Shown piece after piece: positions 1-56,796 of a DNA stretch of 56,796 bases. The translations under genes were made by a program, and so were the position numbers. Source of the DNA: an uncultured virus (IMG/VR IMGVR_UViG_3300022841_000008) (taxonomy: Duplodnaviria > Heunggongvirae > Uroviricota > Caudoviricetes); the IMG/VR virus record IMGVR_UViG_3300022841_000008, one strand, 5' to 3'. Position 1 is the first letter of the stretch, and every line of letters begins with the position of its first letter. A model generated the notes under the pieces. The model was not told the DNA's origin, did not search any database, and saw only the letters and a list, made by a program, of their open reading frames with translations.

Positions 1-59
1 ATATAACGTCCTTCACCTTGAATGCTGTAAAACAGCTCTGCGATTTTAATTTTACTCAT
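1..59 (-). CDS. queE: 7-carboxy-7-deazaguanine synthase QueE (radical SAM), N-terminus only; runs off the window edge
   Basis: Manual translation from ATG at 59 gives MSKIKIAELFYSIQGEGRY, the typical QueE/NrdG E-x-F-x-S-I-Q-G-E-G start; folE and queD-like genes are nearby. Confidence 0.85.
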   Translation of the reverse strand, partial: MSKIKIAELFYSIQGEGRY

Positions 60-240
60 AGTTTATTATACACTCTTTTTCTGTAATTGCCAAGAACCGT
101 TGCCTTGATCTAGCCATTCTAATGTGTCTCCTTCTTTCCAATTTTGCATATCTAACAGATCTTGCGGTATTGGCATAATAAGATCGCCATTCTCGGGATC
201 TTCTTTTAGGGTAACTGTCCAGTGTGTCATATTCTATCAC
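52..240 (-). CDS. hypothetical protein (Arg-rich, 62 aa)
   Basis: ORF overlaps both neighbours in the operon. Confidence 0.5.
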   Translation of the reverse strand: MIEYDTLDSYPKRRSREWRSYYANTARSVRYAKLERRRHIRMARSRQRFLAITEKECIINYE

Positions 241-421
241 TTAATAATATTTTACAAAGTAATGCGTCTTGTTCGTTATTGAACTCAAACGACATTGAAT
301 TTTCTGTAGGATGGGATGTGTACTTATCACCAGGAAGCCCAAACTGTTCTAAAACCATCGCGCAGGTTTCATTCCACCAATGACTATTTTGATTATCCCA
401 AGGAACGAGTATAGTATTCAT
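227..421 (-). CDS. hypothetical protein
   Basis: 64-aa ORF with ATGA overlap to the upstream gene. Confidence 0.7.
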   Translation of the reverse strand: MNTILVPWDNQNSHWWNETCAMVLEQFGLPGDKYTSHPTENSMSFEFNNEQDALLCKILLSDRI

Positions 422-672
422 CGGCCTCTTAAATTAGTACTAGTCTTACTAATCTTAGGACCTGCGCTTTCAAAGTCCATGCCCGCCATGCGACCTTCAT
501 ACTTACTACCATTCCAATTCATCAATAGTTTAACACTCTTGTTCATAACCACAGTAAGGTTACGTCCCTCGTTACACTGCATGACTTCAGCCTCCATCTC
601 TCTTTTACTGGAAACCTGAGTAACAGTACAGGTGTTATCGTGCCTAGTTATTACACTCATTTTGTCCACCAT
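418..672 (-). CDS. hypothetical protein
   Basis: 84-aa ORF in a tightly packed operon. Confidence 0.7.
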   Translation of the reverse strand: MVDKMSVITRHDNTCTVTQVSSKREMEAEVMQCNEGRNLTVVMNKSVKLLMNWNGSKYEGRMAGMDFESAGPKISKTSTNLRGR

Positions 673-1154
673 TCTTCATAAGGAAATTCAATCCACACAT
701 CGTTTTCGGCTTTGTTAACTTCCATACCACAGTAGTTCATACCTACGCTGCATTGGCTAGATAAGTTATCAACAACAACAGCAAATCTTACGTTGTTACT
801 CCAGATCTGTTGCCAACTGGTGTCATCTGGAAAACAGCCACTTGGCCAATCATTCATCAGCCAGTTTAGTGTACTGCCTTGATCATTAATGTCGTCAACA
901 ACAAGAATGTTCTTTCCGTAAAACGCATCTTCAGCCATGCCTAGATTGCTAGTACATTCTCCGCCGTCACGCAAACTGATATCTAACGATTGCATGGGAA
1001 CGTTTAAGTAATGGCTGATCATTACAGCAGGCAATAATCCGCCTCTTGTAAGTCCTACAATGAAATCCGGCTTCCAATTATCTGCGGCAATTTCTCTACA
1101 GATAGTAGAAACTAAACCTTTAAATTTTCTGTCATTAATTATGAGTTTGTTCAT
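657..1154 (-). CDS. type I phosphoribosyltransferase (Gpt/HGPRT-like)
   Basis: IVGLTRGGLLPA, PRPP-binding motif ILVVDDINDQGST, C-terminal WIEFPYE. Confidence 0.9.
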   Translation of the reverse strand: MNKLIINDRKFKGLVSTICREIAADNWKPDFIVGLTRGGLLPAVMISHYLNVPMQSLDISLRDGGECTSNLGMAEDAFYGKNILVVDDINDQGSTLNWLMNDWPSGCFPDDTSWQQIWSNNVRFAVVVDNLSSQCSVGMNYCGMEVNKAENDVWIEFPYEEWWTK

Positions 1155-1611
1155 TTTGTTCTTTACGAGTTTTTAAATAATATTCATTTTGAATCCATTC
1201 ATCATTTACTAGAAATCCCCATTCTCGTTTGTGGGGACCTGGCATAAACAATGTCCAAGGAGTTATTCCTTCTTTTAATTCAATGCGGTGATAACTAGTA
1301 GGGCTAGACACGCGAAAATGACCGGGTCCACGCCACTTACGAATCTCGCAACTTTTTGTACCATCTGGATTAAATTCTGGAATCCATTCATAATAGCCAC
1401 CTTTTAAAATTAAAGTAAAATAACTCCATGGATGATCGTGAACATCATCTGGATCACCTTTATGGAACTTGTGTAGAAACACATTAAACGGAAAATGCTT
1501 TCGATCTTTTAGAAAAAGATAATAACGGGTTAACAACGGTTCGTTGCTCACTCGATCCATAATTATACGTTTACGACCCAGCCTATCTAAAAAATCGAGA
1601 AACCATTTCAT
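1135..1611 (-). CDS. cupin-fold protein
   Basis: HDHPW...LILKGGYYE and later YHRI...WTLF, matching cupin motifs 1 and 2. Confidence 0.7.
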   Translation of the reverse strand: MKWFLDFLDRLGRKRIIMDRVSNEPLLTRYYLFLKDRKHFPFNVFLHKFHKGDPDDVHDHPWSYFTLILKGGYYEWIPEFNPDGTKSCEIRKWRGPGHFRVSSPTSYHRIELKEGITPWTLFMPGPHKREWGFLVNDEWIQNEYYLKTRKEQNEQTHN

Positions 1612-1647
1612 TTACGTGTCTCCATATTTACTAAAGAAGCAATACAC

Positions 1648-2364
1648 TTATCGCTTATTGGATTCTTGGAGACTCAATGTATCAAAGAACTCTTTCTTTG
1701 TACCTGGATCTTTATTAAACGCACCTTTAAGCACTGAAGTAGTTGTTGAACTATCGTGTGCCATTATGCCTCGGTTCTCACAACATCCATGAGTCATTCT
1801 TAAATATACACCTACGTTTTCTGAATCAGTTGCTTTACTAATTTCTCGAGCAATGTCATTACATAGTTCCTCTTGTAGGGTGCCACGGCGAGCGCACCAC
1901 TGAGCAATGCGAGTATACTTGCTAAGACCAATTAGTTTTTCTGCCGCAATAATGCCAATATAAGCAACCCCAGTAACGGGTTGGTGATGATGTGAACACA
2001 TACTACGAAGTTCACTGCGAACCACGAGCATGCCTTCGTAACGGTCTGCCGAATTGTTTGGAAATGCTGTTACGTCTGGTGCTGGATCATATCTGCCTGT
2101 CATGATTTCATTAAAGTACATTTTAGCAAGCCGCTTTGCAGTGCCTTTGCTATTTGGATCTGTTTCTCGATCAATAAGCAAGCGATCTAGCACACCTTCA
2201 AATGCTTCTGCTGCTTCGGTGATTAGTGTATCCTTTTCAACATCGCTAACGTATTCGCTGATGTTGTCTCCTGCCCAAAACCGTTTGTTATCGCGTTTGA
2301 GTTTGTCGCGGATAACCTGGCTTAGCGGTCTTCCGTCTTCTTCTCTATAATTCAATTGTGTCAA
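1648..2364 (-). CDS. folE: GTP cyclohydrolase I
   Basis: SMCSHHHQP, IGLSKYTRI, LQEEL, HGCCENRG; TTG start preceded by GGAGA. Confidence 0.95.
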   Translation of the reverse strand: MTQLNYREEDGRPLSQVIRDKLKRDNKRFWAGDNISEYVSDVEKDTLITEAAEAFEGVLDRLLIDRETDPNSKGTAKRLAKMYFNEIMTGRYDPAPDVTAFPNNSADRYEGMLVVRSELRSMCSHHHQPVTGVAYIGIIAAEKLIGLSKYTRIAQWCARRGTLQEELCNDIAREISKATDSENVGVYLRMTHGCCENRGIMAHDSSTTTSVLKGAFNKDPGTKKEFFDTLSLQESNKR

Positions 2365-2370
2365 TATATT

Positions 2371-2398
2371 TCTCCGATGTTTAAGCAGTGGATTGCCT
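2371..2398 (-). promoter_or_regulatory. candidate hairpin/pseudoknot sequestering the folE ribosome-binding site
   Basis: mRNA AGGCA-AUCCAC-UGCUU-AAACAUC-GGAGA; loop UCC is complementary to GGA of the Shine-Dalgarno. Confidence 0.4.
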
Positions 2399-2406
2399 GT
2401 ATAGTT

Positions 2407-3480
2407 TTATTTTAGCATCTCTAATAGTTTATTGCAACTAAAATAATGTTCAGTTAATGCATCTACTTGTTTATTTAGGCTGGGTAAAAACTTTTCGTAA
2501 TTTTCCATGTACTGTATAATCTTGTAGCAGATTTCTTGTCTATGGATATTATAGTTCTCCCAAGTATCAGTCCATTCGCTCGGATACTTGAAAGTATCAA
2601 ATGCCATTTCGCTGTAGCTTAGTCTATCTGGCATCATTGGAACAGCGCCCACTAATGCACCTTCATACCAACTAATGCCTAACGTTTCTTGCAAGTTTGC
2701 ACTAAACACAATCTTAGATTGTCCTAGCAGATTGTGGTATTCATTCTTTGTCAGCTGTTGATCCTGACATACAACAAACTCATACTGAGGCAAGTGCATA
2801 GCTAAGTCACGAAAGATATCTACTTGTTTCTCTGGCGCTATGCGATGAGGGAACAGTATAAGGTCACGCTTTGGCATGTTCTTATACATAGTCAATGTAT
2901 CTTCCATATACTCCATGGGCCACCCAGTCTGGACAATCTTCTTAGAAACTTTATAGTTATAAACTGTACCTAAGTTAACCTCTAACAAATTGTTACGAAA
3001 CATATCGATATGAAAATTCGTAGCAAAATAGTTATGATCGAACGCATGAAAGAAACTTTTCTCAGCGTGTCTAACCCAAGGCTTATTACCAACAAGACGT
3101 CCTAAAAAGTCTTGTGGGTCATAACTGCCAGCATGCCATAGTCCATGTGTAGTTACTGGAATACCCAGTAATTCGCTCATGTACTTGAGATTGATGATAC
3201 CAGGGTGCCAAGCATCAGTAAATATAAAATGATCACCTGGGCGAACGGCTCCATTACAAAATAAACGGCCCAGCTGCTCAACTTGACTAGCCTTGTATAT
3301 ATTAGTTCCGCCAAAGTTGAGAAACGCTCCAGGAGTAGTTGCACTAGGAATATCCGCAGGGCCTGATATAATTTGAACATTGTGTCCTTTCTCTCGTAGT
3401 AAGGCAGGCACATGGGACTGCCATTGTCCAGTGTACCTTGTCTCGACTGCTTCTAAATCAACGAGAAAAATTCTGCTCAT
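2407..3480 (-). CDS. GT-B fold glycosyltransferase (GT4-like)
   Basis: LFPHRIAPEKQ and ANLQETLGISWYEGALVG (E-x7-E nucleotide-sugar motif). Confidence 0.8.
   Translation of the reverse strand: MSRIFLVDLEAVETRYTGQWQSHVPALLREKGHNVQIISGPADIPSATTPGAFLNFGGTNIYKASQVEQLGRLFCNGAVRPGDHFIFTDAWHPGIINLKYMSELLGIPVTTHGLWHAGSYDPQDFLGRLVGNKPWVRHAEKSFFHAFDHNYFATNFHIDMFRNNLLEVNLGTVYNYKVSKKIVQTGWPMEYMEDTLTMYKNMPKRDLILFPHRIAPEKQVDIFRDLAMHLPQYEFVVCQDQQLTKNEYHNLLGQSKIVFSANLQETLGISWYEGALVGAVPMMPDRLSYSEMAFDTFKYPSEWTDTWENYNIHRQEICYKIIQYMENYEKFLPSLNKQVDALTEHYFSCNKLLEMLK
2409..2437 (-). promoter_or_regulatory. sigma70-like promoter for folE
   Basis: TTGCAA-N17-TAAAAT within the 3' end of the glycosyltransferase gene. 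Confidence 0.55.
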
Positions 3481-3715
3481 TGCGCTTTCCGTTATTATCC
3501 CAACGTGGGTTCTTGCCTAGGTAAGGCCGGCGCGGTCGCTTGCTTGCTAGGAACGCACCATAGTTAGGAGCACCTTCTTTGCGGTAAATTTCCGCAGGGT
3601 CAAACTCTCGAAGTTCCATACGACAAAAGTCTTGAAACGCTTCCAAGTCATCAAAGATCCGAACAATGTCGGGGCGATTTTTAAAATAGGCAACGTCGCG
3701 GTAATTCTTAGCCAT
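3458..3715 (-). CDS. hypothetical protein
   Basis: 85-aa ORF with AGGA RBS. Confidence 0.75.
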   Translation of the reverse strand: MAKNYRDVAYFKNRPDIVRIFDDLEAFQDFCRMELREFDPAEIYRKEGAPNYGAFLASKRPRRPYLGKNPRWDNNGKRNEQNFSR

Positions 3716-3745
3716 GTTAGCTTTCCTTAGTACTTAATAATATTA

Positions 3746-4126
3746 TTATGGTTTGTATTCGATGATACCATCGGATTCACCGTCTTCTGACACTACAATT
3801 TCGTAGTATCGATTTGATCCATATGCTGGAATCAAATGCTTTTCCAAGATGTCTGTTGCAATCATTTCGCAACTCTTGTGATTCATTTTACCGTCTTTAA
3901 TAAATTCTGCCAATGCCCACTTAACAAGGAAGAACTCTAATTCACGGTCTAAGTGTGTAACACTAATCTTTACTTCAACTTTGAACATGTGTCGATGTTC
4001 ATTTTCAAGAAACTGGATACGTGGATCAATTGATCCAGCGTTTGGGTAATAGTGAAACCCTTCAAATTCTGTACGAACTTTAATAAACGTCATAGTTGCT
4101 GGGCGAATGTCTTGTTTAATAATCAT
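3746..4126 (-). CDS. QueD-paralog T-fold protein, DpdL-like (putative CDG decarboxylase)
   Basis: QueD architecture (FEGFH...HxH...SCEMIA...VSED), but with LENEHRHMF (LxxxHRHxF) instead of CxxxHGH. Confidence 0.7.
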   Translation of the reverse strand: MIIKQDIRPATMTFIKVRTEFEGFHYYPNAGSIDPRIQFLENEHRHMFKVEVKISVTHLDRELEFFLVKWALAEFIKDGKMNHKSCEMIATDILEKHLIPAYGSNRYYEIVVSEDGESDGIIEYKP

Positions 4127-4371
4127 AGAATGTACTTTGATGATATAGGTCCTTTGCCTTGCAACCCGAAATGCTCTTTGATTGTAGATCTACAAAGTGT
4201 ACGTTGATACTGTGCTGCCTCTGTTGGACCTTCTTTAGTAAATTGCATATTATCAATAATTGTAACACATTCTTCTAGCAATAGTCTAGCAAAATTCTCT
4301 TGATTGGTAACATTGACACCTAAAATATTTTCAGTTGCCTTGTCTAATGCACGTTTAATTTTTTGGTTCAT
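4123..4371 (-). CDS. hypothetical protein
   Basis: 82-aa ORF with ATGA overlaps. Confidence 0.65.
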   Translation of the reverse strand: MNQKIKRALDKATENILGVNVTNQENFARLLLEECVTIIDNMQFTKEGPTEAAQYQRTLCRSTIKEHFGLQGKGPISSKYIL

Positions 4372-4637
4372 CTCATACTTTCCATAGTTATAATTTTACC
4401 AAGTTCCTCACCGAGGTCTTTGTCATCGTGAATGATGTACATTTTATTATTGTCCTCATCACGTTTACGATCATAGTTACGAACTTCTACTACAAAGCCG
4501 CCACTACCTTTGTAGACCTGTAGTTTCATGCCATCGCTATGAAAACGCTCTTCTGATTCTCTAGTGGGCTTCTCGTACTCAATCGCGTCGTCATTTTGAT
4601 TAAGGACCCAGTTGCGGAATCGTTGTTTCAATGTCAT
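4368..4637 (-). CDS. hypothetical protein (N-terminus possibly extended via a frameshift)
   Basis: 89-aa ORF; the frame stays open upstream to about 4769 without a start codon. Confidence 0.7.
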   Translation of the reverse strand: MTLKQRFRNWVLNQNDDAIEYEKPTRESEERFHSDGMKLQVYKGSGGFVVEVRNYDRKRDEDNNKMYIIHDDKDLGEELGKIITMESMR

Positions 4638-4767
4638 TTTTATGCTCTTTACTTTATTAACTGCGGTGCGTGTGCCTTGAACTCGGCAACCGCTAGTGCC
4701 TATTCCACGTGAATTACGGGTTGATACTTTACTAGAGGAGTTGTGTATGCTGATCCATGTGGTCCCA

Positions 4768-5280
4768 TTACTTTACAATCTCATCGTTTTTGTATTGTGA
4801 CCAGTCTGCAAACTTACTACGATCCATTAGCGTATGTAGACTATGAGACCATACGCCGGGATTGGTTGCTTTAAAATCTTTATCATCAATCTTTAGCATT
4901 GTATTATAATTCCATAACTTGATATATGGAATAGGCACACGAATCTGCGGAATAAAGTTATTGTATTCGCAGTAACCGCTTTCATGAAACTCTTCTACCT
5001 GGCTCATTGGAATATCTAGACTGCACAGATACTCTTTCTTCAAAAAGTAAAAGATCATCTCTTCCCAACACTTATGCTCTTCGTAGTCTTTAGGGTTAAA
5101 ACTATGATTAGCGCCAAAGAAGATATGCTCACAGCCCTGTAAATTCGATGCAATATTTCCTACAGGTTGTACGCCTGTAACAAACAAAGTTTTTAACCCG
5201 TATGCAGGAGTATGTTCTACTTCATTACCGATAAAGAATACAATATCGTCAGCAACGCCGTCTGCGTAATCACGTTTCAT
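4768..5280 (-). CDS. hypothetical protein in the deazaguanine cluster
   Basis: 170-aa globular, enzyme-like ORF (FIGNEVEHTP, HIFFGANHSF, NPGVWSH). Confidence 0.8.
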   Translation of the reverse strand: MKRDYADGVADDIVFFIGNEVEHTPAYGLKTLFVTGVQPVGNIASNLQGCEHIFFGANHSFNPKDYEEHKCWEEMIFYFLKKEYLCSLDIPMSQVEEFHESGYCEYNNFIPQIRVPIPYIKLWNYNTMLKIDDKDFKATNPGVWSHSLHTLMDRSKFADWSQYKNDEIVK

Positions 5281-5723
5281 TCTTCAAAACCTCCATCTTT
5301 CATTTCTTGTGTGCGTTTACGTTCTTGCAGTTCTGCTTCATGGACATCACACAATGTACGTATCCATCCGTCGCCTCGTCTCTTTCCAACACTACCACAC
5401 TCTTCGCATGTAATGTCTGCCCACGATTCTGCCATGCTAACTAGACCGCGAATGTAGTCATCGCCGCCATCGTAGTAGAAACGCAGTCCACCAAACTTTT
5501 CTTTAATCTGTGCCACAGTTACTTGTGGAACAACTTCCGCTGTTTTATTCTTCCAGTTGAGGTGATGCTGGATATTAGAACAGAGTGTTTCTAACAGTAG
5601 ATACCAGCCAGCGCCTACAGAAAAGCCGCCGTAATCACCTGCAAACATCTTGGGAAACTGTTCTTCCATATTCTTGGCAAATGTTTCGTACTTGTTAAGT
5701 CCTTGATCTTCACCCATTACCAT
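5277..5723 (-). CDS. phage hypothetical protein with a CxxC...CxxH zinc-finger-like tail
   Basis: QIKEKFGGLRFYY and CEECG...LCDVH. Confidence 0.8.
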   Translation of the reverse strand: MVMGEDQGLNKYETFAKNMEEQFPKMFAGDYGGFSVGAGWYLLLETLCSNIQHHLNWKNKTAEVVPQVTVAQIKEKFGGLRFYYDGGDDYIRGLVSMAESWADITCEECGSVGKRRGDGWIRTLCDVHEAELQERKRTQEMKDGGFEE

Positions 5724-5920
5724 GTACTCAAATCAGTGATGTCAATTTTAGTATCGACATCTTTATCATTGTCATTAAAGAGATTAAATTCAATAGTAAT
5801 CCCTTCCCCTATGCCACTACTACGATCTACCCTGATAGTGAACCATTCTATTTCTTTAAAATGGGTCACTATCTCGGTGAGCTTTTCAATTTGTTTACGA
5901 TTAAGTGATAGTGTATTCAT
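5717..5920 (-). CDS. hypothetical protein
   Basis: 67-aa ORF directly downstream of a sigma70 promoter. Confidence 0.75.
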   Translation of the reverse strand: MNTLSLNRKQIEKLTEIVTHFKEIEWFTIRVDRSSGIGEGITIEFNLFNDNDKDVDTKIDITDLSTW

Positions 5921-5926
5921 ACATTA

Positions 5927-5955
5927 ATTATAGCATCAAATTGCTCAGTTAGCAA
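5927..5955 (-). promoter_or_regulatory. sigma70-like promoter
   Basis: TTGCTA-N17-TATAAT. Confidence 0.65.
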
Positions 5956-5957
5956 TG

Positions 5958-7496
5958 TTATTCTGCTACCAGTTTATCCAACTCGCCATCTTCGCGATCA
6001 TCGTTCCACGAATCCTTGTCTTCACTGCCTTCTTCATAGAACAGATCGTTTGAGATATTCGTAACGCCACCACGCAAGCGTGAGCCTTCCAAATTCTGCA
6101 TAAAGCCTCTAGTCTCTGCGTCAGCAATCATAGCAAATGCGGATTCTTTGTCTGGACAGCCAAACAGCTCTTCAACAAAACGATCAAAGTACAGAATGTT
6201 ACGGGGAACCCAATCACTATACTCGTCACTCATGTCACGATCTTTGTTCTTCTTCCACAGTCTCCAGTCTGGTCGGATCTTAGCCTGTTCAATATCTGCC
6301 AAGTTGTTAGCACGTTGTACAGCAACAATATGTTGATAAACATTATGACCCATCATCAGTGCATAACCAAAGCTGTCCCACGAAGTCTTGCCTTCTTTGC
6401 CAATCTTGTTTAGCATTCCTGGCTTGTAGTGACAGATATCTGAAACATTTAGTCTGCGACCAATCTCGCTTTCGAATGGAAACGGAATGTCCGGGCGCGA
6501 CGCAAGTGCTTTATTATCTGGAGCTTTGTCCATAATAACACTCCACCGCTTGGCTGTATGCTGACTGTTAGTGTAAACAAGTCCGTGTGCAGTTGCAATA
6601 AACGGCGACGCACAATCAAAGCTAATTGTAAAGTTAGGATTAATATGTTTACGGACCTGACGTTGAATACTGGTCAAATAGCACGACCAATCTAATTGTG
6701 CAGTGCCCAAGAAGTGCATCCAATCCTTGCCTTCTAGCATACCGTCAAACCGCATAGTGATTATGCGGCGTAGTGCAATATGCATCTTACACATATTCGC
6801 ACCGCCCATTGCCCACCCTTCAGCGGCTTTATCGCCCCAAACTTTCTTATCGCTAAACTCTTTAACACCTTCGTACCACGCTTCGGCAGTATCCCAGTTA
6901 CTACCTTGTAGAACGTTTAGGAACTTAGTAGCACCTAAACGATTGTCCAAGAAGTACTTGTTATTGTGACGAGTTTTATCTAGACAGTCTTCAAATGACT
7001 TTAGTCCTGTCTTTGGACTATGAATATGGTCACATGCCCACGTAGGAACGTCTAGCATCATTGACCAATCAGCAGTTAGTTCAAGCCAGTTAAGAATATC
7101 ATCACGAGTCTTGTTAGCTTTTTTGCCTTCAAAGTCTAGCCAATCAAACTTAAGGATACCTTTACCAATCTGGTAACCACCGGAGTCGCCCAAGATCATT
7201 GTTTTGTTGCGATCACGTTGCTGAATCATTGAGTCATGATCCATAGTCTTAACTAGATCTAGTTGTGCATGGCCTGCTGAATACAATCCGTACTTGTAAT
7301 AGAAGTATCCTTCTTCTGGGTTTAAGAAGTTCATACCTTCGATGCCTCGATCAAAACCCGCTGGAATTCGATCTTTGGGTACAAAATCTCCCTTGCGTTG
7401 TTTTGCCACGTAGGTAGAATAGAAACTACTAATCGCAGGCAAATAGACTGCGTAGTCTTTCTGTAGGGGTGTTAAATCAACTGGTTGTTTGCTCAT
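5958..7496 (-). CDS. dpdA: TGT-fold deazapurine transglycosylase (DpdA-like)
   Basis: ILGDSGGYQ (TGT DSGG motif), MMLDVP, NVLQG, MHFLG, SFDCASP; clustered with folE, queE and the queD paralog. Confidence 0.8.
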   Translation of the reverse strand: MSKQPVDLTPLQKDYAVYLPAISSFYSTYVAKQRKGDFVPKDRIPAGFDRGIEGMNFLNPEEGYFYYKYGLYSAGHAQLDLVKTMDHDSMIQQRDRNKTMILGDSGGYQIGKGILKFDWLDFEGKKANKTRDDILNWLELTADWSMMLDVPTWACDHIHSPKTGLKSFEDCLDKTRHNNKYFLDNRLGATKFLNVLQGSNWDTAEAWYEGVKEFSDKKVWGDKAAEGWAMGGANMCKMHIALRRIITMRFDGMLEGKDWMHFLGTAQLDWSCYLTSIQRQVRKHINPNFTISFDCASPFIATAHGLVYTNSQHTAKRWSVIMDKAPDNKALASRPDIPFPFESEIGRRLNVSDICHYKPGMLNKIGKEGKTSWDSFGYALMMGHNVYQHIVAVQRANNLADIEQAKIRPDWRLWKKNKDRDMSDEYSDWVPRNILYFDRFVEELFGCPDKESAFAMIADAETRGFMQNLEGSRLRGGVTNISNDLFYEEGSEDKDSWNDDREDGELDKLVAE

Positions 7497-7845
7497 ATTC
7501 TCTCCATAATTTTACTGTTATATCTAATTGTTGTCTTGCCTGTTCTAAATTGTCTAATGCTATTTTAACAGCCTTATTGTCATTTGCCAAGCTATGCAAC
7601 TTTAATTCTTCGTCACGCTTCTTACGTACCCATTGTACTATGTCTAGTATATCTTGATCAAGGCCTACAGTAGCATAGCTGGTGGATAAGTATTGCCAAC
7701 TGGAGCCATTAAACACTTCTATATCAGTGCCGTTGATTCTCAGCATACCCATCATTGGATTAGCAGCGTTCGGGGCAACATACGGCAGGACAGTGTTGCC
7801 GCTATTTACCGTTACACCGTTATAACCTTGTAAGCCCTTAATCAT
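7477..7845 (-). CDS. hypothetical protein
   Basis: 122-aa ORF between the clamp gene and dpdA. Confidence 0.75.
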   Translation of the reverse strand: MIKGLQGYNGVTVNSGNTVLPYVAPNAANPMMGMLRINGTDIEVFNGSSWQYLSTSYATVGLDQDILDIVQWVRKKRDEELKLHSLANDNKAVKIALDNLEQARQQLDITVKLWREYEQTTS

Positions 7846-7847
7846 AT

Positions 7848-8585
7848 TTAGGCCGCTTGTGCTGGAATGATATATTTGTAAGTAGCAAGACCGCTGTCTA
7901 AAGTAATCTGGATAGCACCTTCATTACTCAAAGACATCTTTGTGTTGTTAACATCCGCAATCTTAAGGATACTCAAGATTGGCACAATAGGCCAAGTCCA
8001 ACCACGATCCAATTTACCTGCAACGTTTTGTGCAAAGATAAACTCACCGCCGTGTGTGCTAGCATCACCAAAGATAAACTTTAGATTGCTACCATCTGTT
8101 TTTGCCAAGAATGTTGGATGTTCATTATTAGCACCAGCTTGGAAGTTAAAACGCTGTACTGCGGCAACGCTAGGTTCAACCTCTACATCCCACTTAACAC
8201 CGCGGAACTTAACAGTCTTCATTTTCTCGTTAATGATTTCTGAATTCATAAAACGGTAATCGTTTTTAAAGTCGCCATCTTTGTTTTCAAAATGTAAACC
8301 AACTGGCAATGTTTCTCCGTTACGTTCTGCTGTAGTGATACTAATTTTAGCATCTTCTTTGTACTCAGCACCGTCTAGCAAATACTTCAGTTTATTAAGT
8401 TGTGGCATGCCAAACACACCAATCATATCTGGTTGCGGGCTAGCAGTAGTAGCTTCCATGATAACTGAACGATCGTCAGCCATAGAGTTAATAGTTGTAC
8501 CACGTTCTGTACCTGTGACCTTAACTGTAGTTAAAAATCCTAGATTCTGGGTGTGTGATACGATGTCTTGTAAAATGTCTTTCAT
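7848..8585 (-). CDS. DNA polymerase sliding clamp (gp45/PCNA-like)
   Basis: 245 aa, adjacent to polB, PCNA-like C-terminus IQITLDSGLATYKYIIPA; a clamp loader is in the window. Confidence 0.65.
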   Translation of the reverse strand: MKDILQDIVSHTQNLGFLTTVKVTGTERGTTINSMADDRSVIMEATTASPQPDMIGVFGMPQLNKLKYLLDGAEYKEDAKISITTAERNGETLPVGLHFENKDGDFKNDYRFMNSEIINEKMKTVKFRGVKWDVEVEPSVAAVQRFNFQAGANNEHPTFLAKTDGSNLKFIFGDASTHGGEFIFAQNVAGKLDRGWTWPIVPILSILKIADVNNTKMSLSNEGAIQITLDSGLATYKYIIPAQAA

Positions 8586-8609
8586 TTAGATTTCTCCGGT
8601 TATATGAAT

Positions 8610-8638
8610 ATTATACTTAGGGTTAGAGTAAAAAGCAA
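8610..8638 (-). promoter_or_regulatory. sigma70-like promoter for clamp-hypothetical-dpdA
   Basis: TTGCTT-N17-TATAAT. Confidence 0.65.
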
Positions 8639-8645
8639 CCGCAAT

Positions 8646-11315
8646 TTACTCAAAGTCAAATAGTTTGTTAAAATTATTATCACTGCGGGTTGAACTGAGG
8701 TCCCAGTCTAGTACACCGATTAAGTTCTCCAACTTTTCATCAATGACAGCATTTTCCATTTCTGCATCATTAAATGGTAAGTCTTTAAACCACTGCGGCA
8801 AACGCAATTCATCTACAGGATATGCAACACTAGTATAGCCCATTGGATTATCTTTAACCTTACACACAATAACTTTAGCACCGTCTGTAATAGCTACTGA
8901 ATATTTGTCATCCATCATACGCTTTAAAGTGTTCCAATTCAAACTAGCACGGACATGTCCGGGCATTGTAGTCTTACCTGCTTTCTTTTCTTTGTCACGA
9001 TACTCTGAGATCTTATTGGCACGTTTAGGCGAACCTTTCTCCCAACCTGGACGTAGTTTAAACTCAGTGCGGAATTCAGTGATATACTCTAGAATAGATT
9101 CTTGTCCATCACCATTTAGCACTCGAGTTAATACTTGACTTAAAAACTCTTGGATAATAACCGGGGTATCTGAACGCTTAAGGTCAAGACCCATGGCCTT
9201 GATCTTACCACCCTGTCCGTCCTTGTCTGCTCGCTTGCCTTCTTTGTCATAGTAGAGGACTGCGTATCGTTTTTTAGTAATGAATAGTCCTTTGGAAGCA
9301 ACAATCTCGCGACCTGCTTTAATGACCTCTCCTCGTGATTTAGGTACGTGGAATGCGTCTTGCATAAACTTGGGGAATGTGTCATTTACTGTTTCTCCTA
9401 TAGTATCGTAAAGTTCAATTACACTCTCTCTTGTCCAAGGCAGTGTGCCCTTGTCAATCTCTTTTCTCAGCGTGGCATATGCTGAGAAGTAACAGGAGTC
9501 AGTATCACCATAGATAATTGCCTTACCTGTGTGATTAAACTCGCCGGTGATAATTTCATTTACTTTACCAGCCATGTGTTGTGCAATGGCACGGCCTGTA
9601 AGTGTAGTTGATTGTCCAATACGGTTGTCAAAGAATCTACAGCCAGCGTTAAGAATAGCACCGTACAAACTGTTCAAGTTAATCTTCTTGACTAATTGAC
9701 GCTTGTCCCAGTATTCTTCTTCAATCTTATTACCTGCCTTAATACAGTTTTTAAGTTTAGCCTGCATTTCTTTACGTTCAGCATACCAACGCTTTAGCAA
9801 TCCAGGAATAATACCTTCTTTTTCGTAAGTAAAGATAGTGCCGTTAGCACTCAGCATCCAAGGCTGATTGCTGTCAAAGATCAAATCATATACCTGTGCA
9901 GCACTTAGGGTATCGTGACCGCCGTCTTCCCAGTCAATAGTTATTTCTCGACCAACGTTGCGATCCATAACAGCAGTGTATTCTAAGCTACCAAAGATAC
10001 CTTCCCACGCACCGGCAAAGCTACGGCCTTTTGCCATCTCTGCGGCAATAAAGTCTTTAGTACCATCTTGACGCAATTGTCCAACAATTGTTTCTGGGCC
10101 CATGTTCAATGCACGAATTGCTGAAGGATATAGTGAGTTAATATCCAGAGAGCCAATCCACTCGTGAATACCTTTCTTAGGAAACGCAACATATGCACCA
10201 GCAGCCTGTGTATCTACTTCAGTGTCACGGCTGATGCGATTAGGAACAATAAATCCACGCTTGTGAGCTTCGTTAATAATGGCCTGTTCAGTAACAGCTA
10301 CTGCGCCCATAGTAGTCTGCAACAACACAGTACACTCATGTGCTAGTGTATTGGCAAGATCCATAAACTTTAACTTCTTGTCAAGTTTCTCAAGAAGCAT
10401 AGTATCCTGTCTGTTATATTCAATGAAGCGTTTAAAGTCATTGTTATACAACTGATCTAATGTACCTTCGTAGACAGTTTTGTTCTCGCCAATTTCCTGC
10501 TCGCCAATAGCGTCTAGTCGATAGGTATGCCGTTCTTCATACGTGTACTTACGATACAAATTTAAACTGTCTAAGTGTACACGCCCAATCAAGTCATATG
10601 TAGTAGCAGCCTTACCGTACTTTTCGTATTCACGCTTCTTGGGGAATTGATTCCACAAGCAGAATCTACGTGTGTCCTCTTTGCTTAGAACTTTAGTAAC
10701 ACGATTTACCGTGTAGGGAATATCGAAGCCTTCACTGTTCCATCCACTTAGTACGTCCGAGTCTTGAATTAGATCTAAGAATGTGTCTAACATGTCTGCT
10801 TCGTTATCAAACAGTATAGTGTTAGGAAATTCTTCAACCTGCTTCTTAGCTTCTTCCATACTTAGTGTCTTAGGAGGAATTGCTAAACACACCATTGTCT
10901 CCATCCATTGTAGGTAGACAGCGATAGCAGTAATTGGCATGAATGCATCTTCCGGCGAAGCATAGCCACGTTCTGGATCAAAGTCTACCTCAATGTCGAA
11001 CCATGCTACATTTAGCTTAGGGGCATCTTGATTAAGATAGTTGTCTTCTAGACAACGATAGATTGGGTTGATATCGCTTTCATACAGTTTCTTTCCACTG
11101 TATATTGAAAGCTCTTTGCGATGCTCTTTAACGCTTCTGCTTGAAACTCTGGTTAAAGGTTCGCCCTTGATTGAAAGGAACTTGCCTTTTGGGTCTGGGT
11201 AATAAAATATATGACGAGCAGGATATTCTTTAAAATGTCTTTCGCCTTTTTCGTTTCGTTCAACGACGCGAATTAAATCCTGCTCTCTGTCAAAGAAAGC
11301 GTCTACGTAACTCAA
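8646..11315 (-). CDS. polB: family B DNA polymerase (gp43-like)
   Basis: ExoI FDIE, ExoII GWNSEGFD, ExoIII YNRQD; polymerase motifs DINSLYPS, KINLNSLYG, YGDTDS; TTG start. Confidence 0.97.
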   Translation of the reverse strand: MSYVDAFFDREQDLIRVVERNEKGERHFKEYPARHIFYYPDPKGKFLSIKGEPLTRVSSRSVKEHRKELSIYSGKKLYESDINPIYRCLEDNYLNQDAPKLNVAWFDIEVDFDPERGYASPEDAFMPITAIAVYLQWMETMVCLAIPPKTLSMEEAKKQVEEFPNTILFDNEADMLDTFLDLIQDSDVLSGWNSEGFDIPYTVNRVTKVLSKEDTRRFCLWNQFPKKREYEKYGKAATTYDLIGRVHLDSLNLYRKYTYEERHTYRLDAIGEQEIGENKTVYEGTLDQLYNNDFKRFIEYNRQDTMLLEKLDKKLKFMDLANTLAHECTVLLQTTMGAVAVTEQAIINEAHKRGFIVPNRISRDTEVDTQAAGAYVAFPKKGIHEWIGSLDINSLYPSAIRALNMGPETIVGQLRQDGTKDFIAAEMAKGRSFAGAWEGIFGSLEYTAVMDRNVGREITIDWEDGGHDTLSAAQVYDLIFDSNQPWMLSANGTIFTYEKEGIIPGLLKRWYAERKEMQAKLKNCIKAGNKIEEEYWDKRQLVKKINLNSLYGAILNAGCRFFDNRIGQSTTLTGRAIAQHMAGKVNEIITGEFNHTGKAIIYGDTDSCYFSAYATLRKEIDKGTLPWTRESVIELYDTIGETVNDTFPKFMQDAFHVPKSRGEVIKAGREIVASKGLFITKKRYAVLYYDKEGKRADKDGQGGKIKAMGLDLKRSDTPVIIQEFLSQVLTRVLNGDGQESILEYITEFRTEFKLRPGWEKGSPKRANKISEYRDKEKKAGKTTMPGHVRASLNWNTLKRMMDDKYSVAITDGAKVIVCKVKDNPMGYTSVAYPVDELRLPQWFKDLPFNDAEMENAVIDEKLENLIGVLDWDLSSTRSDNNFNKLFDFE

Positions 11316-11320
11316 ATTTT

Positions 11321-11380
11321 TCTCCTATGCAATTTATGGCCTGCAAATACCAAAATAATCATTTATGGCTGATTGAACCG
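11321..11380 (-). promoter_or_regulatory. tandem hairpin leader (putative translational operator) of the DNA polymerase gene
   Basis: Two hairpins with the same GCCAUAAA loop (AAUCA/UGAUU and UGCA/UGCA stems) immediately 5' of the AGGAGA RBS. Confidence 0.6.
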
Positions 11381-11385
11381 TTGTC

Positions 11386-11676
11386 TTATATACTTATTAA
11401 CCGAACTAACGCAGTTACATCAATAGTGACTAACAGCAAATAGTTAGCAACCATTCCTGTACTTTTTCGGGTCCACGCAGACCACCCGAATATCATGCAT
11501 TGAATAATGAATAATGGATAGAGAACCAAGAATGGAGGATTAGGTAACGTCAACCCCATCCAGACGGCACACCCAACACTCATAAACCAAGCAACAATTT
11601 CTAAAACGAACCTTACCGGCCATTCTTTGTAATCGCGCCTAGCCCAGTTATATGTACCACGAAACAACTCTATCAT
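11386..11676 (-). CDS. small integral membrane protein
   Basis: Three hydrophobic segments in 96 aa. Confidence 0.75.
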   Translation of the reverse strand: MIELFRGTYNWARRDYKEWPVRFVLEIVAWFMSVGCAVWMGLTLPNPPFLVLYPLFIIQCMIFGWSAWTRKSTGMVANYLLLVTIDVTALVRLISI

Positions 11677-11939
11677 TCAGGTTCTGGCAAGTTCTTAGTA
11701 ACTCCAAGAATCATTTCAATTTCGTTCCACTCTTCTTCATGAGATGCCCAATTGTCCTTACGGGCAATTCTAATTGCTTTGTTAATCCAACTAGGTTTAA
11801 TTTGCAGTTCTTCGGCAACTGCTTTAACAGTTTCTTTAAGACCCTCGGTAAGGTCTTCAACTTCTCGCAATACATTAGATCCCTCGTTGATAAGACGCTC
11901 TAATTTTGCTTTCTCTTCCGGGCCGTACATTTTAGTCAT
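11673..11939 (-). CDS. T4 DsbA-like double-stranded DNA-binding protein
   Basis: 88 aa, helical; LERLINEG...LKETVKAVAEELQIKPSWINKAIRIARK resembles T4 DsbA. Confidence 0.6.
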   Translation of the reverse strand: MTKMYGPEEKAKLERLINEGSNVLREVEDLTEGLKETVKAVAEELQIKPSWINKAIRIARKDNWASHEEEWNEIEMILGVTKNLPEPE

Positions 11940-11960
11940 AATAATATCTCCTTGTGTACT

Positions 11961-11989
11961 ATTATACAGCTGTAAAAAAAGCCAGTCAA
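11961..11989 (-). promoter_or_regulatory. sigma70-like promoter overlapping a terminator
   Basis: TTGACT-N17-TATAAT. Confidence 0.75.
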
Positions 11990-12006
11990 CCTAAGTTGCT
12001 GGCTTT
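11974..12006 (-). terminator. rho-independent terminator
   Basis: AAAGCCAGCAAC-TTAG-GTTGACTGGC followed by T7. Confidence 0.75.
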
Positions 12007-12023
12007 GTTAGTAATTGATTAAA

Positions 12024-12974
12024 TTACTTTTGGTCTTCGCTTAGTACATCGTACATTTCAAATACACCACCGTTGCGCTCGTATAACATTCCTGCGAACA
12101 CTTCCGCTTTGGTGCTTTCTGTATACTTAGAAGCAGCAACACGTTGAGCCCAAGCAAACAATGCTGAGTCAATTGGATCAATTTGTTGTTGTCCACCACT
12201 TTCAACAACTAGCTTCATCATTTCACGGAAGGTCATAGCAGTCTCTACGCTTTCTGCAACCGGACGCTTTTTGCCTTTTGGCATCATTTTGCTTTCGTCT
12301 TTCTTAGACTTTTCTTCTTTCTCAGCCGCCTTGCCACTATAGTTCTTTCCTGCTGTGTGTTTGATTCCGGTAGCAGTCTTTTCGATAGTACCACCTGTAG
12401 CAGACTTTTTCTTGGCTCCCACTTTCATGTCGTCGGACTCTTTTACACTTTCGTCTTTCTTAGCAAAAGGATTTACACCTTTCTTAGGACCTGCTTTCTT
12501 ATCGCTAGCTGCCTTTTTCATTGGCTCTGTCTTGTCACCGTCTTTGTCAAGATCTAAGAAGTCTGGCTTACCACCTTTCTTTTTAGCTTCAACCATTTTG
12601 GCAAATTTGCCTTTAAATGCTTCAGTATCGATAGACTCTTTAGCTGTTTTCTTTTTGCCTTTAGGAGCATCATCAGCATCGTCGGCTTTCTCTTCAGAAC
12701 CGCCGTATGCCTTATTACTTTTATGAACAATACCAGTTTTAGTCTTTTCAACTGTGCCAGTAGCAACGTTCTTCTTGTCACCGTCTTTCATTGCTTCGGC
12801 AACTTTTTCTTCGGCTTTCTTTTTAGCTTCAGCAACGTAGGTAGTACGTCCGCTTAGAACACGCAATTGCGCGTCTTCGTTAAGCTGCACAGCCGGCGCA
12901 ATTTGCGGCGCAGCAGGTGTAGCTACTGGAGCGTCCATGCTGTCTAATGTGTTTAGTAGTTTTTTGAAGTCCAT
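12024..12974 (-). CDS. Lys/Glu-rich head-associated (scaffold or internal) protein
   Basis: Late promoter upstream; repeated VAE/LNE/VKE sites; duplicated TGT-EKT-TGI-H module; DLDKDGD motif. Confidence 0.6.
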   Translation of the reverse strand: MDFKKLLNTLDSMDAPVATPAAPQIAPAVQLNEDAQLRVLSGRTTYVAEAKKKAEEKVAEAMKDGDKKNVATGTVEKTKTGIVHKSNKAYGGSEEKADDADDAPKGKKKTAKESIDTEAFKGKFAKMVEAKKKGGKPDFLDLDKDGDKTEPMKKAASDKKAGPKKGVNPFAKKDESVKESDDMKVGAKKKSATGGTIEKTATGIKHTAGKNYSGKAAEKEEKSKKDESKMMPKGKKRPVAESVETAMTFREMMKLVVESGGQQQIDPIDSALFAWAQRVAASKYTESTKAEVFAGMLYERNGGVFEMYDVLSEDQK

Positions 12975-13005
12975 TTTATTTCCTTGATCCTAAAGGTCTA
13001 TTATG

Positions 13006-13012
13006 TATTTAT
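13006..13012 (-). promoter_or_regulatory. late promoter ATAAATA (representative site)
   Basis: The (A)TAAATA core recurs before genes at 13260, 17877, 18277, 22991, 25772, 27751, 34356, 37367, 46153, 52585 (minus) and 25825, 46183, 46488 (plus); it resembles T4 TATAAATA. Confidence 0.7.
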
Positions 13013-13254
13013 CTTTTGATTGCTGTACCAGTGCCAAATATATTAGTTTTGGAATCTAGTGCGTTATCAGTGGGGGTTTGTTTCTTTGGCTTAGGTTGCG
13101 GCGGTGCTTTAGTACCACTTTTTCCTGGGCTTCCGGTGTAGCTGGTTTTTCCACGTGCAGAACCGGGACTTAGCTGAGGGCTTACAACAGTGGCAATATT
13201 AGCACTAGATGTCGCACCAGCAGTTGCAGTCTCGAATATTTCACGTATTTTCAT
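13009..13254 (-). CDS. small putative internal head protein
   Basis: Starts MKIREIFE-TATAGATSS; late promoter 5 nt upstream of the ATG. Confidence 0.7.
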   Translation of the reverse strand: MKIREIFETATAGATSSANIATVVSPQLSPGSARGKTSYTGSPGKSGTKAPPQPKPKKQTPTDNALDSKTNIFGTGTAIKR

Positions 13255-13265
13255 ATATGTATTTA

Positions 13266-14282
13266 TTATAAAGCAGCAACCATTGTCTTATAATCTTTAA
13301 AGTTGCTCTTACGATCTTCTAGACCACGCAATCCCGGGTTAATAGGCTTAGTAACATCTCTAACATTACTAAAGTCGTCGACATTTGGTTGTACTCTAAG
13401 TTTCCAGTACCAAATAGCAATCTTTGCAGCAACCGCAGGTTTTTCTGCTAGCTTAGGATTATTCACTAGATCTATGCCAATTGCTTTTCCGGCAATACCG
13501 TAGTTATATCTGCCGGTGATTTGAATGTATCCACGACCTTTGTACTTTGCACCGTCGCCTACTTTAGTATTGCCTAATATTTTAGCTTTCTTAGGAGCAT
13601 ACTTAGGATCATATTTGCGGAAGTCCAAACTGCCTCCGTACTCTACCATGCTTTGAAAGTCGTGGCTTTCATGAGCAACCTGCGATAAGAATGCAGCAAG
13701 TTCTATTCCTTTAATGCCAGCAGCTCTTGCTGTTTTAATTAAAAAGTTTTCGTGTGCATTAGTTGACGCCAATGCAGCCTTAGGCTCTGCTTTTGGTTCT
13801 ATTTTTTTAACTTCTGGTTTCTTTTCTGCTTTTTTAGCAGCGGGTTTTTCGTCTGTATAAACATCAGGAACTTTTACTTCTTGTCCGGGTGTTAGTTTAG
13901 TAGCATTAGTAAATCCGTTTAGTTTCATAATAACAGCAGGACTAATACCGTTGTCTCTAGCAATACTATAAACCGTATCACCTTTCTCTGCAACCTGTGA
14001 CACAATATCACCTGCATTAGCACCTAAAGCACCTAGTGCCATAGCACCGCCTGCTACCCAGTCTTTCCATCCTTCTTCAATGTCTTCAGACTTGGCACGA
14101 CCGGCTTTCATGTTAGCCATCCAATGTGCCATGCGAGCTTTTTCACCTGTGCTATTCTTTGCAGTCTTTCGTAGACTACTTACACTAGCTTTAGTGTTAA
14201 CACCTGAGCGTTTTGCTAGACCTTTACGTCCCGGCTTCTTGCCGTCGGCAAAGTTTTCAGTGATAAATTCACTTGCTCTCAT
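13266..14282 (-). CDS. putative virion-associated LysM + GH19 peptidoglycan hydrolase
   Basis: LysM (KGDTVYSIARDNG...LTPGQEVKVP); GH19 (AAFLSQVAHES, YKGRGYIQITGRYNY); N-terminus MRASEFITE. Confidence 0.85.
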   Translation of the reverse strand: MRASEFITENFADGKKPGRKGLAKRSGVNTKASVSSLRKTAKNSTGEKARMAHWMANMKAGRAKSEDIEEGWKDWVAGGAMALGALGANAGDIVSQVAEKGDTVYSIARDNGISPAVIMKLNGFTNATKLTPGQEVKVPDVYTDEKPAAKKAEKKPEVKKIEPKAEPKAALASTNAHENFLIKTARAAGIKGIELAAFLSQVAHESHDFQSMVEYGGSLDFRKYDPKYAPKKAKILGNTKVGDGAKYKGRGYIQITGRYNYGIAGKAIGIDLVNNPKLAEKPAVAAKIAIWYWKLRVQPNVDDFSNVRDVTKPINPGLRGLEDRKSNFKDYKTMVAAL

Positions 14283-14824
14283 TAGCAGTTCCAGCGCCTA
14301 CGTGCTTTGCAGATTGCCTTGTCCGGAGTTTTACTACAGCTAATGTTATGCATTTTCTGTTGTCCAGCGGATCTAGAACAATAGCTGCTTCGACGCTTTG
14401 AAGCCTTGCTACCTTTCTTTAACTTGCCAGGCTTAGTAGTTACCGCAGTCTTTAATTTACTACCTGGATTTTCTCTACGATACGCACTAACGGCTTTCTT
14501 GCTCATACCATCAGTCTTGTCTTTCTTATTGGCTTTTTGCCAATCTTCGTTAACCGGTTGGGTAACAGCAAACACATATAGCTCGTCGTCTGTGAGATTT
14601 GATAAATCTTCCCATACAAGGTCACTGTCGATAGCATGATAATCTGCAATCTGTTCAATGATGCTTTCAATCATGTCGAACTCTTGGTGCAGACTTTCGT
14701 TAGGCACACAATTATTAACTCTAACGCCACCTTTAATTTTGGTGCCTTCTTTATGTTTGCCTTTCCAGCACTTAGCGTCAAGACGTTGCTTGACTGCTTC
14801 TGTTAAAATTTCATTTGCTTTCAT
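14282..14824 (-). CDS. putative internal head protein with basic Cys-containing modules
   Basis: MKANEILTE start; CWKG...NNCVPNE; KRRSSYCSRS...KARRRWNC. Confidence 0.75.
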   Translation of the reverse strand: MKANEILTEAVKQRLDAKCWKGKHKEGTKIKGGVRVNNCVPNESLHQEFDMIESIIEQIADYHAIDSDLVWEDLSNLTDDELYVFAVTQPVNEDWQKANKKDKTDGMSKKAVSAYRRENPGSKLKTAVTTKPGKLKKGSKASKRRSSYCSRSAGQQKMHNISCSKTPDKAICKARRRWNC

Positions 14825-15018
14825 ACTTGACTATACGGGTTAATTTTTTCATCTGAATCTACACTTCGAGGTTCAGGATATACTAGATAGGTGTCAACTC
14901 CCGGAACACTTCCGAGAAACATTCCTTCCTTCATTTTATGTAAGGCATCGTTTGCATCTAGTACGCATTCATCGCCTTCGCCTTTATCGACATTATAAGT
15001 TACACGGTATTGTTTCAT
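14821..15018 (-). CDS. hypothetical protein
   Basis: 65-aa ORF with ATGA overlaps. Confidence 0.65.
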
Positions 15019-15344
15019 GCTGAAAAACTACTCCCGCATCCGCAGGTTGATTGTGCATTTGGATTTTTAATAACAAACTGACTGCCCATAATTTCATCCT
15101 TGTAGTCGATCACTGCTCCTTGTAGATACTGCATACTCATTGCATCTACTAACATAGCGATGTTGTCTTTACTAATAACAAAATCATCTTCGTTCTGGTC
15201 AGTATCTAGAGTAAATCCATAGCTAAAGCCACTGCACCCGCCACCTTGTACGAATGTTCGCAGTTTAAGTGCTGGATTATTTTCCTCTGCTAAGATGTCT
15301 TGTATCTTGGCGTAAGCTGCATCTGTAATAGTTAGTTGGTCCAT
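15015..15344 (-). CDS. erpA: A-type Fe-S cluster carrier (ErpA/IscA/HesB)
   Basis: [11 protein letters not shown] and [14 protein letters not shown]. Confidence 0.93.
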
Positions 15345-15348
15345 AATA

Positions 15349-17508
15349 TTATCCTATTTTGCGACTTTGTACAATTGTTCCACTTTGTTTTAAGTATTTT
15401 ATCACTTGTTTTCTAATTTCAGCCGGATCAGTCAAATCACTCTCTAAACAATTATCGACTATCTCAATTGCTAATTGTTTATCCATTTCATCAGTTAAAT
15501 TAAATTCTTTGATGAAATAGTTTCCCATCTTAATTGCTTGCGGGCTATACATGCCTTCATGATCGTCTAATTGTGCCTCTGCCACACCCTGCTCGTCATC
15601 GCTTTGCCAAACTACATTATCGTTTGAGTCCTTGACTTCAATAGTGGCATACACATACTGCTGGAAGGCTTCTAACCAGTCTTCGCTCCAAAGTATGGCA
15701 TCATCCTCACGTTTGAATTTTTTAGTTTTGGTTCTTGATTTAGGACGCTCACCAGTGTTGACCACTGCGGTGAACGGACCGTTGAATCCACTACCAAACG
15801 AACCTTCCGCCACACCTTGCTTTTTAATTGGAAACACGTGCTTCTTCCATTCACCATAATTCATTGCGCCTGTTTTGGCATCTTTGAAATACACCGTAGT
15901 AGTGTCACCTTGTGTTCCTATCTTTTTAACTCGACCCATGGCGCCACTATGTTTATGTTTAACTACATCACCGATATTGGGTCGATCTGGATCAAAAAAT
16001 CCACCCTCCGCTACACCCGTCTCACTCATCTGTTGTGTTATATCTTCAACATTGTGTATCTGTGCAGTAGGATAGCGTTTCATGAATTTTTCTTGTGCTG
16101 TTCTAGAACTCTGCGCTTGCACTCGAGCACGTTTTGCTACACCATCTACTTCAGCAGTGATACGAAATTCTTTGTTGAGATGGCGGGCAGCATGCATCAG
16201 CCCACTTGGATCACTTTCCGCTACACTTGCTGCATCTTCATTCTTTTTGGCAATGTTTCTGCTTTTTAATTGGTCTTCCCGCCGCTTGTCTCCAGCTGCT
16301 CGAAGTTTTGCAACTTTGCCATCATCTTTGTTAACCAATCGACTTGCAGCATTTGCCATAGCGCCACTGCTACTTTCCTTTGGTTCGCGTATACTTAACT
16401 TATCTGCAGGGCTTAGACCGAAGCCACCTTTAAGTCGATCACGTGTTTCTTCTTCACGTTCTCTTTTTTGTCGTATGCGTTCTGTATTTCTTGCTTTAGC
16501 GGTAGGAGTCTTCGTGACTTTTTTCATCATGTTGTCGAAAGGCTTGTCACCGGTTTCTTTCGCCATACCTTGCCCACTAGACATTGCATAGTCTATGTCG
16601 TCGGGATGTAAATATCCGCTTTTTAAATCAGACATAATTTGCGCTTTTTCTTCTTCTCGGCGTTTTGTAAGCATGTGCCTTGCACCAAGCCAATCTAAAT
16701 AATCTTCTACCATGTCATCAACTGGGTTATTTGTATTTCTGCCCTCCGCCATGCCTTCGGCATACTCTTTGCCTTTGTGCTTGACATCGCCCTGTTTCTC
16801 AGCTTTCTTTTTATCCGTGTGCTGACCAGCACCGCCCATTTTAGCGTTCTTGGCCACAAAGTTTCTTGGCTTCTCTGCAGGAGTAAATTCTTTTGATCTC
16901 ATATTGTTTTCTTCTATACTGTTGTTAATACCCATGCCTTTACGTACATCGGAATATAATGCTTTGGCATATTGCCCTGCACCTGTTGCTTCTGCAAACT
17001 TTTCTAGATCGCCTGTGGCAGCAGCAGCTCTAGCGCTACTAGCACTAACACCAGCAACGCCTTCGGCACCGTCTTCTCTTTCGCCACTCGACACAAAGTC
17101 AAGTACATCAAATTTGTAATAGCCATGACTCTTACCTTCTACTCCATTATATGCTACTAGGAGTTTTTTCATTTCTTCTAATCGATCACTGCCTGCCACA
17201 AACGTAGCATCACGATAACCTTGATTGTATAAATGACTTGCAACTTTAACAACTGTGTTTAGTCCTGCATCACTAACTATATTGTTTGCGTATTCTGGTA
17301 CAATCAACTTTAAGAATTTAATCTTCGTAGCGTAGTCTAGAGGATTCTTTTTAGGGTCTTGACTTTGACTAGTGAATATTTTAACATCACCGCCCTGCTT
17401 GCTCATTACATCAAAGAGCTGTTTATGACCAATGGTAGGAGGATTAAACCTGCCAAAGCAGAATGTAATGTGGTTGCCACCGTCTTCAAATAATTGTCTT
17501 AAAAACAT
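15349..17508 (-). CDS. HIGH-family nucleotidyltransferase fused to modules separated by GVAE repeats
   Basis: [29 protein letters not shown]; then GMAEG, VAES, GVAEG x2, GVAEA linkers. Confidence 0.8.
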
Positions 17509-17509
17509 A

Positions 17510-17848
17510 TTAGTTGTCGTAATCGCCTGAGGTTAAATGTTGCTCTTGCTCACCAGCAATCATTTTTGCCAGTTGAATTATTTTTTCTTTGGGGAATTTA
17601 TTTTCGGGTTCTTCTACGTTATACTTACTACAGTATGCGTCCTTACAACGTTCGATAGGACGGATGTATACTTTGTATGCATTAGGATGTCCTTGATAAT
17701 CTTTGTGTCTCTTTACCGCAGGAAAAAAGTGTCTATTAAGCATGACATCATCATTATCGATGAAAAACTTAAGATCATCGAGCCAGTCGATATCTTGATC
17801 TTCATTATTTGGTGCGCCGATAGGGCTAAACATTTCTCTTAATAACAT
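17510..17848 (-). CDS. hypothetical late protein
   Basis: Probable start MLLREMF at 17848, downstream of ATAAATA. Confidence 0.7.
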   Translation of the reverse strand: MLLREMFSPIGAPNNEDQDIDWLDDLKFFIDNDDVMLNRHFFPAVKRHKDYQGHPNAYKVYIRPIERCKDAYCSKYNVEEPENKFPKEKIIQLAKMIAGEQEQHLTSGDYDN

Positions 17849-17896
17849 ATAGTAGGATTCCAAAGAACTTATACTATATTTATCGTTTAATGCAAG

Positions 17897-18271
17897 TTAG
17901 AGATTATAACGAACGTTTATGATTTCACCGTCTTCGATGTGGTATGCAGCACGTAAAAACACAAACTTGCCAGTGATTGTGGCAGCTCTATTTGAATTTG
18001 AACTATCTACAGCAAACGTTTCTGTATAAACATCAAACCAGTCACTATCTCCAGGATACAGCTCCAATGTAGCTTGTATAGTAATAGTTCCAACTAGTCC
18101 TTCTGCGTGAAACAACACGGTGTGTATACCATCACTGTGTTTATGATATCCCGCACCTTTGTCTTTATCAGAGTAAAATACAGTATCTGCATCTGATGCA
18201 GATTGATAATCTCTACCGTATGCAGAAGATACAGTGATATTTTCTAATAATTTTAATGTTTCGAAGCCCAT
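17897..18271 (-). CDS. hypothetical beta-rich late (possibly virion) protein
   Basis: 124-aa ORF with a late promoter just upstream. Confidence 0.7.
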   Translation of the reverse strand: MGFETLKLLENITVSSAYGRDYQSASDADTVFYSDKDKGAGYHKHSDGIHTVLFHAEGLVGTITIQATLELYPGDSDWFDVYTETFAVDSSNSNRAATITGKFVFLRAAYHIEDGEIINVRYNL

Positions 18272-18275
18272 AATG

Positions 18276-18956
18276 TTATTTATCGCTTATAACGTAATTA
18301 TAAACCTTGCCCATAACATCGCTATTGCGTAGTTTAAGCATAAGCAGAGTTTGCTCATCTTCTACTAGCACATATCTACGATCCCAGTTCCATTCAGTAC
18401 GGATGAACCAACTTCTAACAGAATCTGTAAGAGTAATGCGGTTATTTTGCGCTGCAACCCAGGTTAGGTAATCTTGCTTGGCTTGAGGATCGCGTGCCAG
18501 TTGATGTGGCTTTAGGAATACTTTATATCTATATCTATCATGCGGCAGCTTTTTACTAAGGATAATGTGCTGATCGTTTAACAGTTCAATAGAGTTTTCA
18601 GAAGGCTCGCTACGATTTCTTACATTGGCTTCAAACTCTTTCAATACTGAAGAATAAAAATTGCGATCGTTAGTATACAGGTCCACGCAACCGTGTTCTA
18701 TACGTTGTGCCCACAATGTCTTGTCATAGTCTGATAAAAACTCAGCAACTGCTAACAGTTGAGCACGATTATTCCAGGCTCTTCCAGGAGTAGTCCACAT
18801 ACGCTCAGCAGGTTTTTCACTTAGATAAAAGTCTTGTATCTCACTTAACGTATGATTCCTAAGCATCCCTGCACCATTAATGTACAGGGATACTTTGTAA
18901 ACCCACTTGTTATAAAACTTCCGACGAGTTGTCTTGGCTTTCGGTAACATTAGCAT
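18276..18956 (-). CDS. hypothetical protein
   Basis: 226-aa ORF overlapping the 3' end of clpA. Confidence 0.75.
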   Translation of the reverse strand: MLMLPKAKTTRRKFYNKWVYKVSLYINGAGMLRNHTLSEIQDFYLSEKPAERMWTTPGRAWNNRAQLLAVAEFLSDYDKTLWAQRIEHGCVDLYTNDRNFYSSVLKEFEANVRNRSEPSENSIELLNDQHIILSKKLPHDRYRYKVFLKPHQLARDPQAKQDYLTWVAAQNNRITLTDSVRSWFIRTEWNWDRRYVLVEDEQTLLMLKLRNSDVMGKVYNYVISDK

Positions 18957-21279
18957 TTATTTCACTTTCTTTTTGTGCTGCTGCGGCAGCTTTGCGAGCT
19001 TTTCTTTCTTCCTTAGTTATTGGCTTAGGAATAGGAGCAACAGTAAATGATAGCTCGTTATTTTCAACACTAACAGTAACACGCCCACCGTCAACTAGGT
19101 CCCCAAACAAGACTCTACGGCTCAGCGGACTTTTGATCTTTTCATCAATAAGTCTAGCCAACGGACGAGCACCCATCTTGCTATCATACCCGTTAGTGGC
19201 TAACCACTTAGTTGCTGCTTTGTCTACTACGATTTCAATACCTTTATCTTTAAGTTGAGTGTTCAACTCGCCAATAAACTTGCCAACAATCTGTACAACA
19301 ACTTCTGGACTCAACTTACTGAACTTGATAACTGCATCTAAACGATTGCGGAACTCAGGCGCAAAAAACTTTTTAACTGCCTTGTCGTCTTCACCTACTC
19401 GATCTAGTCCGCCAAATCCGATAGTGTTGTTCTCATTGTCCCTAGCACCCAAGTTGCTGGTTAACAGTAAAATACAATTACGACCGTCAGCAGTCTTACC
19501 GTTAGACCCAGTCACAAATCCGTTATCCATAAACGCTAGCAAAATGTTTGTAACATCCGGATGTGCCTTTTCAATTTCATCTAACAACAGGATAGCGTTA
19601 GGAGTTTCTTGTAACTTGGTAATAAGTTGCCCTGCGTTATCTTCGTAACCTACATAGCCAGGAGGTGCTCCGATCAATTTAGCAACACTGTGCTTCTCTT
19701 GATACTCGCCCATATCGAAGCGAATAAGATTCATGCCCATCTTGTCTGCAAGCACTTTAGCTGTTTCTGTTTTACCAGTACCAGTTGGGCCAAGCAGTAA
19801 GAAACTACCGATAGGCTTGTTAGGACTCTTCATTCCAGCTTGTGCTACGAAGATTTTGTCAAGCAATATACCAACAGCAGTGTCTTGACCGTACACAGCA
19901 GTCTTCATGCCTTTTTCAAGATCTGCAAGATTCTTGCTTTCTTTCTGTGCAACACTTTCCAGCGGCATGTTAATCATTTTACTAAGTTCGTATGTGATCT
20001 GTTCGATGTCAACTAACTGCTCAACGCCTTCCATTGTAGGATCATCTTTAACTTTATAACGTGCAGCAGCACAGTCCAATATATCAATAGCCTTGTCTGG
20101 CAGTTTCTTATCAGCCATATACTTAATAGAAAGTTTTACAGCCTGTTCAATAGCAGCATCTGTAATCTTAACATTATGATGTTGTTCGTAATACTTCCTA
20201 ACGCCTTTAAGAATCTTAACAGCCATTTCCGGAGTAGGCTCGTCAACCGTGACACGCTGGAACCTACGCATGAGAGCACGATCCTTTTCAAAGTGCTTAC
20301 GATATTCTTCCCAAGTAGTTGATGCAATTAATTTAATAACACCTTTAGTCAGAACAGGTTTAAGAATGTTAGCAAGATCGTTAGCTTGTCCGCCACCACC
20401 TGCGCCGTTCATCATATGTGCTTCATCGATAAACAGAATAATATTGCCTTTCTTTTCAAGAGCAGCTAATACGTTCTTAACACGTTCTTCAAAATCACCA
20501 CGATACTTTGAACCGGCAAGTAATGCTGAAATATCTAATGAGTATACTTGATGATCCTGAATAAACTTAGGAACTTTTTTCTCGTGAATCTTGCGGGCAA
20601 TGCCTTCTGCAATAGCAGTTTTACCAACACCTGGATCACCGACCATCAGAACGTTACACTTGTTACGACGAGCAAGTACTAGTTGAATCTTTTCAATTTC
20701 TTCGTCACGTCCAATAACAGGATCAATAGTTCGTTGTTTAGCCTTCAATGACAAGTTTGTACAGAACTGATTTAACACTTTATCTGCATTATTAGAATTT
20801 GGCACTCGACGGTCCTGTTCTTCCTCTATTTGATTTTCTTCCAAAACAATGTTTTCTTGGAAATATTTTACAAACTTTTCTTTAGTTACTCTGCCTTTAG
20901 TAAGGAAGTAGAATCCAAAGCTATTTTTTTCTGAAAGCACACTGATAATAACATCAGCTACTTCCATACGTTGTCTTCCGCTAAACAACACCTGCGTAAA
21001 GCATCGATTAAGTACACGTTCTACTGAGTTAGTTTTCTTCGGCTTAACTGTGAGATCTGAGTTCTTAATATCGTTTAGATTATTATTAATATAATGCTCT
21101 AGATTAGTTTTGATAAAATTAGCATCAGCACCAAAACTTGCAAGGAGGTCGTAGGACTCTTTATCATTCATAATACCTAGAACAATATGTTCGATAGTAA
21201 TGTATTCGTGATGATGTTGTGTAGCAATGCTAACAGAATTTTCAAAGATTTGTTGCAGACTTTGACTTGGTTCGATCAT
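18910..21279 (-). CDS. clpA: ATP-dependent Clp protease ATP-binding subunit ClpA
   Basis: Clp N domain (HHHEYITIEH); two AAA+ modules (GDPGVGKT, FIDEAH; GPTGTGKT, LLDEIEKAH); ClpP-docking IGF loop; no long M domain. Confidence 0.93.
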   Translation of the reverse strand: MIEPSQSLQQIFENSVSIATQHHHEYITIEHIVLGIMNDKESYDLLASFGADANFIKTNLEHYINNNLNDIKNSDLTVKPKKTNSVERVLNRCFTQVLFSGRQRMEVADVIISVLSEKNSFGFYFLTKGRVTKEKFVKYFQENIVLEENQIEEEQDRRVPNSNNADKVLNQFCTNLSLKAKQRTIDPVIGRDEEIEKIQLVLARRNKCNVLMVGDPGVGKTAIAEGIARKIHEKKVPKFIQDHQVYSLDISALLAGSKYRGDFEERVKNVLAALEKKGNIILFIDEAHMMNGAGGGGQANDLANILKPVLTKGVIKLIASTTWEEYRKHFEKDRALMRRFQRVTVDEPTPEMAVKILKGVRKYYEQHHNVKITDAAIEQAVKLSIKYMADKKLPDKAIDILDCAAARYKVKDDPTMEGVEQLVDIEQITYELSKMINMPLESVAQKESKNLADLEKGMKTAVYGQDTAVGILLDKIFVAQAGMKSPNKPIGSFLLLGPTGTGKTETAKVLADKMGMNLIRFDMGEYQEKHSVAKLIGAPPGYVGYEDNAGQLITKLQETPNAILLLDEIEKAHPDVTNILLAFMDNGFVTGSNGKTADGRNCILLLTSNLGARDNENNTIGFGGLDRVGEDDKAVKKFFAPEFRNRLDAVIKFSKLSPEVVVQIVGKFIGELNTQLKDKGIEIVVDKAATKWLATNGYDSKMGARPLARLIDEKIKSPLSRRVLFGDLVDGGRVTVSVENNELSFTVAPIPKPITKEERKARKAAAAAQKESEINANVTESQDNSSEVL

Positions 21280-21312
21280 ATTTTGAATTATTCCTTAGTT
21301 TCTTTATAGTTA

Positions 21313-21342
21313 ATTGTAACACTGACAGCTATAGTATGTCAA
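21313..21342 (-). promoter_or_regulatory. sigma70-like promoter for clpA
   Basis: TTGACA-N18-TACAAT. Confidence 0.55.
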
Positions 21343-21346
21343 CAGG

Positions 21347-22183
21347 TTACAAGCCATCTTTTAATGTTTGTATTTTTTTAAGTTGATCTACTGATAAGTT
21401 TTTAGGAAAACTTACTTTGATCTTAATCAACAAATTACCTCTTACTTTTGATCGAATATTTGGTAATCCTTGCCCTCGACCACTTAATATCGTATCTGGT
21501 TGAGTACCACTTGGAATAGTAATACTAAGAGTTTTGTTATCGAGTGTTACAATTTCTACAGATGTGCCTAGTAATGCATCCCATACAGATATAGATCGTT
21601 CGATAGTTAGTGAGTCACCTTCGCGTTTAAATTCTGTATGAGGTCGAATGTATACGTTAACAATTAAATCTCCAGGTCTTGCAGCAGGCAATGAACTATC
21701 GCCCATTCCCTCATAACGAATTTGTTGCCCGTGTTCGATGCCTGCAGGGATAGATATATTAATAATCTTCTTTTGACCTCCTGGTATGCCAACTTCTGCA
21801 TTAAGGACTTTGCCTTGCAACACATCTCCAAGCATAATCTCAACATTAATATTAAAGCTCTTGTTTCGCGGTTGGGAACGTCGCTGCCCATTAAATCCAA
21901 AATTTGAAAACATTTCTTCCATGTTACCAGCATTAAAGTGAAACTCAAAAGGATTACCTCCTCCAAAGCCTCCACGCTGCTGATTGTTAGGATCTACACC
22001 TGCATCGACCATTTGTTTTTTACTTGGATCGCTGAGTACATTGTATGCTTCGCTGATACGTTTAAAGTCAGCTTCATTGCCTCCGCGATCGGGGTGATGC
22101 TTCATTGCCATACTTCTGTATGCTTTTTTAATGTCGTCAGCAGTTGCGTCTTGTTTTATACCTAGTGTAGAGTAATAGTCCAT
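21347..22183 (-). CDS. dnaJ: DnaJ-class chaperone (class B/CbpA-like, no zinc finger)
   Basis: J domain with HPD, G/F-rich region, C-terminal GDL...IPSGTQP. Confidence 0.93.
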   Translation of the reverse strand: MDYYSTLGIKQDATADDIKKAYRSMAMKHHPDRGGNEADFKRISEAYNVLSDPSKKQMVDAGVDPNNQQRGGFGGGNPFEFHFNAGNMEEMFSNFGFNGQRRSQPRNKSFNINVEIMLGDVLQGKVLNAEVGIPGGQKKIINISIPAGIEHGQQIRYEGMGDSSLPAARPGDLIVNVYIRPHTEFKREGDSLTIERSISVWDALLGTSVEIVTLDNKTLSITIPSGTQPDTILSGRGQGLPNIRSKVRGNLLIKIKVSFPKNLSVDQLKKIQTLKDGL

Positions 22184-22188
22184 AATAT

Positions 22189-22217
22189 ATTATACAATAA
22201 AAAAAGGACCACGTCAA
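22189..22217 (-). promoter_or_regulatory. sigma70-like promoter for dnaJ
   Basis: TTGACG-N17-TATAAT, with the -35 in a terminator loop. Confidence 0.7.
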
Positions 22218-22226
22218 GCAGTCCTT
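22199..22226 (-). terminator. rho-independent terminator after the lysis cassette
   Basis: GGACTGC-TTGAC-GTGGTCC followed by T7. Confidence 0.7.
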
Positions 22227-22253
22227 TATATTTAATGTAGATTCACCAATGGC

Positions 22254-22601
22254 TTATTTTTTCTTACCATCTGGAACTTTAGTTCCTTCATGTTTTTTAT
22301 GAATTTTAATAGTTTTGCAAGCCTGCTTTGCACTGCCATCTTTATTCTTAATAACTTTACCGCTCTTATCTTTAGAATCTTTACAGATTCGTTTAGTCTT
22401 TGGAGCTTCTTTAACGGCTTCTACTACTATTGGCACTACTTTAACGGCTTCTACTACTATTGGCACTACTTTAACGGCTTCTACTACTACTGGAGCTACT
22501 TTTAATTCTACTACTGCTGGAGCTACTTTTGCCGGCTCCAACTTAGCACATCCTGTTAGTGTGATTAAACTAGCAACTATTGCTGTTAAAATGTATTTCA
22601 T
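22254..22601 (-). CDS. lipoprotein with tandem 10-aa repeats
   Basis: Lipobox LTGC after a hydrophobic signal; VVEAVKVVPI repeats; basic C-terminus with two Cys. Confidence 0.75.
   Translation of the reverse strand: MKYILTAIVASLITLTGCAKLEPAKVAPAVVELKVAPVVVEAVKVVPIVVEAVKVVPIVVEAVKEAPKTKRICKDSKDKSGKVIKNKDGSAKQACKTIKIHKKHEGTKVPDGKKK
22411..22527. repeat. 30-bp coding tandem repeat (3 copies plus a degenerate 27-bp copy)
   Basis: ttaacggcttctactacta(t/c)tgg(ca/ag)ctact x3. Confidence 0.9.
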
Positions 22602-22611
22602 ATGTTATCCT

Positions 22612-22974
22612 TTATAGTTCTGGCTCAGCAACTGCTGCTGGACCTTTTGATACTGCTGTTGGAATCGGTCTTGCTATTGGAGCAGGAATTGTTACAGGCG
22701 CTCCACCATTGTTTGATCCGGTCATTTTTTCTTGTGTGCGACCAAATGCCGCTAATCCAAGTACTGCACCCATTGCTATGTGGTACAATCCGGCACCTTG
22801 TAGAGTCAATGGTTGCCACTGACTAGTAACTTGCCCGCCGTGTAGTGCTTGTATTAAACTCCATAATATTGGGGCAATTATAAAGTCAAATATACAGGTT
22901 CCCATATATGTCCAGCCCATCATCGGCCGCCACTTTGAATTCATCCAATCTTCTTTTTTTACTTCAACAGTCAT
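22612..22974 (-). CDS. holin (GTA 3TM-holin-like)
   Basis: WRPMMGWTYM...FDF, LGLAAFGRTQEK; located in the lysis cassette. Confidence 0.75.
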   Translation of the reverse strand: MTVEVKKEDWMNSKWRPMMGWTYMGTCIFDFIIAPILWSLIQALHGGQVTSQWQPLTLQGAGLYHIAMGAVLGLAAFGRTQEKMTGSNNGGAPVTIPAPIARPIPTAVSKGPAAVAEPEL

Positions 22975-22993
22975 CGCTCCGCTCCTAAAATAT

Positions 22994-23371
22994 TTACTTC
23001 TTATCTGCTTTCACAGGTTCGTAATACTCTTTATATTTAATAATAATTGTTCGTTGCGTGCTGATGAAATTGCGGATATCGCCCATTGACATTGATAATT
23101 GTTGGTACCCATCATCTGTTAGAGCAAATAATACTAGACTCTGCCCTTTTTCTTCCATCTTCTTAAATACTGCTTCTATATTATCAGGAGTAATTACAAT
23201 CCATTCAATAGGCCGTGCCTTTAACGGATCTGGGCTAGCAATGTCTAATGCTGTTTTTTCAATTGGTTTGCCAACAACTTCAATAGGTTTTACTCTACTA
23301 CCAAACAGATCAAAACTAGCACATCCTGTTAGCGAGGTCGCAAGCAGTATTAGGATTAATAATCGTTTCAT
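22994..23371 (-). CDS. o-spanin (outer-membrane lipoprotein)
   Basis: Lipobox LTGC; directly follows the i-spanin. Confidence 0.75.
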   Translation of the reverse strand: MKRLLILILLATSLTGCASFDLFGSRVKPIEVVGKPIEKTALDIASPDPLKARPIEWIVITPDNIEAVFKKMEEKGQSLVLFALTDDGYQQLSMSMGDIRNFISTQRTIIIKYKEYYEPVKADKK

Positions 23372-23865
23372 TGTGCTACCGCCTTGTAGTTAGGATTAGC
23401 TAGACTAGGACATTCTTTGTTAATCTCGCTTGGTTTAGTTGCAGCTGATTCTTTTTCAGTTAACGTAGCGCCTGATGCAATTTCTAAACACCTCATTGCA
23501 TTAGCAGTTCCTCGGTTGACTGCACGTTCGACTGCTAGTGGCTTTGCGCTTGCGGTGGAAGCAAAATTTCTTTTTTCACCGGATGCAGTGGTAGTGAACC
23601 TGTCTTTGAGGTTTTCCATATCTTTGTTTTGTAACTTGATCGTAGTGTTAAGTTCATTATTGATCTCCTTAATCTTTTGCTGATCGACTTGTATCTGTTT
23701 GATAACTTCTTGCTGTTGCGTAACTGCCTCGGTCACCTTGCGGTTATTTTCTTGGCTAACTGCTAGATCGGCACGTAGGCCAGTAACATACCATAGTCCG
23801 CTTGCAATCACTAGAACTATGATTAACGCTACTACTGCTTTAATTACTGAGCCGACTGGAAACAT
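23368..23865 (-). CDS. i-spanin
   Basis: N-terminal TM helix plus long coiled coil; follows the endolysin. Confidence 0.75.
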   Translation of the reverse strand: MFPVGSVIKAVVALIIVLVIASGLWYVTGLRADLAVSQENNRKVTEAVTQQQEVIKQIQVDQQKIKEINNELNTTIKLQNKDMENLKDRFTTTASGEKRNFASTASAKPLAVERAVNRGTANAMRCLEIASGATLTEKESAATKPSEINKECPSLANPNYKAVAQ

Positions 23866-23867
23866 GC

Positions 23868-24503
23868 TTAGGCTCCAAGTACGTGCAAGGCGTGTTCGTA
23901 ATGCTTTTTTCGGTCTTCAAGCCCGATCGTTCCACCGTTGATACGTTTAGTTAGTGTTAAGATATCTCCAGCGTCAGCCCATTGATTTAAGTTGTTGGTT
24001 TCCCAGAACCAGCAAGCACTCTGCACAGCACCTTCAAACGTTCCTAGATACTCTGGAACATCTTCTACTTTCATCTCTAAACTTTCAGCAAATGCTTCGT
24101 AGTTGTTACGACCAGTTAACTGAATAAGACCGCGTCCGCAGTAACGATATCCGTCGCCACTTGCTTCATCACCGTTGCCCATACGACTACCGTAGACACG
24201 ATTAGCAATTGCTTCTTGTTTGTTAGCACGCCCTGCATAATCTTCAGCTAATGCATCTGTTGGAAAATACTTTCCAAACACCTTACGCAAACTAGCAGCA
24301 CGATAGTTTAAATTTTCTTTGAGAATTTTAAAGCCTGCCGATTCGTGAGCGCATTGTGCAACAAATGCTGCTACACGTTGTGGGGTGTCTATACCGTATT
24401 CTGGTAAAATTGCATACAATGCATCATACCATTGACCAACATACTGATTACCATCAATCATCTCTGCTAGTTGTTCTTTTGTAAATTCAAATGTAAAGCT
24501 CAT
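23868..24503 (-). CDS. GH19 endolysin
   Basis: AAFVAQCAHES, ENLNY, YCGRGLIQLTGRNNY, TKRINGGTIGLEDR. Confidence 0.92.
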   Translation of the reverse strand: MSFTFEFTKEQLAEMIDGNQYVGQWYDALYAILPEYGIDTPQRVAAFVAQCAHESAGFKILKENLNYRAASLRKVFGKYFPTDALAEDYAGRANKQEAIANRVYGSRMGNGDEASGDGYRYCGRGLIQLTGRNNYEAFAESLEMKVEDVPEYLGTFEGAVQSACWFWETNNLNQWADAGDILTLTKRINGGTIGLEDRKKHYEHALHVLGA

Positions 24504-25246
24504 TAGTCCATCCTTTGTAATAACATAGCTTGACCGTTATTGTCAAACATAAATTTGTCGCCTACCTTGTTAATCTGGTAGTCGCCCAAAACTTTAGTTA
24601 GCCAAAATATTTCACTCATTGCATCTTGGTCCATAGTGATAGCATCTTCACTACCTTCTAAGATTGAATCTGTTGCGGCTTCTTTAACCATACGCAATTT
24701 AACCTGTTGATTAAAAGGCTTGTGAATTGTGATCACATCGCCGTCTAGGGTTAAGTCGTCCATTAGTGTCTTGCTAAAGAAACGCTTGACACCTTCAGTG
24801 CGTACACGAGTTATCAATCCATCGTATGCTTCTGGTGTTGCAGGAACAACAGACTTTAATGTTTCTTCTGTAGCTTCGTGTATGCTTTCTTGTTTATGAT
24901 ATTTAAATTTAAATTCGTCAATGCCTGTTAGCTTTTTAACACCGTAGGTAATTTCTTTAATGTGTTCAGCTAAGTTGCTAGTACGTGGAACTTCAACAAA
25001 TACAGAATACTCACCTTCTTCGTTCTCGCCACTTGATACATCACTGTCGAGAACAAAGTAATAGCCCTTCTCAATAAATTCCATTAGGTCATTTGCAGGA
25101 GCACGATCTTTAACTTGGAAACTAACAACACACACATCACGATCCTCGCCCATTTTAGAAGCGTGAACATCAACTTCAAAAGTTGGATAGATCATTTCTT
25201 GTAGATCTAAAGGACGTAGGCCTTCATTAAGCTGCTGGTTGTTCAC
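24503..25246 (-). CDS. hypothetical late protein
   Basis: Long ORF; probable GTG start (VNNQQLNE) overlapping the upstream stop; the ORF track extends it to 25303. Confidence 0.75.
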   Translation of the reverse strand: MNNQQLNEGLRPLDLQEMIYPTFEVDVHASKMGEDRDVCVVSFQVKDRAPANDLMEFIEKGYYFVLDSDVSSGENEEGEYSVFVEVPRTSNLAEHIKEITYGVKKLTGIDEFKFKYHKQESIHEATEETLKSVVPATPEAYDGLITRVRTEGVKRFFSKTLMDDLTLDGDVITIHKPFNQQVKLRMVKEAATDSILEGSEDAITMDQDAMSEIFWLTKVLGDYQINKVGDKFMFDNNGQAMLLQRMD

Positions 25247-25757
25247 TTGCCATCTCCTGTGCTTGCTGTTCTGCTGGATCAACGTATGCGTTAACTCCAC
25301 CACCTTGACTGATAATATCTTCTATCTTATTGCTATCCATCTCAGTATAACCTCGAGTGATATCATTCATTAATTTTTTAGGCATTGCAATCTTTACCAT
25401 CCATATTGGCTCGCGATCAATCTTGCCTTTCTTTGTGCCTGGTCGGATGTCACCTGGAACTTTAATTTTTCTTACTTTAGAAATAGTAGTTTCTGCGTAC
25501 TGTACTTTACAGCCGTATTCTAATAAGCGCTCTCCGCCTTTTGGCTCTGGCATTTTATCTTGCGGCCACATAAAAGTGCATTCTACAAAGTATCGCCCTT
25601 CTACAGGACCTGATACTAGTTCACCGTCAATCCAGTTGTCGTAGACGTAGGTGTCAAGCTCGTCGATCACACGCTCAAAGTCCTTTAGTAGGCTCAAGCT
25701 ATTGTTAGAACCGTAAAGCTGTTCTATGTTAGTTATAATGTCTTTAATATCGGCCAT
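25227..25757 (-). CDS. hypothetical late protein
   Basis: 176-aa ORF with GGGAGA RBS and an ATAAATA promoter. Confidence 0.8.
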   Translation of the reverse strand: MADIKDIITNIEQLYGSNNSLSLLKDFERVIDELDTYVYDNWIDGELVSGPVEGRYFVECTFMWPQDKMPEPKGGERLLEYGCKVQYAETTISKVRKIKVPGDIRPGTKKGKIDREPIWMVKIAMPKKLMNDITRGYTEMDSNKIEDIISQGGGVNAYVDPAEQQAQEMASEQPAA

Positions 25758-25901
25758 GTTATCTCCCTTTGTATTTATTCCGTTTAAAACTTTAACATAA
25801 GTTATTATATTCTTTCCAAAGTGTTAAATAACATTGTGTTTGGACATGGATAGACTGATTCCCAGGTCCGTGTTTAACATATAACCGGGGCATAACCTTA
25901 T

Positions 25902-26666
25902 ATGAAGCGAAAAAGACCGCAACAGCAAACTCAGCAAACTCAGCAAAATCAGAAAACTCAGCAGTATGATCCACGATTCGAGTCAAATGTCGTAAATATT
26001 GACCGAAAATTACAAGCTAAACGTAAGCGTGTTCAACTATATCCCAAAAATTTAAGCCAGGAAACTTATCTAGAAAAACTAAACGATGCCAAGAAGATGA
26101 TTATATTCGCTATTGGACCAGCTGGTACAGGTAAAACTATGCTTGCAGTTCAGTGGGCAGTAGATCAATTAAAAGACGGAGTAACTGACAAGATTATTAT
26201 TACTAGACCTGCGGTATCAGTAGACGAGGATCATGGTTTCCTTCCAGGAGATCTAAACGAAAAAATGGCTCCTTGGACTAGGCCTATCTTTGATGTGCTA
26301 GCGGAAAACTTCAGCTCGAAAGAGATCGAACATATGGTAGCAGAAGGAGTTATTGAAACTAGCCCATTAGCTTACATGCGAGGTCGTACATTCAAGAACG
26401 CAGTAGTGATCGCTGACGAGATGCAGAATGCAACTCCGAGTCAAATGAAGATGTTGTTAACCAGATTAGGAACTGAGTCTAAAATGGTTGTAACTGGGGA
26501 CTTACAGCAAGCGGATCGTCCTAGCAATAATGGATTGCTAGAATTTCTAAAACTGTTTAATGACTTTAAAAGCCATCGTTACGTTGACGTATGCCACTTT
26601 GGAGTGGAAGATGTCGAACGTCACGAGGCTGTAAAGGAGATACTGGCAATCTATAAAGACTCTTGA
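25902..26666 (+). CDS. phoH: PhoH-like ATPase
   Basis: GPAGTGKT, TRPAV, GFLPGDLNEK, YMRGRTF, DEMQN, TGDLQQAD. Confidence 0.95.
   Translation: MKRKRPQQQTQQTQQNQKTQQYDPRFESNVVNIDRKLQAKRKRVQLYPKNLSQETYLEKLNDAKKMIIFAIGPAGTGKTMLAVQWAVDQLKDGVTDKIIITRPAVSVDEDHGFLPGDLNEKMAPWTRPIFDVLAENFSSKEIEHMVAEGVIETSPLAYMRGRTFKNAVVIADEMQNATPSQMKMLLTRLGTESKMVVTGDLQQADRPSNNGLLEFLKLFNDFKSHRYVDVCHFGVEDVERHEAVKEILAIYKDS
25923..25964 (+). repeat. 9-bp tandem repeat encoding QQT/QQN/QKT
   Basis: cagcaaact cagcaaact cagcaaaat cagaaaact cagcag. Confidence 0.85.
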
Positions 26667-26908
26667 TCATCTTGGGGCAAATAGGGGGTAAGTTTATCCC
26701 CTAATAGCCTTTTATAAAACTCAAGCATATCATCAAAACCGGCTTCAGGGTTGAGGCCGTTTTTGATACACTTCTTTTCTTTGAAGTCAAGTATAACCTT
26801 TGCAGTTTGTATCTGCTTTACTCTTAGGTTATTTCTAAACTCTGTTACTTCGTCCCACTTACCGTTAGGCTTTTGATAGTAGTAAACACACATATAACGC
26901 TCTAACAT
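26651..26908 (-). CDS. hypothetical protein
   Basis: 85-aa ORF with AAGGA RBS, convergent with phoH. Confidence 0.75.
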   Translation of the reverse strand: MLERYMCVYYYQKPNGKWDEVTEFRNNLRVKQIQTAKVILDFKEKKCIKNGLNPEAGFDDMLEFYKRLLGDKLTPYLPQDDQESL

Positions 26909-26910
26909 AA

Positions 26911-27087
26911 TTATTCCTTAATTTGTGTTACTGTTACGCCTGACTTTTCCAAAAACGTAATACCACTAGTATCCCTATAAGCGTTCCGATATAAAACGCT
27001 ACCAATACCACTTTGGTAGATAAGTTTGGCACAGTCCAAACATGGAGCATGGGTAATAAACATGCTAGCATCACGACCAGATTCATT
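26911..27087 (-). pseudogene. orphaned 3' end of dCMP deaminase
   Basis: Translates as NESGRDASMFITHAPCLDCAKLIYQSGIGSVLYRNAYRDTSGITFLEKSGVTVTQIKE*, paralogous to the C-terminus of 27750..28277. Confidence 0.9.
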
Positions 27088-27724
27088 TCTGTATCTTTCC
27101 TTTTCTATAACCTGCGGGCATTAAGTCTGTAGGCATAATCATCATATTGGTTACTCCGTTAGTTATCCACATTTTGCCTTTGCTTCGTTTATTAGGAAGT
27201 TGTGCAATACGCTGTAAGTGACCGGATTCTGCATTTCTATTACCTTGAGTTTTTCCGCCTTTTGATGCAGACTTTAATCGCTCAACTGGATCACCAAACG
27301 CTCCTTTTCCTCTTGCTATTGTAGTGGCGCCACCTGTTTTACCGGCTGCTACTACATCACCTAACTTTTGTATTCTTGTCATATGCCCGGATTCTTTATT
27401 ACGACCGCCTTGTAGTTTTCCATTAGCAGATTGCATTTTAAATAAATCATCTGGATTCATTAAAGCAAACCCCCATCTCTCTCCAGAATGTTTTCTCTTT
27501 TTAGCAAGAGCAGTTCCGCCCAATGAGCAAACAAGTTTCTTAAACTTTGGATCTTGGCTCTTTCCAGATAGCATGTAGTAAGCACACAAATCTTCTTTTT
27601 TTCCGTACTGTTCATAAAGTTTAAGGTGTGCTTGCGAATGTTCTTCTACGGAAAGTTCTATCAGATTTGACGGATCGTCAGAACCGCCCATGTGTTTTGG
27701 AATAATGTGATGTTTGTGTTTCAT
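27083..27724 (-). mobile_element. free-standing HNH homing endonuclease gene
   Basis: HKHHIIPKHMGGSDDPSNLIELSVEEHSQAH HNH motif; repeated G-RN-ESGH segments; C-terminal KMWITNG module. Confidence 0.88.
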
Positions 27725-27749
27725 AAAAGTGCCTCAGCATGTAGTACTT

Positions 27750-28277
27750 TTATTTATCCTCACTATCTACTTTTTCTATCGTTAAACCGCATTTGTTTAA
27801 AAAATCCAAACCGGCGGTGTCCCTATAATCAGTTTTATAGAATACTTGTTTAATTCCTGCCTGGAACATACCCTTAGCACAATCCATACAGGGTGCGTGA
27901 GTAATGAACATGGTTGCTCCGTCACCGCTTTCGTTAGACTTTGCTAACTTCATCAGAGCATTGCTTTCTGCATGAAGCACCTCTGGTTTTGTTTTGAGTC
28001 TGTAACGGCCTTGCATTGTGTTGCCATCAGCATCTAAGTAAGTGCCTTCGAATGGCCAACCTTCTAGAATTTCTTCTGCACTTAACCAACCGCCAGCACT
28101 GCACCATTCTACATTTTCGCAATCGTTATCCCAACCAGCAGGCATACCGTTGTAGCCATAGCTGATCACAGTATCGTCTTTGACCACAACAGCACCAACC
28201 TGCAGCCGCTTGGCATGACTCAGTTCTGCAGTACGACTAGCCCAGTCCATGTATAACTTTAAAAACTTTTCTTTCAT
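27750..28277 (-). CDS. dCMP deaminase
   Basis: QVGAVVVK, GYNG, HAESNA, PCMDC zinc motifs. Confidence 0.93.
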   Translation of the reverse strand: MKEKFLKLYMDWASRTAELSHAKRLQVGAVVVKDDTVISYGYNGMPAGWDNDCENVEWCSAGGWLSAEEILEGWPFEGTYLDADGNTMQGRYRLKTKPEVLHAESNALMKLAKSNESGDGATMFITHAPCMDCAKGMFQAGIKQVFYKTDYRDTAGLDFLNKCGLTIEKVDSEDK

Positions 28278-28741
28278 TCTATTTCTAACCATGTGTGATC
28301 GCCCATATATTTTACCTGTGCTTGATATTCATACCAATCAGGTGGCCCACTAGACCAATCATTAGGTCCAGTTATAGCCAACACCATTTTTTCCTTACGA
28401 GTGTTCCACACCAACCAATATACATTGCCCATTACTACTTGAAACTGATATTCAGCAGCATGTACTGCATCAGTAATATCTAATCTACGTTTAATCTGTT
28501 CTGCTTGTTTTTCTAATACAGTAACAAGTTCCATAATACGATCATACTCTTGCTGGGCATACATCCTAGCATGATTAATCATTAAGTCTTTTTGTTTAGT
28601 AACAGGAACTAGATCAAAGTTAGGACCACCCGCTTCTGTTGGATACGGAGTTACATTTCTATTAAAAAATGGAATAAGTGTTCCGCCAACATTAGCATCA
28701 AAACTATTACGACCTTTTACTAAGTTAGACTTCTTAGTCAC
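28274..28741 (-). CDS. hypothetical protein (DUF2452-like)
   Basis: 155 aa with coiled coil YAQQEYDRIMELVTVLEKQAEQIKRR; family recalled, not searched. Confidence 0.7.
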   Translation of the reverse strand: MTKKSNLVKGRNSFDANVGGTLIPFFNRNVTPYPTEAGGPNFDLVPVTKQKDLMINHARMYAQQEYDRIMELVTVLEKQAEQIKRRLDITDAVHAAEYQFQVVMGNVYWLVWNTRKEKMVLAITGPNDWSSGPPDWYEYQAQVKYMGDHTWLEIE

Positions 28742-29655
28742 CCTAGTCTTGCCAATTTAACTAGAGTAGCTGCTAAGTTAATCTCGGAGTCAATAACTAA
28801 TGTATGATCTACTAGTCCCTGCTTAATAATGATAATAGCACTGTCTTGATTCTTCTCATCACCAAAGACTTCCAAGTTATCATATAACCAGCGATAGACT
28901 TCTTCCATCTCTTCAGCACGAATCTTGCCACATAGGAACTTACGTGCTTCTGTAATTTTGCCTGCTTTAAACATGCCTACCATCTCAAACTTCCAGTCAG
29001 ATTCACCGCCATCTGCTTTGTTAGGCGATACCAATGTACCTTCAGTTGAATTTTGTTGTACTAACTGAATACACTTGCGTAAGTCTGGGTATGCAACTTT
29101 TACATACAAGTCTAATGTGTCAAGATCAAAATCAATATTTTCTTCTACAAGGATAGTAGCAACACGAGCAGTATACTCTATCATGTCAGTACGTTCTACG
29201 TGAAAACCTTGACACCGACTGTGCAGTGCTGGAATAATACGATTAGGATAGTTACAAGTTAGAATGAACCGTGAAGTACTGTGATACTCTTCCATAACAC
29301 CACGTAACGCTGCTTGCGCATTAGGACTTAGATAATCAGCCTCATCCAGCAATACAACTTTAAACGGACCAAACGGAATCATTTGTACAAAGTTTGTGAT
29401 CTTATCACGAACATCATCAACTGAGTTAGTACGTGACGCATTAATTTCTAGTAGATCAAAATCTTCAATGCCAATCTCGTTGATAAGAATCTTAGCTAAT
29501 GTAGTCTTGCCAATACCAGCAGCGCCACTTAGCAACAGGTGAGGAATACTTTTATCTTTAATCCAAGTATTAATCTGATTGCGTTGGTGTCCATCACGGA
29601 ATACATAACCGTCTACTGTCTTAGGTCTCCACTTTTCTACCCATAGTTCTTTCAT
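28738..29655 (-). CDS. clamp loader AAA+ subunit (RFC small/gp44-like)
   Basis: LWVEKWRP, GAAGIGKTT, EINAS, LLDEAD, SRC motif. Confidence 0.93.
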   Translation of the reverse strand: MKELWVEKWRPKTVDGYVFRDGHQRNQINTWIKDKSIPHLLLSGAAGIGKTTLAKILINEIGIEDFDLLEINASRTNSVDDVRDKITNFVQMIPFGPFKVVLLDEADYLSPNAQAALRGVMEEYHSTSRFILTCNYPNRIIPALHSRCQGFHVERTDMIEYTARVATILVEENIDFDLDTLDLYVKVAYPDLRKCIQLVQQNSTEGTLVSPNKADGGESDWKFEMVGMFKAGKITEARKFLCGKIRAEEMEEVYRWLYDNLEVFGDEKNQDSAIIIIKQGLVDHTLVIDSEINLAATLVKLARLG

Positions 29656-29843
29656 TCTTTTGCCTTGTTAATAATTTGTGTTGTAATTGGACTTATACGA
29701 TGATCAATCAGCGATAAGTCATGCAGTCGATCTGCACATTTTCTAACATCGGAACTTAGTGGTCCTGTGCCAATTGCGTCTTCTATAAGCCTTGCGACAT
29801 TATGCAGTGTGATCACAGCATCAACTAAGTCAATGTCTCTCAT
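29652..29843 (-). CDS. hypothetical protein
   Basis: 63 aa, ATGA-coupled. Confidence 0.65.
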   Translation of the reverse strand: MRDIDLVDAVITLHNVARLIEDAIGTGPLSSDVRKCADRLHDLSLIDHRISPITTQIINKAKE

Positions 29844-30067
29844 ATAATCTTACCAAGAAATTCGTAAATTAGTTGATCTACCTCGGCCGAATAGTCTTTG
29901 CCCATTCTTCGTTTAACCCAAATAGCTTCTAGAACTTCTTGAGCATTGATATTGCTATCTACAGGCAATGCGCCTCGCAACTCTAACTCTTCTAAAAGAT
30001 CGTCGGTGTCAAAGTCGCCAATATCAACATCAACTTCAACCTCTGTGTAGACAGTTTTGTATACCAT
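29840..30067 (-). CDS. hypothetical protein
   Basis: 75 aa, acidic, coupled to neighbours. Confidence 0.7.
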   Translation of the reverse strand: MVYKTVYTEVEVDVDIGDFDTDDLLEELELRGALPVDSNINAQEVLEAIWVKRRMGKDYSAEVDQLIYEFLGKII

Positions 30068-30279
30068 TATACTACTTCCTCTACAATACCGAGTACTTCT
30101 GCTGCAATGAGCAATGCGCCAGCAACAAAAAAGTCGCCTTTCATTAAGTAACCTCCGGCAATAATTCGCAGTACGCTTTTTGCACAGCTGACATAGAAAT
30201 GCCCACGGCTAGTATCTTTAGATTGTACTTTTAAAACTTTTTCTGGAATAGGCATATTATTTTTCTCTTTATGATACAC
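30067..30279 (-). CDS. small membrane protein
   Basis: C-terminal hydrophobic segments; start may be at MPIPE. Confidence 0.65.
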   Translation of the reverse strand: MYHKEKNNMPIPEKVLKVQSKDTSRGHFYVSCAKSVLRIIAGGYLMKGDFFVAGALLIAAEVLGIVEEVV

Positions 30280-30299
30280 GTTTTATAAATTTTAGTGTT

Positions 30300-31025
30300 T
30301 TAAAAATTATCTTTGTTATAAATGCTAGTCTCAAATCCAGCTGTTAGATCTACGGTGTTGCCATTTTTAAAGAAGTTAATTATTTTATTTGCTAAAATTT
30401 TATGATTATTTTCTGAAAAATGATTATACCGATTGTCGCTAGTCTTGTTATAAAATGCGTCGGCTGTTTCTTTGCAGTCAAATTCAGTATTTGACGCATC
30501 AAACATAGTTCCTTCTACACCTCTGATATTATGAAATCCTGGTATAATCAATAATCGAACATTAATTTCTGCAAGCAACTTGGTTCTAAGAATTATTGCG
30601 TCACGCATTGCAATATAATGTATTATAAGACGATGATCAGAATATAAATATTTTTTATACATTTCTAATGCTTCGGTTACTTCTTTTGAAGCATGTACGC
30701 CTGGTTCGAATTTTGCAGACATATAGTTTCCCATATGCGGCTTATCTTCAAAAAACCATTCTCTATAATGTGAAGTAAGCTGTACTATAACATAGTCACC
30801 ACTTTTAAACGACAATTCTCTCTCAGTCAGCTTATGGAAAATAAACTCATTGGCACATCCGAGCACAGATTCATTTACATGATTTCTAGAGCCAGTTAAT
30901 TCTTCACTAACGATACTAGTCCAGTTTTTTTCTAACGGTAAGAAACTTACTATTCCGTTAGGACCAATTACTTCGCTCTTGTGTTCATGAGGTGTAGAAA
31001 AACTATCGCCAAATATATACAGCAT
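30300..31025 (-). CDS. SGNH/GDSL-hydrolase-like protein
   Basis: N-terminal IFGDSF, G-AN block, C-terminal NHFSENNH. Confidence 0.6.
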   Translation of the reverse strand: MLYIFGDSFSTPHEHKSEVIGPNGIVSFLPLEKNWTSIVSEELTGSRNHVNESVLGCANEFIFHKLTERELSFKSGDYVIVQLTSHYREWFFEDKPHMGNYMSAKFEPGVHASKEVTEALEMYKKYLYSDHRLIIHYIAMRDAIILRTKLLAEINVRLLIIPGFHNIRGVEGTMFDASNTEFDCKETADAFYNKTSDNRYNHFSENNHKILANKIINFFKNGNTVDLTAGFETSIYNKDNF

Positions 31026-31390
31026 TATTTTACGAACGCTGTTAGGTCAGGAGCAATCCATCCTAGTGGCTTAAGGACTTTACCATCTTCACGCTTACGA
31101 ACCTTGCCAGTTTCTTTATCAATTTTAGCAAAGTTAGTTTTCATAACTTCTTTCCACGCACCTTCAGCATCAAAGCCAGCACTGTGAATAGCACCAATTG
31201 TAACAACTAAAATATCAATTAGCGCATCAAGAATCTCTACTCGATCTTTAGCAATGATTGCTTGATTTAATTCTTCTGCTTCTTCTTCAATTAGTTTCAA
31301 ATACAAATTAAATTGATCAGTATTGCCTCTGCCCACTGTTTGGTCGCAGGCTTTCATAAATGTTTCTTGGTCTCTAAATGGATTCATCAT
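31025..31390 (-). CDS. MazG-like/all-alpha NTP pyrophosphohydrolase
   Basis: LIEEEAEEL...EILDALIDILVV, N-AK, KREDGKVLKP. Confidence 0.85.
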   Translation of the reverse strand: MMNPFRDQETFMKACDQTVGRGNTDQFNLYLKLIEEEAEELNQAIIAKDRVEILDALIDILVVTIGAIHSAGFDAEGAWKEVMKTNFAKIDKETGKVRKREDGKVLKPLGWIAPDLTAFVK

Positions 31391-32184
31391 AATCTCCGGT
31401 GTTTCTTGTTAATTGTTTCTATTCTTTCTAGTAGCTCAAGGTCTACGCTTTTGTCTATTGCTTCTGCTATTATAGCAGCTACATCCTTGGGAAAGCAACC
31501 GCCTCCCCACCCATATTGACCATCCGGTCCAGGAACATCCATATGCGTCTTACCAATCCGAGCTTCGTAAGTGGTTAGTGTTTTAAGATCGTGCCAATCA
31601 ACTCCTTCTGCATCGGCTAGCAGTTTAAAGTCATTCATAAATGTCACTTTGGTTGCTAGGTAACTGTTCATCATGTATTTGTATAGTGATGCAGTTTTAA
31701 TATCGGTGATAATAAACTTGTCATGTGAAAGTGGAACTCCTTCTCGAATTATATCTCGAGCTTTTTCACACCACTCGTGCCTGCCGCCCAGTACAAAATA
31801 TGCAGCATTAGAGTAGTCTGCAACATTGTTAGCCGCAGTTAGAAATTCTGGGCAATAGACTATGTTAGGATATTCTTCTTGTAATCGAGCATATACACTA
31901 GGAGGTGCAGTAGTTTTGCAGATAATTGGTATTTGTTTGTTGATGTTTGCAAACAAAAGTTCTTTAAGAGTCTGTTCTAGAATACTTGTATCACACCGGC
32001 CGTCTTCTAGTGTAGAATCTACAGCTGGACTAGGTACACATACAAAGATACCATCGCAGTCTGTAAACTGATCTAATGATGCAGAGTCTTTTAGTTTAGG
32101 ATCTCTAGTAACGGGATCGCTATGTCGATGTGCCCAGCCAATAGCTTGACCTACATATCCAAAACCGATGATACCAACACTCAT
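31387..32184 (-). CDS. UDP-glucose/GDP-mannose dehydrogenase-like protein lacking the C-terminal domain
   Basis: GFGYVG, CVPSP, PEFL, KYMMNSYLATKV, GGGCFPKD; only 265 aa. Confidence 0.85.
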   Translation of the reverse strand: MSVGIIGFGYVGQAIGWAHRHSDPVTRDPKLKDSASLDQFTDCDGIFVCVPSPAVDSTLEDGRCDTSILEQTLKELLFANINKQIPIICKTTAPPSVYARLQEEYPNIVYCPEFLTAANNVADYSNAAYFVLGGRHEWCEKARDIIREGVPLSHDKFIITDIKTASLYKYMMNSYLATKVTFMNDFKLLADAEGVDWHDLKTLTTYEARIGKTHMDVPGPDGQYGWGGGCFPKDVAAIIAEAIDKSVDLELLERIETINKKHRRL

Positions 32185-32211
32185 ATAAACCTTTATTGTT
32201 CAAGTGCTTTA

Positions 32212-32240
32212 ATTATACGCTTCTTTTCTAGTTCTGTCAA
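32212..32240 (-). promoter_or_regulatory. sigma70 promoter
   Basis: TTGACA-N17-TATAAT (perfect consensus). Confidence 0.85.
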
Positions 32241-32277
32241 CCATTGTCTATTATTTCTTTGGGTCGATAAAGGTGAC

Positions 32278-32312
32278 AAAGCCCGTGTTGTACTAGCATA
32301 CTCACGGGCTTT
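32278..32312. terminator. 10-bp inverted repeat downstream of groES (terminator-like)
   Basis: AAAGCCCGTG-N15-CACGGGCTTT. Confidence 0.5.
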
Positions 32313-32348
32313 AGGATGGATCTGCTAACAAACTCTTTTTGAAACCTA

Positions 32349-32771
32349 TTACCCGATCTTAGATAAGTTTCCAGGCATAAAGTCTTCAGGATTAATATTC
32401 ATGCTGCTACCATGACTGTATTCTTGCCCGATATAAAAGTCACTTGGTTTTTCATCAGCAACAGCAATGACCGATGCTACTTCAACCTTCTGGAATTCTT
32501 TTTCGCCTTCACCGTCATCAATCTTAATCTTACGAGTCCATCGACCGTGCTCGATTAATACCCATTGGCCTACCTTGACATCAAGTTCACATGCATTACC
32601 AACTTTGTAGACTTCTGCCCAACGAGGCTTAACACCGTGTGCTTTACCGTCATCACTGCCAACAATGATGCCGCCACTAGACTTTTGTTCACCCATATCC
32701 ATATTGATTACTAGGATATCTTGCGCCAATGCGCGAACTTTAACTTTCTTAGCACTAAATGCAAATGTCAT
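32349..32771 (-). CDS. groES: GroES-like co-chaperonin
   Basis: EQKSSGGIIV mobile loop, AEVYKVG, DVKVGQWVL. Confidence 0.8.
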   Translation of the reverse strand: MTFAFSAKKVKVRALAQDILVINMDMGEQKSSGGIIVGSDDGKAHGVKPRWAEVYKVGNACELDVKVGQWVLIEHGRWTRKIKIDDGEGEKEFQKVEVASVIAVADEKPSDFYIGQEYSHGSSMNINPEDFMPGNLSKIG

Positions 32772-32773
32772 AG

Positions 32774-33001
32774 TTAACCTTTTTTACGAGTTAGGACATC
32801 TTCTTGAGCTGCCCTTGGATTAGCTTTGTAGTAATCTGCAAGGATCTGTTCACGTGTGCGAACAATTTTACCACCTTCACCTAGTTCGTCACCTCTGGCA
32901 TTCATTCTTGCATTACCCACAGCCGGTTCAGTTTCGTGCTTCAACTGCAACTTTTCCATGTCAATTTCTTTTCCTCTAACGCTGGTATATAATTTACCCA
33001 T
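32774..33001 (-). CDS. hypothetical protein
   Basis: 75 aa, AVGNARMNARGDELGEGG; GGAG RBS. Confidence 0.75.
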   Translation of the reverse strand: MGKLYTSVRGKEIDMEKLQLKHETEPAVGNARMNARGDELGEGGKIVRTREQILADYYKANPRAAQEDVLTRKKG

Positions 33002-33464
33002 TTTGATCTCCTTTAAAAAATTCTTCTATTGGTAGCTTGTATTTAATACTGTCTACCTTATGTACCCCTATTAAGTGGAGCACGTAACTTGCAACACTCG
33101 ATCCACGACCTACGCCCCAAACTACATTATTGGCCCTGAGTGTATCAACAATATACTTCATAACATACAGTACATCATGCATACCATTTTTAATAAACAG
33201 ATCTAATTCCAAACTAACTCGATCTCTCTGCTCGTCAGTCTCGCAACTGCCATAAAGAAATTCTACCAAATTAGGGTAGTAATCATCAGGAATAAACCAA
33301 TGTGTTGGATCTACTGTAGTTGGTGGGATTGGATAATCTAAATACTCCCGTGATACTTGATTTAGATACTTGCTGATGTCGTTGGTAGTTTGACAGTGTT
33401 CCAGAATATCTGGACCATGCCGTAGTATACCTTCTATTAGTTGTTCTTCTGTATTAGTCCACAT
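32994..33464 (-). CDS. stand-alone fragment of DNA polymerase III alpha (DnaE)
   Basis: RVSLELDLF...GVGRGSSVASYVLHLIGVHKVDSIKYKL matches DnaE RL-EL...GPGRGS-AGSLVAY-LGIT-IDP. Confidence 0.8.
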   Translation of the reverse strand: MWTNTEEQLIEGILRHGPDILEHCQTTNDISKYLNQVSREYLDYPIPPTTVDPTHWFIPDDYYPNLVEFLYGSCETDEQRDRVSLELDLFIKNGMHDVLYVMKYIVDTLRANNVVWGVGRGSSVASYVLHLIGVHKVDSIKYKLPIEEFFKGDQNG

Positions 33465-33684
33465 TAATCAATTGATCCAGATCGTTATCTAATTGTCCTT
33501 TAGACCTAGAGAGATAACGTTTAGTCATCTCTTCTTTGTATATTGTAACAAAAATTGCGAGCTGTGTCAAGAGGGCACGATTGCCTAAATGTGCTGCTGT
33601 AAAGTATTTTTTGTTCAGCTCAAGCAATTTGGCCTCGACCTCATTGTCTTTGAGCTGACTTAGATCACCTTCAAATGGATGCAT
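33454..33684 (-). CDS. hypothetical protein
   Basis: 76-aa helical ORF. Confidence 0.7.
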   Translation of the reverse strand: MHPFEGDLSQLKDNEVEAKLLELNKKYFTAAHLGNRALLTQLAIFVTIYKEEMTKRYLSRSKGQLDNDLDQLINVD

Positions 33685-34322
33685 TATGCAAATTCACCTA
33701 GATAGCGAACATAGATAGTATCTAGATCGTGTCTCCAACATTCGATGATAATTGGGCTAGCTGCACTTGCGGCAGTTAACGTAATTGCATCGGTACTAGT
33801 AGGCCAACCGCTCTTTTTAAACTGTGTTGCACCTGTTCCTGATAACGTAAATGTAACTGTATATTCATCACTAGCTGTTAGATCACTATAAAGTTCAAGA
33901 GTAACTTTAGTCACACTGGCTTTTTGAGCGTTGGTTTCTACAGGAACATTTCTAGGATCACCTGCAAAATTTAAAAAATCTACAGTAATATTTGATCCAA
34001 CAGTATACACCTGATAGCCGCCACTTAGTGCATCAATAGTCAACGGTGCAACTAATGGCGATATTCTAGCATCATTAGTTTGTGTTCTAGCATTTGATAA
34101 AACAACATTTGATATTTTATTAATACCAAAATCGTTATCTACTCGATCAAGTCTTGCTACTGCCCCTAGAAGCTCATCAACTTCTATTTGTGCAGCACTA
34201 AGGCTAGTTTTTATAGTATCAAAGTTGTCTCTGAATACTTGTGTATCATTATCTTGTCCTGCAACAGGAAAGTTTTCGTTTATACTTAAATAATTTATAC
34301 TGCTGCTAGTTGAAATTGTCAT
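33684..34322 (-). CDS. virion baseplate/tail protein
   Basis: INENFPVAGQDNDTQVFRDNF N-terminus; in the structural block. Confidence 0.6.
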   Translation of the reverse strand: MTISTSSSINYLSINENFPVAGQDNDTQVFRDNFDTIKTSLSAAQIEVDELLGAVARLDRVDNDFGINKISNVVLSNARTQTNDARISPLVAPLTIDALSGGYQVYTVGSNITVDFLNFAGDPRNVPVETNAQKASVTKVTLELYSDLTASDEYTVTFTLSGTGATQFKKSGWPTSTDAITLTAASAASPIIIECWRHDLDTIYVRYLGEFA

Positions 34323-36766
34323 GGTAATTTTTCTCCGCGTTGTGGAAACGCAAGGTATTTATCCTCTATTTCCCCGTCAATAATATCTATTATATATCTA
34401 TCTGCTGTGAAGTTGATAGATTTAAAATCGAATCCGTTTGCTTTAATTCTTGCTACAATAGTTTCAGCTTTTCCTGGTAGTGCATAACACAATGGAAGGG
34501 CTTTAGTATACCCTAGCTCGTATGAAGCAGCATCTTGAATACTACGCATCCATTGCGGCAAAAACTCTCTATCCTTTTCGCCGACTGCTGTAATCTGTTT
34601 TCGCATATTTCTTATACTGTTTGGAAATATACGTTGGTGATCGCTATCACTAACAAACGGTATATCGCTATCGACCTTGATAGAATCATAGCTAATCAAT
34701 ACCGGACTGTTAATTCTATCAGAAAGCTCTACAACTCTACTAATGCTTTTTCCGTTCTTTTCAAGATCATCAATAATCTCAACGTAGATTACTTCGTAGA
34801 TGGTTTCTTGAGTATCAGCATCCTTTGCTTTGGCAATCCTTACATTACCAAACAATATCTGTTTACGGTAGTGATTACGACTCATTGCCTGTATATACTT
34901 TGCAGCTTGTGTACTTTCGATACCAGCATATACCAACATTTTAATGTCAGTCTGTATGCCAAAGTTTTGATCACCATATCGATAGATATCGTTAGGAGTA
35001 AAAATAGTAGAGTTTGTAATAAAGTTGTACCATTCTAATCGTTTACTTTTAGATTGGAATGCTTTTACATATAGGTTAGCAAAGGTCTTTGCGTTGTCTG
35101 CAATTACTGTAACAGAGAATGTTCTTAATACTTCTGCAAAATTGGCCGAATCTCTTGCCTTAACAACAAATGTAAATTTCTTATCAACTGTAGTAGTTGC
35201 CTCGTCGAAGGTAGTGTTATAAGATAGCACGCCATTATCAGAGTCAACGAATCTAGTTAGTCCAATACCTGCAGTATCTGCAAATTGTTTAACTTTTCCT
35301 TGGATAATACCAGTCGGCAAAAAAGTTAAACCCGGAGGCAATATTCCGCTAACAAGCTCATAGGAAACTCGCCCACCGTACAACAAACTTTTGGCCTCTA
35401 CAAATAATTTACTTGGTTGATTTGGTTTAATAACTCCAAGATTGCTAGTAGAAATCCAGTTAACTGCACTTTCAATTTCACCTATGATATCAACAGTGAA
35501 GGTTTTTTCTGCAGACTCAACACCTCTAAACCAGTAAATAGACCCATCAATTGGCGTTTGGTTTCTATTGTCTTGAGAACATATCCAAATAAATCCTAAA
35601 TATCGTACAGCTTGATTGGCTGCATAATTAGTTGAACTAGCCCAATCGCCCACTAGAGTGTAGGTTAAATTATTCAATGTCGCTGGATAATTTACAGCAA
35701 GCATTGTAAATGTATAAGTCTTTGTTACTGCGGCCTGGTAAGGTACTAGTCCAACAATTTCTCCAGTGATGCTATCTAATTCCATTCCGGGAGGAATTTC
35801 ACTAACACTGTTATCCGGATTAGCCGACAGCAGGAAATATGTAATAGAACCGCTTAGTGTAGGCGGATCATATACATCTAAGAATATTGTTACGTAATTG
35901 TTAGCTCTAAATCTGCCAAGAACACTGCCAGTAATCCACAACGGTTTTCTGTCACCGGTGTTATCTGCTTGGAATAGATTTGTATCTACCTGTACAATGC
36001 TGTTATCGGCCTGTAAAAATTCTTCAGTAACAACATAAATTTTAAATAATCTATTAACACTATTAGCACCGTCACTTACCGCAACTACAAAATTATATGC
36101 TCTGCTTAATCTTCTAGGAATTTGACTAGGTTCGCTATAATCGTAGGTAACATTGTCATAGAAGTAATCATCAAAACCATTTGATCGAGCTTCAATATAG
36201 TCTAACGGAATATAATCCAACGGAGTAGTATCATACCCGCCTGAGGTAATATCGTTGTATTCCAGAGCAAATATAGGATCAGTAAATCCAGAAATGACAC
36301 CGTCTCTTGATAATGTTAATCCGGGAGGTAGTTCGCCGCCCATTGGTACTAGAAAATATTCTAACACATCGCCAGCGGTTAAGTCAGTATCAGTTGCTGA
36401 TAATTGAAAATCAACTCGAGCATTGTCAAGAACAAAGTAAGATTCGCCTGCACCTACATTTAAAAATCCTTCTCTAGTAACCCAGGAAGGTATATCTTCA
36501 CCGTCTACTGATAATCCAAATGTTCGGTCCTCAATGTCAACGCCGTCATTAGCTCGAACAACAAATCTACTTTCTGTAAATTTTCGTACTTCCACAGGGC
36601 TACCAGTAACCCGTCCGTTGGTTAATCGCAATCCTCGAGGAAGTGCTCCTGCAATAAGTGTATATGTAACTGCAAGTTGATCGGTAGTTGCTGTGAGAGG
36701 AATATCTATAATCACTCGTTCGGTGATTATTCCTAAACTACCTGCTGGAGTAATCCAAGTTATCAT
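34319..36766 (-). CDS. baseplate wedge-like protein with putative Ig repeats
   Basis: Repeated W-T-G-LG and LPPGL-L-G-I-G (He_PIG-like) units. Confidence 0.7.
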   Translation of the reverse strand: MITWITPAGSLGIITERVIIDIPLTATTDQLAVTYTLIAGALPRGLRLTNGRVTGSPVEVRKFTESRFVVRANDGVDIEDRTFGLSVDGEDIPSWVTREGFLNVGAGESYFVLDNARVDFQLSATDTDLTAGDVLEYFLVPMGGELPPGLTLSRDGVISGFTDPIFALEYNDITSGGYDTTPLDYIPLDYIEARSNGFDDYFYDNVTYDYSEPSQIPRRLSRAYNFVVAVSDGANSVNRLFKIYVVTEEFLQADNSIVQVDTNLFQADNTGDRKPLWITGSVLGRFRANNYVTIFLDVYDPPTLSGSITYFLLSANPDNSVSEIPPGMELDSITGEIVGLVPYQAAVTKTYTFTMLAVNYPATLNNLTYTLVGDWASSTNYAANQAVRYLGFIWICSQDNRNQTPIDGSIYWFRGVESAEKTFTVDIIGEIESAVNWISTSNLGVIKPNQPSKLFVEAKSLLYGGRVSYELVSGILPPGLTFLPTGIIQGKVKQFADTAGIGLTRFVDSDNGVLSYNTTFDEATTTVDKKFTFVVKARDSANFAEVLRTFSVTVIADNAKTFANLYVKAFQSKSKRLEWYNFITNSTIFTPNDIYRYGDQNFGIQTDIKMLVYAGIESTQAAKYIQAMSRNHYRKQILFGNVRIAKAKDADTQETIYEVIYVEIIDDLEKNGKSISRVVELSDRINSPVLISYDSIKVDSDIPFVSDSDHQRIFPNSIRNMRKQITAVGEKDREFLPQWMRSIQDAASYELGYTKALPLCYALPGKAETIVARIKANGFDFKSINFTADRYIIDIIDGEIEDKYLAFPQRGEKLP

Positions 36767-36778
36767 TACTGGAAATCC

Positions 36779-37348
36779 TTAAGCCAATGTTCCGCAGTCT
36801 AATCCGTATCGAGAAGGCAGAGTAATAGTTCCAAAGTCTACATTTGATGCAGCTAGGGTCATTTGAATAGCGTTAGTAAACTCACCATTAAGCGGTCCAA
36901 AATCAAAAGTTTCTAAAATATCAGTTACTGGAATAATATTCCTGATAGATAATGTTGAACCAAATGCAGTAACTTCAATATCAGCTCTTCTAGTGCCTAG
37001 AGCAGGCGCTCCTGCAACAGTAATCTGACCAAATGTGCTGGCCAACATACTACCGCTGTCTGTGTCAAATCTTGTAAATGCATCAGGGGCAGTGGATCTA
37101 ACTTCTAGAGTATTTGTATTATCGTCAATTGCAATGTTACGACCAGCAACAAGGTTTTTAAATTCTAAATCTGCACCAGTTTTTTGTTTAAAAACTCCTA
37201 CACCTGTTAAGCCAACGTTTGTAGCAGTAATAGTTAATTGAGTACTTAAATCACTAAAGTTAGCATTTACTTTCTGAAAGGCTGAGCGTAGGTCATCGCC
37301 TAGTCCGTCGTTTACAACATTTCCGATATTAATTGTTTGTACTGTCAT
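36779..37348 (-). CDS. baseplate/fibre protein with a T4 gp10/gp9-like N-terminus
   Basis: QTINIGNVVNDGLGDDLRSAFQKVNANF. Confidence 0.7.
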   Translation of the reverse strand: MTVQTINIGNVVNDGLGDDLRSAFQKVNANFSDLSTQLTITATNVGLTGVGVFKQKTGADLEFKNLVAGRNIAIDDNTNTLEVRSTAPDAFTRFDTDSGSMLASTFGQITVAGAPALGTRRADIEVTAFGSTLSIRNIIPVTDILETFDFGPLNGEFTNAIQMTLAASNVDFGTITLPSRYGLDCGTLA

Positions 37349-37375
37349 TATGCGCTCTCTTTAGTATATTTACCG

Positions 37376-37600
37376 TTATGCACCAGTAGCATTTAATGCC
37401 CTAACTGCTGCTGCCAATCTGTCTAACGCTGCTCCTACCGTAGTTGGGGCAGTTCCTGCCCAATCTCCGGCTGTGGTTGGAGTATATGTCGTAGCATACA
37501 GTTCTGTGAAGTTTGCATTGACTTTGGTAAAGGCAGCACGTAGGCTATCACCCTGTTTGTCATTTGCCGAAGCGCCTACGTTAATTGTTTGTTGTGTCAT
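37376..37600 (-). CDS. miniature gp10-like N-terminal-module protein
   Basis: QTINVGASANDKQGDSLRAAFTKVNANFTELY plus a short C-terminal helix. Confidence 0.7.
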   Translation of the reverse strand: MTQQTINVGASANDKQGDSLRAAFTKVNANFTELYATTYTPTTAGDWAGTAPTTVGAALDRLAAAVRALNATGA

Positions 37601-37612
37601 TTATTGCTCCGA

Positions 37613-39085
37613 TTATACCAATGCTGCTATTGCTGTTTTAAATTCGGTAAAATCTGCACTTGCTGCTGCAATAGACTTTAATTGAGCTAAGTTAATAACT
37701 CTGCTGCCGTTAACTATTAATTCGTTTTCAATGTCCACATCACTGCTAAAAATTGTCTTAGGTGTTACAGTAATTGCTGAGCTGTCTGCACTATCAATTA
37801 ATGTAGTAAAGATATTTCCAGTCACAGCTCCTGTAACATTTCCACTGAATGTGCCGGCAGTTAAAATGTTTGTAGAAGGATCATATGTTAAACTAGTATC
37901 AGTTCTAACATTTTTGTTACCAGTTGCAGTGTCAACAAAAGCAAGATAGTGGACGGCTGCTGTTGAATCTGTAGCAATTAATGTAACTGTTGTAGCAGTA
38001 GTTGCGGTATCTGCATTGCCAATTACATTGCCGGTTACATTGCCAATTACATTGCCAGTTACATTGCCAAATAAGTCACCGTAGAATACACCATCAACCG
38101 CATCAACCATAATACTACTATTATCTGCAAATACTGACCCTGTTAAATCAAACACCGGATCAATTGTAAATGTTACGGTGTCTGTGCCAGCATTTTGACT
38201 AAGTGTTATACCTTGACCTGTTAAAAAGTTTAATACACCGTTAACACTGTTAGCTTCAAGCGGGCTTCCGCTTAGTCCATTAGTAGTCACATATCTAAAA
38301 GCATTACCTGCAGGAGCAGCGTTTGTAATTGTAACAATGCCTGTAGCTGCATCAGTTGACACAATTAATGCTGCTGATCCAGGTTCAACACTTAACACTC
38401 CAGTATTGGTTAATGCAACACCTCCGGTTGACGTACTTACATTGATACCTACACCTTGAGTTCTGCCACTTGGCAATGCTGTGGTATTTGTAAGACTAGT
38501 AACACCTGTGTTTGTAAAAGTTACGTTTCCTGTCGCACTGCTTACGCTAATACCTGTGCCTGCCGTAGCTGCAACAACTCCATTGTTATTGATTGTAATA
38601 GTCTCTGATGCAGAATCAACACCGAGTGTTATAGCTGTTCCAGAGTTTAGCCCAAAAGAATTGCTACCATCAATAGCAATGATAGAAAAATTATTATCAA
38701 CCTGTATTTCTTTAAAGAACGTTCTGTCTGGATCTTTAATTAGCAATCCATCTACTGTAGTTCCTGCCGGTAAATCTACGGTATATCCTATCCCTTTAAT
38801 ATGAGCAGTTCCTAACCATATGCCATTGATCGAATCTATATCGCTGTACTCGCCAAGATGGATAGATTTCCAATGATGAGTAGCATCTCCTATATTATAT
38901 AAATTATCAGTGGCCGGACTTATATTAGTATCTAACGATTCAAATGCAAGCGGAGCAAGACCAGAGCCGTCTCCAATAGTAGCAACAAGGATATCAAAAT
39001 TTTCATTAATCTTTGTAAATGCTTCTTGGACACTGCTCCACAATAGTGGAGGACTTCCTGGGTTTATATTATCGTTATATGCCAT
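37613..39085 (-). CDS. tail fibre-like protein
   Basis: AFTKINENF N-terminal motif; Thr/Gly-rich TNTGV and GNVT repeats. Confidence 0.7.
   Translation of the reverse strand: MAYNDNINPGSPPLLWSSVQEAFTKINENFDILVATIGDGSGLAPLAFESLDTNISPATDNLYNIGDATHHWKSIHLGEYSDIDSINGIWLGTAHIKGIGYTVDLPAGTTVDGLLIKDPDRTFFKEIQVDNNFSIIAIDGSNSFGLNSGTAITLGVDSASETITINNNGVVAATAGTGISVSSATGNVTFTNTGVTSLTNTTALPSGRTQGVGINVSTSTGGVALTNTGVLSVEPGSAALIVSTDAATGIVTITNAAPAGNAFRYVTTNGLSGSPLEANSVNGVLNFLTGQGITLSQNAGTDTVTFTIDPVFDLTGSVFADNSSIMVDAVDGVFYGDLFGNVTGNVIGNVTGNVIGNADTATTATTVTLIATDSTAAVHYLAFVDTATGNKNVRTDTSLTYDPSTNILTAGTFSGNVTGAVTGNIFTTLIDSADSSAITVTPKTIFSSDVDIENELIVNGSRVINLAQLKSIAAASADFTEFKTAIAALV
38014..38069. repeat. 12-bp coding repeat (GNV[T/I])
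   Basis: cattgcc recurs every 12 bp, five times. Confidence 0.85.
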
Positions 39086-42000
39086 TATGTTCTCCCTACT
39101 GCAATTTCAATAGTTCCAATATGATCACTATCGTACTCAACAAGTGCCTTGCCTACTACTGTACCAACTTTAACATCGGAACCGGCAGCAACAGCAACGC
39201 CTGATATTCTAGAAGTCACTAACATGTCTCCCTTTTTAATTTTACCAACTACTCGACATGGCACACGACCTTGTAGAGCCACTAAGTTTTTAAATCCTGG
39301 ACAAGCATCATACATAACAAACGCAGCAGTATCAGACACAACACCAGCAACTCTTGGATCGCCCTGCTTATCGGTTATAGTAACTTCCTTGTCACCACCA
39401 AACACTAATACAGTACCAACTTCATAGTCTTTATCACCTTCGTAGAATTCGGCCAAGTCGGCGGAGTAGGTTGATTGTAATCTAGATTCATTTGGGCTAG
39501 TTCCAGTTAATGTCCATCGTCCGGTAATAGTGCCGCTATCAGTATTACTGCCTGTAGTAATAGCTGTAGTTTGTATGCTTGAAACAGTAATCGGAGCAAA
39601 ACTAACACCGTTCTGTGTCTTGAAGATATGTGAATCATTCCAGTAGTTAGTTGTTTTATCTGTAGCAAGAGAACCATTAGATATTAGTATACCACCTCCA
39701 CTGTCGTATCCGTAGTATCTTAAGTACCCTCCAGTTGCAGTTGTAGCACCATCTATGGATAAGTTAGTATCGACTTTAACTTGAGAAATATCAATGTTAC
39801 GTCCGCCAAAGTCGCCATTACTATCTCTAGCAATTAGTTTACTTGCCTCAACACTTGCACTAGATCCAGCAGCAGCTTCGATCATTACATAGTCGCCGTC
39901 TGAGCTAGAGCTTGAACCGTTTGTTCTACGTAAAATACCAGTACCGCTATATTGATTTTTCTTAACCGCAAGGCCTAAATCAATTACGTTTGCAAATGTT
40001 ACTGCGCTTACATTAGCGGTATTTAACCCAGAATTGCCTAATACAGTCTTTGTAGCAATCTGTGCAATCTTTGTAATAACAAGTCCGTTATCCTTTACAG
40101 TTAGCCAACCATCAGTGGCAGTAAATTGCGCACTGTCAAAACTCGCTAGACCCAAATCAGCTTGAACAATACCTGTGGCATTAACACGAGCACTGGCAGC
40201 AGTCATTGCTAGTTTACTTTGCACAATTGCCGCATCTGATTTAACATCAGAGTTAATAATTGTATCGCTGTTAATCTGAATGTTTAAATCGCTACTGGTT
40301 CTAGTAGCAGTAACATCACCTGTGATAGTCACATTAATTGCTGCATCTCCAGATCCCGTAAACGATAATAGCTGTCCGGTTGTGGGTGTAGTAATTACTG
40401 TATTTTGAAAATTAGCAAAAGTTAAACTTTGTAAGTTAACAGCATCTTGGGGATTTACAGGATCTATAAGATTAGTAATCTTATTATTGTTGAGATTCAT
40501 CGGGCCTTTCATACCTAACTGTCCGTCTAGAGACATAAAGCCTCCGGAAACTGTTGGGATTAATTGACTCGCCGTTACTGTTCCGCCATCATGTGTTATA
40601 CCTAATCTTCGTTCGATATAGATACGTGCTGCATTTTCTGTTGGCACACTGTCAGTAGCATTGTCTGTAAAGCCACTGTCTGTTGAAAATTCACTTACTG
40701 GAACGCCTCGTTTAAAACCAATACCATCTAAGTTACTCAATGCAATTGACGCAGCAAATGTTACAGTACCTGTACCTTGATCGACTCGGAAGAATGGTCC
40801 AACACTGAAATTACCAAATTGGTCAGTGGTCACATAAAAGCAACGTCCAACATCTCGTTCATCAGTTTCTTGACTTGCGTTAACCGCGTTTACTGATGCT
40901 CCATAAATTTCGCTAGGATAGTTAGTATCTGCATAGGATCCTGTACCAATTTCTAACAAATCATGACTTGTTACACGAGTCAACGAAATACGAATAGTTA
41001 AACTACCAATAGCTCCGTTAGTTCTAATAGCCACTGCAGACTTAATTGTGTACGAATTTTGATAAGCAACTAGACTGTCGACTAACGGACGACTTAGAAC
41101 AAGTCTTGCATACGATTTATTGGTTACTGCTTCACTTTGATAATTGTCAATAATATATTCCTCTCCGAGGAACACAAATTTACTACCTGCTACTCTGCTT
41201 CTTTCCTGAGCAGCCACCGGAATTACAGCAAATGTTAAGTTGCCAACTTGCCCTGTTACTTTCCCGACAGTCTGTGTTCCTGATTGAGTCCCAGAAGTGT
41301 CTTGTGCATCACCTCCTGGAGAGAAACTAATCTGGAATTGGTCAGTAGTTAACCCGGCACTTATTACGTGAAAATTGTTATTAGAAGTTACTCCGGTAGG
41401 CAGCACTCCGGTACTTTCAAACTTAATAACATCGCCTGCAACGAACCCGTGAGCAACTAGACTAATTACACTAGGAGCTGCTATAGAAATAGTACAGGTT
41501 CTACCAGTTGGGTAATCGTCTGTAAAGTCACCAGGTTGGTATATTGTTAAGTCGTTGTAATTATAATTCTCTCTGGTAGTAGTTCTAGTCAACCCATAAA
41601 GTTCATAACCAAATGTTCCACTACCCAATGCAGTTACGGCTACTGGAGTCCCATTTTTTAACGTTGCTACCTTAAATTCAGTTTCAGTTAGACCGTCTGT
41701 AAGAACCCAATAAAATTGATTGTCATTTGTCAACGGCGTAGGCAATACTCCTGTGTAAGTTAATCCTACAGGAGTTCCAGCAGTTGTGGTTATAGCTGAA
41801 CCGCCAGGGGAGGCTGATAGTGTGAATGTTGTGGTACCATTAGTTGCAATGATATAGTAGACCACTTCATTAACGAACCCTGCAATACTACCAGTACCAC
41901 TGTTAAACCCGTTAATAGTAATGCTGTTGCCTACGACTAGTGTAGTTGCACTACAACTAAACTGTCCAGCAGTGCCAGTAATTATTACATTGCGTAGTAC

Positions 42001-45000
42001 TGGGTTAGATAATTGTAAGGTATAATTTTCTACTAGCTTGTGAGACTTAGCAGCTTGGATGTATAAGCTAGACCCGTCACCTAGTGTAGGACTAGCCCCG
42101 TCAACAGTTAGCGATAGATAGAATTGATTATATTCCGGAACGCCAATAACATAATATGTAGTGTCAGCAAGAAGACCGTTTGATGAACTTGTAGGAATAA
42201 CTACGTCGCCTACTCTTAATTTATGATTACCACTAGTGGTACACAAATTTGTAGCGATATCGGTAATTGTTAGTAATATTTTAAATACAGCTGGATCAGC
42301 AACAGTGACGCTTACATCATATGGCGCATTTGAATCTGCATACTGAGTAAACTGCAAAACTCGATAGACGTTATCTTCAGTCTCTCTTAGTTTTAAACCA
42401 GTTGATGGTCTAACAGCAACTTCAGCTAAATCTCCAGTAAGTAATATCTGTCCGTTGTTTCTAATGGTTAGTACTGTGTCATTCGGTACTTGTGCAAATA
42501 ATCCACCAATGGTAACCCCACCACCACCGCCAATGTTTAGTCTAGCAACACCAGCCGGCAAGTCAGCGGTTGTTACATTGCTGACTGGGTATCTATAAAT
42601 TATGCCGCCATGATCAATTTCTAATTCACTACTGCCTAACGGAGTATATTCATATCCGTACACAAAGATGAATAAGCCATCTATTGTATTTGCATAAGTT
42701 GCTGATGGAAAATAACACTTAGCTCGTTGACTAAATTCTTCATAAACTGTAGTTGGTGTTGGAACTTCTAATGGATCCGCCCCTTCTGCAACTAGGGCAT
42801 AATTACCATGGGCACTTGACCCACCAACACTTCGAATCTGTCCACCATTGATAGAATAGTATGAAATATGGCAGTAGTAGGTAAACATTGACACAGCTTC
42901 AATCAATCCGCCGTTTGTTGCCACTAGACCGTATCCTAAATCGTTAATTTGTGTAAAGTCATTTGACAGCATAGAACGGTTGCCAGGCATCAACAATTCA
43001 TACTTACGTTGATAAGCAAATGTTCCAGTACCGCTTGATGTTGTAGCAACTTTTACAATTGATCCAAACGTTGCAGTTATGTTAAAGGTGTTATTGGTTA
43101 GACCGTCGGCAACTACATAATATTCTTTGTCTGCAATAATACCTGCAGGCAACCCGCCACCTGCACTTACTGAAAATATAATAGTAGCACCTGGTTGAAG
43201 TCGGTGCTCAACAACAGTAATAACAGCCGGATCACCATTGCTAATAGTACATGTTTGGCCACCAGCAGCCCTAATAAATGGTGTAGTTTCATCTAATACA
43301 AATGTAGCAGTTGAGCCAGCTGTACTGTACACAAAGTCTCTAACATAGTTAATACGGAATACACTATCATCTACCAAGAAGCTAGCTGGCAGTTTAGGTA
43401 AACGCTCAAGGCCGCTTACTGTTAGTCTGGTAAATGTAGCATCTGATGCCGTGTGATCAAATTGCAAGTTACCGGTAAACCCGTCAACAAACTTGCCGCC
43501 TGCAAACACTTGTCTATTAGTTGATTGTGAAAAGCTGGCACACTCTTGAGCGTACGGAGACTTAGCCTGAACTTGCCCTTCAGGGTCAAGCACCAACATA
43601 AAGCCACCGTGTCCCTGCGCAGTAATTGCCTGCCAGCGGCAAGCATCGTTTGCAAGGAAAACGTCCATCTGATTGTTTTCTTTAGGATAGTTTACACTTC
43701 CTGACCCATCCATTACATCTTTAATGGCTGTGATTAAATCAGTTATTACCGTATCTGCATTAATTTCGGCAGCAAATGCTCTATCAATAGTTTGTGGATA
43801 CAGTAATTGATAAGTTGTTGCAACTGCGGTATTAGTAATGACCTGTTGAATTAACTCGTTTAGGTGATCTATTGATGCTAGTGTTTCTGATAGTTGAGTA
43901 GTAATAGCAATACGAGCACTAGCACTTTGATAATATTTTAAACCAGCCGATATGGTTCTATTGTAATCACCGTATTCTAAGTCAAAAGTTAGGGCATCAA
44001 TAATTAACCCAATGTCTCGTTTGCACAGATTAACATCATATTCGAAGGCAGTTGTAAACGGAGCTACATTATTAGCTATTTGATTAGCTATCCATCCGCT
44101 TACTTCTTCTTGCATGAACGAGCGATTTAATTGTATCAATGCGCTAGCCGCAATATAGTCACCTGGATTATTAATCTTTGGATACACTGGCTGACTTGGA
44201 TCTTGAAGATAATGATAACCGAATGGCGAGTCAACCGCAGTAGTTAATCCGTCAATTACAAGATCTCTACGGAACTTTCGGAAGGCCCATGGACTTGAAC
44301 TAGTTCCTATTCTTGGTCTAACAATACAACGACGAAATTCATTACCTACAATAGATACATTTTGTGGAACCTTTAGAGGATAATTTTCTTCGTAAACTCC
44401 ACTTTCGACTAGAATAGTGATTTGAATACTTTTAGTAACGTCGCCGTATGCAACCGGTTCATCGATCTCAAACGCTCCTACCTTAATATCAACGTCAAAT
44501 AATTCGTTACCTAAACTATCAAGTGAGCCGTCGTGTGCTAAAATTTGAGCCAATGCTCCGCTATTTTCGCCACGTAAGAATAAGCCTTCGCGGATGTCTC
44601 GACCTCGAATTGCTTGCGGAGTATTAGTAGTGACATCACCAGTGAAGTCTGTTCGTTGACCGTCTGTGAAGATAGCAAATCGAGGAAGGTTAACTTCTAA
44701 TGAGGGCAACGTAGTAAATCCAGAACCTTGATCTGTAATAGTAACACTAGAAATAGTGCCACCACTAACCACAGCGGTACCAAATGCACCAGCACCACTA
44801 CCTCCGGCAATTCGAACAGAAACTAAACTATACCCAGATCCCACATTTGTAATACTAATACTATTAACTTTATACGTAATATTAAACGTTGCGCCGGCAC
44901 CAATTGCACTAATTCCTGCTGGTGCAGCCGATGTACTAATAGTTGTTGCATTACCAACTGCACCAGGCAACCCTGAATATACTCCAGTTGAAATAATCCT

Positions 45001-46122
45001 AAAAGTTGAAATAGCCCCGGGAGTAGTTAATGTGGATAACACTTCAATAGTCGCAGCAGCGCCGCCGACTGGAATAGCGCCTCCGGTAACTGTTAAAATA
45101 TCTCCAACAAAGTAGTTGGTACCGACACTGTTAATTACTAACGTGTCCACACTCATTCGGACTTCGCCTGCAAATCCTGAACCGGATTCGGGACTTGTTT
45201 CGATACTTGATAATGTACAAGTATTAACACCATTATCGTAGGTTAATAGTTTCTTGTATGGGCCAATCTCTAGCTTTGATTCTAATACTAACTCTTCAGC
45301 TCGGCGAAGTGCTGCTTCTAATGTTTTATAGGCATATGCTAATGCACGACCTTGTAGTGCTTTACTAACACCAACTCGAGCATCTTGCCCAGAGGTTGCA
45401 ACATACAAGTTTGCCACGCTACCAAAAGATGAATTATCGACATATCGTTTTGTTGCAGCAACAAGACCGTTGTAGTTAACGTCGTCATCTGGTTCCGGAT
45501 CTCGAGAAAGAATTAGCGGACCGCCCATACGTCCAAATGCAGAACTTACTAACCCTGTTGCTGGGTCGATAGCAGTTGCTCCGCCTAGTGAAATTTTGCC
45601 GTCAACATATCCTTTGTTAGCAGCTAATCTAACGGCTGTTGATGCAGACTCATTATGATCTGCTGAAAGCTGCTCTCTAGCATCGATAACTTCAGCTTGA
45701 ACACGCAGATCTGGCAGGTTGCCAATAGGGTGTATTTTACCGCCGAAGAATGCATTTAGTGATCCTCCTAGCGCCGGAAACGTGTCTGATGAAATTGACG
45801 AGAACGCTGAGTTAAGAGTAATTTCATTTTCGTTGGTAGTATAGTCAATAGTAATACCTGTTCCGCCTTTTAGAGACTTGAACGTGACTCCTGACTCGGT
45901 ATTGTTAACTGTTACTAGTGGAGTAAGCCCAGTTTCTGGATCATTCTGTCCAACATACGAAACTGGAGAATCATCTAATCCAATAAAGGTTAGTTTTTCA
46001 CCGAGTCCAAGTGAACTGTATAGTTCTCTAAAGTTGTCGTTTACTTTTCTAAACGAGTCGCGAATACTATCGCCTGTGCCGTCGTTACCTACAACGCCTA
46101 CGTCAATTTGTTTACGGGCCAT
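39085..46122 (-). CDS. giant tail fibre/tailspike (2345 aa) with a C-terminal intramolecular chaperone (peptidase G2-like) domain
   Basis: gp10-like N-terminus (IDVGVVGNDGTGDSIRDSFRKVNDNFRELY); repeated H-L-G-F-LP-G-YYV beta modules; C-terminal ADLAEFY...VAGVVS...VALQGRVP. Confidence 0.8.
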   Translation of the reverse strand: MARKQIDVGVVGNDGTGDSIRDSFRKVNDNFRELYSSLGLGEKLTFIGLDDSPVSYVGQNDPETGLTPLVTVNNTESGVTFKSLKGGTGITIDYTTNENEITLNSAFSSISSDTFPALGGSLNAFFGGKIHPIGNLPDLRVQAEVIDAREQLSADHNESASTAVRLAANKGYVDGKISLGGATAIDPATGLVSSAFGRMGGPLILSRDPEPDDDVNYNGLVAATKRYVDNSSFGSVANLYVATSGQDARVGVSKALQGRALAYAYKTLEAALRRAEELVLESKLEIGPYKKLLTYDNGVNTCTLSSIETSPESGSGFAGEVRMSVDTLVINSVGTNYFVGDILTVTGGAIPVGGAAATIEVLSTLTTPGAISTFRIISTGVYSGLPGAVGNATTISTSAAPAGISAIGAGATFNITYKVNSISITNVGSGYSLVSVRIAGGSGAGAFGTAVVSGGTISSVTITDQGSGFTTLPSLEVNLPRFAIFTDGQRTDFTGDVTTNTPQAIRGRDIREGLFLRGENSGALAQILAHDGSLDSLGNELFDVDIKVGAFEIDEPVAYGDVTKSIQITILVESGVYEENYPLKVPQNVSIVGNEFRRCIVRPRIGTSSSPWAFRKFRRDLVIDGLTTAVDSPFGYHYLQDPSQPVYPKINNPGDYIAASALIQLNRSFMQEEVSGWIANQIANNVAPFTTAFEYDVNLCKRDIGLIIDALTFDLEYGDYNRTISAGLKYYQSASARIAITTQLSETLASIDHLNELIQQVITNTAVATTYQLLYPQTIDRAFAAEINADTVITDLITAIKDVMDGSGSVNYPKENNQMDVFLANDACRWQAITAQGHGGFMLVLDPEGQVQAKSPYAQECASFSQSTNRQVFAGGKFVDGFTGNLQFDHTASDATFTRLTVSGLERLPKLPASFLVDDSVFRINYVRDFVYSTAGSTATFVLDETTPFIRAAGGQTCTISNGDPAVITVVEHRLQPGATIIFSVSAGGGLPAGIIADKEYYVVADGLTNNTFNITATFGSIVKVATTSSGTGTFAYQRKYELLMPGNRSMLSNDFTQINDLGYGLVATNGGLIEAVSMFTYYCHISYYSINGGQIRSVGGSSAHGNYALVAEGADPLEVPTPTTVYEEFSQRAKCYFPSATYANTIDGLFIFVYGYEYTPLGSSELEIDHGGIIYRYPVSNVTTADLPAGVARLNIGGGGGVTIGGLFAQVPNDTVLTIRNNGQILLTGDLAEVAVRPSTGLKLRETEDNVYRVLQFTQYADSNAPYDVSVTVADPAVFKILLTITDIATNLCTTSGNHKLRVGDVVIPTSSSNGLLADTTYYVIGVPEYNQFYLSLTVDGASPTLGDGSSLYIQAAKSHKLVENYTLQLSNPVLRNVIITGTAGQFSCSATTLVVGNSITINGFNSGTGSIAGFVNEVVYYIIATNGTTTFTLSASPGGSAITTTAGTPVGLTYTGVLPTPLTNDNQFYWVLTDGLTETEFKVATLKNGTPVAVTALGSGTFGYELYGLTRTTTRENYNYNDLTIYQPGDFTDDYPTGRTCTISIAAPSVISLVAHGFVAGDVIKFESTGVLPTGVTSNNNFHVISAGLTTDQFQISFSPGGDAQDTSGTQSGTQTVGKVTGQVGNLTFAVIPVAAQERSRVAGSKFVFLGEEYIIDNYQSEAVTNKSYARLVLSRPLVDSLVAYQNSYTIKSAVAIRTNGAIGSLTIRISLTRVTSHDLLEIGTGSYADTNYPSEIYGASVNAVNASQETDERDVGRCFYVTTDQFGNFSVGPFFRVDQGTGTVTFAASIALSNLDGIGFKRGVPVSEFSTDSGFTDNATDSVPTENAARIYIERRLGITHDGGTVTASQLIPTVSGGFMSLDGQLGMKGPMNLNNNKITNLIDPVNPQDAVNLQSLTFANFQNTVITTPTTGQLLSFTGSGDAAINVTITGDVTATRTSSDLNIQINSDTIINSDVKSDAAIVQSKLAMTAASARVNATGIVQADLGLASFDSAQFTATDGWLTVKDNGLVITKIAQIATKTVLGNSGLNTANVSAVTFANVIDLGLAVKKNQYSGTGILRRTNGSSSSSDGDYVMIEAAAGSSASVEASKLIARDSNGDFGGRNIDISQVKVDTNLSIDGATTATGGYLRYYGYDSGGGILISNGSLATDKTTNYWNDSHIFKTQNGVSFAPITVSSIQTTAITTGSNTDSGTITGRWTLTGTSPNESRLQSTYSADLAEFYEGDKDYEVGTVLVFGGDKEVTITDKQGDPRVAGVVSDTAAFVMYDACPGFKNLVALQGRVPCRVVGKIKKGDMLVTSRISGVAVAAGSDVKVGTVVGKALVEYDSDHIGTIEIAVGRT

Positions 46123-46192
46123 GTTTAATCCTAAGAAATATGGTTACTCTACTATTTAGCCCGAAGTTTTATAAACCTAATGTAAATACAGT

Positions 46193-46480
46193 ATGTTCCT
46201 TACTACACAAACAGAAATAATTCAGCATACTAGAACTAGCAAACTAGGCAATGCTCATACATACAGCCGTCAGAAAACAACAGCACTATTTCGTTGCGAC
46301 AACTGTGATACTAACTTTACTAGAGAGTTGAAGAAAATAGATCGTAAGAGATTAAGTAATAACTATTTTCACGTTTGCTCAAGCTGTGATGCTAAAAGAT
46401 TTGCACAGCGTATTGGAGTAGAGCAGAAAAAGATTTGGGACTTGCCAGCTAGCACCACTTTACCGGTGGGTAAGTATTAA
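46193..46480 (+). CDS. zinc-finger-like hypothetical protein
   Basis: CDNC...CSSC; TAAATA 4 nt upstream of the ATG. Confidence 0.75.
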   Translation: MFLTTQTEIIQHTRTSKLGNAHTYSRQKTTALFRCDNCDTNFTRELKKIDRKRLSNNYFHVCSSCDAKRFAQRIGVEQKKIWDLPASTTLPVGKY

Positions 46481-46515
46481 TCTAGTGTAAATAGAAGTCC
46501 TAAGGAGATTTCGAT

Positions 46516-46776
46516 ATGATCGGATTTATTAAAAAACTATTTGGCGTTAAGTCACCAGAAGCAACAACGCCAGTTATCAACCCCGCAGTAGACGCAGCTA
46601 ATTCAGCACCGTATAAAGTACCAGAGCCCGCAGCTATTACACCAATTCCGCTAGTAGCCAAAATTACGCCAAAGAAAAAGCCGGTACCTAAAAAGCAACA
46701 ATTTGCTAAGAAAGCACCAGCTGTTAAAGCACCAGCTAAAAAGACAGTACCAAAAAAATCAAAGCCCGCGGCTTAA
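46516..46776 (+). CDS. hypothetical protein with a Lys/Ala/Pro-rich tail
   Basis: AGGAG RBS; MIGFIKKLFG amphipathic start; KKAPA repeats. Confidence 0.75.
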   Translation: MIGFIKKLFGVKSPEATTPVINPAVDAANSAPYKVPEPAAITPIPLVAKITPKKKPVPKKQQFAKKAPAVKAPAKKTVPKKSKPAA

Positions 46777-47784
46777 TCGCTGTTGGTATAAAGTAGAACT
46801 CGAAATATTTTTACCTTTTGATTCACACATAATATCGTGTGTATCTGAAAAGCTCAGAGCCCAATCGTTCACTGCTGTATTCCAGTAAAAGTTCGAGTGT
46901 GCTCGGAGCTTTTGCTTTTTGTAGCCCTGTGTTAATAGAGATGGAAGATCAGGAATGATATTCTCAGGGTGATCGACTAACCAGTCTTCTCGTGATACAC
47001 TATAATGAATAACAGGGCGGACACCGCGCCAGCTATCGATCACACGCTTACATCTATCGTCGGAGGCTTGAATGTACTCTCCTGTACGGATCCAGTGGTG
47101 GTGTATGTCAAGCACAAGGGCGCAGTGCTTTTCAAGTTCGAGACTGCTTTCGATTCCCCAACACATTTCGTCGTTTTCGATAGTGATACAGTTTCTTGCT
47201 TCTGGGGACAATCTTGGGAGGACGTCGATAATACCTTGGGGACCTTTTCGACCCGATATGTGTACATTGATCTTAAAGTCCTGGAAACTCTTGCCGTATC
47301 CCATCCAGCGAACCATGTCTGTATGATATTCAAATTCCTCTATAGATCTCTCTACAATCTCCGGAGTTTCTGATGCTAGTACAGTAAACTGGCCGGGATG
47401 CATAGATAAGCGAACATTCTTCTTTCGAGCTAACTCGCCAACTTCTCCAAATGCTTTTTCGCAATATGCTCGTACATCGGCACTCTTCCAATACTTACCC
47501 CAAACTGACTGAGTATAAACAGGAAGGATATCGCTGCTGAGCCGTACCATTCTAAGATTTTCATCAAGGTCTCCTACGCGATCAACCAGCTTGCGAACTG
47601 CTTCGATATTGCCTACCATTAGATCATAGAGCTTTTGTTCTGCTACTTGCTTTGTTTGTCTATTTAACCAGGCCACTGTAGTGCTGCCTGTGTTCAATGC
47701 CTTGCATTCGTCCGTAGGTTTAATCCCTTTTATTTGATCAGGGCGATCAATCCATTTACAAGCAAAGCCAATTCGTTTAATCAT
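46759..47784 (-). CDS. uvsE: UV damage repair endonuclease
   Basis: RIGFACK, RLSSDILP, RLSMHPGQF, IEND, LDIHHH, HS, MCESKGK. Confidence 0.93.
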   Translation of the reverse strand: MIKRIGFACKWIDRPDQIKGIKPTDECKALNTGSTTVAWLNRQTKQVAEQKLYDLMVGNIEAVRKLVDRVGDLDENLRMVRLSSDILPVYTQSVWGKYWKSADVRAYCEKAFGEVGELARKKNVRLSMHPGQFTVLASETPEIVERSIEEFEYHTDMVRWMGYGKSFQDFKINVHISGRKGPQGIIDVLPRLSPEARNCITIENDEMCWGIESSLELEKHCALVLDIHHHWIRTGEYIQASDDRCKRVIDSWRGVRPVIHYSVSREDWLVDHPENIIPDLPSLLTQGYKKQKLRAHSNFYWNTAVNDWALSFSDTHDIMCESKGKNISSSTLYQQRLSRGL

Positions 47785-47938
47785 GATTTATTATGTCCGG
47801 AGTTATTAGGTCAATTGTGTTTACTACAGTCTTACCTGCATAGATAACAGTGGATGCAGTTACATCCACAACAGCTACCACGGTAGAGCAACCAGTAAGA
47901 GCTAAGGATACAACTAATAGATATGCTGTAACTTTCAT
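47777..47938 (-). CDS. small lipoprotein (53 aa; not in the ORF track)
   Basis: MKVTAYLLVVSLALTGCSTVVAVVDVTASTVIYAGKTVVNTIDLITPDIINHD*, lipobox LTGC. Confidence 0.75.
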   Translation of the reverse strand: MKVTAYLLVVSLALTGCSTVVAVVDVTASTVIYAGKTVVNTIDLITPDIINHD

Positions 47939-48333
47939 TAATATAACTGTGGTTCATTTGTGGGCTTACCTTGCAAAGCCATCCAAATCTCTTCTGCTTC
48001 GGTAAGGATAATTTCGTAATCTGCTAATATCGATCTACGAGTCTGTTCGGGCAAATTGCACCAAACTTCAACATTGTTGTAGCTACCTTTTGTTTCAGGA
48101 GGCATACATTCTTCGATCCAATCGGCTAATGCTTTAAATGCTTCTACAGTATTGTTAGGATGACTAGCACCAATAGCACGGCGAAAGTCGTTGGCTAGAA
48201 CTGCTGTAAAACAACTGCCAGGATTAAATCCGTGTACAATATAGTTGTACATAGGGTCAGCAAAGTCCTTGGGCACTGCCCAACGTTCAAAAGTTTTTAG
48301 GATTTTATTGCGGCTGTACTGTGTTAGTTTCAT
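47938..48333 (-). CDS. hypothetical protein
   Basis: 131-aa ORF in an operon. Confidence 0.75.
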   Translation of the reverse strand: MKLTQYSRNKILKTFERWAVPKDFADPMYNYIVHGFNPGSCFTAVLANDFRRAIGASHPNNTVEAFKALADWIEECMPPETKGSYNNVEVWCNLPEQTRRSILADYEIILTEAEEIWMALQGKPTNEPQLY

Positions 48334-48607
48334 CTTTTACTTTCACTGAGATAAAATTAGCAAGGCGGAAACTACGCCATTCTTTTTTGTCCGTACACCA
48401 GACATTCATAATATCCGGATTAGGCTTCTTTACTTTGGCAACTTCGCCTTCTGTAAGTACTTTGGGTTCAGGAGTTGGCGGAACAATGTCTGCACGTAGA
48501 GTGCAGGGCATTTCGCGCTGCTCGCCATTAATTTTGGTAAACATAATTACGCACTCGTTTTCAAGAAGCAGAGTGTGTAAAGCTTCGGAAGTAATAGTAT
48601 TTGTCAT
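48305..48607 (-). CDS. WYL/SH3-like (DUF2693-type) phage protein
   Basis: FTKINGEQREMPCTL...VWCTDKKEWRSFR; start re-called to MTNT, downstream of the promoter. Confidence 0.75.
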   Translation of the reverse strand: MTNTITSEALHTLLLENECVIMFTKINGEQREMPCTLRADIVPPTPEPKVLTEGEVAKVKKPNPDIMNVWCTDKKEWRSFRLANFISVKVKDETNTVQPQ

Positions 48608-48613
48608 ACTACT

Positions 48614-48642
48614 ATTATAGCACAATTACTTCCAGTTGTCAA
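48614..48642 (-). promoter_or_regulatory. sigma70 promoter
   Basis: TTGACA-N17-TATAAT (perfect consensus). Confidence 0.85.
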
Positions 48643-49426
48643 CTACAAATTTATCTTTAACATCCTGCGGTTTTGGATCACCGTGGAATACTGTGACACA
48701 ACAGTCTTTTGGAGGATCAATTGAGTTTTGGGTTGTTTTGAATTGTCGCTTGCCGTTTAATACTACGAGCTCTTCTCGACTGCGTATTTCCCACTTGTAA
48801 CTCTGTATCCAGGTCTTTGGCCAAAACTTAATACGGTCTTTTGCCAACTTCCAAATCCAATCTTGATCCCCGGGAAGTTTCATAGCAGCTTTTGGATCTG
48901 CCTTAAATTGTTCCCAGATAAAGTTTTGAGTTCCGTGGTTCCAGCACATAGTGGAACTGTTTAGGCTATTCCAATTTGCATAAAACTTTCTGTTAAAATC
49001 GTGGATGCCTAAAAAATCATTAGATCTTTCAGTAACTAATTTATCAATATTATTGTGTATAACAATGTCTAGATCAAAGTATAAAATTCTGCCCGATAAC
49101 GAAAGAGCAGGATCGAACATGTGAACTTTATGCCACCAACCTCGAGCATAGTTTGCATTTGGTTGTACAATACTTCTAACACCTTCTATACACTGGTGAT
49201 CATCAGTTAGACAAACAAACTCGTACGGAACGGTCATATGTCTAGAGACCATATTTCTAAGTCTTTCTACATACTCCCGTCCGTATCGCGTACCAAATCT
49301 AACACAGATAACAGTTACTTTAGTTAAACAACTAGCATCAACAGTAGTAGTTGGCTGACTAACTTCGACCAATTTAGCCAAACTTTTCCTCAGTCGTTTT
49401 TGTTCTTTAGTTTCCAGTATTACCAA
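48626..49426 (-). CDS. GT-A fold glycosyltransferase-like protein
   Basis: FVCLTD, GWWHKVHMF, DxD motif YFDLD, NSS, GDQDWI, VFHGDPKP. Confidence 0.75.
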   Translation of the reverse strand: MVILETKEQKRLRKSLAKLVEVSQPTTTVDASCLTKVTVICVRFGTRYGREYVERLRNMVSRHMTVPYEFVCLTDDHQCIEGVRSIVQPNANYARGWWHKVHMFDPALSLSGRILYFDLDIVIHNNIDKLVTERSNDFLGIHDFNRKFYANWNSLNSSTMCWNHGTQNFIWEQFKADPKAAMKLPGDQDWIWKLAKDRIKFWPKTWIQSYKWEIRSREELVVLNGKRQFKTTQNSIDPPKDCCVTVFHGDPKPQDVKDKFVVDNWK

Positions 49427-49464
49427 TGTCTAACTACTCCTGCAATAATAAACCACCGTGTTCA

Positions 49465-49914
49465 TTAAGCCTCGTAAACTGCGCTGTTGGAACCATGTTC
49501 TGCGCACTCAACTCGTACACAATAACAACGATTATTAGTCTTTTCGCGTATCAGTGCGTCGGCAAAGTTGAATGCATGTTCTGCAAACTTCTCTGCACCT
49601 ACACCATCAAAGATTCTAATCTCTACCAGATCTAATGCTTCTAGTTCTTTAAATTTTTCTAAATGTGGATCTTGTTTATCCAATGCCAGTTTGTGATCAA
49701 AGTGATCTTCGAGCCATGCCTTAAGCGGTTTAAGTCCACCGAAGTCTACTGCCCAGTTCTTGTCATCTAATTTATCACATCCAAAGGTAAATGTAAACGC
49801 TAAACTGTAACCATGTAACAAATGACAGTGACTGTGATCTGCGTTAGGTTGACGGAATACCGCTGACAGCCCAATGTTGTGTCCGTAATGTTTTATTGAA
49901 TAAAATTTTGCCAT
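49465..49914 (-). CDS. queD: 6-carboxy-5,6,7,8-tetrahydropterin synthase
   Basis: HCHLLHGY, VDFGGLK, FDH, GAEKFAE, ECAEHGSNSA. Confidence 0.88.
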   Translation of the reverse strand: MAKFYSIKHYGHNIGLSAVFRQPNADHSHCHLLHGYSLAFTFTFGCDKLDDKNWAVDFGGLKPLKAWLEDHFDHKLALDKQDPHLEKFKELEALDLVEIRIFDGVGAEKFAEHAFNFADALIREKTNNRCYCVRVECAEHGSNSAVYEA

Positions 49915-50007
49915 CTCTAGTCTCCTTAATGAATGAGCAAGTTTGACGACATGCAGAGTTTATATAGCGGGATGAATGACGTAGAAGTCCGCTGTGTGTA
50001 TGTGTTA
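49915..50007 (-). promoter_or_regulatory. structured 5' leader of queD (riboswitch-like candidate)
   Basis: About 90-nt UTR with an AGCGG/CCGCU stem, an A-rich tail, a second stem and a duplicated UCAUUCAU. Confidence 0.45.
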
Positions 50008-50013
50008 TGTACT

Positions 50014-50042
50014 ATTATATAGTACCGGTATTTATAAGTCAA
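50014..50042 (-). promoter_or_regulatory. sigma70 promoter with an embedded TATAAATA late promoter for queD
   Basis: TTGACT-N17-TATAAT; the spacer begins TATAAATA. Confidence 0.75.
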
Positions 50043-50646
50043 CCTTAAAGTTGTCCAATGATATGAAATCTACATTAGGTCTCTTCCACATTGGAGGTAG
50101 CTGCCACTTAGATTCATTAACTACTGTAAATGTAGTTTCTGGAAAGTGTTTAAACACTTTTGATATTTGATAGACCCAATAGTTGTAGTCTACAGCCTGC
50201 GTATCTGGCTTAGAATAGTTTTGGGTACCTTTGTACAAATTATTGACTTTATTGTTCATTGGATAAAGATCGAACCCAACTAAGGAAATATTTTTGTATC
50301 CTAGACTAGCAGCTAGTAATATTGCGTATCCACCACTGCCCCAATGTGATGGTTGATCTTTTTTTTCTTCTCCCGTGTAAGGCAGAGAAGGAACGAGATG
50401 TGTTCGTTTGTCTTTTTGTATCTTTCGATAGTACTTGAACCAATCTTCCCTAACATAGATAAGAGTATACTTTGTATTAGGACTGCTAACCGCTTCCTCT
50501 ACCATACGTCTATCGCAACAGACAAGATGATCCATTATTGCATCGCGATGAATAGCATTACATCCGATAAGAGTGTTAGATGATTTTAATAAAGAAGGGT
50601 CAATGTTTTTACGGCTTTCGCCATTGCCAAATACTACAGCATTCAC
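50032..50646 (-). CDS. Rossmann-like glycosyltransferase (sialyltransferase/Maf-like) protein
   Basis: VVFGNGESR, IGCNA, LVCCD, SGGYAILLA, ISLVGFD. Confidence 0.55.
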   Translation of the reverse strand: MNAVVFGNGESRKNIDPSLLKSSNTLIGCNAIHRDAIMDHLVCCDRRMVEEAVSSPNTKYTLIYVREDWFKYYRKIQKDKRTHLVPSLPYTGEEKKDQPSHWGSGGYAILLAASLGYKNISLVGFDLYPMNNKVNNLYKGTQNYSKPDTQAVDYNYWVYQISKVFKHFPETTFTVVNESKWQLPPMWKRPNVDFISLDNFKVDL

Positions 50647-50647
50647 T

Positions 50648-51490
50648 TTATTTTATTTCGCCGAATGGATTCCACATACCAGGATTCCCACCCTTAATGC
50701 AGATCCACCCTACATATCCTCTAGGCTGTGGGTTTGAATTCCAAACAATGTCACCTTGATTATAGCTGCCGCTATCCGGATAAGCTCTGCCTTTTAAGTG
50801 CAGAGTATCATTAAATTTAATTGCGCCACCTACATGTAACTCTGCACGTGGATCAATAGTTCCTACATTAATTCCTAAAGACCCAGTTACAGTAACTTTA
50901 ATTGGCCCATTATTTTTATTACCTAATTCAATATCGCCGCCGGCTTTGACAATTAATCGAGCAGTGTTATCAGTTACTATTTCTAAATCAGCACTGTTAA
51001 AGGTGCCTATACCTCCTTTAGTACTTTGTCTAGATCCCAAAACAAGTTCAACACCTTCGTCAGCAATGCTAAAGGCTGCATTAGGTTGGTCAGTGCCAAG
51101 CCCTAATCTATCAGCAGTTGCATTAAAAAACAAATAACTGTTAACGCTGAACCCGCCATCGACTACTAGTCCTTTTAATCGACCGACTTCACGAAGATTA
51201 CTTTTAGTAATGCTTGCTCCCAGAGCCTTATCACTAAGAACCTCAACTCCATCAATTGATAATGTTTTATTTTTAGCAAGCACAATAGATTCAGAACTAA
51301 AAAACTGATTAGGTTGATATACAAACTGTTTTGTGTTTCCGCTGCCTGCCCAAATTAGTCCCTTGCCTTCGATGTCGCCGTTAAACTTTAAGTAAGATAA
51401 CTCAACAATGTTAGTGTCTTGATTTTTTGTAGCAAGGATATCTTTAAGAAGTACTGCTAACGAATCTATATTTTGATCTTGAGTGGCCAT
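50648..51490 (-). CDS. virion (tail) protein, paralog 2
   Basis: Closely similar to 51492..52577; C-terminal GDIVWNSNP...GWIC...PG-W-PFG. Confidence 0.7.
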   Translation of the reverse strand: MATQDQNIDSLAVLLKDILATKNQDTNIVELSYLKFNGDIEGKGLIWAGSGNTKQFVYQPNQFFSSESIVLAKNKTLSIDGVEVLSDKALGASITKSNLREVGRLKGLVVDGGFSVNSYLFFNATADRLGLGTDQPNAAFSIADEGVELVLGSRQSTKGGIGTFNSADLEIVTDNTARLIVKAGGDIELGNKNNGPIKVTVTGSLGINVGTIDPRAELHVGGAIKFNDTLHLKGRAYPDSGSYNQGDIVWNSNPQPRGYVGWICIKGGNPGMWNPFGEIK

Positions 51491-51491
51491 T

Positions 51492-52577
51492 TTAATTTCC
51501 AATTTTACCAAACGGAGCCCATATTCCTGGACTGCCTGCTTGCACACATACCCACCCAATAAACGTATTTTGTTTAGGTTCCGAGTTCCAAACTATATCA
51601 CCTTGATTGTATGCACCTGCTGTGGGATATGCTCTGTCATACTTTTGAAGTTTGCCATTAAATTTAACAGCACCATTAACGTGTAGATCAACTTCTGGAT
51701 CTGGCATAGCTACTTTGATTGATAGCCTACCGTGAACACTAACCTGCACTGGCGGTCGATCCGTATTACCTAATTGAATGCTACCATTGGCACTAATACC
51801 AATCCTTGATGTGTTGTCTGTTACAATATCAACTGCATGACTAGCAAAGGTTCCCACTACTCCTCGATTTTCTTTAGTCCCAATTAGAACTTCAATTCCG
51901 TCTTCGGCAACACTTAGCGCAGCATTAGGTTGATCAGTACCGAGCCCCAGACGATCAGCAGTACCGTTAAAGAACATATAGTTGTTAACACTTAGTGATC
52001 CGTCAACTAACAATCCTTTTAATCGACCAACTTCGCGAAGATTACTTTTAGTGACACTTGCACCTAGTTCGATACCGTCCAACACTTTAACGCCGTTCAT
52101 GGACAAATACTTGTCTTTAGCAATATCAATTATTTCTGAACTAAAAAATTTGTCAGGTCCGCTATTAAACACAAACTGTTTAGTGGATCCCTGACCTTTC
52201 CATAACAGTCCCTTACCGTAAACTTCTTTACCAGCAAATGTTACAGATTGATCTTTTTCATATTGTATGTTAGCTTTTAATTGCTTTACTTCGAGGACAT
52301 CGACTATAATGGTGTTAGCAGTTAACGAGTCAACTGTACCGTTAATTATAATGCCGCTATCTGTAATAACAAGTTGTTCTTTAGTTGCAGAATCAGTAAT
52401 CCCGGCACTGGCAAACTTTAGTATTTTTCCGCCAGCAATATGATCTCCACTAAGCGCTCGCTTGGGAAGTTGGCTAGCTAGTTCTAGCGGAGTAAGTGAT
52501 TTAACAACGTTCGGTTCTTGGCTTTTTAGGGCATCGCCGAGGGCTGCAAGTGCTTGATCAAGGTTCTTATTGTTCAT
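51492..52577 (-). CDS. virion (tail) protein, paralog 1
   Basis: Late promoter upstream; LGLGTDQPNA tail-fibre-type repeats. Confidence 0.7.
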   Translation of the reverse strand: MNNKNLDQALAALGDALKSQEPNVVKSLTPLELASQLPKRALSGDHIAGGKILKFASAGITDSATKEQLVITDSGIIINGTVDSLTANTIIVDVLEVKQLKANIQYEKDQSVTFAGKEVYGKGLLWKGQGSTKQFVFNSGPDKFFSSEIIDIAKDKYLSMNGVKVLDGIELGASVTKSNLREVGRLKGLLVDGSLSVNNYMFFNGTADRLGLGTDQPNAALSVAEDGIEVLIGTKENRGVVGTFASHAVDIVTDNTSRIGISANGSIQLGNTDRPPVQVSVHGRLSIKVAMPDPEVDLHVNGAVKFNGKLQKYDRAYPTAGAYNQGDIVWNSEPKQNTFIGWVCVQAGSPGIWAPFGKIGN

Positions 52578-52600
52578 AGTAAGGTATTTATCAATAAATG

Positions 52601-52625
52601 AAAAGCGGGCACCTGGCCCGCTTTT
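52601..52625. terminator. rho-independent terminator (bidirectional geometry)
   Basis: AAAAGCGGGC-ACCTG-GCCCGCTTTT. Confidence 0.8.
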
Positions 52626-52642
52626 CTACCCTACTAGAACAA

Positions 52643-53821
52643 TTATGCTACTTTAAGTAGGATAATCTCTTCGTTGATGCGTCCGTTCATCTTAGTGTCA
52701 GTTGCATTAATGTCGTCTAAGAACTTGCGTAGTGCAATCTTGCCTGCTGCCTTGAACTCTCTCAGCTTTTCTTCAGGCTTACGAATAGTCTTTTGCACAC
52801 TTTTAACCTCATCGAAGTTGATAATTGTGGTACCTTTAATACTTAATGTATTAAATTCAGTAGCAACATACTTGCCGATCTTGCGTGACTTACTGTTATA
52901 CGTCCACAGTTCCTGAGCACCAATCACATCTTCCGGGTTGATACTTACTAGCTTCAACGGCTCATCTGTTTTCTTGTACTTGAGCTTAGAAACAACCTTA
53001 CTCTTATCAGTCGGCTTCTTAGCCCGTGGCGCACGATTAACTTTAGCTTCTTGTCCGAGCATGTCGCAGGCACTGATAATCTCTTGATAGAAAGCGGTGA
53101 TCTTCTTCAACTGCGCCTTACTCAGATGACTATACCCTTCTTTAAGTTGCGCATCATTGGTACCGGTAGCCTCGACAAGTTCTTGTAAATCACGAACGTA
53201 AAAGTTCTTAATGATACGAGAATGAGCTGCTTTAGCACCTTTGGCTTTGAGCAAGTTAAGCATCTTAAATGCTTTTTGGTCAAACGCATCTGGATCTGTT
53301 TGGAACATCTCAATAGCGTCTTCAATTTCTGTAGTCATTGCAATGGCACTATCACGTACTCGTTCCTGAATACTAGGAACATACACATTAGGCTTATCGG
53401 CCTTTGCTGCTTCTGCTACAGCGTCTTCATCGATGTCATGCTTACTTTCTACAAGTACACTTTGTATAGAATTCTTAAGCCAGTCCGCCGAACTACGACC
53501 TTTGTTCCAATCTGCACGTTGTTCTGGCATACCGTTAAGCAAGCAGACAGCAATAGCACCCATCACAGGCGAACACCGACTGTCTTTGGATTTCTTAAAG
53601 TTTGCAATATCTACTTTAGTGTAACCGTTAGCACTCATCCAATTGATAACTTTTGGCTTTAGTTCTTTACCACTAGATTCCATACGATACCATTCCATAC
53701 TAATACGGAAATGTCTAGCATACTGATCAGCTGATAGCCCACTAATATTATCCCACTTTGGGCTTAGATCTTTACCAATTTTTGCACGAACTTGTGCCAA
53801 GTGTTTTGCTTTAGTTGCCAT
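52643..53821 (-). CDS. hypothetical protein (392 aa)
   Basis: Long ORF with AGGAG RBS and its own promoter. Confidence 0.85.
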   Translation of the reverse strand: MATKAKHLAQVRAKIGKDLSPKWDNISGLSADQYARHFRISMEWYRMESSGKELKPKVINWMSANGYTKVDIANFKKSKDSRCSPVMGAIAVCLLNGMPEQRADWNKGRSSADWLKNSIQSVLVESKHDIDEDAVAEAAKADKPNVYVPSIQERVRDSAIAMTTEIEDAIEMFQTDPDAFDQKAFKMLNLLKAKGAKAAHSRIIKNFYVRDLQELVEATGTNDAQLKEGYSHLSKAQLKKITAFYQEIISACDMLGQEAKVNRAPRAKKPTDKSKVVSKLKYKKTDEPLKLVSINPEDVIGAQELWTYNSKSRKIGKYVATEFNTLSIKGTTIINFDEVKSVQKTIRKPEEKLREFKAAGKIALRKFLDDINATDTKMNGRINEEIILLKVA

Positions 53822-53853
53822 GTTTGCTCCTAGTATCGTTTAACAATATGTAT

Positions 53854-53882
53854 ATTATAACATCGTTTTGGTACATTGTCAA
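53854..53882 (-). promoter_or_regulatory. sigma70 promoter
   Basis: TTGACA-N17-TATAAT. Confidence 0.85.
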
Positions 53883-54073
53883 CCATGCTCAAAGCGTTGT
53901 ACTTCTGACAAGTCACCGTCTTTATTTTCTTGATACACTGTTGCAAACAGGTAGCCTTGACCTAATAATGATTCTGCTATTTCACATGCCTGCTTTCGAC
54001 TTGCAGTTGTTTCTTGTAGTTCTTCATGACCGTCTTCGGCTTCCGCCCAAACTTCATATAGTTCGAAGTTCAT
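53879..54073 (-). CDS. hypothetical protein
   Basis: 64-aa acidic ORF. Confidence 0.7.
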   Translation of the reverse strand: MNFELYEVWAEAEDGHEELQETTASRKQACEIAESLLGQGYLFATVYQENKDGDLSEVQRFEHG

Positions 54074-54095
54074 TTTAAATTATTATCCCCTAAAA

Positions 54096-54665
54096 TTAAT
54101 AGTTATCTAAATCTGCAGATAACACGCGCCAACTGAGCTTTTTTAAGTCGTTTTCAATTTCTTGAGTAACAACACCTTCCGACACATAGGCTTGTGTTTC
54201 TAAATAGCGTTCCTTTTCTTCAAAGGATAAGTTGTCTACTTCTTCTTGAGATCGAGAAAGATCCTTAATACCGCTGCAATACCAATTGATGTAATCACCC
54301 TTCTGTTGCATACTTGCAACAATACCGCCAACATAGCGCCACGATCTACTCCAAGTTTCGTCTTTCAAAATAGGAATAACCTCTAACTTTTGGAAGTCTC
54401 TGTTACACATAGCTGCATATAGATTTTGAGCATAGACTGCACTTTCGCGAACTTTTTCTAAAATCCAATCAGTAGTGAGCAGATCATATTCGAGATTATT
54501 TTCTCGACTCTTAGGATCATCGAACTTATTCTCTTCTTCTTCTAGAATTCGATCAAACATATCTAGATAATCGTCGTTAACGGGCTCGCCTTTTTCAAGT
54601 TGGCGCTTAACGTATCCATTCTTTTGAAAGGTGTGTCGGTCAGGACTTTTTGAAATTTTTGACAT
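54096..54665 (-). CDS. hypothetical protein
   Basis: 189 aa; YAQNLYAAMCN, SWRYVGGIVA, DYINWYCSG. Confidence 0.8.
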   Translation of the reverse strand: MSKISKSPDRHTFQKNGYVKRQLEKGEPVNDDYLDMFDRILEEEENKFDDPKSRENNLEYDLLTTDWILEKVRESAVYAQNLYAAMCNRDFQKLEVIPILKDETWSRSWRYVGGIVASMQQKGDYINWYCSGIKDLSRSQEEVDNLSFEEKERYLETQAYVSEGVVTQEIENDLKKLSWRVLSADLDNY

Positions 54666-54969
54666 CTTGCACTGCTTTCTTTAGAGTTTCTGCATAGTTA
54701 ACTGCCTGTTGTTCAGTCATAATAATGTTGGCTTCATATTCAACATAACCTTTGGTAAGCACCCGCCAAATGACCTGCCAGCGATTGAGACTCCACGGTT
54801 TGGATTTTTGTGTTGTGTAGGTTGTGACTGTGACATCACACTCATCTGCTTCAACCCATACCGTATGATCGTGATCCTCTTGATGACATTGACAAACTAT
54901 TTGATAACACATTGCATCACCCCAAGTGCTACGTTTAAGAATGCCTTCTGCCGGAGTTTGAGTTTTCAT
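54640..54969 (-). CDS. hypothetical protein
   Basis: 109 aa; CQC...HDH possible metal site. Confidence 0.75.
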   Translation of the reverse strand: MKTQTPAEGILKRSTWGDAMCYQIVCQCHQEDHDHTVWVEADECDVTVTTYTTQKSKPWSLNRWQVIWRVLTKGYVEYEANIIMTEQQAVNYAETLKKAVQDVKNFKKS

Positions 54970-55021
54970 TGATAATATTGTAGGTCAATAGTCAGTGCTT
55001 GTACTCTATCAATGATAGAGT

Positions 55022-55192
55022 TCATTTACTTCTTGATCGTTGATGTCTGTATTCACGTTTTAACCACCATTTGTAAGTGTTCCAGTATTGCTTTATTGTA
55101 GCAGGTTCTTGGCTGTATGTCAATCTTTCTTCGCAGTTATCAATCCAAATATTCCTAACCCAACCCCGAAATTTAGAATCTTTTAAGTCCAT
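55022..55192 (-). CDS. hypothetical protein (56 aa; not in the ORF track)
   Basis: MDLKDSKFRGWVRNIWIDNCEERLTYSQEPATIKQYWNTYKWWLKREYRHQRSRSK*; fills the gap and overlaps neighbours. Confidence 0.65.
   Translation of the reverse strand: MDLKDSKFRGWVRNIWIDNCEERLTYSQEPATIKQYWNTYKWWLKREYRHQRSRSK
55095..55123 (-). promoter_or_regulatory. sigma70-like promoter inside a coding region
   Basis: TTGACA-N17-TACAAT. Confidence 0.65.
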
Positions 55193-56031
55193 AGTGAACC
55201 TCGAATTTTAATAAGACGAATCAACATTGCTTCGTCTTCTTTTTCGTACGCCGCCTCAATCTTTCGCAATAGCTTATGTGTATTATTGCTCATCTTTTTA
55301 AGTGCAGGAGTTTTGTCACTGCTCATCCAACTCATCTTGCCACCGTTGGCTTCTCGGCTAGCTTCACAGTAAGCAGTCCAACCACTTGCATCGTATGGGT
55401 CCGGACGATTTGGATAAGTCACAGTCCACCAAATGTACAGCTCCTTGATCTCTTTTGCACGTTCTGCTTGCGAAGTTGGCTTGCCGTAGTCTTTGTGATT
55501 TTCTTCTACACCCCAGTCCTTGCCCATGGTAAGAGTCATTGCCCAGTCAAGATGATCTAATCCTGCTTGCGCACAACGCCACGTTCTCCAGCGCCACCAC
55601 CCTGATGCCCAGAACGGTGCCGCATATTTTGCACGGTCTTCTTTGTTGCCCCAGGCAATATGACTCCATGCTGATTCTATTTCCACAAAGTCCACAAGCT
55701 CGTTAAAAAGACAAGGAAGGAAACGATTACCAACATCTTGCCATTGCCCAGGCTTGATGTCTCTACTGTGTGCAGTAAGGCTATTGGTGCGAGTGACCCA
55801 GCGATTGTTAACATAATACTTGACAGCATAGATTCCTCTAGCAGGTGCAGTAACAAAATCTTGAATATGACCAAGTGCTTCCTCGGCTATCCAGTAGCGG
55901 AAATTGTGTTTCATTTGAGCCTGAGTAGTCCAGTCGTCCCATTCTTCAGCGGTACCAGCACTGAGTTTCTTAGTGCCGCGAAGCCAATCTGCAAAAGTAG
56001 TGCAACTCCAGTATCTAATATGTTGTGCCAT
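55183..56031 (-). CDS. Trp-rich hypothetical protein
   Basis: 282-aa ORF with GAGG RBS and its own promoter. Confidence 0.85.
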   Translation of the reverse strand: MAQHIRYWSCTTFADWLRGTKKLSAGTAEEWDDWTTQAQMKHNFRYWIAEEALGHIQDFVTAPARGIYAVKYYVNNRWVTRTNSLTAHSRDIKPGQWQDVGNRFLPCLFNELVDFVEIESAWSHIAWGNKEDRAKYAAPFWASGWWRWRTWRCAQAGLDHLDWAMTLTMGKDWGVEENHKDYGKPTSQAERAKEIKELYIWWTVTYPNRPDPYDASGWTAYCEASREANGGKMSWMSSDKTPALKKMSNNTHKLLRKIEAAYEKEDEAMLIRLIKIRGSLWT

Positions 56032-56054
56032 TTATAACCTCTCTAGTTAAAACT

Positions 56055-56083
56055 ATTATACAGTCTATTTCTTACGTTGTCAA
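56055..56083 (-). promoter_or_regulatory. sigma70 promoter
   Basis: TTGACA-N17-TATAAT. Confidence 0.85.
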
Positions 56084-56457
56084 ATCTTTCTTTGGTAGCC
56101 GGCTAGGTTTAGCATGATACTATATTGTTCATATGCATTCTTGACAGCAGCGTTAGTAAACCGATAATGAGCCTCTTCGCGCTCTTTGTCCATAAGCAGC
56201 TCAAACATATCTCTAGAATGGTCACTGTTTCTAAAATTCATAAAACGATTTTCCATTTCTACCAGCGTGTTCAACCTGCTTTCCGGAATCTCAACGGTGT
56301 AGAGCTTCTCAGTCTGCAGGTCCATGTCATCTCGAATGATGCTGGCATTTAAAGGTTCTGTGAAGAACTGCGGTCTGCGATATCTTGCAAACCGTTTCTG
56401 ATCATCAACAATCCTAACTTCATAGTTCTTGCAGAACTTGTTTAATTGTTCTGTCAT
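56080..56457 (-). CDS. hypothetical protein
   Basis: Probable start MTEQLNKF; C-terminal AVKNAYEQYSIMLNL. Confidence 0.75.
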   Translation of the reverse strand: MTEQLNKFCKNYEVRIVDDQKRFARYRRPQFFTEPLNASIIRDDMDLQTEKLYTVEIPESRLNTLVEMENRFMNFRNSDHSRDMFELLMDKEREEAHYRFTNAAVKNAYEQYSIMLNLAGYQRKI

Positions 56458-56510
56458 TTTGCTGCAAGCACCCATTGTGCTAATAGTTTTTTCATGTTAG
56501 TTTCCTTTAG

Positions 56511-56796
56511 TTAATTGTTTATGTGTTTTCTAACTAAGCTAACTACATTCTTGGCTGTAGCAGGACTCAGTGTCCATCCCAAATGTCCGTGTCCAGTGTG
56601 GTAAAACACTTTAGGATTGTTCTTACTCTGTGCTACAATAGGCATCATGTTTGGTGTCATGGGACGCAAACATGCCCACGGGGAATAGTCATGTGTATTA
56701 ATCTTGGGAAAGTTAGTATGCACCCAATCCAACAGCGGTTTAATACGATCATGCCGTATATCATAGTTCTCACCAGTTAGTTCGGCAGTTCCAGCA
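56511..56796 (-). CDS. FAD-dependent D-amino-acid dehydrogenase-like oxidoreductase, C-terminal part
   Basis: AGTAELTG...WACLRPMTPNMMPIV...HTGHGHLGWTLSPATA (DadA signature); the frame is open to the window edge. Confidence 0.85.
   Translation of the reverse strand, partial: AGTAELTGENYDIRHDRIKPLLDWVHTNFPKINTHDYSPWACLRPMTPNMMPIVAQSKNNPKVFYHTGHGHLGWTLSPATAKNVVSLVRKHINN

Follow-up and report, generated by a model that had tools for sequence, protein, structure and literature searches.

In bacteria, the Dpd system (dpdA-K) is carried on genomic islands and places preQ0 or ADG in DNA. The GT4 enzyme QTMAN/GTDC1 mannosylates queuosine in tRNA, the acceptor being the cyclopentenediol of queuosine, and the alpha- and beta-glucosyltransferases of phage T4 glucosylate 5-hmC. 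Phage HY126 glycosylates a DNA base with a GT-B enzyme, an arabinosyltransferase whose target is 5-hydroxycytosine (PMC13326640). For phage 7-deazaguanines, the system of Cellulophaga phage phiST comprises FolE, QueD, QueE, DpdL and DpdA3 and yields dDG in DNA (PMC10516641). DpdL has the signature LxxxHRHxF and was proposed as a decarboxylase of 7-carboxy-7-deazaguanine (CDG), and DpdA3, DpdL, FolE, QueD and QueE are also entered for phage PA5oct in Data S1 of that study (Cui et al. 2023, PMC10516641). The DNA of PA5oct is resistant to G-site restriction enzymes.

The window analyzed here is the whole stretch of 56,796 nucleotides from an uncultured virus (IMG/VR IMGVR_UViG_3300022841_000008), with the cluster of interest at positions 1 to 7496. 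We read the cluster as a QueC-less, DpdL-type module of a PA5oct-related uncultured giant phage whose glycosyltransferase (GT) may place a sugar on deazaguanine, and give this reading a probability of about 0.45. The locus shares with phiST the QueC-less pathway logic, the LxxxHRHxF signature, a transglycosylase filed as DpdA3 (via its PA5oct copy) and a phosphoribosyltransferase (PRTase) with a homolog in the phiST genome. However, the phiST cluster has a short DpdA3 of 259 aa, an AAA_18 kinase, a MazG-like gene and no GT, whereas the window encodes a 512-aa DpdA together with a GT4 and a 170-aa protein. The arrangement is shared with PA5oct/Wroclawvirus, where DNA polymerase and clamp are followed by DpdA3 (45%), GT (43%), DpdL (31% identity), PRTase and QueE; PA5oct encodes the 170-aa protein, FolE and QueD elsewhere in its genome and, unlike the window, has no cupin.

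A predicted QueC-less 7-deazaguanine module

ORF calls placed every gene of positions 1-7496 on the minus strand, and the named genes sit where the first-pass annotation had put them. The queE gene was correctly identified there, but only its codons 1-19 lie inside the window (3..59, minus strand; translation MSKIKIAELFYSIQGEGRY, window 59..3), as the gene runs past the left end. The full 281-aa ORF, taken from identical DNA of contig L003/L006, matched phrog_2076 'QueE-like' (E 1e-50) and five NCBIfam QueE models (E 2e-10 to 3e-16, all under their cut-offs). FolE, the GTP cyclohydrolase I (238 aa; 1648..2364, minus strand), matched PF01227 (E 1.1e-37) and NCBIfam FolE models with E-values down to 5e-38, under their cut-offs. 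The canonical QueD (CPH4 synthase, 149 aa), already noted at 49465 and located 42 kb from the cluster (49465..49914, minus strand), matched PF01242 (E 3.8e-14), phrog_2389 (E 3e-39) and, under the cut-off, TIGR03367 (E 2e-8).

The QueD paralog in the cluster (126 aa; 3746..4126, minus strand; phrog_17812) carries the motif L40xxxH44-R-H46-x-F48 and lacks the Cys at the QueD position. We assign it as DpdL because this motif matches the published DpdL signature; a tblastn search with it recovered dpdL from phiST, ACP17 and PA5oct. QueC (PF06508) was found in none of five related contigs (97-186 kb), whereas the control search was positive in 13 of 14 genomes.

The 512-aa protein (5958..7496, minus strand) is a long DpdA-type, DpdA3-listed guanine transglycosylase. 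Its AF2 model (pLDDT 90.7) has a TGT fold (Foldseek E 5.5e-9; VIA Z 19.7 over 305 residues), and its profile aligned the DSGGYQ and LD motifs to TGT. It is 44.7% identical to the PA5oct-like protein, of which the copy in PA5oct itself, QCG76197, appears under DpdA3 in the published table (Cui et al. 2023, PMC10516641). In hhalign comparisons, the window DpdA matched ACP17 DpdA2 with 96.9% probability, and its family matched phiST DpdA3 with just 61% probability over 83 columns. The family and fold assignments of the core enzymes, together with the DpdL motif, bear out the earlier proposal that the cluster serves 7-deazaguanine modification of DNA, which we regard as very probable; by sequence, its core is of a known kind, the published dDG-type, QueC-less system. 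The first-pass annotation had overlooked this correspondence, as well as the identity of the QueD paralog with DpdL and the lack of QueC.

Gene order was identical in all 80 related IMG/VR loci, as far as each contig reaches, so the arrangement goes beyond chance. The proposal that the genes form one operon is consistent with their common direction and tight packing, but promoter-like sites occurred at chance level (28 counted vs 22.8 +/- 4.9 in shuffles).

Accessory genes of the cluster

The PRTase gene (657..1154, minus strand; 165 aa, type I purine, Gpt/XGPRT-like) matched PF00156 (E 3.7e-12) and phrog_8995, and its best NCBIfam match was xanthine PRTase (E 2.7e-9, under cut-off). Its homologs follow the pathway, as, of 24 matching phage records, 21 are from deazaguanine-pathway phages (11 PA5oct-like, five of the phiST group, four Flavobacterium immuto and BUCT-ZZ01). 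The PRTase had been listed among enzymes that could decorate the base; it is better read as a putative guanine-salvage enzyme.

The adjoining 158-aa product (1135..1611, minus strand) is likely a cupin-like metalloprotein. It matched phrog_4786 'cysteine dioxygenase' (E 1.2e-33) and has invariant H58, H60 and H108; it had no Pfam match, and PDB sequence matches were not significant, so the assignment is tentative. Members of the family were found in 97 other phage records, most of them from phages of Mycobacterium, Gordonia, Burkholderia and Xylella, and no GT/DpdL phage was found in the organism tally or among the 40 matches listed. PA5oct has an SDR/epimerase-like fragment at this position instead. 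The hydroxylation step once suggested for the cupin is thus not supported, and the gene is probably a passenger in the cluster.

The 170-aa protein (4768..5280, minus strand) belongs to an unnamed family with many invariant polar residues and received no name from Pfam, PHROG, NCBIfam, PDB or Atlas. By tblastn it was found only in 11 PA5oct-like and two ACP17 records, the ACP17 match lying between folE and dpdA and ending at the dpdA start, and it is present in all related IMG/VR loci reaching that far. This distribution indicates a protein that travels with GT-type clusters. An 85-aa ORF between DpdL and the GT (3458..3715, minus strand), with no match in Pfam, PHROG or NCBIfam, is conserved in place, with 32-67% identity, across most of the related IMG/VR loci. 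A 148-aa Cys-rich ORF (5277..5723, minus strand; no match in the same three databases) and the 67-aa ORF next to it (5717..5920, minus strand; no family match) are present in only part of these loci and are lineage-specific.

A GT4-like glycosyltransferase next to DpdA and DpdL

As first described, the GT gene (2407..3480, minus strand; 357 aa) lies directly upstream of folE, with one small ORF (3458-3715) separating it from the QueD paralog. The protein had no Pfam match at E 0.01 and no PHROG match of its own. Its AF2 model (pLDDT 77) had glycogen synthase, BshA and MshA as best Foldseek matches (E 3e-9), and comparison with known structures (VIA) gave Z 22.4 and rmsd 3.5 with 316 residues aligned. 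In structure the protein comes closest to retaining GT4/GT20 enzymes that act on small-molecule acceptors (sucrose-phosphate synthase, BshA, MshA and OtsA), and the tetrahydrobiopterin glucosyltransferases 5zer and 9v0l are among the nearest; the GT-B folds matched also include the HY126 arabinosyltransferase structure 9ir0 (E 3e-6, Foldseek rank 40). Residues E265 and E273 are invariant in the homolog alignment, the X1 and BCSR5 homologs pass Pfam Glycos_transf_1, and Atlas neighbours are viral Glycos_transf_1 clusters. Pfam QTMAN_N matched nothing at E <= 1 in five related records, and the Atlas neighbours carry only Glycos_transf_1. The fold, the invariant residues and the homologs indicate that the protein is a genuine GT-B/GT4-like, retaining-type glycosyltransferase.

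A GT stands beside DpdA/DpdL in seven phage lineages, including the cultured PA5oct, ACP17, X1, BCSR5, Phosso and BUCT-ZZ01, with closeness of GT and DpdL read in the annotated loci of PAC2, ACP17, Phosso, X1 and BCSR5. The order is DpdA3-GT-DpdL in PAC2 (PA5oct-like), p170-DpdA2-GT-DpdL-QueE with overlapping genes in ACP17, GT-DpdA-DpdL-QueE in X1 and DpdL-GT-x-FolE in Phosso; in BCSR5 the GT adjoins a DpdA-like ORF (hhalign 86.7%), and in cyanophage BUCT-ZZ01 DpdA-DpdL is flanked by two other Glycos_transf_1 genes. Other phages with DpdL clusters, MA9V-3, Ahp1, D479, Bakedbeans and RHph_I1_18, showed no GT among the proteins scanned.

Searching from the GT side, we found DpdL also present in 17 of the 22 phage records with a GT match (tblastn) and a DpdA-like gene in 23 of 26 GT loci of prokaryote genomes; the supposed link of the GT to dpdA and que genes is therefore upheld, as the GT is not found mostly without them. 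Fourteen alphaproteobacterial chromosomes have the order Vut_1/YhhQ-like transporter, GT, DpdA-like, and the DpdA-like protein of Shimia is homologous to the window DpdA over its full length (hhalign 100%, E 1e-63). The bacterial Dpd system shares with the window a TGT-like DpdA that inserts 7-deazaguanine into DNA, but these alphaproteobacterial loci differ from it in consisting of a YhhQ-like transporter, a GT and a long DpdA-like gene. Since the triads lack DpdL, FolE and QueE, the DpdL product cannot be the only acceptor of the GT. At the far end of the GT matches stand five phages, Ep032, Ep026 and three PhiXhv phages; in PhiXhv-15, the one inspected, the GT has GlmS and an LmbE-like deacetylase as neighbours and no que genes close by. 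On this evidence the GT probably belongs to the deazaguanine pathway.

Proposed pathway and alternative roles of the glycosyltransferase

By homology, FolE, QueD and QueE would convert GTP to CDG, which the putative activity published for DpdL would turn into 7-deazaguanine. The long DpdA-type transglycosylase, again by homology, would insert the new base into phage DNA in place of guanine, and we infer that the Gpt-like PRTase would return the released guanine through GMP to GTP, the pathway substrate. The GT4-like enzyme, probably with the 170-aa protein, would be a working part of the module; most likely it would transfer a sugar from an NDP-sugar donor onto deazaguanine, most probably once the base is in DNA. 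The product would be a sugar-bearing purine that blocks restriction enzymes. We hold only tentatively, at somewhat below even odds, that the final DNA base carries a sugar. The proposal resembles QTMAN/GTDC1 in having a GT4-type enzyme act on a 7-deazaguanine derivative in nucleic acid after TGT-type insertion, although the substrate there is tRNA. Like the HY126 and T4 enzymes, the window GT would be an NDP-sugar transferase of a phage that works within a pathway for modifying DNA bases; however, those enzymes act on the hydroxyl of a modified pyrimidine, whereas the product of the window pathway is a purine analogue without an obvious hydroxyl, and the likeness to the HY126 enzyme is one of fold.

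That 7-deazaguanine has no hydroxyl to serve as acceptor argues against a sugar on the base. It also favors an alternative, which we consider rather unlikely, in which the phage makes plain dDG and keeps the GT beside DpdA for another reason; the target of the GT might be the cell envelope, a protein of phage or host, or a different DNA base, or the GT might serve as a non-catalytic or regulatory partner of DpdA. DpdL clusters do work without a GT, as in phiST, where replacement with plain dDG is complete, the distant GT homologs have a GlcN-type context without que genes, and PA5oct reportedly has several other DNA-modification enzymes (PMC7824862). However, GT-DpdA adjacency outlasts gene-order shuffling in the seven phage lineages and is found in the 14 bacterial chromosomes with a deazaguanine-type transporter, which makes an unrelated GT target hard to explain, and the invariant catalytic-type pair E265/E273 speaks against a dead enzyme.

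Alternatively, the GT could act on the free base or a precursor rather than on DNA, so that DpdA would insert a glycosylated base, or a transient activating or protecting sugar, required for making or delivering 7-deazaguanine, would be missing from the final DNA; we regard this as improbable. The nearest structures (BshA, MshA, sucrose-phosphate synthase, 5zer and 9v0l), with their small-molecule acceptors, would suit DNA no better than a free base or precursor, and the bacterial GT gene directly follows that of the base transporter. Huimycin and dapiramicin are N2-glycosides of free 7-deazaguanine base; however, TGT holds its base in a narrow pocket, which would have to be rebuilt for a glycosylated base. 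Neither the ACP17 nor the phiST pair of dpdL and dpdA, expressed alone in E. coli, produced dDG, and other enzymes may be needed according to the authors (PMC10516641), as would also fit a GT that works in the module. This failure does not discriminate, because the phiST pair failed too, though phiST has no GT.

TubE and ToyH, of tubercidin and toyocamycin biosynthesis, are the analogues for a third alternative, in which the PRTase would join CDG or 7-deazaguanine to PRPP to give a 7-deaza-GMP analogue, and at least part of the base would be incorporated into DNA from the dNTP pool by the phage family-B polymerase. The PRTase gene does belong to the cluster in the window as well as in PA5oct-like phages and BUCT-ZZ01, GT-less DpdL clusters carry dNMP kinase-like, dCTP-deaminase-like and MazG-like genes, and the window has a MazG-like gene (31025-31390), but we consider this route very improbable, given that every one of these phages has DpdA, all known deazaguanine DNA marks are argued to be post-replicative (Cui et al. 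2023, PMC10516641), the best family match is a Gpt-type xanthine/guanine PRTase, and no PRTase was matched in ACP17, X1 or the bacterial triads.

The preferred reading remains a possible sugar placed on deazaguanine by the GT. The literature searches yielded no description of a sugar-bearing deazaguanine in DNA, in line with the initial remark that none is known from phage DNA. If the reading is true, a kind of base so far unmeasured, a DNA purine bearing a sugar, would be part of the genome of this phage.

Gene content and layout of the cluster

Positions 1-8600 of the window hold a co-directional run of minus-strand genes with about 40% G+C, which lies downstream of a family-B DNA polymerase gene (8646-11315) and a clamp-like gene (7848-8585). 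Read along the minus strand, the run comprises the genes for a 512-aa TGT-like protein, hereafter the long DpdA (5958-7496), two small ORFs (5717-5920 and 5277-5723), the 170-aa protein p170 (4768-5280), two further small ORFs (4368-4637 and 4123-4371), a 126-aa QueD paralog with the DpdL motif (3746-4126), an 85-aa ORF (3458-3715), the 357-aa predicted glycosyltransferase GT (2407-3480), FolE (1648-2364; PF01227, E 1e-37), a cupin-like protein (1135-1611), a PRTase (657-1154; PF00156, E 4e-12), two more small ORFs (418-672 and 227-421) and the start of queE (59-3), of which only 19 codons fall in the window (MSKIKIAELFYSIQGEGRY). The long DpdA and GT were assigned by fold, and p170, the 85-aa ORF and the six small ORFs are without a family match. 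The canonical QueD lies apart, at 49465-49914. In contigs whose DNA is identical to that of the window, queE encodes 281 aa, and this product matches phrog_2076 (E 1e-50) and, below their cut-offs, the NCBIfam models for QueE (E 2e-10 to 3e-16). The 150-aa ORF after queE was excluded from the module, its family being a virion structural protein (phrog_13349).

These results agree with the gene inventory of the first-pass annotation. Its placing of the genes in one operon was not borne out, because a scan for promoters and terminators stayed at chance level, promoter-like sites being no more frequent than expected by chance. Two strong sigma-70-like sites were seen on the minus strand, one just upstream of the queE start (65-93; TTGGCA-17-TATAAT) and the other just past the DpdA stop codon (5927-5955; TTGCTA-17-TATAAT with a TG extension). 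Megablast of positions 1-7600 against the phage collection found no near-identical DNA, and the closest record (G001), a fragment of 29 kb, does not contain the DpdA.

The 512-aa protein is a predicted long DpdA

The 512-aa protein had no match in Pfam, PHROG or NCBIfam, and none at E <= 1 in a direct PDB sequence search; its family numbers 898 representatives at 50% identity in a large protein library. The AF2 model (pLDDT 90.7) adopts the TGT (beta/alpha)8-barrel fold, with a Foldseek E of 5.5e-9 (probability 1.00) to the Z. mobilis TGT and a VIA Z of 19.7 to the T. maritima TGT 2ash (rmsd 4.5, 305 residues aligned). Comparison of the family profile with the PDB gave TGTs as the sole matches (E about 0.7-1.0), with the DSGGYQ and following LD motif aligned. 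In an alignment of 68 sequences, D104, S105, G107, P151, H261 and D294 are invariant and D149 is nearly invariant. D104 (in DSGGYQ) and D149 line up with the TGT motifs DSGGYQ and FDE, and D294 lines up with the 'SYDS' Asp of DpdA2 from Acidovorax phage ACP17. In the Z. mobilis TGT, the Asp of DSGG(F/Y)Q, that of the LD motif and the nucleophile Asp serve in catalysis and base binding. By its modelled fold and its aligned aspartates, the 512-aa protein is a predicted member of the TGT/DpdA superfamily; no solved DpdA structure stood among the best 50 Foldseek or VIA matches.

The protein shares 44.7% identity over residues 7-450 with its counterpart in a PA5oct-like Pseudomonas jumbo phage, and the PA5oct copy (QCG76197) is entered as DpdA3 in Data S1 of Cui, Hutinet et al. 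(2023; PMC10516641). In hhalign comparisons, the window family aligned with ACP17 DpdA2 at 96.9% probability and with the short DpdA3 of phage phiST at 61%. The alignments suggest clear kinship to ACP17 DpdA2 and weak kinship to phiST DpdA3, and we therefore use the label long DpdA without a subfamily. PA5oct DNA has been described as withstanding five G-site restriction enzymes, which bears indirectly on the predicted action of the enzyme on DNA with complete G replacement.

DpdL and a core pathway without QueC

In the 126-aa QueD paralog and its relatives, LxxxHRHxF replaces the CxxxHGH of QueD, the window sequence being FLENEHRHMFK. Across 16 sequences H44 and H46 are invariant, L40 and F48 are nearly invariant, and no Cys occupies the QueD position. 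LxxxHRHxF has been described as the signature of DpdL, a putative decarboxylase of CDG (7-carboxy-7-deazaguanine), and DpdL has been found in phages that have DpdA, FolE, QueD and QueE and are without QueC (PMC10516641). A tblastn search with the window sequence retrieved the DpdL genes of phiST, ACP17 and PA5oct. On this sequence evidence, the QueD paralog is DpdL. Its expected partners FolE, QueD, QueE and DpdA are all present, and a search for QueC in five related contigs, of which the longest has 186 kb and is an estimated 53% complete, gave no match, the control search being positive in 13 of 14 genomes. The DpdL motif, together with FolE, QueD, QueE and DpdA and the absence of QueC from these contigs, shows that the core is the already published dDG-type pathway (dDG, 2'-deoxy-7-deazaguanosine), not a new one. 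A deazaguanine system in PA5oct had earlier been noted by Iyer et al. (2021; PMC7824862).

A GT4-like glycosyltransferase of the GT-B fold

The 357-aa protein matched nothing in Pfam (E 0.01), PHROG, NCBIfam or a direct PDB sequence search (E <= 1), and its profile gave chance matches only against the PDB. Its AF2 model (pLDDT 77) has a complete two-Rossmann-domain GT-B fold (Foldseek E 3e-9) and is nearest to retaining GT4/GT20 enzymes, namely sucrose-phosphate synthase (VIA Z 22.4), BshA (21.7) and MshA (20.6), over 304-316 residues. E265 and E273, an E-x7-E pair in the C-terminal domain, are invariant in 26 GT sequences; such a pair is a signature of GT4 enzymes. The homologs in Xanthomonas phage X1 (45.5 bits) and Burkholderia phage BCSR5 (42 bits) exceed the 26.4-bit cut-off of Pfam PF00534 (Glycos_transf_1), and the Atlas neighbours of GT are viral clusters of the same family. 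The model and the conserved residues identify the protein as a genuine, GT4-like glycosyltransferase of predicted GT-B fold. The family abounds in environmental viromes, where at least 8000 protein clusters match at E <= 0.001 (all 8000 scored candidates).

Kinship to the queuosine-tRNA mannosyltransferase family QTMAN/GTDC1 was rejected, as QTMAN_N (PF12038) matched none of five records (four related viral contigs and ACP17) at E <= 1; the same model gave signals below its cut-off in two of 14 control genomes. Neither the T4 alpha- nor beta-glucosyltransferase was among the best 50 Foldseek or VIA matches. The isoelectric points of GT and DpdA homologs are mostly acidic, one of eight GTs being basic, and are uninformative.

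GT travels with DpdA across phage lineages

Eighty IMG/VR loci of the window's lineage (73-100% DpdA identity) share one gene order wherever the contig reaches, namely clamp, DpdA, p170, DpdL, GT, FolE, cupin, PRTase and QueE. This order could be mere lineage synteny, and the gene neighbourhoods of other lineages, in which the order differs, are the stronger evidence for linkage. The order is DpdA3-GT-DpdL in the PA5oct-like phage PAC2, GT-DpdA-DpdL-QueE in X1 and DpdL-GT-x-FolE in Sinorhizobium phage Phosso, while ACP17 carries overlapping genes for a p170 homolog, DpdA2, GT, DpdL and QueE. In BCSR5 GT adjoins a DpdA-like ORF (hhalign 86.7%), and in cyanophage BUCT-ZZ01 DpdA-DpdL is flanked by two different Glycos_transf_1 genes. 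A DpdL match was present in 17 of the 22 phage records matching GT, and a GT match in 17 of 29 DpdL records. Among the GT matches, those of the five records without DpdL are the most remote (24.5% identity over 65% of the query); PhiXhv-15, the one inspected, has GT together with GlmS and an LmbE-like deacetylase, and no que genes. Furthermore, the prokaryote genome collection yielded 26 GT loci, with a DpdA-like gene within the examined stretch in 23; the other three are on short contigs or contigs cut near GT. The neighbourhood co-occurrence of GT and dpdA, a check that the first-pass annotation had proposed, was thus found, and we consider it likely that GT belongs to the deazaguanine pathway.

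DpdL clusters without GT presented a second architecture. The phiST cluster, from a phage whose DNA has been reported to hold plain dDG (PMC10516641), encodes a 259-aa DpdA3 together with proteins resembling an AAA_18 kinase and MazG, and has no GT, whereas the window pairs a 512-aa DpdA with a GT4 enzyme. In MA9V-3, Ahp1, D479, Bakedbeans and RHph_I1_18, a 260-290-aa ORF beside DpdL is accompanied by dNMP-kinase-like and dCTP-deaminase-like genes, and no GT-B was found among the proteins scanned in these five phages. In Bakedbeans gp176 and in a 293-aa MA9V-3 protein, the ORF is larger than DpdL, whose match makes up its C-terminal portion. The comparison reveals two DpdL architectures, one with a short DpdA3-like protein (about 260-290 aa), a nucleotide kinase and a dCTP-deaminase- or MazG-like protein, the other with a long DpdA (420-540 aa) and GT4. 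Since phiST-type clusters do without GT, GT is dispensable for a working deazaguanine system.

GT-DpdA loci in alphaproteobacteria

Fourteen loci in alphaproteobacterial assemblies, several of them on large contigs, hold in this order a Vut_1/YhhQ-like transporter gene, a GT homolog (39-51% identity) and a long DpdA-like gene. The taxa include Pelagibacterium, Devosia, Azospirillum, Shimia, Sulfitobacter, Thalassobius and Roseobacter, and the triads adjoin integrase or resolvase genes. Over its full length, the DpdA-like protein of Shimia is homologous to the window DpdA (hhalign 100%, E 1e-63). YhhQ is a preQ0 transporter. FolE, QueE and DpdL were absent from the examined stretches. As the triads hold GT and the long DpdA without DpdL, it is the long DpdA, not DpdL in itself, that GT tracks. 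The triad may be a cellular DNA-marking module. An ABC-3C defence system lies beside the triad of Shimia, and Data S1 of Cui, Hutinet et al. (PMC10516641) includes a column for YhhQ.

Roles of the PRTase, p170 and the cupin-like protein

The PRTase, a predicted type I (Gpt-like) purine enzyme, exceeds the 26.3-bit cut-off of PF00156 with 46.3 bits, and in NCBIfam it comes closest to the models for xanthine and hypoxanthine-guanine PRTases, with scores far short of all their cut-offs. Homologs occur mainly in deazaguanine-pathway phages (21 of 24 records: 11 PA5oct-like, five of the phiST group, four Flavobacterium immuto phages and BUCT-ZZ01), and complete G replacement has been reported for phiST and immuto_2-6A (PMC10516641). 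Because each base exchange frees a guanine and the best family match of the PRTase is Gpt-type, we propose that the enzyme would return the released guanine to GMP and thence to GTP, on which FolE acts. Alternatively, it could be a deazapurine PRTase resembling TubE/ToyH.

Matches to p170 were confined to PA5oct-like and ACP17 records, all of them GT-bearing (13/13). The protein has many invariant acidic and histidine residues; a PDB profile search gave nothing, Pfam on 16 members gave no match, and in the Atlas it fell in unnamed viral clusters only, where GT-A-like leads were weak (0.85-0.87). Alignment of p170 by hhalign with the small ORFs that lie upstream of GT in X1 and BCSR5 gave no significant result (E 0.22 and 0.06). 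The protein could act as an additional enzyme in the GT branch.

In the cupin-like protein, H58, H60 and H108 are invariant (HxH...H), and the family match is to phrog_4786 (E 1e-33); Pfam on 14 members gave no significant match, and cupin matches in PDB searches reached only E 0.16-1.2. Members of the family were found in 97 phage records, most of them from phages of Mycobacterium, Gordonia, Burkholderia and Xylella, and no GT/DpdL phage appeared in the organism tally or among the 40 matches listed. In PA5oct an SDR-like fragment occupies the cupin's position. The proposed route of cupin hydroxylation followed by glycosylation is left without comparative support, and we read the protein as a probable passenger in the cluster.

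Other genes in the window

Two glycosyltransferase-like genes flank the canonical QueD, one for a 266-aa putative glycosyltransferase (48626-49426; phrog_1962, E 4.5e-28) and the other for a 204-aa sialyltransferase-like protein (50032-50646; phrog_4603, E 1.8e-5). Both were excluded from the module, as their families were seen in P1-like phages (as PmgQ/HdmD), in Pelagibacter phages and in others that have no deazaguanine genes, and not in the GT/DpdL phages. Their adjacency to QueD is probably coincidental. A role in supplying or editing nucleotide sugars or dNTPs is possible for three products, namely a MazG-like pyrophosphohydrolase (31025-31390), a UDP-glucose dehydrogenase-like protein of 265 aa whose match covers the N-terminal and central domains only (31387-32184), and a protein of 719 aa whose N-terminal domain is cytidylyltransferase-like (15349-17508). 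A ClpB-like double AAA+ chaperone (789 aa) adjoins a DnaJ homolog (278 aa) at 18910-22183, and a GroES-like or head-morphogenesis protein lies at 32349-32771. The 2345-aa protein at 39085-46122, with a T4 gp9/gp10-like N-terminus, is probably a giant baseplate or fibre protein, and smaller gp9/10-like and He_PIG Ig-domain proteins are encoded at 34319-37348. The window also encodes a UvdE UV-damage endonuclease homolog (46759-47784) and two GH19 chitinase-like lysins (13266-14282 and 23868-24503), one with a LysM domain. PhoH (25902-26666) is the sole clear plus-strand gene, the rest of the window being minus-strand.

A possible sugar on a deazaguanine base

We propose that the GT4 enzyme, probably aided by p170, would add a sugar to 7-deazaguanine already inserted by the long DpdA, that the virion DNA of the PA5oct, Paride, ACP17, X1 and BCSR5 group would carry a glycosylated purine, and that the alphaproteobacterial GT-DpdA-YhhQ-like islands would be a cellular version marking the DNA of the cell itself. 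We put the probability of this reading at roughly 0.4, and hold the presence of a sugar-bearing base in the final DNA just as tentatively. The conserved coupling of GT with DpdA counts for a glycosylated DNA base, and the lack of a hydroxyl on 7-deazaguanine counts against it. In the modelled structure, the nearest relatives of GT use small-molecule acceptors, and a free base or precursor would fit at least as well as DNA. Moreover, the bacterial triads without DpdL imply that the acceptor of GT is not confined to what DpdL makes. To our knowledge, all sugar decorations of DNA sit on modified pyrimidines (hmC, hmU and 5-hydroxyC). A GT-B enzyme that glycosylates a DNA base, in phage HY126 (PDB 9ir0; PMC13326640), provides a precedent. 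In E. coli, reconstitution with dpdL and dpdA from ACP17 or phiST gave no detectable dDG (PMC10516641), a result that does not discriminate because ACP17, with GT, and phiST, without it, both failed.

We found no report of a glycosylated deazaguanine in DNA in the literature, judged mostly by titles and the starts of abstracts, and the words 'glycosyl', 'phosphoribosyl' and 'cupin' do not occur in the main text of Cui, Hutinet et al. (PMC10516641). The core is a known kind of system, whereas the conserved GT and p170 are the new element, and the prediction concerns cultured phages. If it is true, the chemistry of nucleic acids would gain a sugar-bearing deazapurine, an undescribed class of DNA base and a new anti-restriction mark. 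It might also explain the failed reconstitution of dDG from dpdA and dpdL alone, and would account in chemical terms for the resistance to restriction of PA5oct-type phages, which are candidates for therapy.

What the first reader, a model, noticed from the sequence alone, without database searches (positions are those of the whole stretch)
49915..50042. Long structured leader upstream of queD: candidate riboswitch-like RNA
Seen: a UTR of about 90 nt in an otherwise tightly packed genome. It reads AGCGG-ACUUCUACGUCAUUCAUC-CCGCU-AUAUAAAC, then GCAUGU-CGUCAA-ACUUGC, then a second UCAUUCAU just before the AAGGAGA RBS; CGUCA also occurs twice. The 5-bp stem with a C before its 3' strand and an A-rich tail recall preQ1-I aptamers, but the loop is longer and the canonical P2 is absent. 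Structured leaders on both folE and queD suggest metabolite-level control of the pathway. The gene has both early and late promoter motifs.
Basis: partly seen in the sequence, partly recalled or inferred. Interest (0 to 1): 0.7.

Follow-up and report, generated by a model that had tools for sequence, protein, structure and literature searches.

The report
Phage queD-leader pseudoknot riboswitch candidate
The leader before this uncultured phage's queD-like gene folds into a small RNA pseudoknot that hundreds of uncultured phages keep through compensating base changes; it looks like a new relative of the preQ1 riboswitch, apparently wired to switch translation on.

Summary
They form part of a 48-nt H-type pseudoknot (49993-49946) in the leader of a QueD/PTPS-family gene.

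Structure: P1 is paired in 99% of cells, and 4 of 5 pairs show compensatory change. One P2 pair is A-U or G-C in at least 120 viral contigs each, while the mismatched forms are nearly absent (1 each).

Distribution: the motif sits almost only upstream of QueD-like genes. I found it in no isolate genome and in 0 of 6 cultured phages checked. It matches no Rfam 15 family, preQ1-I/II/III included.

Mechanism: the 3' strand of P2 is also complementary to the start codon region, or to the SD in other variants. Forming the knot should therefore free the RBS, which predicts a translational ON switch. The ligand is unknown and untested.

Context: ten large relatives lack recognisable QueC and TGT/DpdA, so preQ1 is not assured.

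This scan has noted the same motif on other DNA (at least 8 notes).

The parts
50037..50042 (-). -35-like hexamer TTGACT
   Evidence: TTGACT-17-TATAAT, 11 of 12 matches. This is a consensus match only. Many relatives have TTGAC(A/C)-17-TATAAT ending a few nt before P1.
50014..50019 (-). -10-like hexamer TATAAT; the inferred transcription start lies near 50007
   Evidence: The start site is inferred, not shown.
50029..50036 (-). TATAAATA, a T4-late-promoter-like word overlapping the stop codon of the upstream ORF
   Evidence: Read directly. TAAATA-type words recur upstream of P1 in relatives. That this is the T4 late consensus is recalled, not tested.
49989..49993 (-). P1 5' strand AGCGG
   Evidence: Pairs with 49966-49970. 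In A2, 99.3% of cells are paired and 4 of 5 pairs show changes on both sides.
49983..49988 (-). L1 ACUUCU (second nt C invariant, third U nearly so)
   Evidence: Invariant and near-invariant columns of A2. L1 is longer in variants with a longer P2.
49973..49982 (-). P2 5' strand: ACGUCAU (P2a), then U49975 (faces C49953), then C49974 and A49973 (P2b)
   Evidence: The core P2a pairs show CG/GC/GU/AU alternation. The P2b pair A49973-U49955 is A-U or G-C across viral contigs.
49971..49972 (-). L2 UC; C49971 is invariant and sits directly 5' of the P1 3' strand
   Evidence: Invariant column in A2. It occupies the same position as the specificity cytosine of preQ1-I (review PMC11625349, section 4).
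49966..49970 (-). P1 3' strand CCGCU
49956..49965 (-). L3 AUAUAAACUC (A-rich; A49959, U49957 and C49956 invariant)
49946..49955 (-). P2 3' strand: UG (P2b), then C49953 (mismatch), then AUGUCGU (P2a)
49945..49951 (-). Anti-start strand UGUCGUC; overlaps 6 of the 7 nt of the P2a 3' strand
   Evidence: Pairs with 49909-49915. The helix is part of the window's nested MFE and is conserved in 78 leaders.
49921..49927 (-). Shine-Dalgarno AAGGAGA
   Evidence: Read directly; lies 6 nt before the ATG.
49909..49915 (-). GAUGGCA: the start codon (49914-49912) and flanks, partner of the anti-start strand
49465..49914 (-). QueD-like gene (149 aa, PTPS family, CxxxHGY motif)
   Evidence: Pfam PTPS 3.8e-14. 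NCBIfam QueD TIGR03367 scores 34.4 bits, below its 89-bit cut-off.

Best explanation
A cis-acting H-type pseudoknot aptamer sits in the 5' leader of the phage's QueD-like gene. It is probably a riboswitch of a kind not yet catalogued, related in layout to preQ1-I.

Shown: P1 (5 bp) and P2 (7 bp with one U.U, then a conserved U.C mismatch, then C-G and A-U) are conserved with compensatory changes. Invariant unpaired bases cluster at the P1/P2 junction (C49971, L1 NCU, L3 A..UC). The element is tied to QueD-family genes across divergent phages.

Shown: the P2 3' strand (UGUCGUC) is also complementary to GAUGGCA around the start codon. Other variants pair it with the start codon or the SD through at least five different platform designs.

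Inferred: without ligand the anti-start helix forms and blocks initiation. A ligand that stabilises the knot captures that strand and frees the RBS, so translation switches on.

Inferred: the ligand has a guanine-like face that pairs with C49971. My rough odds are a 7-deazaguanine (preQ0, preQ1 or CDG) about 0.35, a pterin such as the QueD substrate or product about 0.25, another small molecule about 0.15, and no small-molecule ligand about 0.25.
For: Relatives: a search with the QueD-like protein found 598 encoding stretches of 600 candidates, and the best 80 were kept. Of these, 78 carry the leader motif and 2 are cut off upstream. They give 63 distinct leaders.

Covariation on a MAFFT alignment not fitted to structure (A2, 59 distinct rows): 87.3% of cells paired against shuffles at 67.4 +/- 1.2 (0 of 500 reach it), and 34-55% when partners are slid. 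P1 is 99.3% paired. With P2b added the figure is 89.2%.

Four-pattern test of pair A49973-U49955 in viral contigs. The A-U form gave at least 120 stretches, and 80 of 80 fetched match model R1. The G-C form gave at least 120, and 78 of 80 match. The A.C form gave 36 hits, of which 1 is real. The G.U form gave 5 hits, of which 1 is weak.

Gene link: 79 of 80 A-U loci and 64 of 65 real distinct G-C leaders precede a QueD-like ORF that is 34-93% identical to the window's. Identical leaders precede proteins only about 38% identical. The window has one copy (57.4 bits, next best 14.1), and 5 of 5 near-complete relatives have one strong copy each.

Switch: the duplex between the P2 3' strand plus flank and the RBS averages -8.25 kcal/mol, against -4.77 for shuffled strands. 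In 75 of 146 leaders at most 5% of shuffles reach the observed value. Helix pairs are 88-100% kept in 78 leaders, and one pair alternates C-G (44) with U-A (24). RNAalifold finds the helix in platform types A, B and C. In the window the anti-start duplex is -9.0 and P2 is -4.2 kcal/mol, and the nested MFE contains the anti-start helix. No terminator-like site lies in the leader.
Against: No ligand binding or regulation has been measured. No Rfam family matches, including the preQ1 classes, so the preQ1 analogy rests on layout only. An ON switch on a biosynthetic gene does not fit end-product feedback. Ten large relatives, six of them at least 93% complete, show no Pfam QueC or TGT/DpdA, so a phage-encoded route to preQ0 or preQ1 is not evident. 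The window's own P2 has two mismatches and is weak by nearest-neighbour energy. The 3' side of the anti-start helix is coding sequence, so most of its conservation is not independent evidence (shuffles already give 75.0% against the observed 79.7%). The accessibility gain seen on withholding the aptamer is biased by construction. The sequences are related, so cell counts are not counts of independent events.
Confidence: 0.6

Rival explanations
1. An ordinary preQ1-I riboswitch acting as an OFF switch. PreQ1 binds, the knot forms, and translation of queD is repressed as end-product feedback.
For: The layout is the same: H-type knot, 5-bp P1 topped by G-C, a C (mostly UC) directly before the P1 3' strand, and an A-rich L3 (review section 4). 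The gene belongs to the queuosine/7-deazaguanine pathway family.
Against: Rfam RF00522 and the class II and III models give nothing at E <= 10 on the window or on 12 variant loci. P2 is 10 positions long, not 3-4 bp, and contains no SD bases; the SD lies 18 nt beyond the knot. L1 reads NCU rather than UU, and L3 ends in an invariant UC. The knot and the RBS-blocking helix compete for the same strand, which predicts ON.
Confidence: 0.1
2. A protein-binding translational operator. A phage or host protein recognises the pseudoknot and sets queD translation, as with other pseudoknot operators (T4 gene 32 and ribosomal protein S15 are recalled examples, not checked here).
For: The invariant single-stranded bases (NCU, UCA, A-YUCUGC) could equally be protein contacts. 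The phage genomes are large and encode many unknown proteins. ON/OFF competition with the RBS suits an operator as well.
Against: The RNA stays nearly constant in front of QueD-like proteins only 34-47% identical to the window's, and in phages with very different contig sizes and sample types. This argues against autoregulation by the product and would require a co-conserved binder that has not been identified. Strict linkage to one metabolic enzyme gene, with modular platforms, is the usual riboswitch pattern.
Confidence: 0.15
3. A ligand-independent structural element. The pseudoknot tunes translation, mRNA stability or temperature response without sensing a metabolite.
For: Two competing folds with modest energies could act as a thermometer or a folding timer. 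No ligand is known.
Against: The conservation of unpaired junction bases goes beyond what two helices need. The exclusive link to QueD-like genes is hard to explain for a generic tuning element.
Confidence: 0.1

Closest known systems
preQ1-I riboswitch (Rfam RF00522; types I-III as reviewed in PMC11625349, section 4 read)
   Same: H-type pseudoknot. 5-bp P1 closed by G-C. An invariant C directly 5' of the P1 3' strand, preceded mostly by U as in type I. An A-rich L3 that would lie along P1. Sits in front of a gene of the queuosine/7-deazaguanine pathway family.
   Different: 48-52 nt rather than about 34. P2 spans 7-10 positions with a conserved U.C mismatch, against 3-4 bp. L1 is NCU(n), 4-8 nt, rather than UU. 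L3 ends in an invariant UC. P2 holds no SD bases. The expression platform is separate and predicts ON rather than OFF. No match to the Rfam model. Seen only in phage-like contigs.
preQ1-III riboswitch (Rfam RF02680)
   Same: The RBS lies away from the aptamer (review outline heading).
   Different: No match to the Rfam model. Its fold is larger (recalled). I did not read that section of the review.
Translational ON riboswitches such as the add adenine riboswitch, and precursor- or alarmone-sensing ON classes (ZTP, PRPP, ppGpp); all recalled, not checked here
   Same: The logic is shared: the ligand-stabilised aptamer captures a strand that otherwise pairs with the SD or start codon. There is precedent for ON control of biosynthetic genes by a precursor signal.
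   Different: The folds are unrelated, and the ligand here is unknown.

Membership tests
preQ1-I riboswitch (RF00522) | H-type pseudoknot with P1 and P2 supported by covariation | tested here: met
preQ1-I riboswitch (RF00522) | Specificity cytosine directly before the P1 3' strand, preceded by U (type I) or A (types II and III) | tested here: met
   C49971 is invariant in 63 of 63 rows of A2. The preceding base is mostly U, sometimes C or A.
preQ1-I riboswitch (RF00522) | A-rich L3 following P1 | tested here: met
   L3 is NNANAAAYUC with conserved A's, but it is 10 nt long and ends in an invariant UC.
preQ1-I riboswitch (RF00522) | Match to the family covariance model | tested here: not met
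   No hit at the gathering threshold, and none at E <= 10 on the window or on 12 variant loci.
preQ1-I riboswitch (RF00522) | Short P2 that buries SD bases, or is coupled to a terminator, giving gene-off | tested here: not met
   P2 spans 10 positions and contains no SD base. The SD is 18 nt downstream. There is no terminator. The competing helix predicts ON.
preQ1-I riboswitch (RF00522) | Binds preQ1 or preQ0 | not testable with these tools
   Needs ITC or in-line probing.
Riboswitch (general) | Conserved aptamer joined to varied expression platforms, in front of functionally related genes | tested here: met
   One aptamer with platform types A, B, C, short forms and anti-SD forms. A QueD-like gene lies downstream in 79 of 80 and 64 of 65 cases.
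Riboswitch (general) | Direct ligand binding that changes expression | not testable with these tools
QueD (6-carboxytetrahydropterin synthase), the regulated gene | Match to the QueD equivalog model above its cut-off, and the CxxxHGH motif | tested here: not met
   TIGR03367 scores 34.4 bits against a cut-off of 89.25. The motif reads CHLLHGY; the HGH form of the motif is recalled. The protein is a PTPS-family member by Pfam and 44-51% identical to annotated phage QueD proteins.

The most novel reading that the evidence does not exclude
This is a new riboswitch class found only in viruses. The compact pseudoknot senses a guanine-faced metabolite, perhaps not preQ1 at all but a pterin or 7-deazaguanine intermediate. 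It switches ON translation of a QueD-like enzyme in phages that lack the rest of the known preQ0/DpdA route. That would point to an undescribed phage use of the GTP-to-pterin/deazapurine branch under RNA control.
Probability: 0.5. Interest if true: 0.85.

Novelty: new variant of a known kind. Interest (0 to 1): 0.78.

Why it matters
Riboswitch classes confined to phages are, to my knowledge, not established, and I found no ON-acting relative of preQ1-I in print. A 48-nt aptamer with hundreds of natural variants and several natural expression platforms is a ready system for ligand discovery and for study of pseudoknot switching. It also flags an unexplained metabolic module: FolE plus a QueD-like enzyme, sometimes with a QueE-like enzyme, but without recognisable QueC or DpdA, in large aquatic phages. 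Eight searches of the held papers found no description of it, and it is not in Rfam 15.

Tried and rejected
1. Single-sequence folding gave z = -0.18 and no signal.
2. Rfam gave nothing relevant; only chance miRNA and snoRNA rows above E = 1.
3. blastn of the locus and of the leader against GenBank phages gave no match at 1e-5. At E <= 10, 9 records matched. The one followed up, in Aeromonas phage AhSzq-1, is not the motif (4.2 bits).
4. The six cultured phages with the closest QueD proteins that I fetched have no motif (best score 9 bits, off-site). Four have no usable gap before queD.
5. The window's own assembly is not held. The nearest record is a 29-kb fragment and told nothing about the pathway.
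6. The first MAFFT alignment (A1) put P2 out of register for part of the rows. The aptamer-only alignment A2 fixed this without structural fitting.
8. A second copy of the motif on folE or elsewhere in the window is rejected.
9. The weak QueC hit in one relative is an NAD synthase.
10. Withholding the aptamer raised RBS accessibility in 128 of 146 leaders, but the test is biased, so I do not lean on it.
11. RNA-library contigs from two studies cover 49835-49998 and 49835-49978. Contigs cannot show a start, a strand or transcription.
12. Literature: eight searches found no description. One listed paper only cites a preQ1 review.

Full report
WHAT IS THERE. The genes here run on the minus strand. 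The ORF at 49465-49914(-) encodes a 149-aa PTPS/QueD-family protein (Pfam PTPS 3.8e-14). NCBIfam's QueD model scores it below its cut-off, and it is 44-51% identical to annotated phage QueD proteins. The upstream ORF ends at 50032, which leaves a 117-nt gap. The gap opens with TTGACT-17-TATAAT (50042-50014, 11 of 12 matches) and TATAAATA (50036-50029). Folding this sequence alone is unremarkable (z = -0.18). Rfam 15 reports nothing at the gathering threshold or at E <= 10.

COMPARISON WITH RELATIVES.
- A search of viral contigs with the protein found 598 encoding stretches among 600 candidates. The best 80 were kept (87-100% identity).
- Of these, 78 carry a recognisable leader and 2 are cut off upstream. 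They give 63 distinct leaders.
- On a plain MAFFT alignment of the aptamer (A2), P1 (window 49993-49989 with 49970-49966) is paired in 99.3% of cells, with changes on both sides at 4 of 5 pairs (GCGG/CCGC, GAGG/CCUC, CCGG/CCGG, GUGG/CCAC and others).
- A second helix joins the P1 loop to the sequence after an almost invariant YUCUGC. In the window it is ACGUCAU (49982-49976) with AUGUCGU (49952-49946).
- The core pairs of this helix alternate freely. One column pair reads CG 27, GC 19, GU 9, AU 1, other 3.
- The whole structure is 87.3% paired, against 67.4 +/- 1.2 in shuffles (0 of 500 reach it) and 34-55% when partners are slid.

EXTENSION OF P2. Beyond a conserved U.C mismatch (49975 facing 49953), C49974-G49954 and A49973-U49955 can also pair. 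I tested the last pair with four pattern scans of viral contigs.

| Form of the pair | Pattern hits | Confirmed by model R1 |
|---|---|---|
| A.C | 36 | 1 |
| G.U | 5 | 1, weakly |

This is clean covariation for the pair.

Invariant unpaired bases sit at the junction of the two helices: C49971 directly before the P1 3' strand, the C and U of L1, and A..UC at the end of L3.

DISTRIBUTION AND GENE LINK.
- The window has one copy (57.4 bits; next best 14.1 bits inside an ORF). Nothing matches at folE, whose gap is 42 nt.
- Five near-complete relatives of 320-367 kb have one strong copy each.
- Among A-U loci, 79 of 80 precede a QueD-like ORF. Nine are 74-93% identical to the window's protein and 70 are 34-52% identical. 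In the remaining locus my script called no ORF.
- Identical leaders precede proteins only about 38% identical.
- In the G-C set, 64 of 65 real distinct leaders precede a QueD-like ORF. One of these is a canonical CxxxHGH type.
- In 596 Gb of prokaryote genomes a stricter pattern hit 16 places. Eight are real by R1, all on MAG contigs. Six were confirmed upstream of QueD-like ORFs by blastp; the other two loci end just after the start codon. No isolate genome matched, although the pattern allowed only G-N-G-G forms of P1.
- Six cultured phages with the closest QueD proteins lack the motif.

HOW IT PROBABLY WORKS.
- No terminator-like site lies in the leader. The SD (49927-49921) is 18 nt past the knot.
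- The strand UGUCGUC (49951-49945) shares 6 of its 7 nt with the P2 3' strand. It is complementary to GAUGGCA (49915-49909), which contains the start codon.
- This helix is part of the window's nested MFE when folded from the inferred start. It is stronger by nearest-neighbour energy (-9.0 kcal/mol) than the mismatched P2 (-4.2).
- Across 146 leaders the corresponding duplex averages -8.25 kcal/mol, against -4.77 for shuffled strands. It lands on positions -1 to +6 in about 60-65% of leaders and on the SD region in about 30%.
- In 78 leaders that are not type C, the six core pairs are kept in 88-100% of rows. One pair alternates C-G (44) with U-A (24) between platform types.
- Type C leaders instead form CCUAUG-loop-CAUAGG, which shares its first two bases with the P2 3' strand and its last bases with the SD.
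- G-C-class leaders have ACUCC...GGAGU or CCUC...GAGG designs.
- All designs make the knot and the RBS-blocking helix compete for one strand. If a ligand stabilises the knot, as in other pseudoknot riboswitches, translation goes on. That step is inferred.

WHICH LIGAND.
- The layout recalls preQ1-I: a specificity-type C preceded by U, an A-rich L3, and a G-C at the top of P1 (criteria from section 4 of PMC11625349).
- The size, L1, the end of L3, the length of P2 and the direction of switching all differ, and the family model does not match.
- The genomic context weakens preQ1. Ten large relatives, six at least 93% complete, show no Pfam QueC or TGT/DpdA, and one weak QueC hit is an NAD synthase.
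- FolE is present in 5 of 5 relatives examined, and in three of the five it lies about 0.4-4 kb upstream of the leader.
- One relative has a QueE-like radical SAM gene next to queD, with five QueE models as its best hits, all below their cut-offs.
- An ON switch suits a precursor or a signal better than an end product. Pfam may miss divergent DpdA proteins.

WHAT IS NOT SUPPORTED. The hairpin GCAUGU-CGUCAA-ACUUGC, the repeated UCAUUCAU, and a structured folE leader.

EARLIER NOTES OF THIS SCAN. After I had formed this reading I found at least 8 notes on other genomes describing the same leader pseudoknot with the same interpretation. They are not independent evidence. One of them led me to the review.

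LIMITS. The sequences are related, so counts of cells are not counts of events. CM E-values are rough. Nothing here measures ligand binding or expression.

Noticed in passing
window 50008-50024 (-): A perfect palindrome, GTACTAT-ATA-ATAGTAC, overlaps the -10 hexamer. Relatives have different palindromes at the same place (for example GTAATAT-A-ATATTAC, ACTAGTATACTAGT, CACTAT-A-ATAGTG). It may be an operator for a dimeric regulator.
   Followed up: no
relatives G002-G011 (loci L018, L059, L040, L034, L043, L264, L267, L308, L316, L262): None of 10 large contigs, 6 of them at least 93% complete, has a Pfam QueC or TGT/DpdA match, although they carry FolE and the riboswitch-QueD unit. The fate of the QueD product is unexplained.
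   Followed up: partly
relatives G002-G006: These jumbo phage genomes hold 3 to 17 radical SAM matches each (16, 3, 10, 14, 17), some in clusters. The genes near queD include sugar-nucleotide enzymes, HIT and cytidylyltransferase-like proteins, and a B12-binding radical SAM protein.
   Followed up: no
window 49465-49914 (-): The QueD-like protein and its phage relatives read CxxxHGY where the canonical motif, as I recall it, is CxxxHGH. One riboswitch-linked gene (L289) has the HGH form.
   Followed up: no
window 50648-51559 (-) and 51492-52577 (-): Two adjacent ORFs (303 and 361 aa) are paralogues with near-identical C-terminal halves (..GDIVWNS..GW.C..G.PG.W.PFG.I..). They overlap by 68 nt and have no Pfam match.
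   Followed up: no
window 1648-2364 (-) and 657-1154 (-): folE starts with TTG after a 42-nt gap and has no match to the queD-leader model. A phosphoribosyltransferase-domain gene lies just downstream. A cultured cyanophage pairs an XGPRT gene with QueD and FolE.
   Followed up: partly
window 49300-50700: Runs labelled salt lake metagenome hold this stretch: 22 of 24 listed rows hold half or more of its sampled words, and many may be the source sample. Relatives' contigs in two RNA libraries cover only the leader and the 5' end of queD with few differences.
   Followed up: partly
window 18910-22183 (-), 32349-32771 (-), 39085-46122 (-), 46759-47784 (-): The phage encodes ClpB-like, DnaJ-like and Cpn10-like chaperones, a 2345-aa ORF with a T4 gp9/10-like N-terminus, and a UvdE UV endonuclease.
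   Followed up: no
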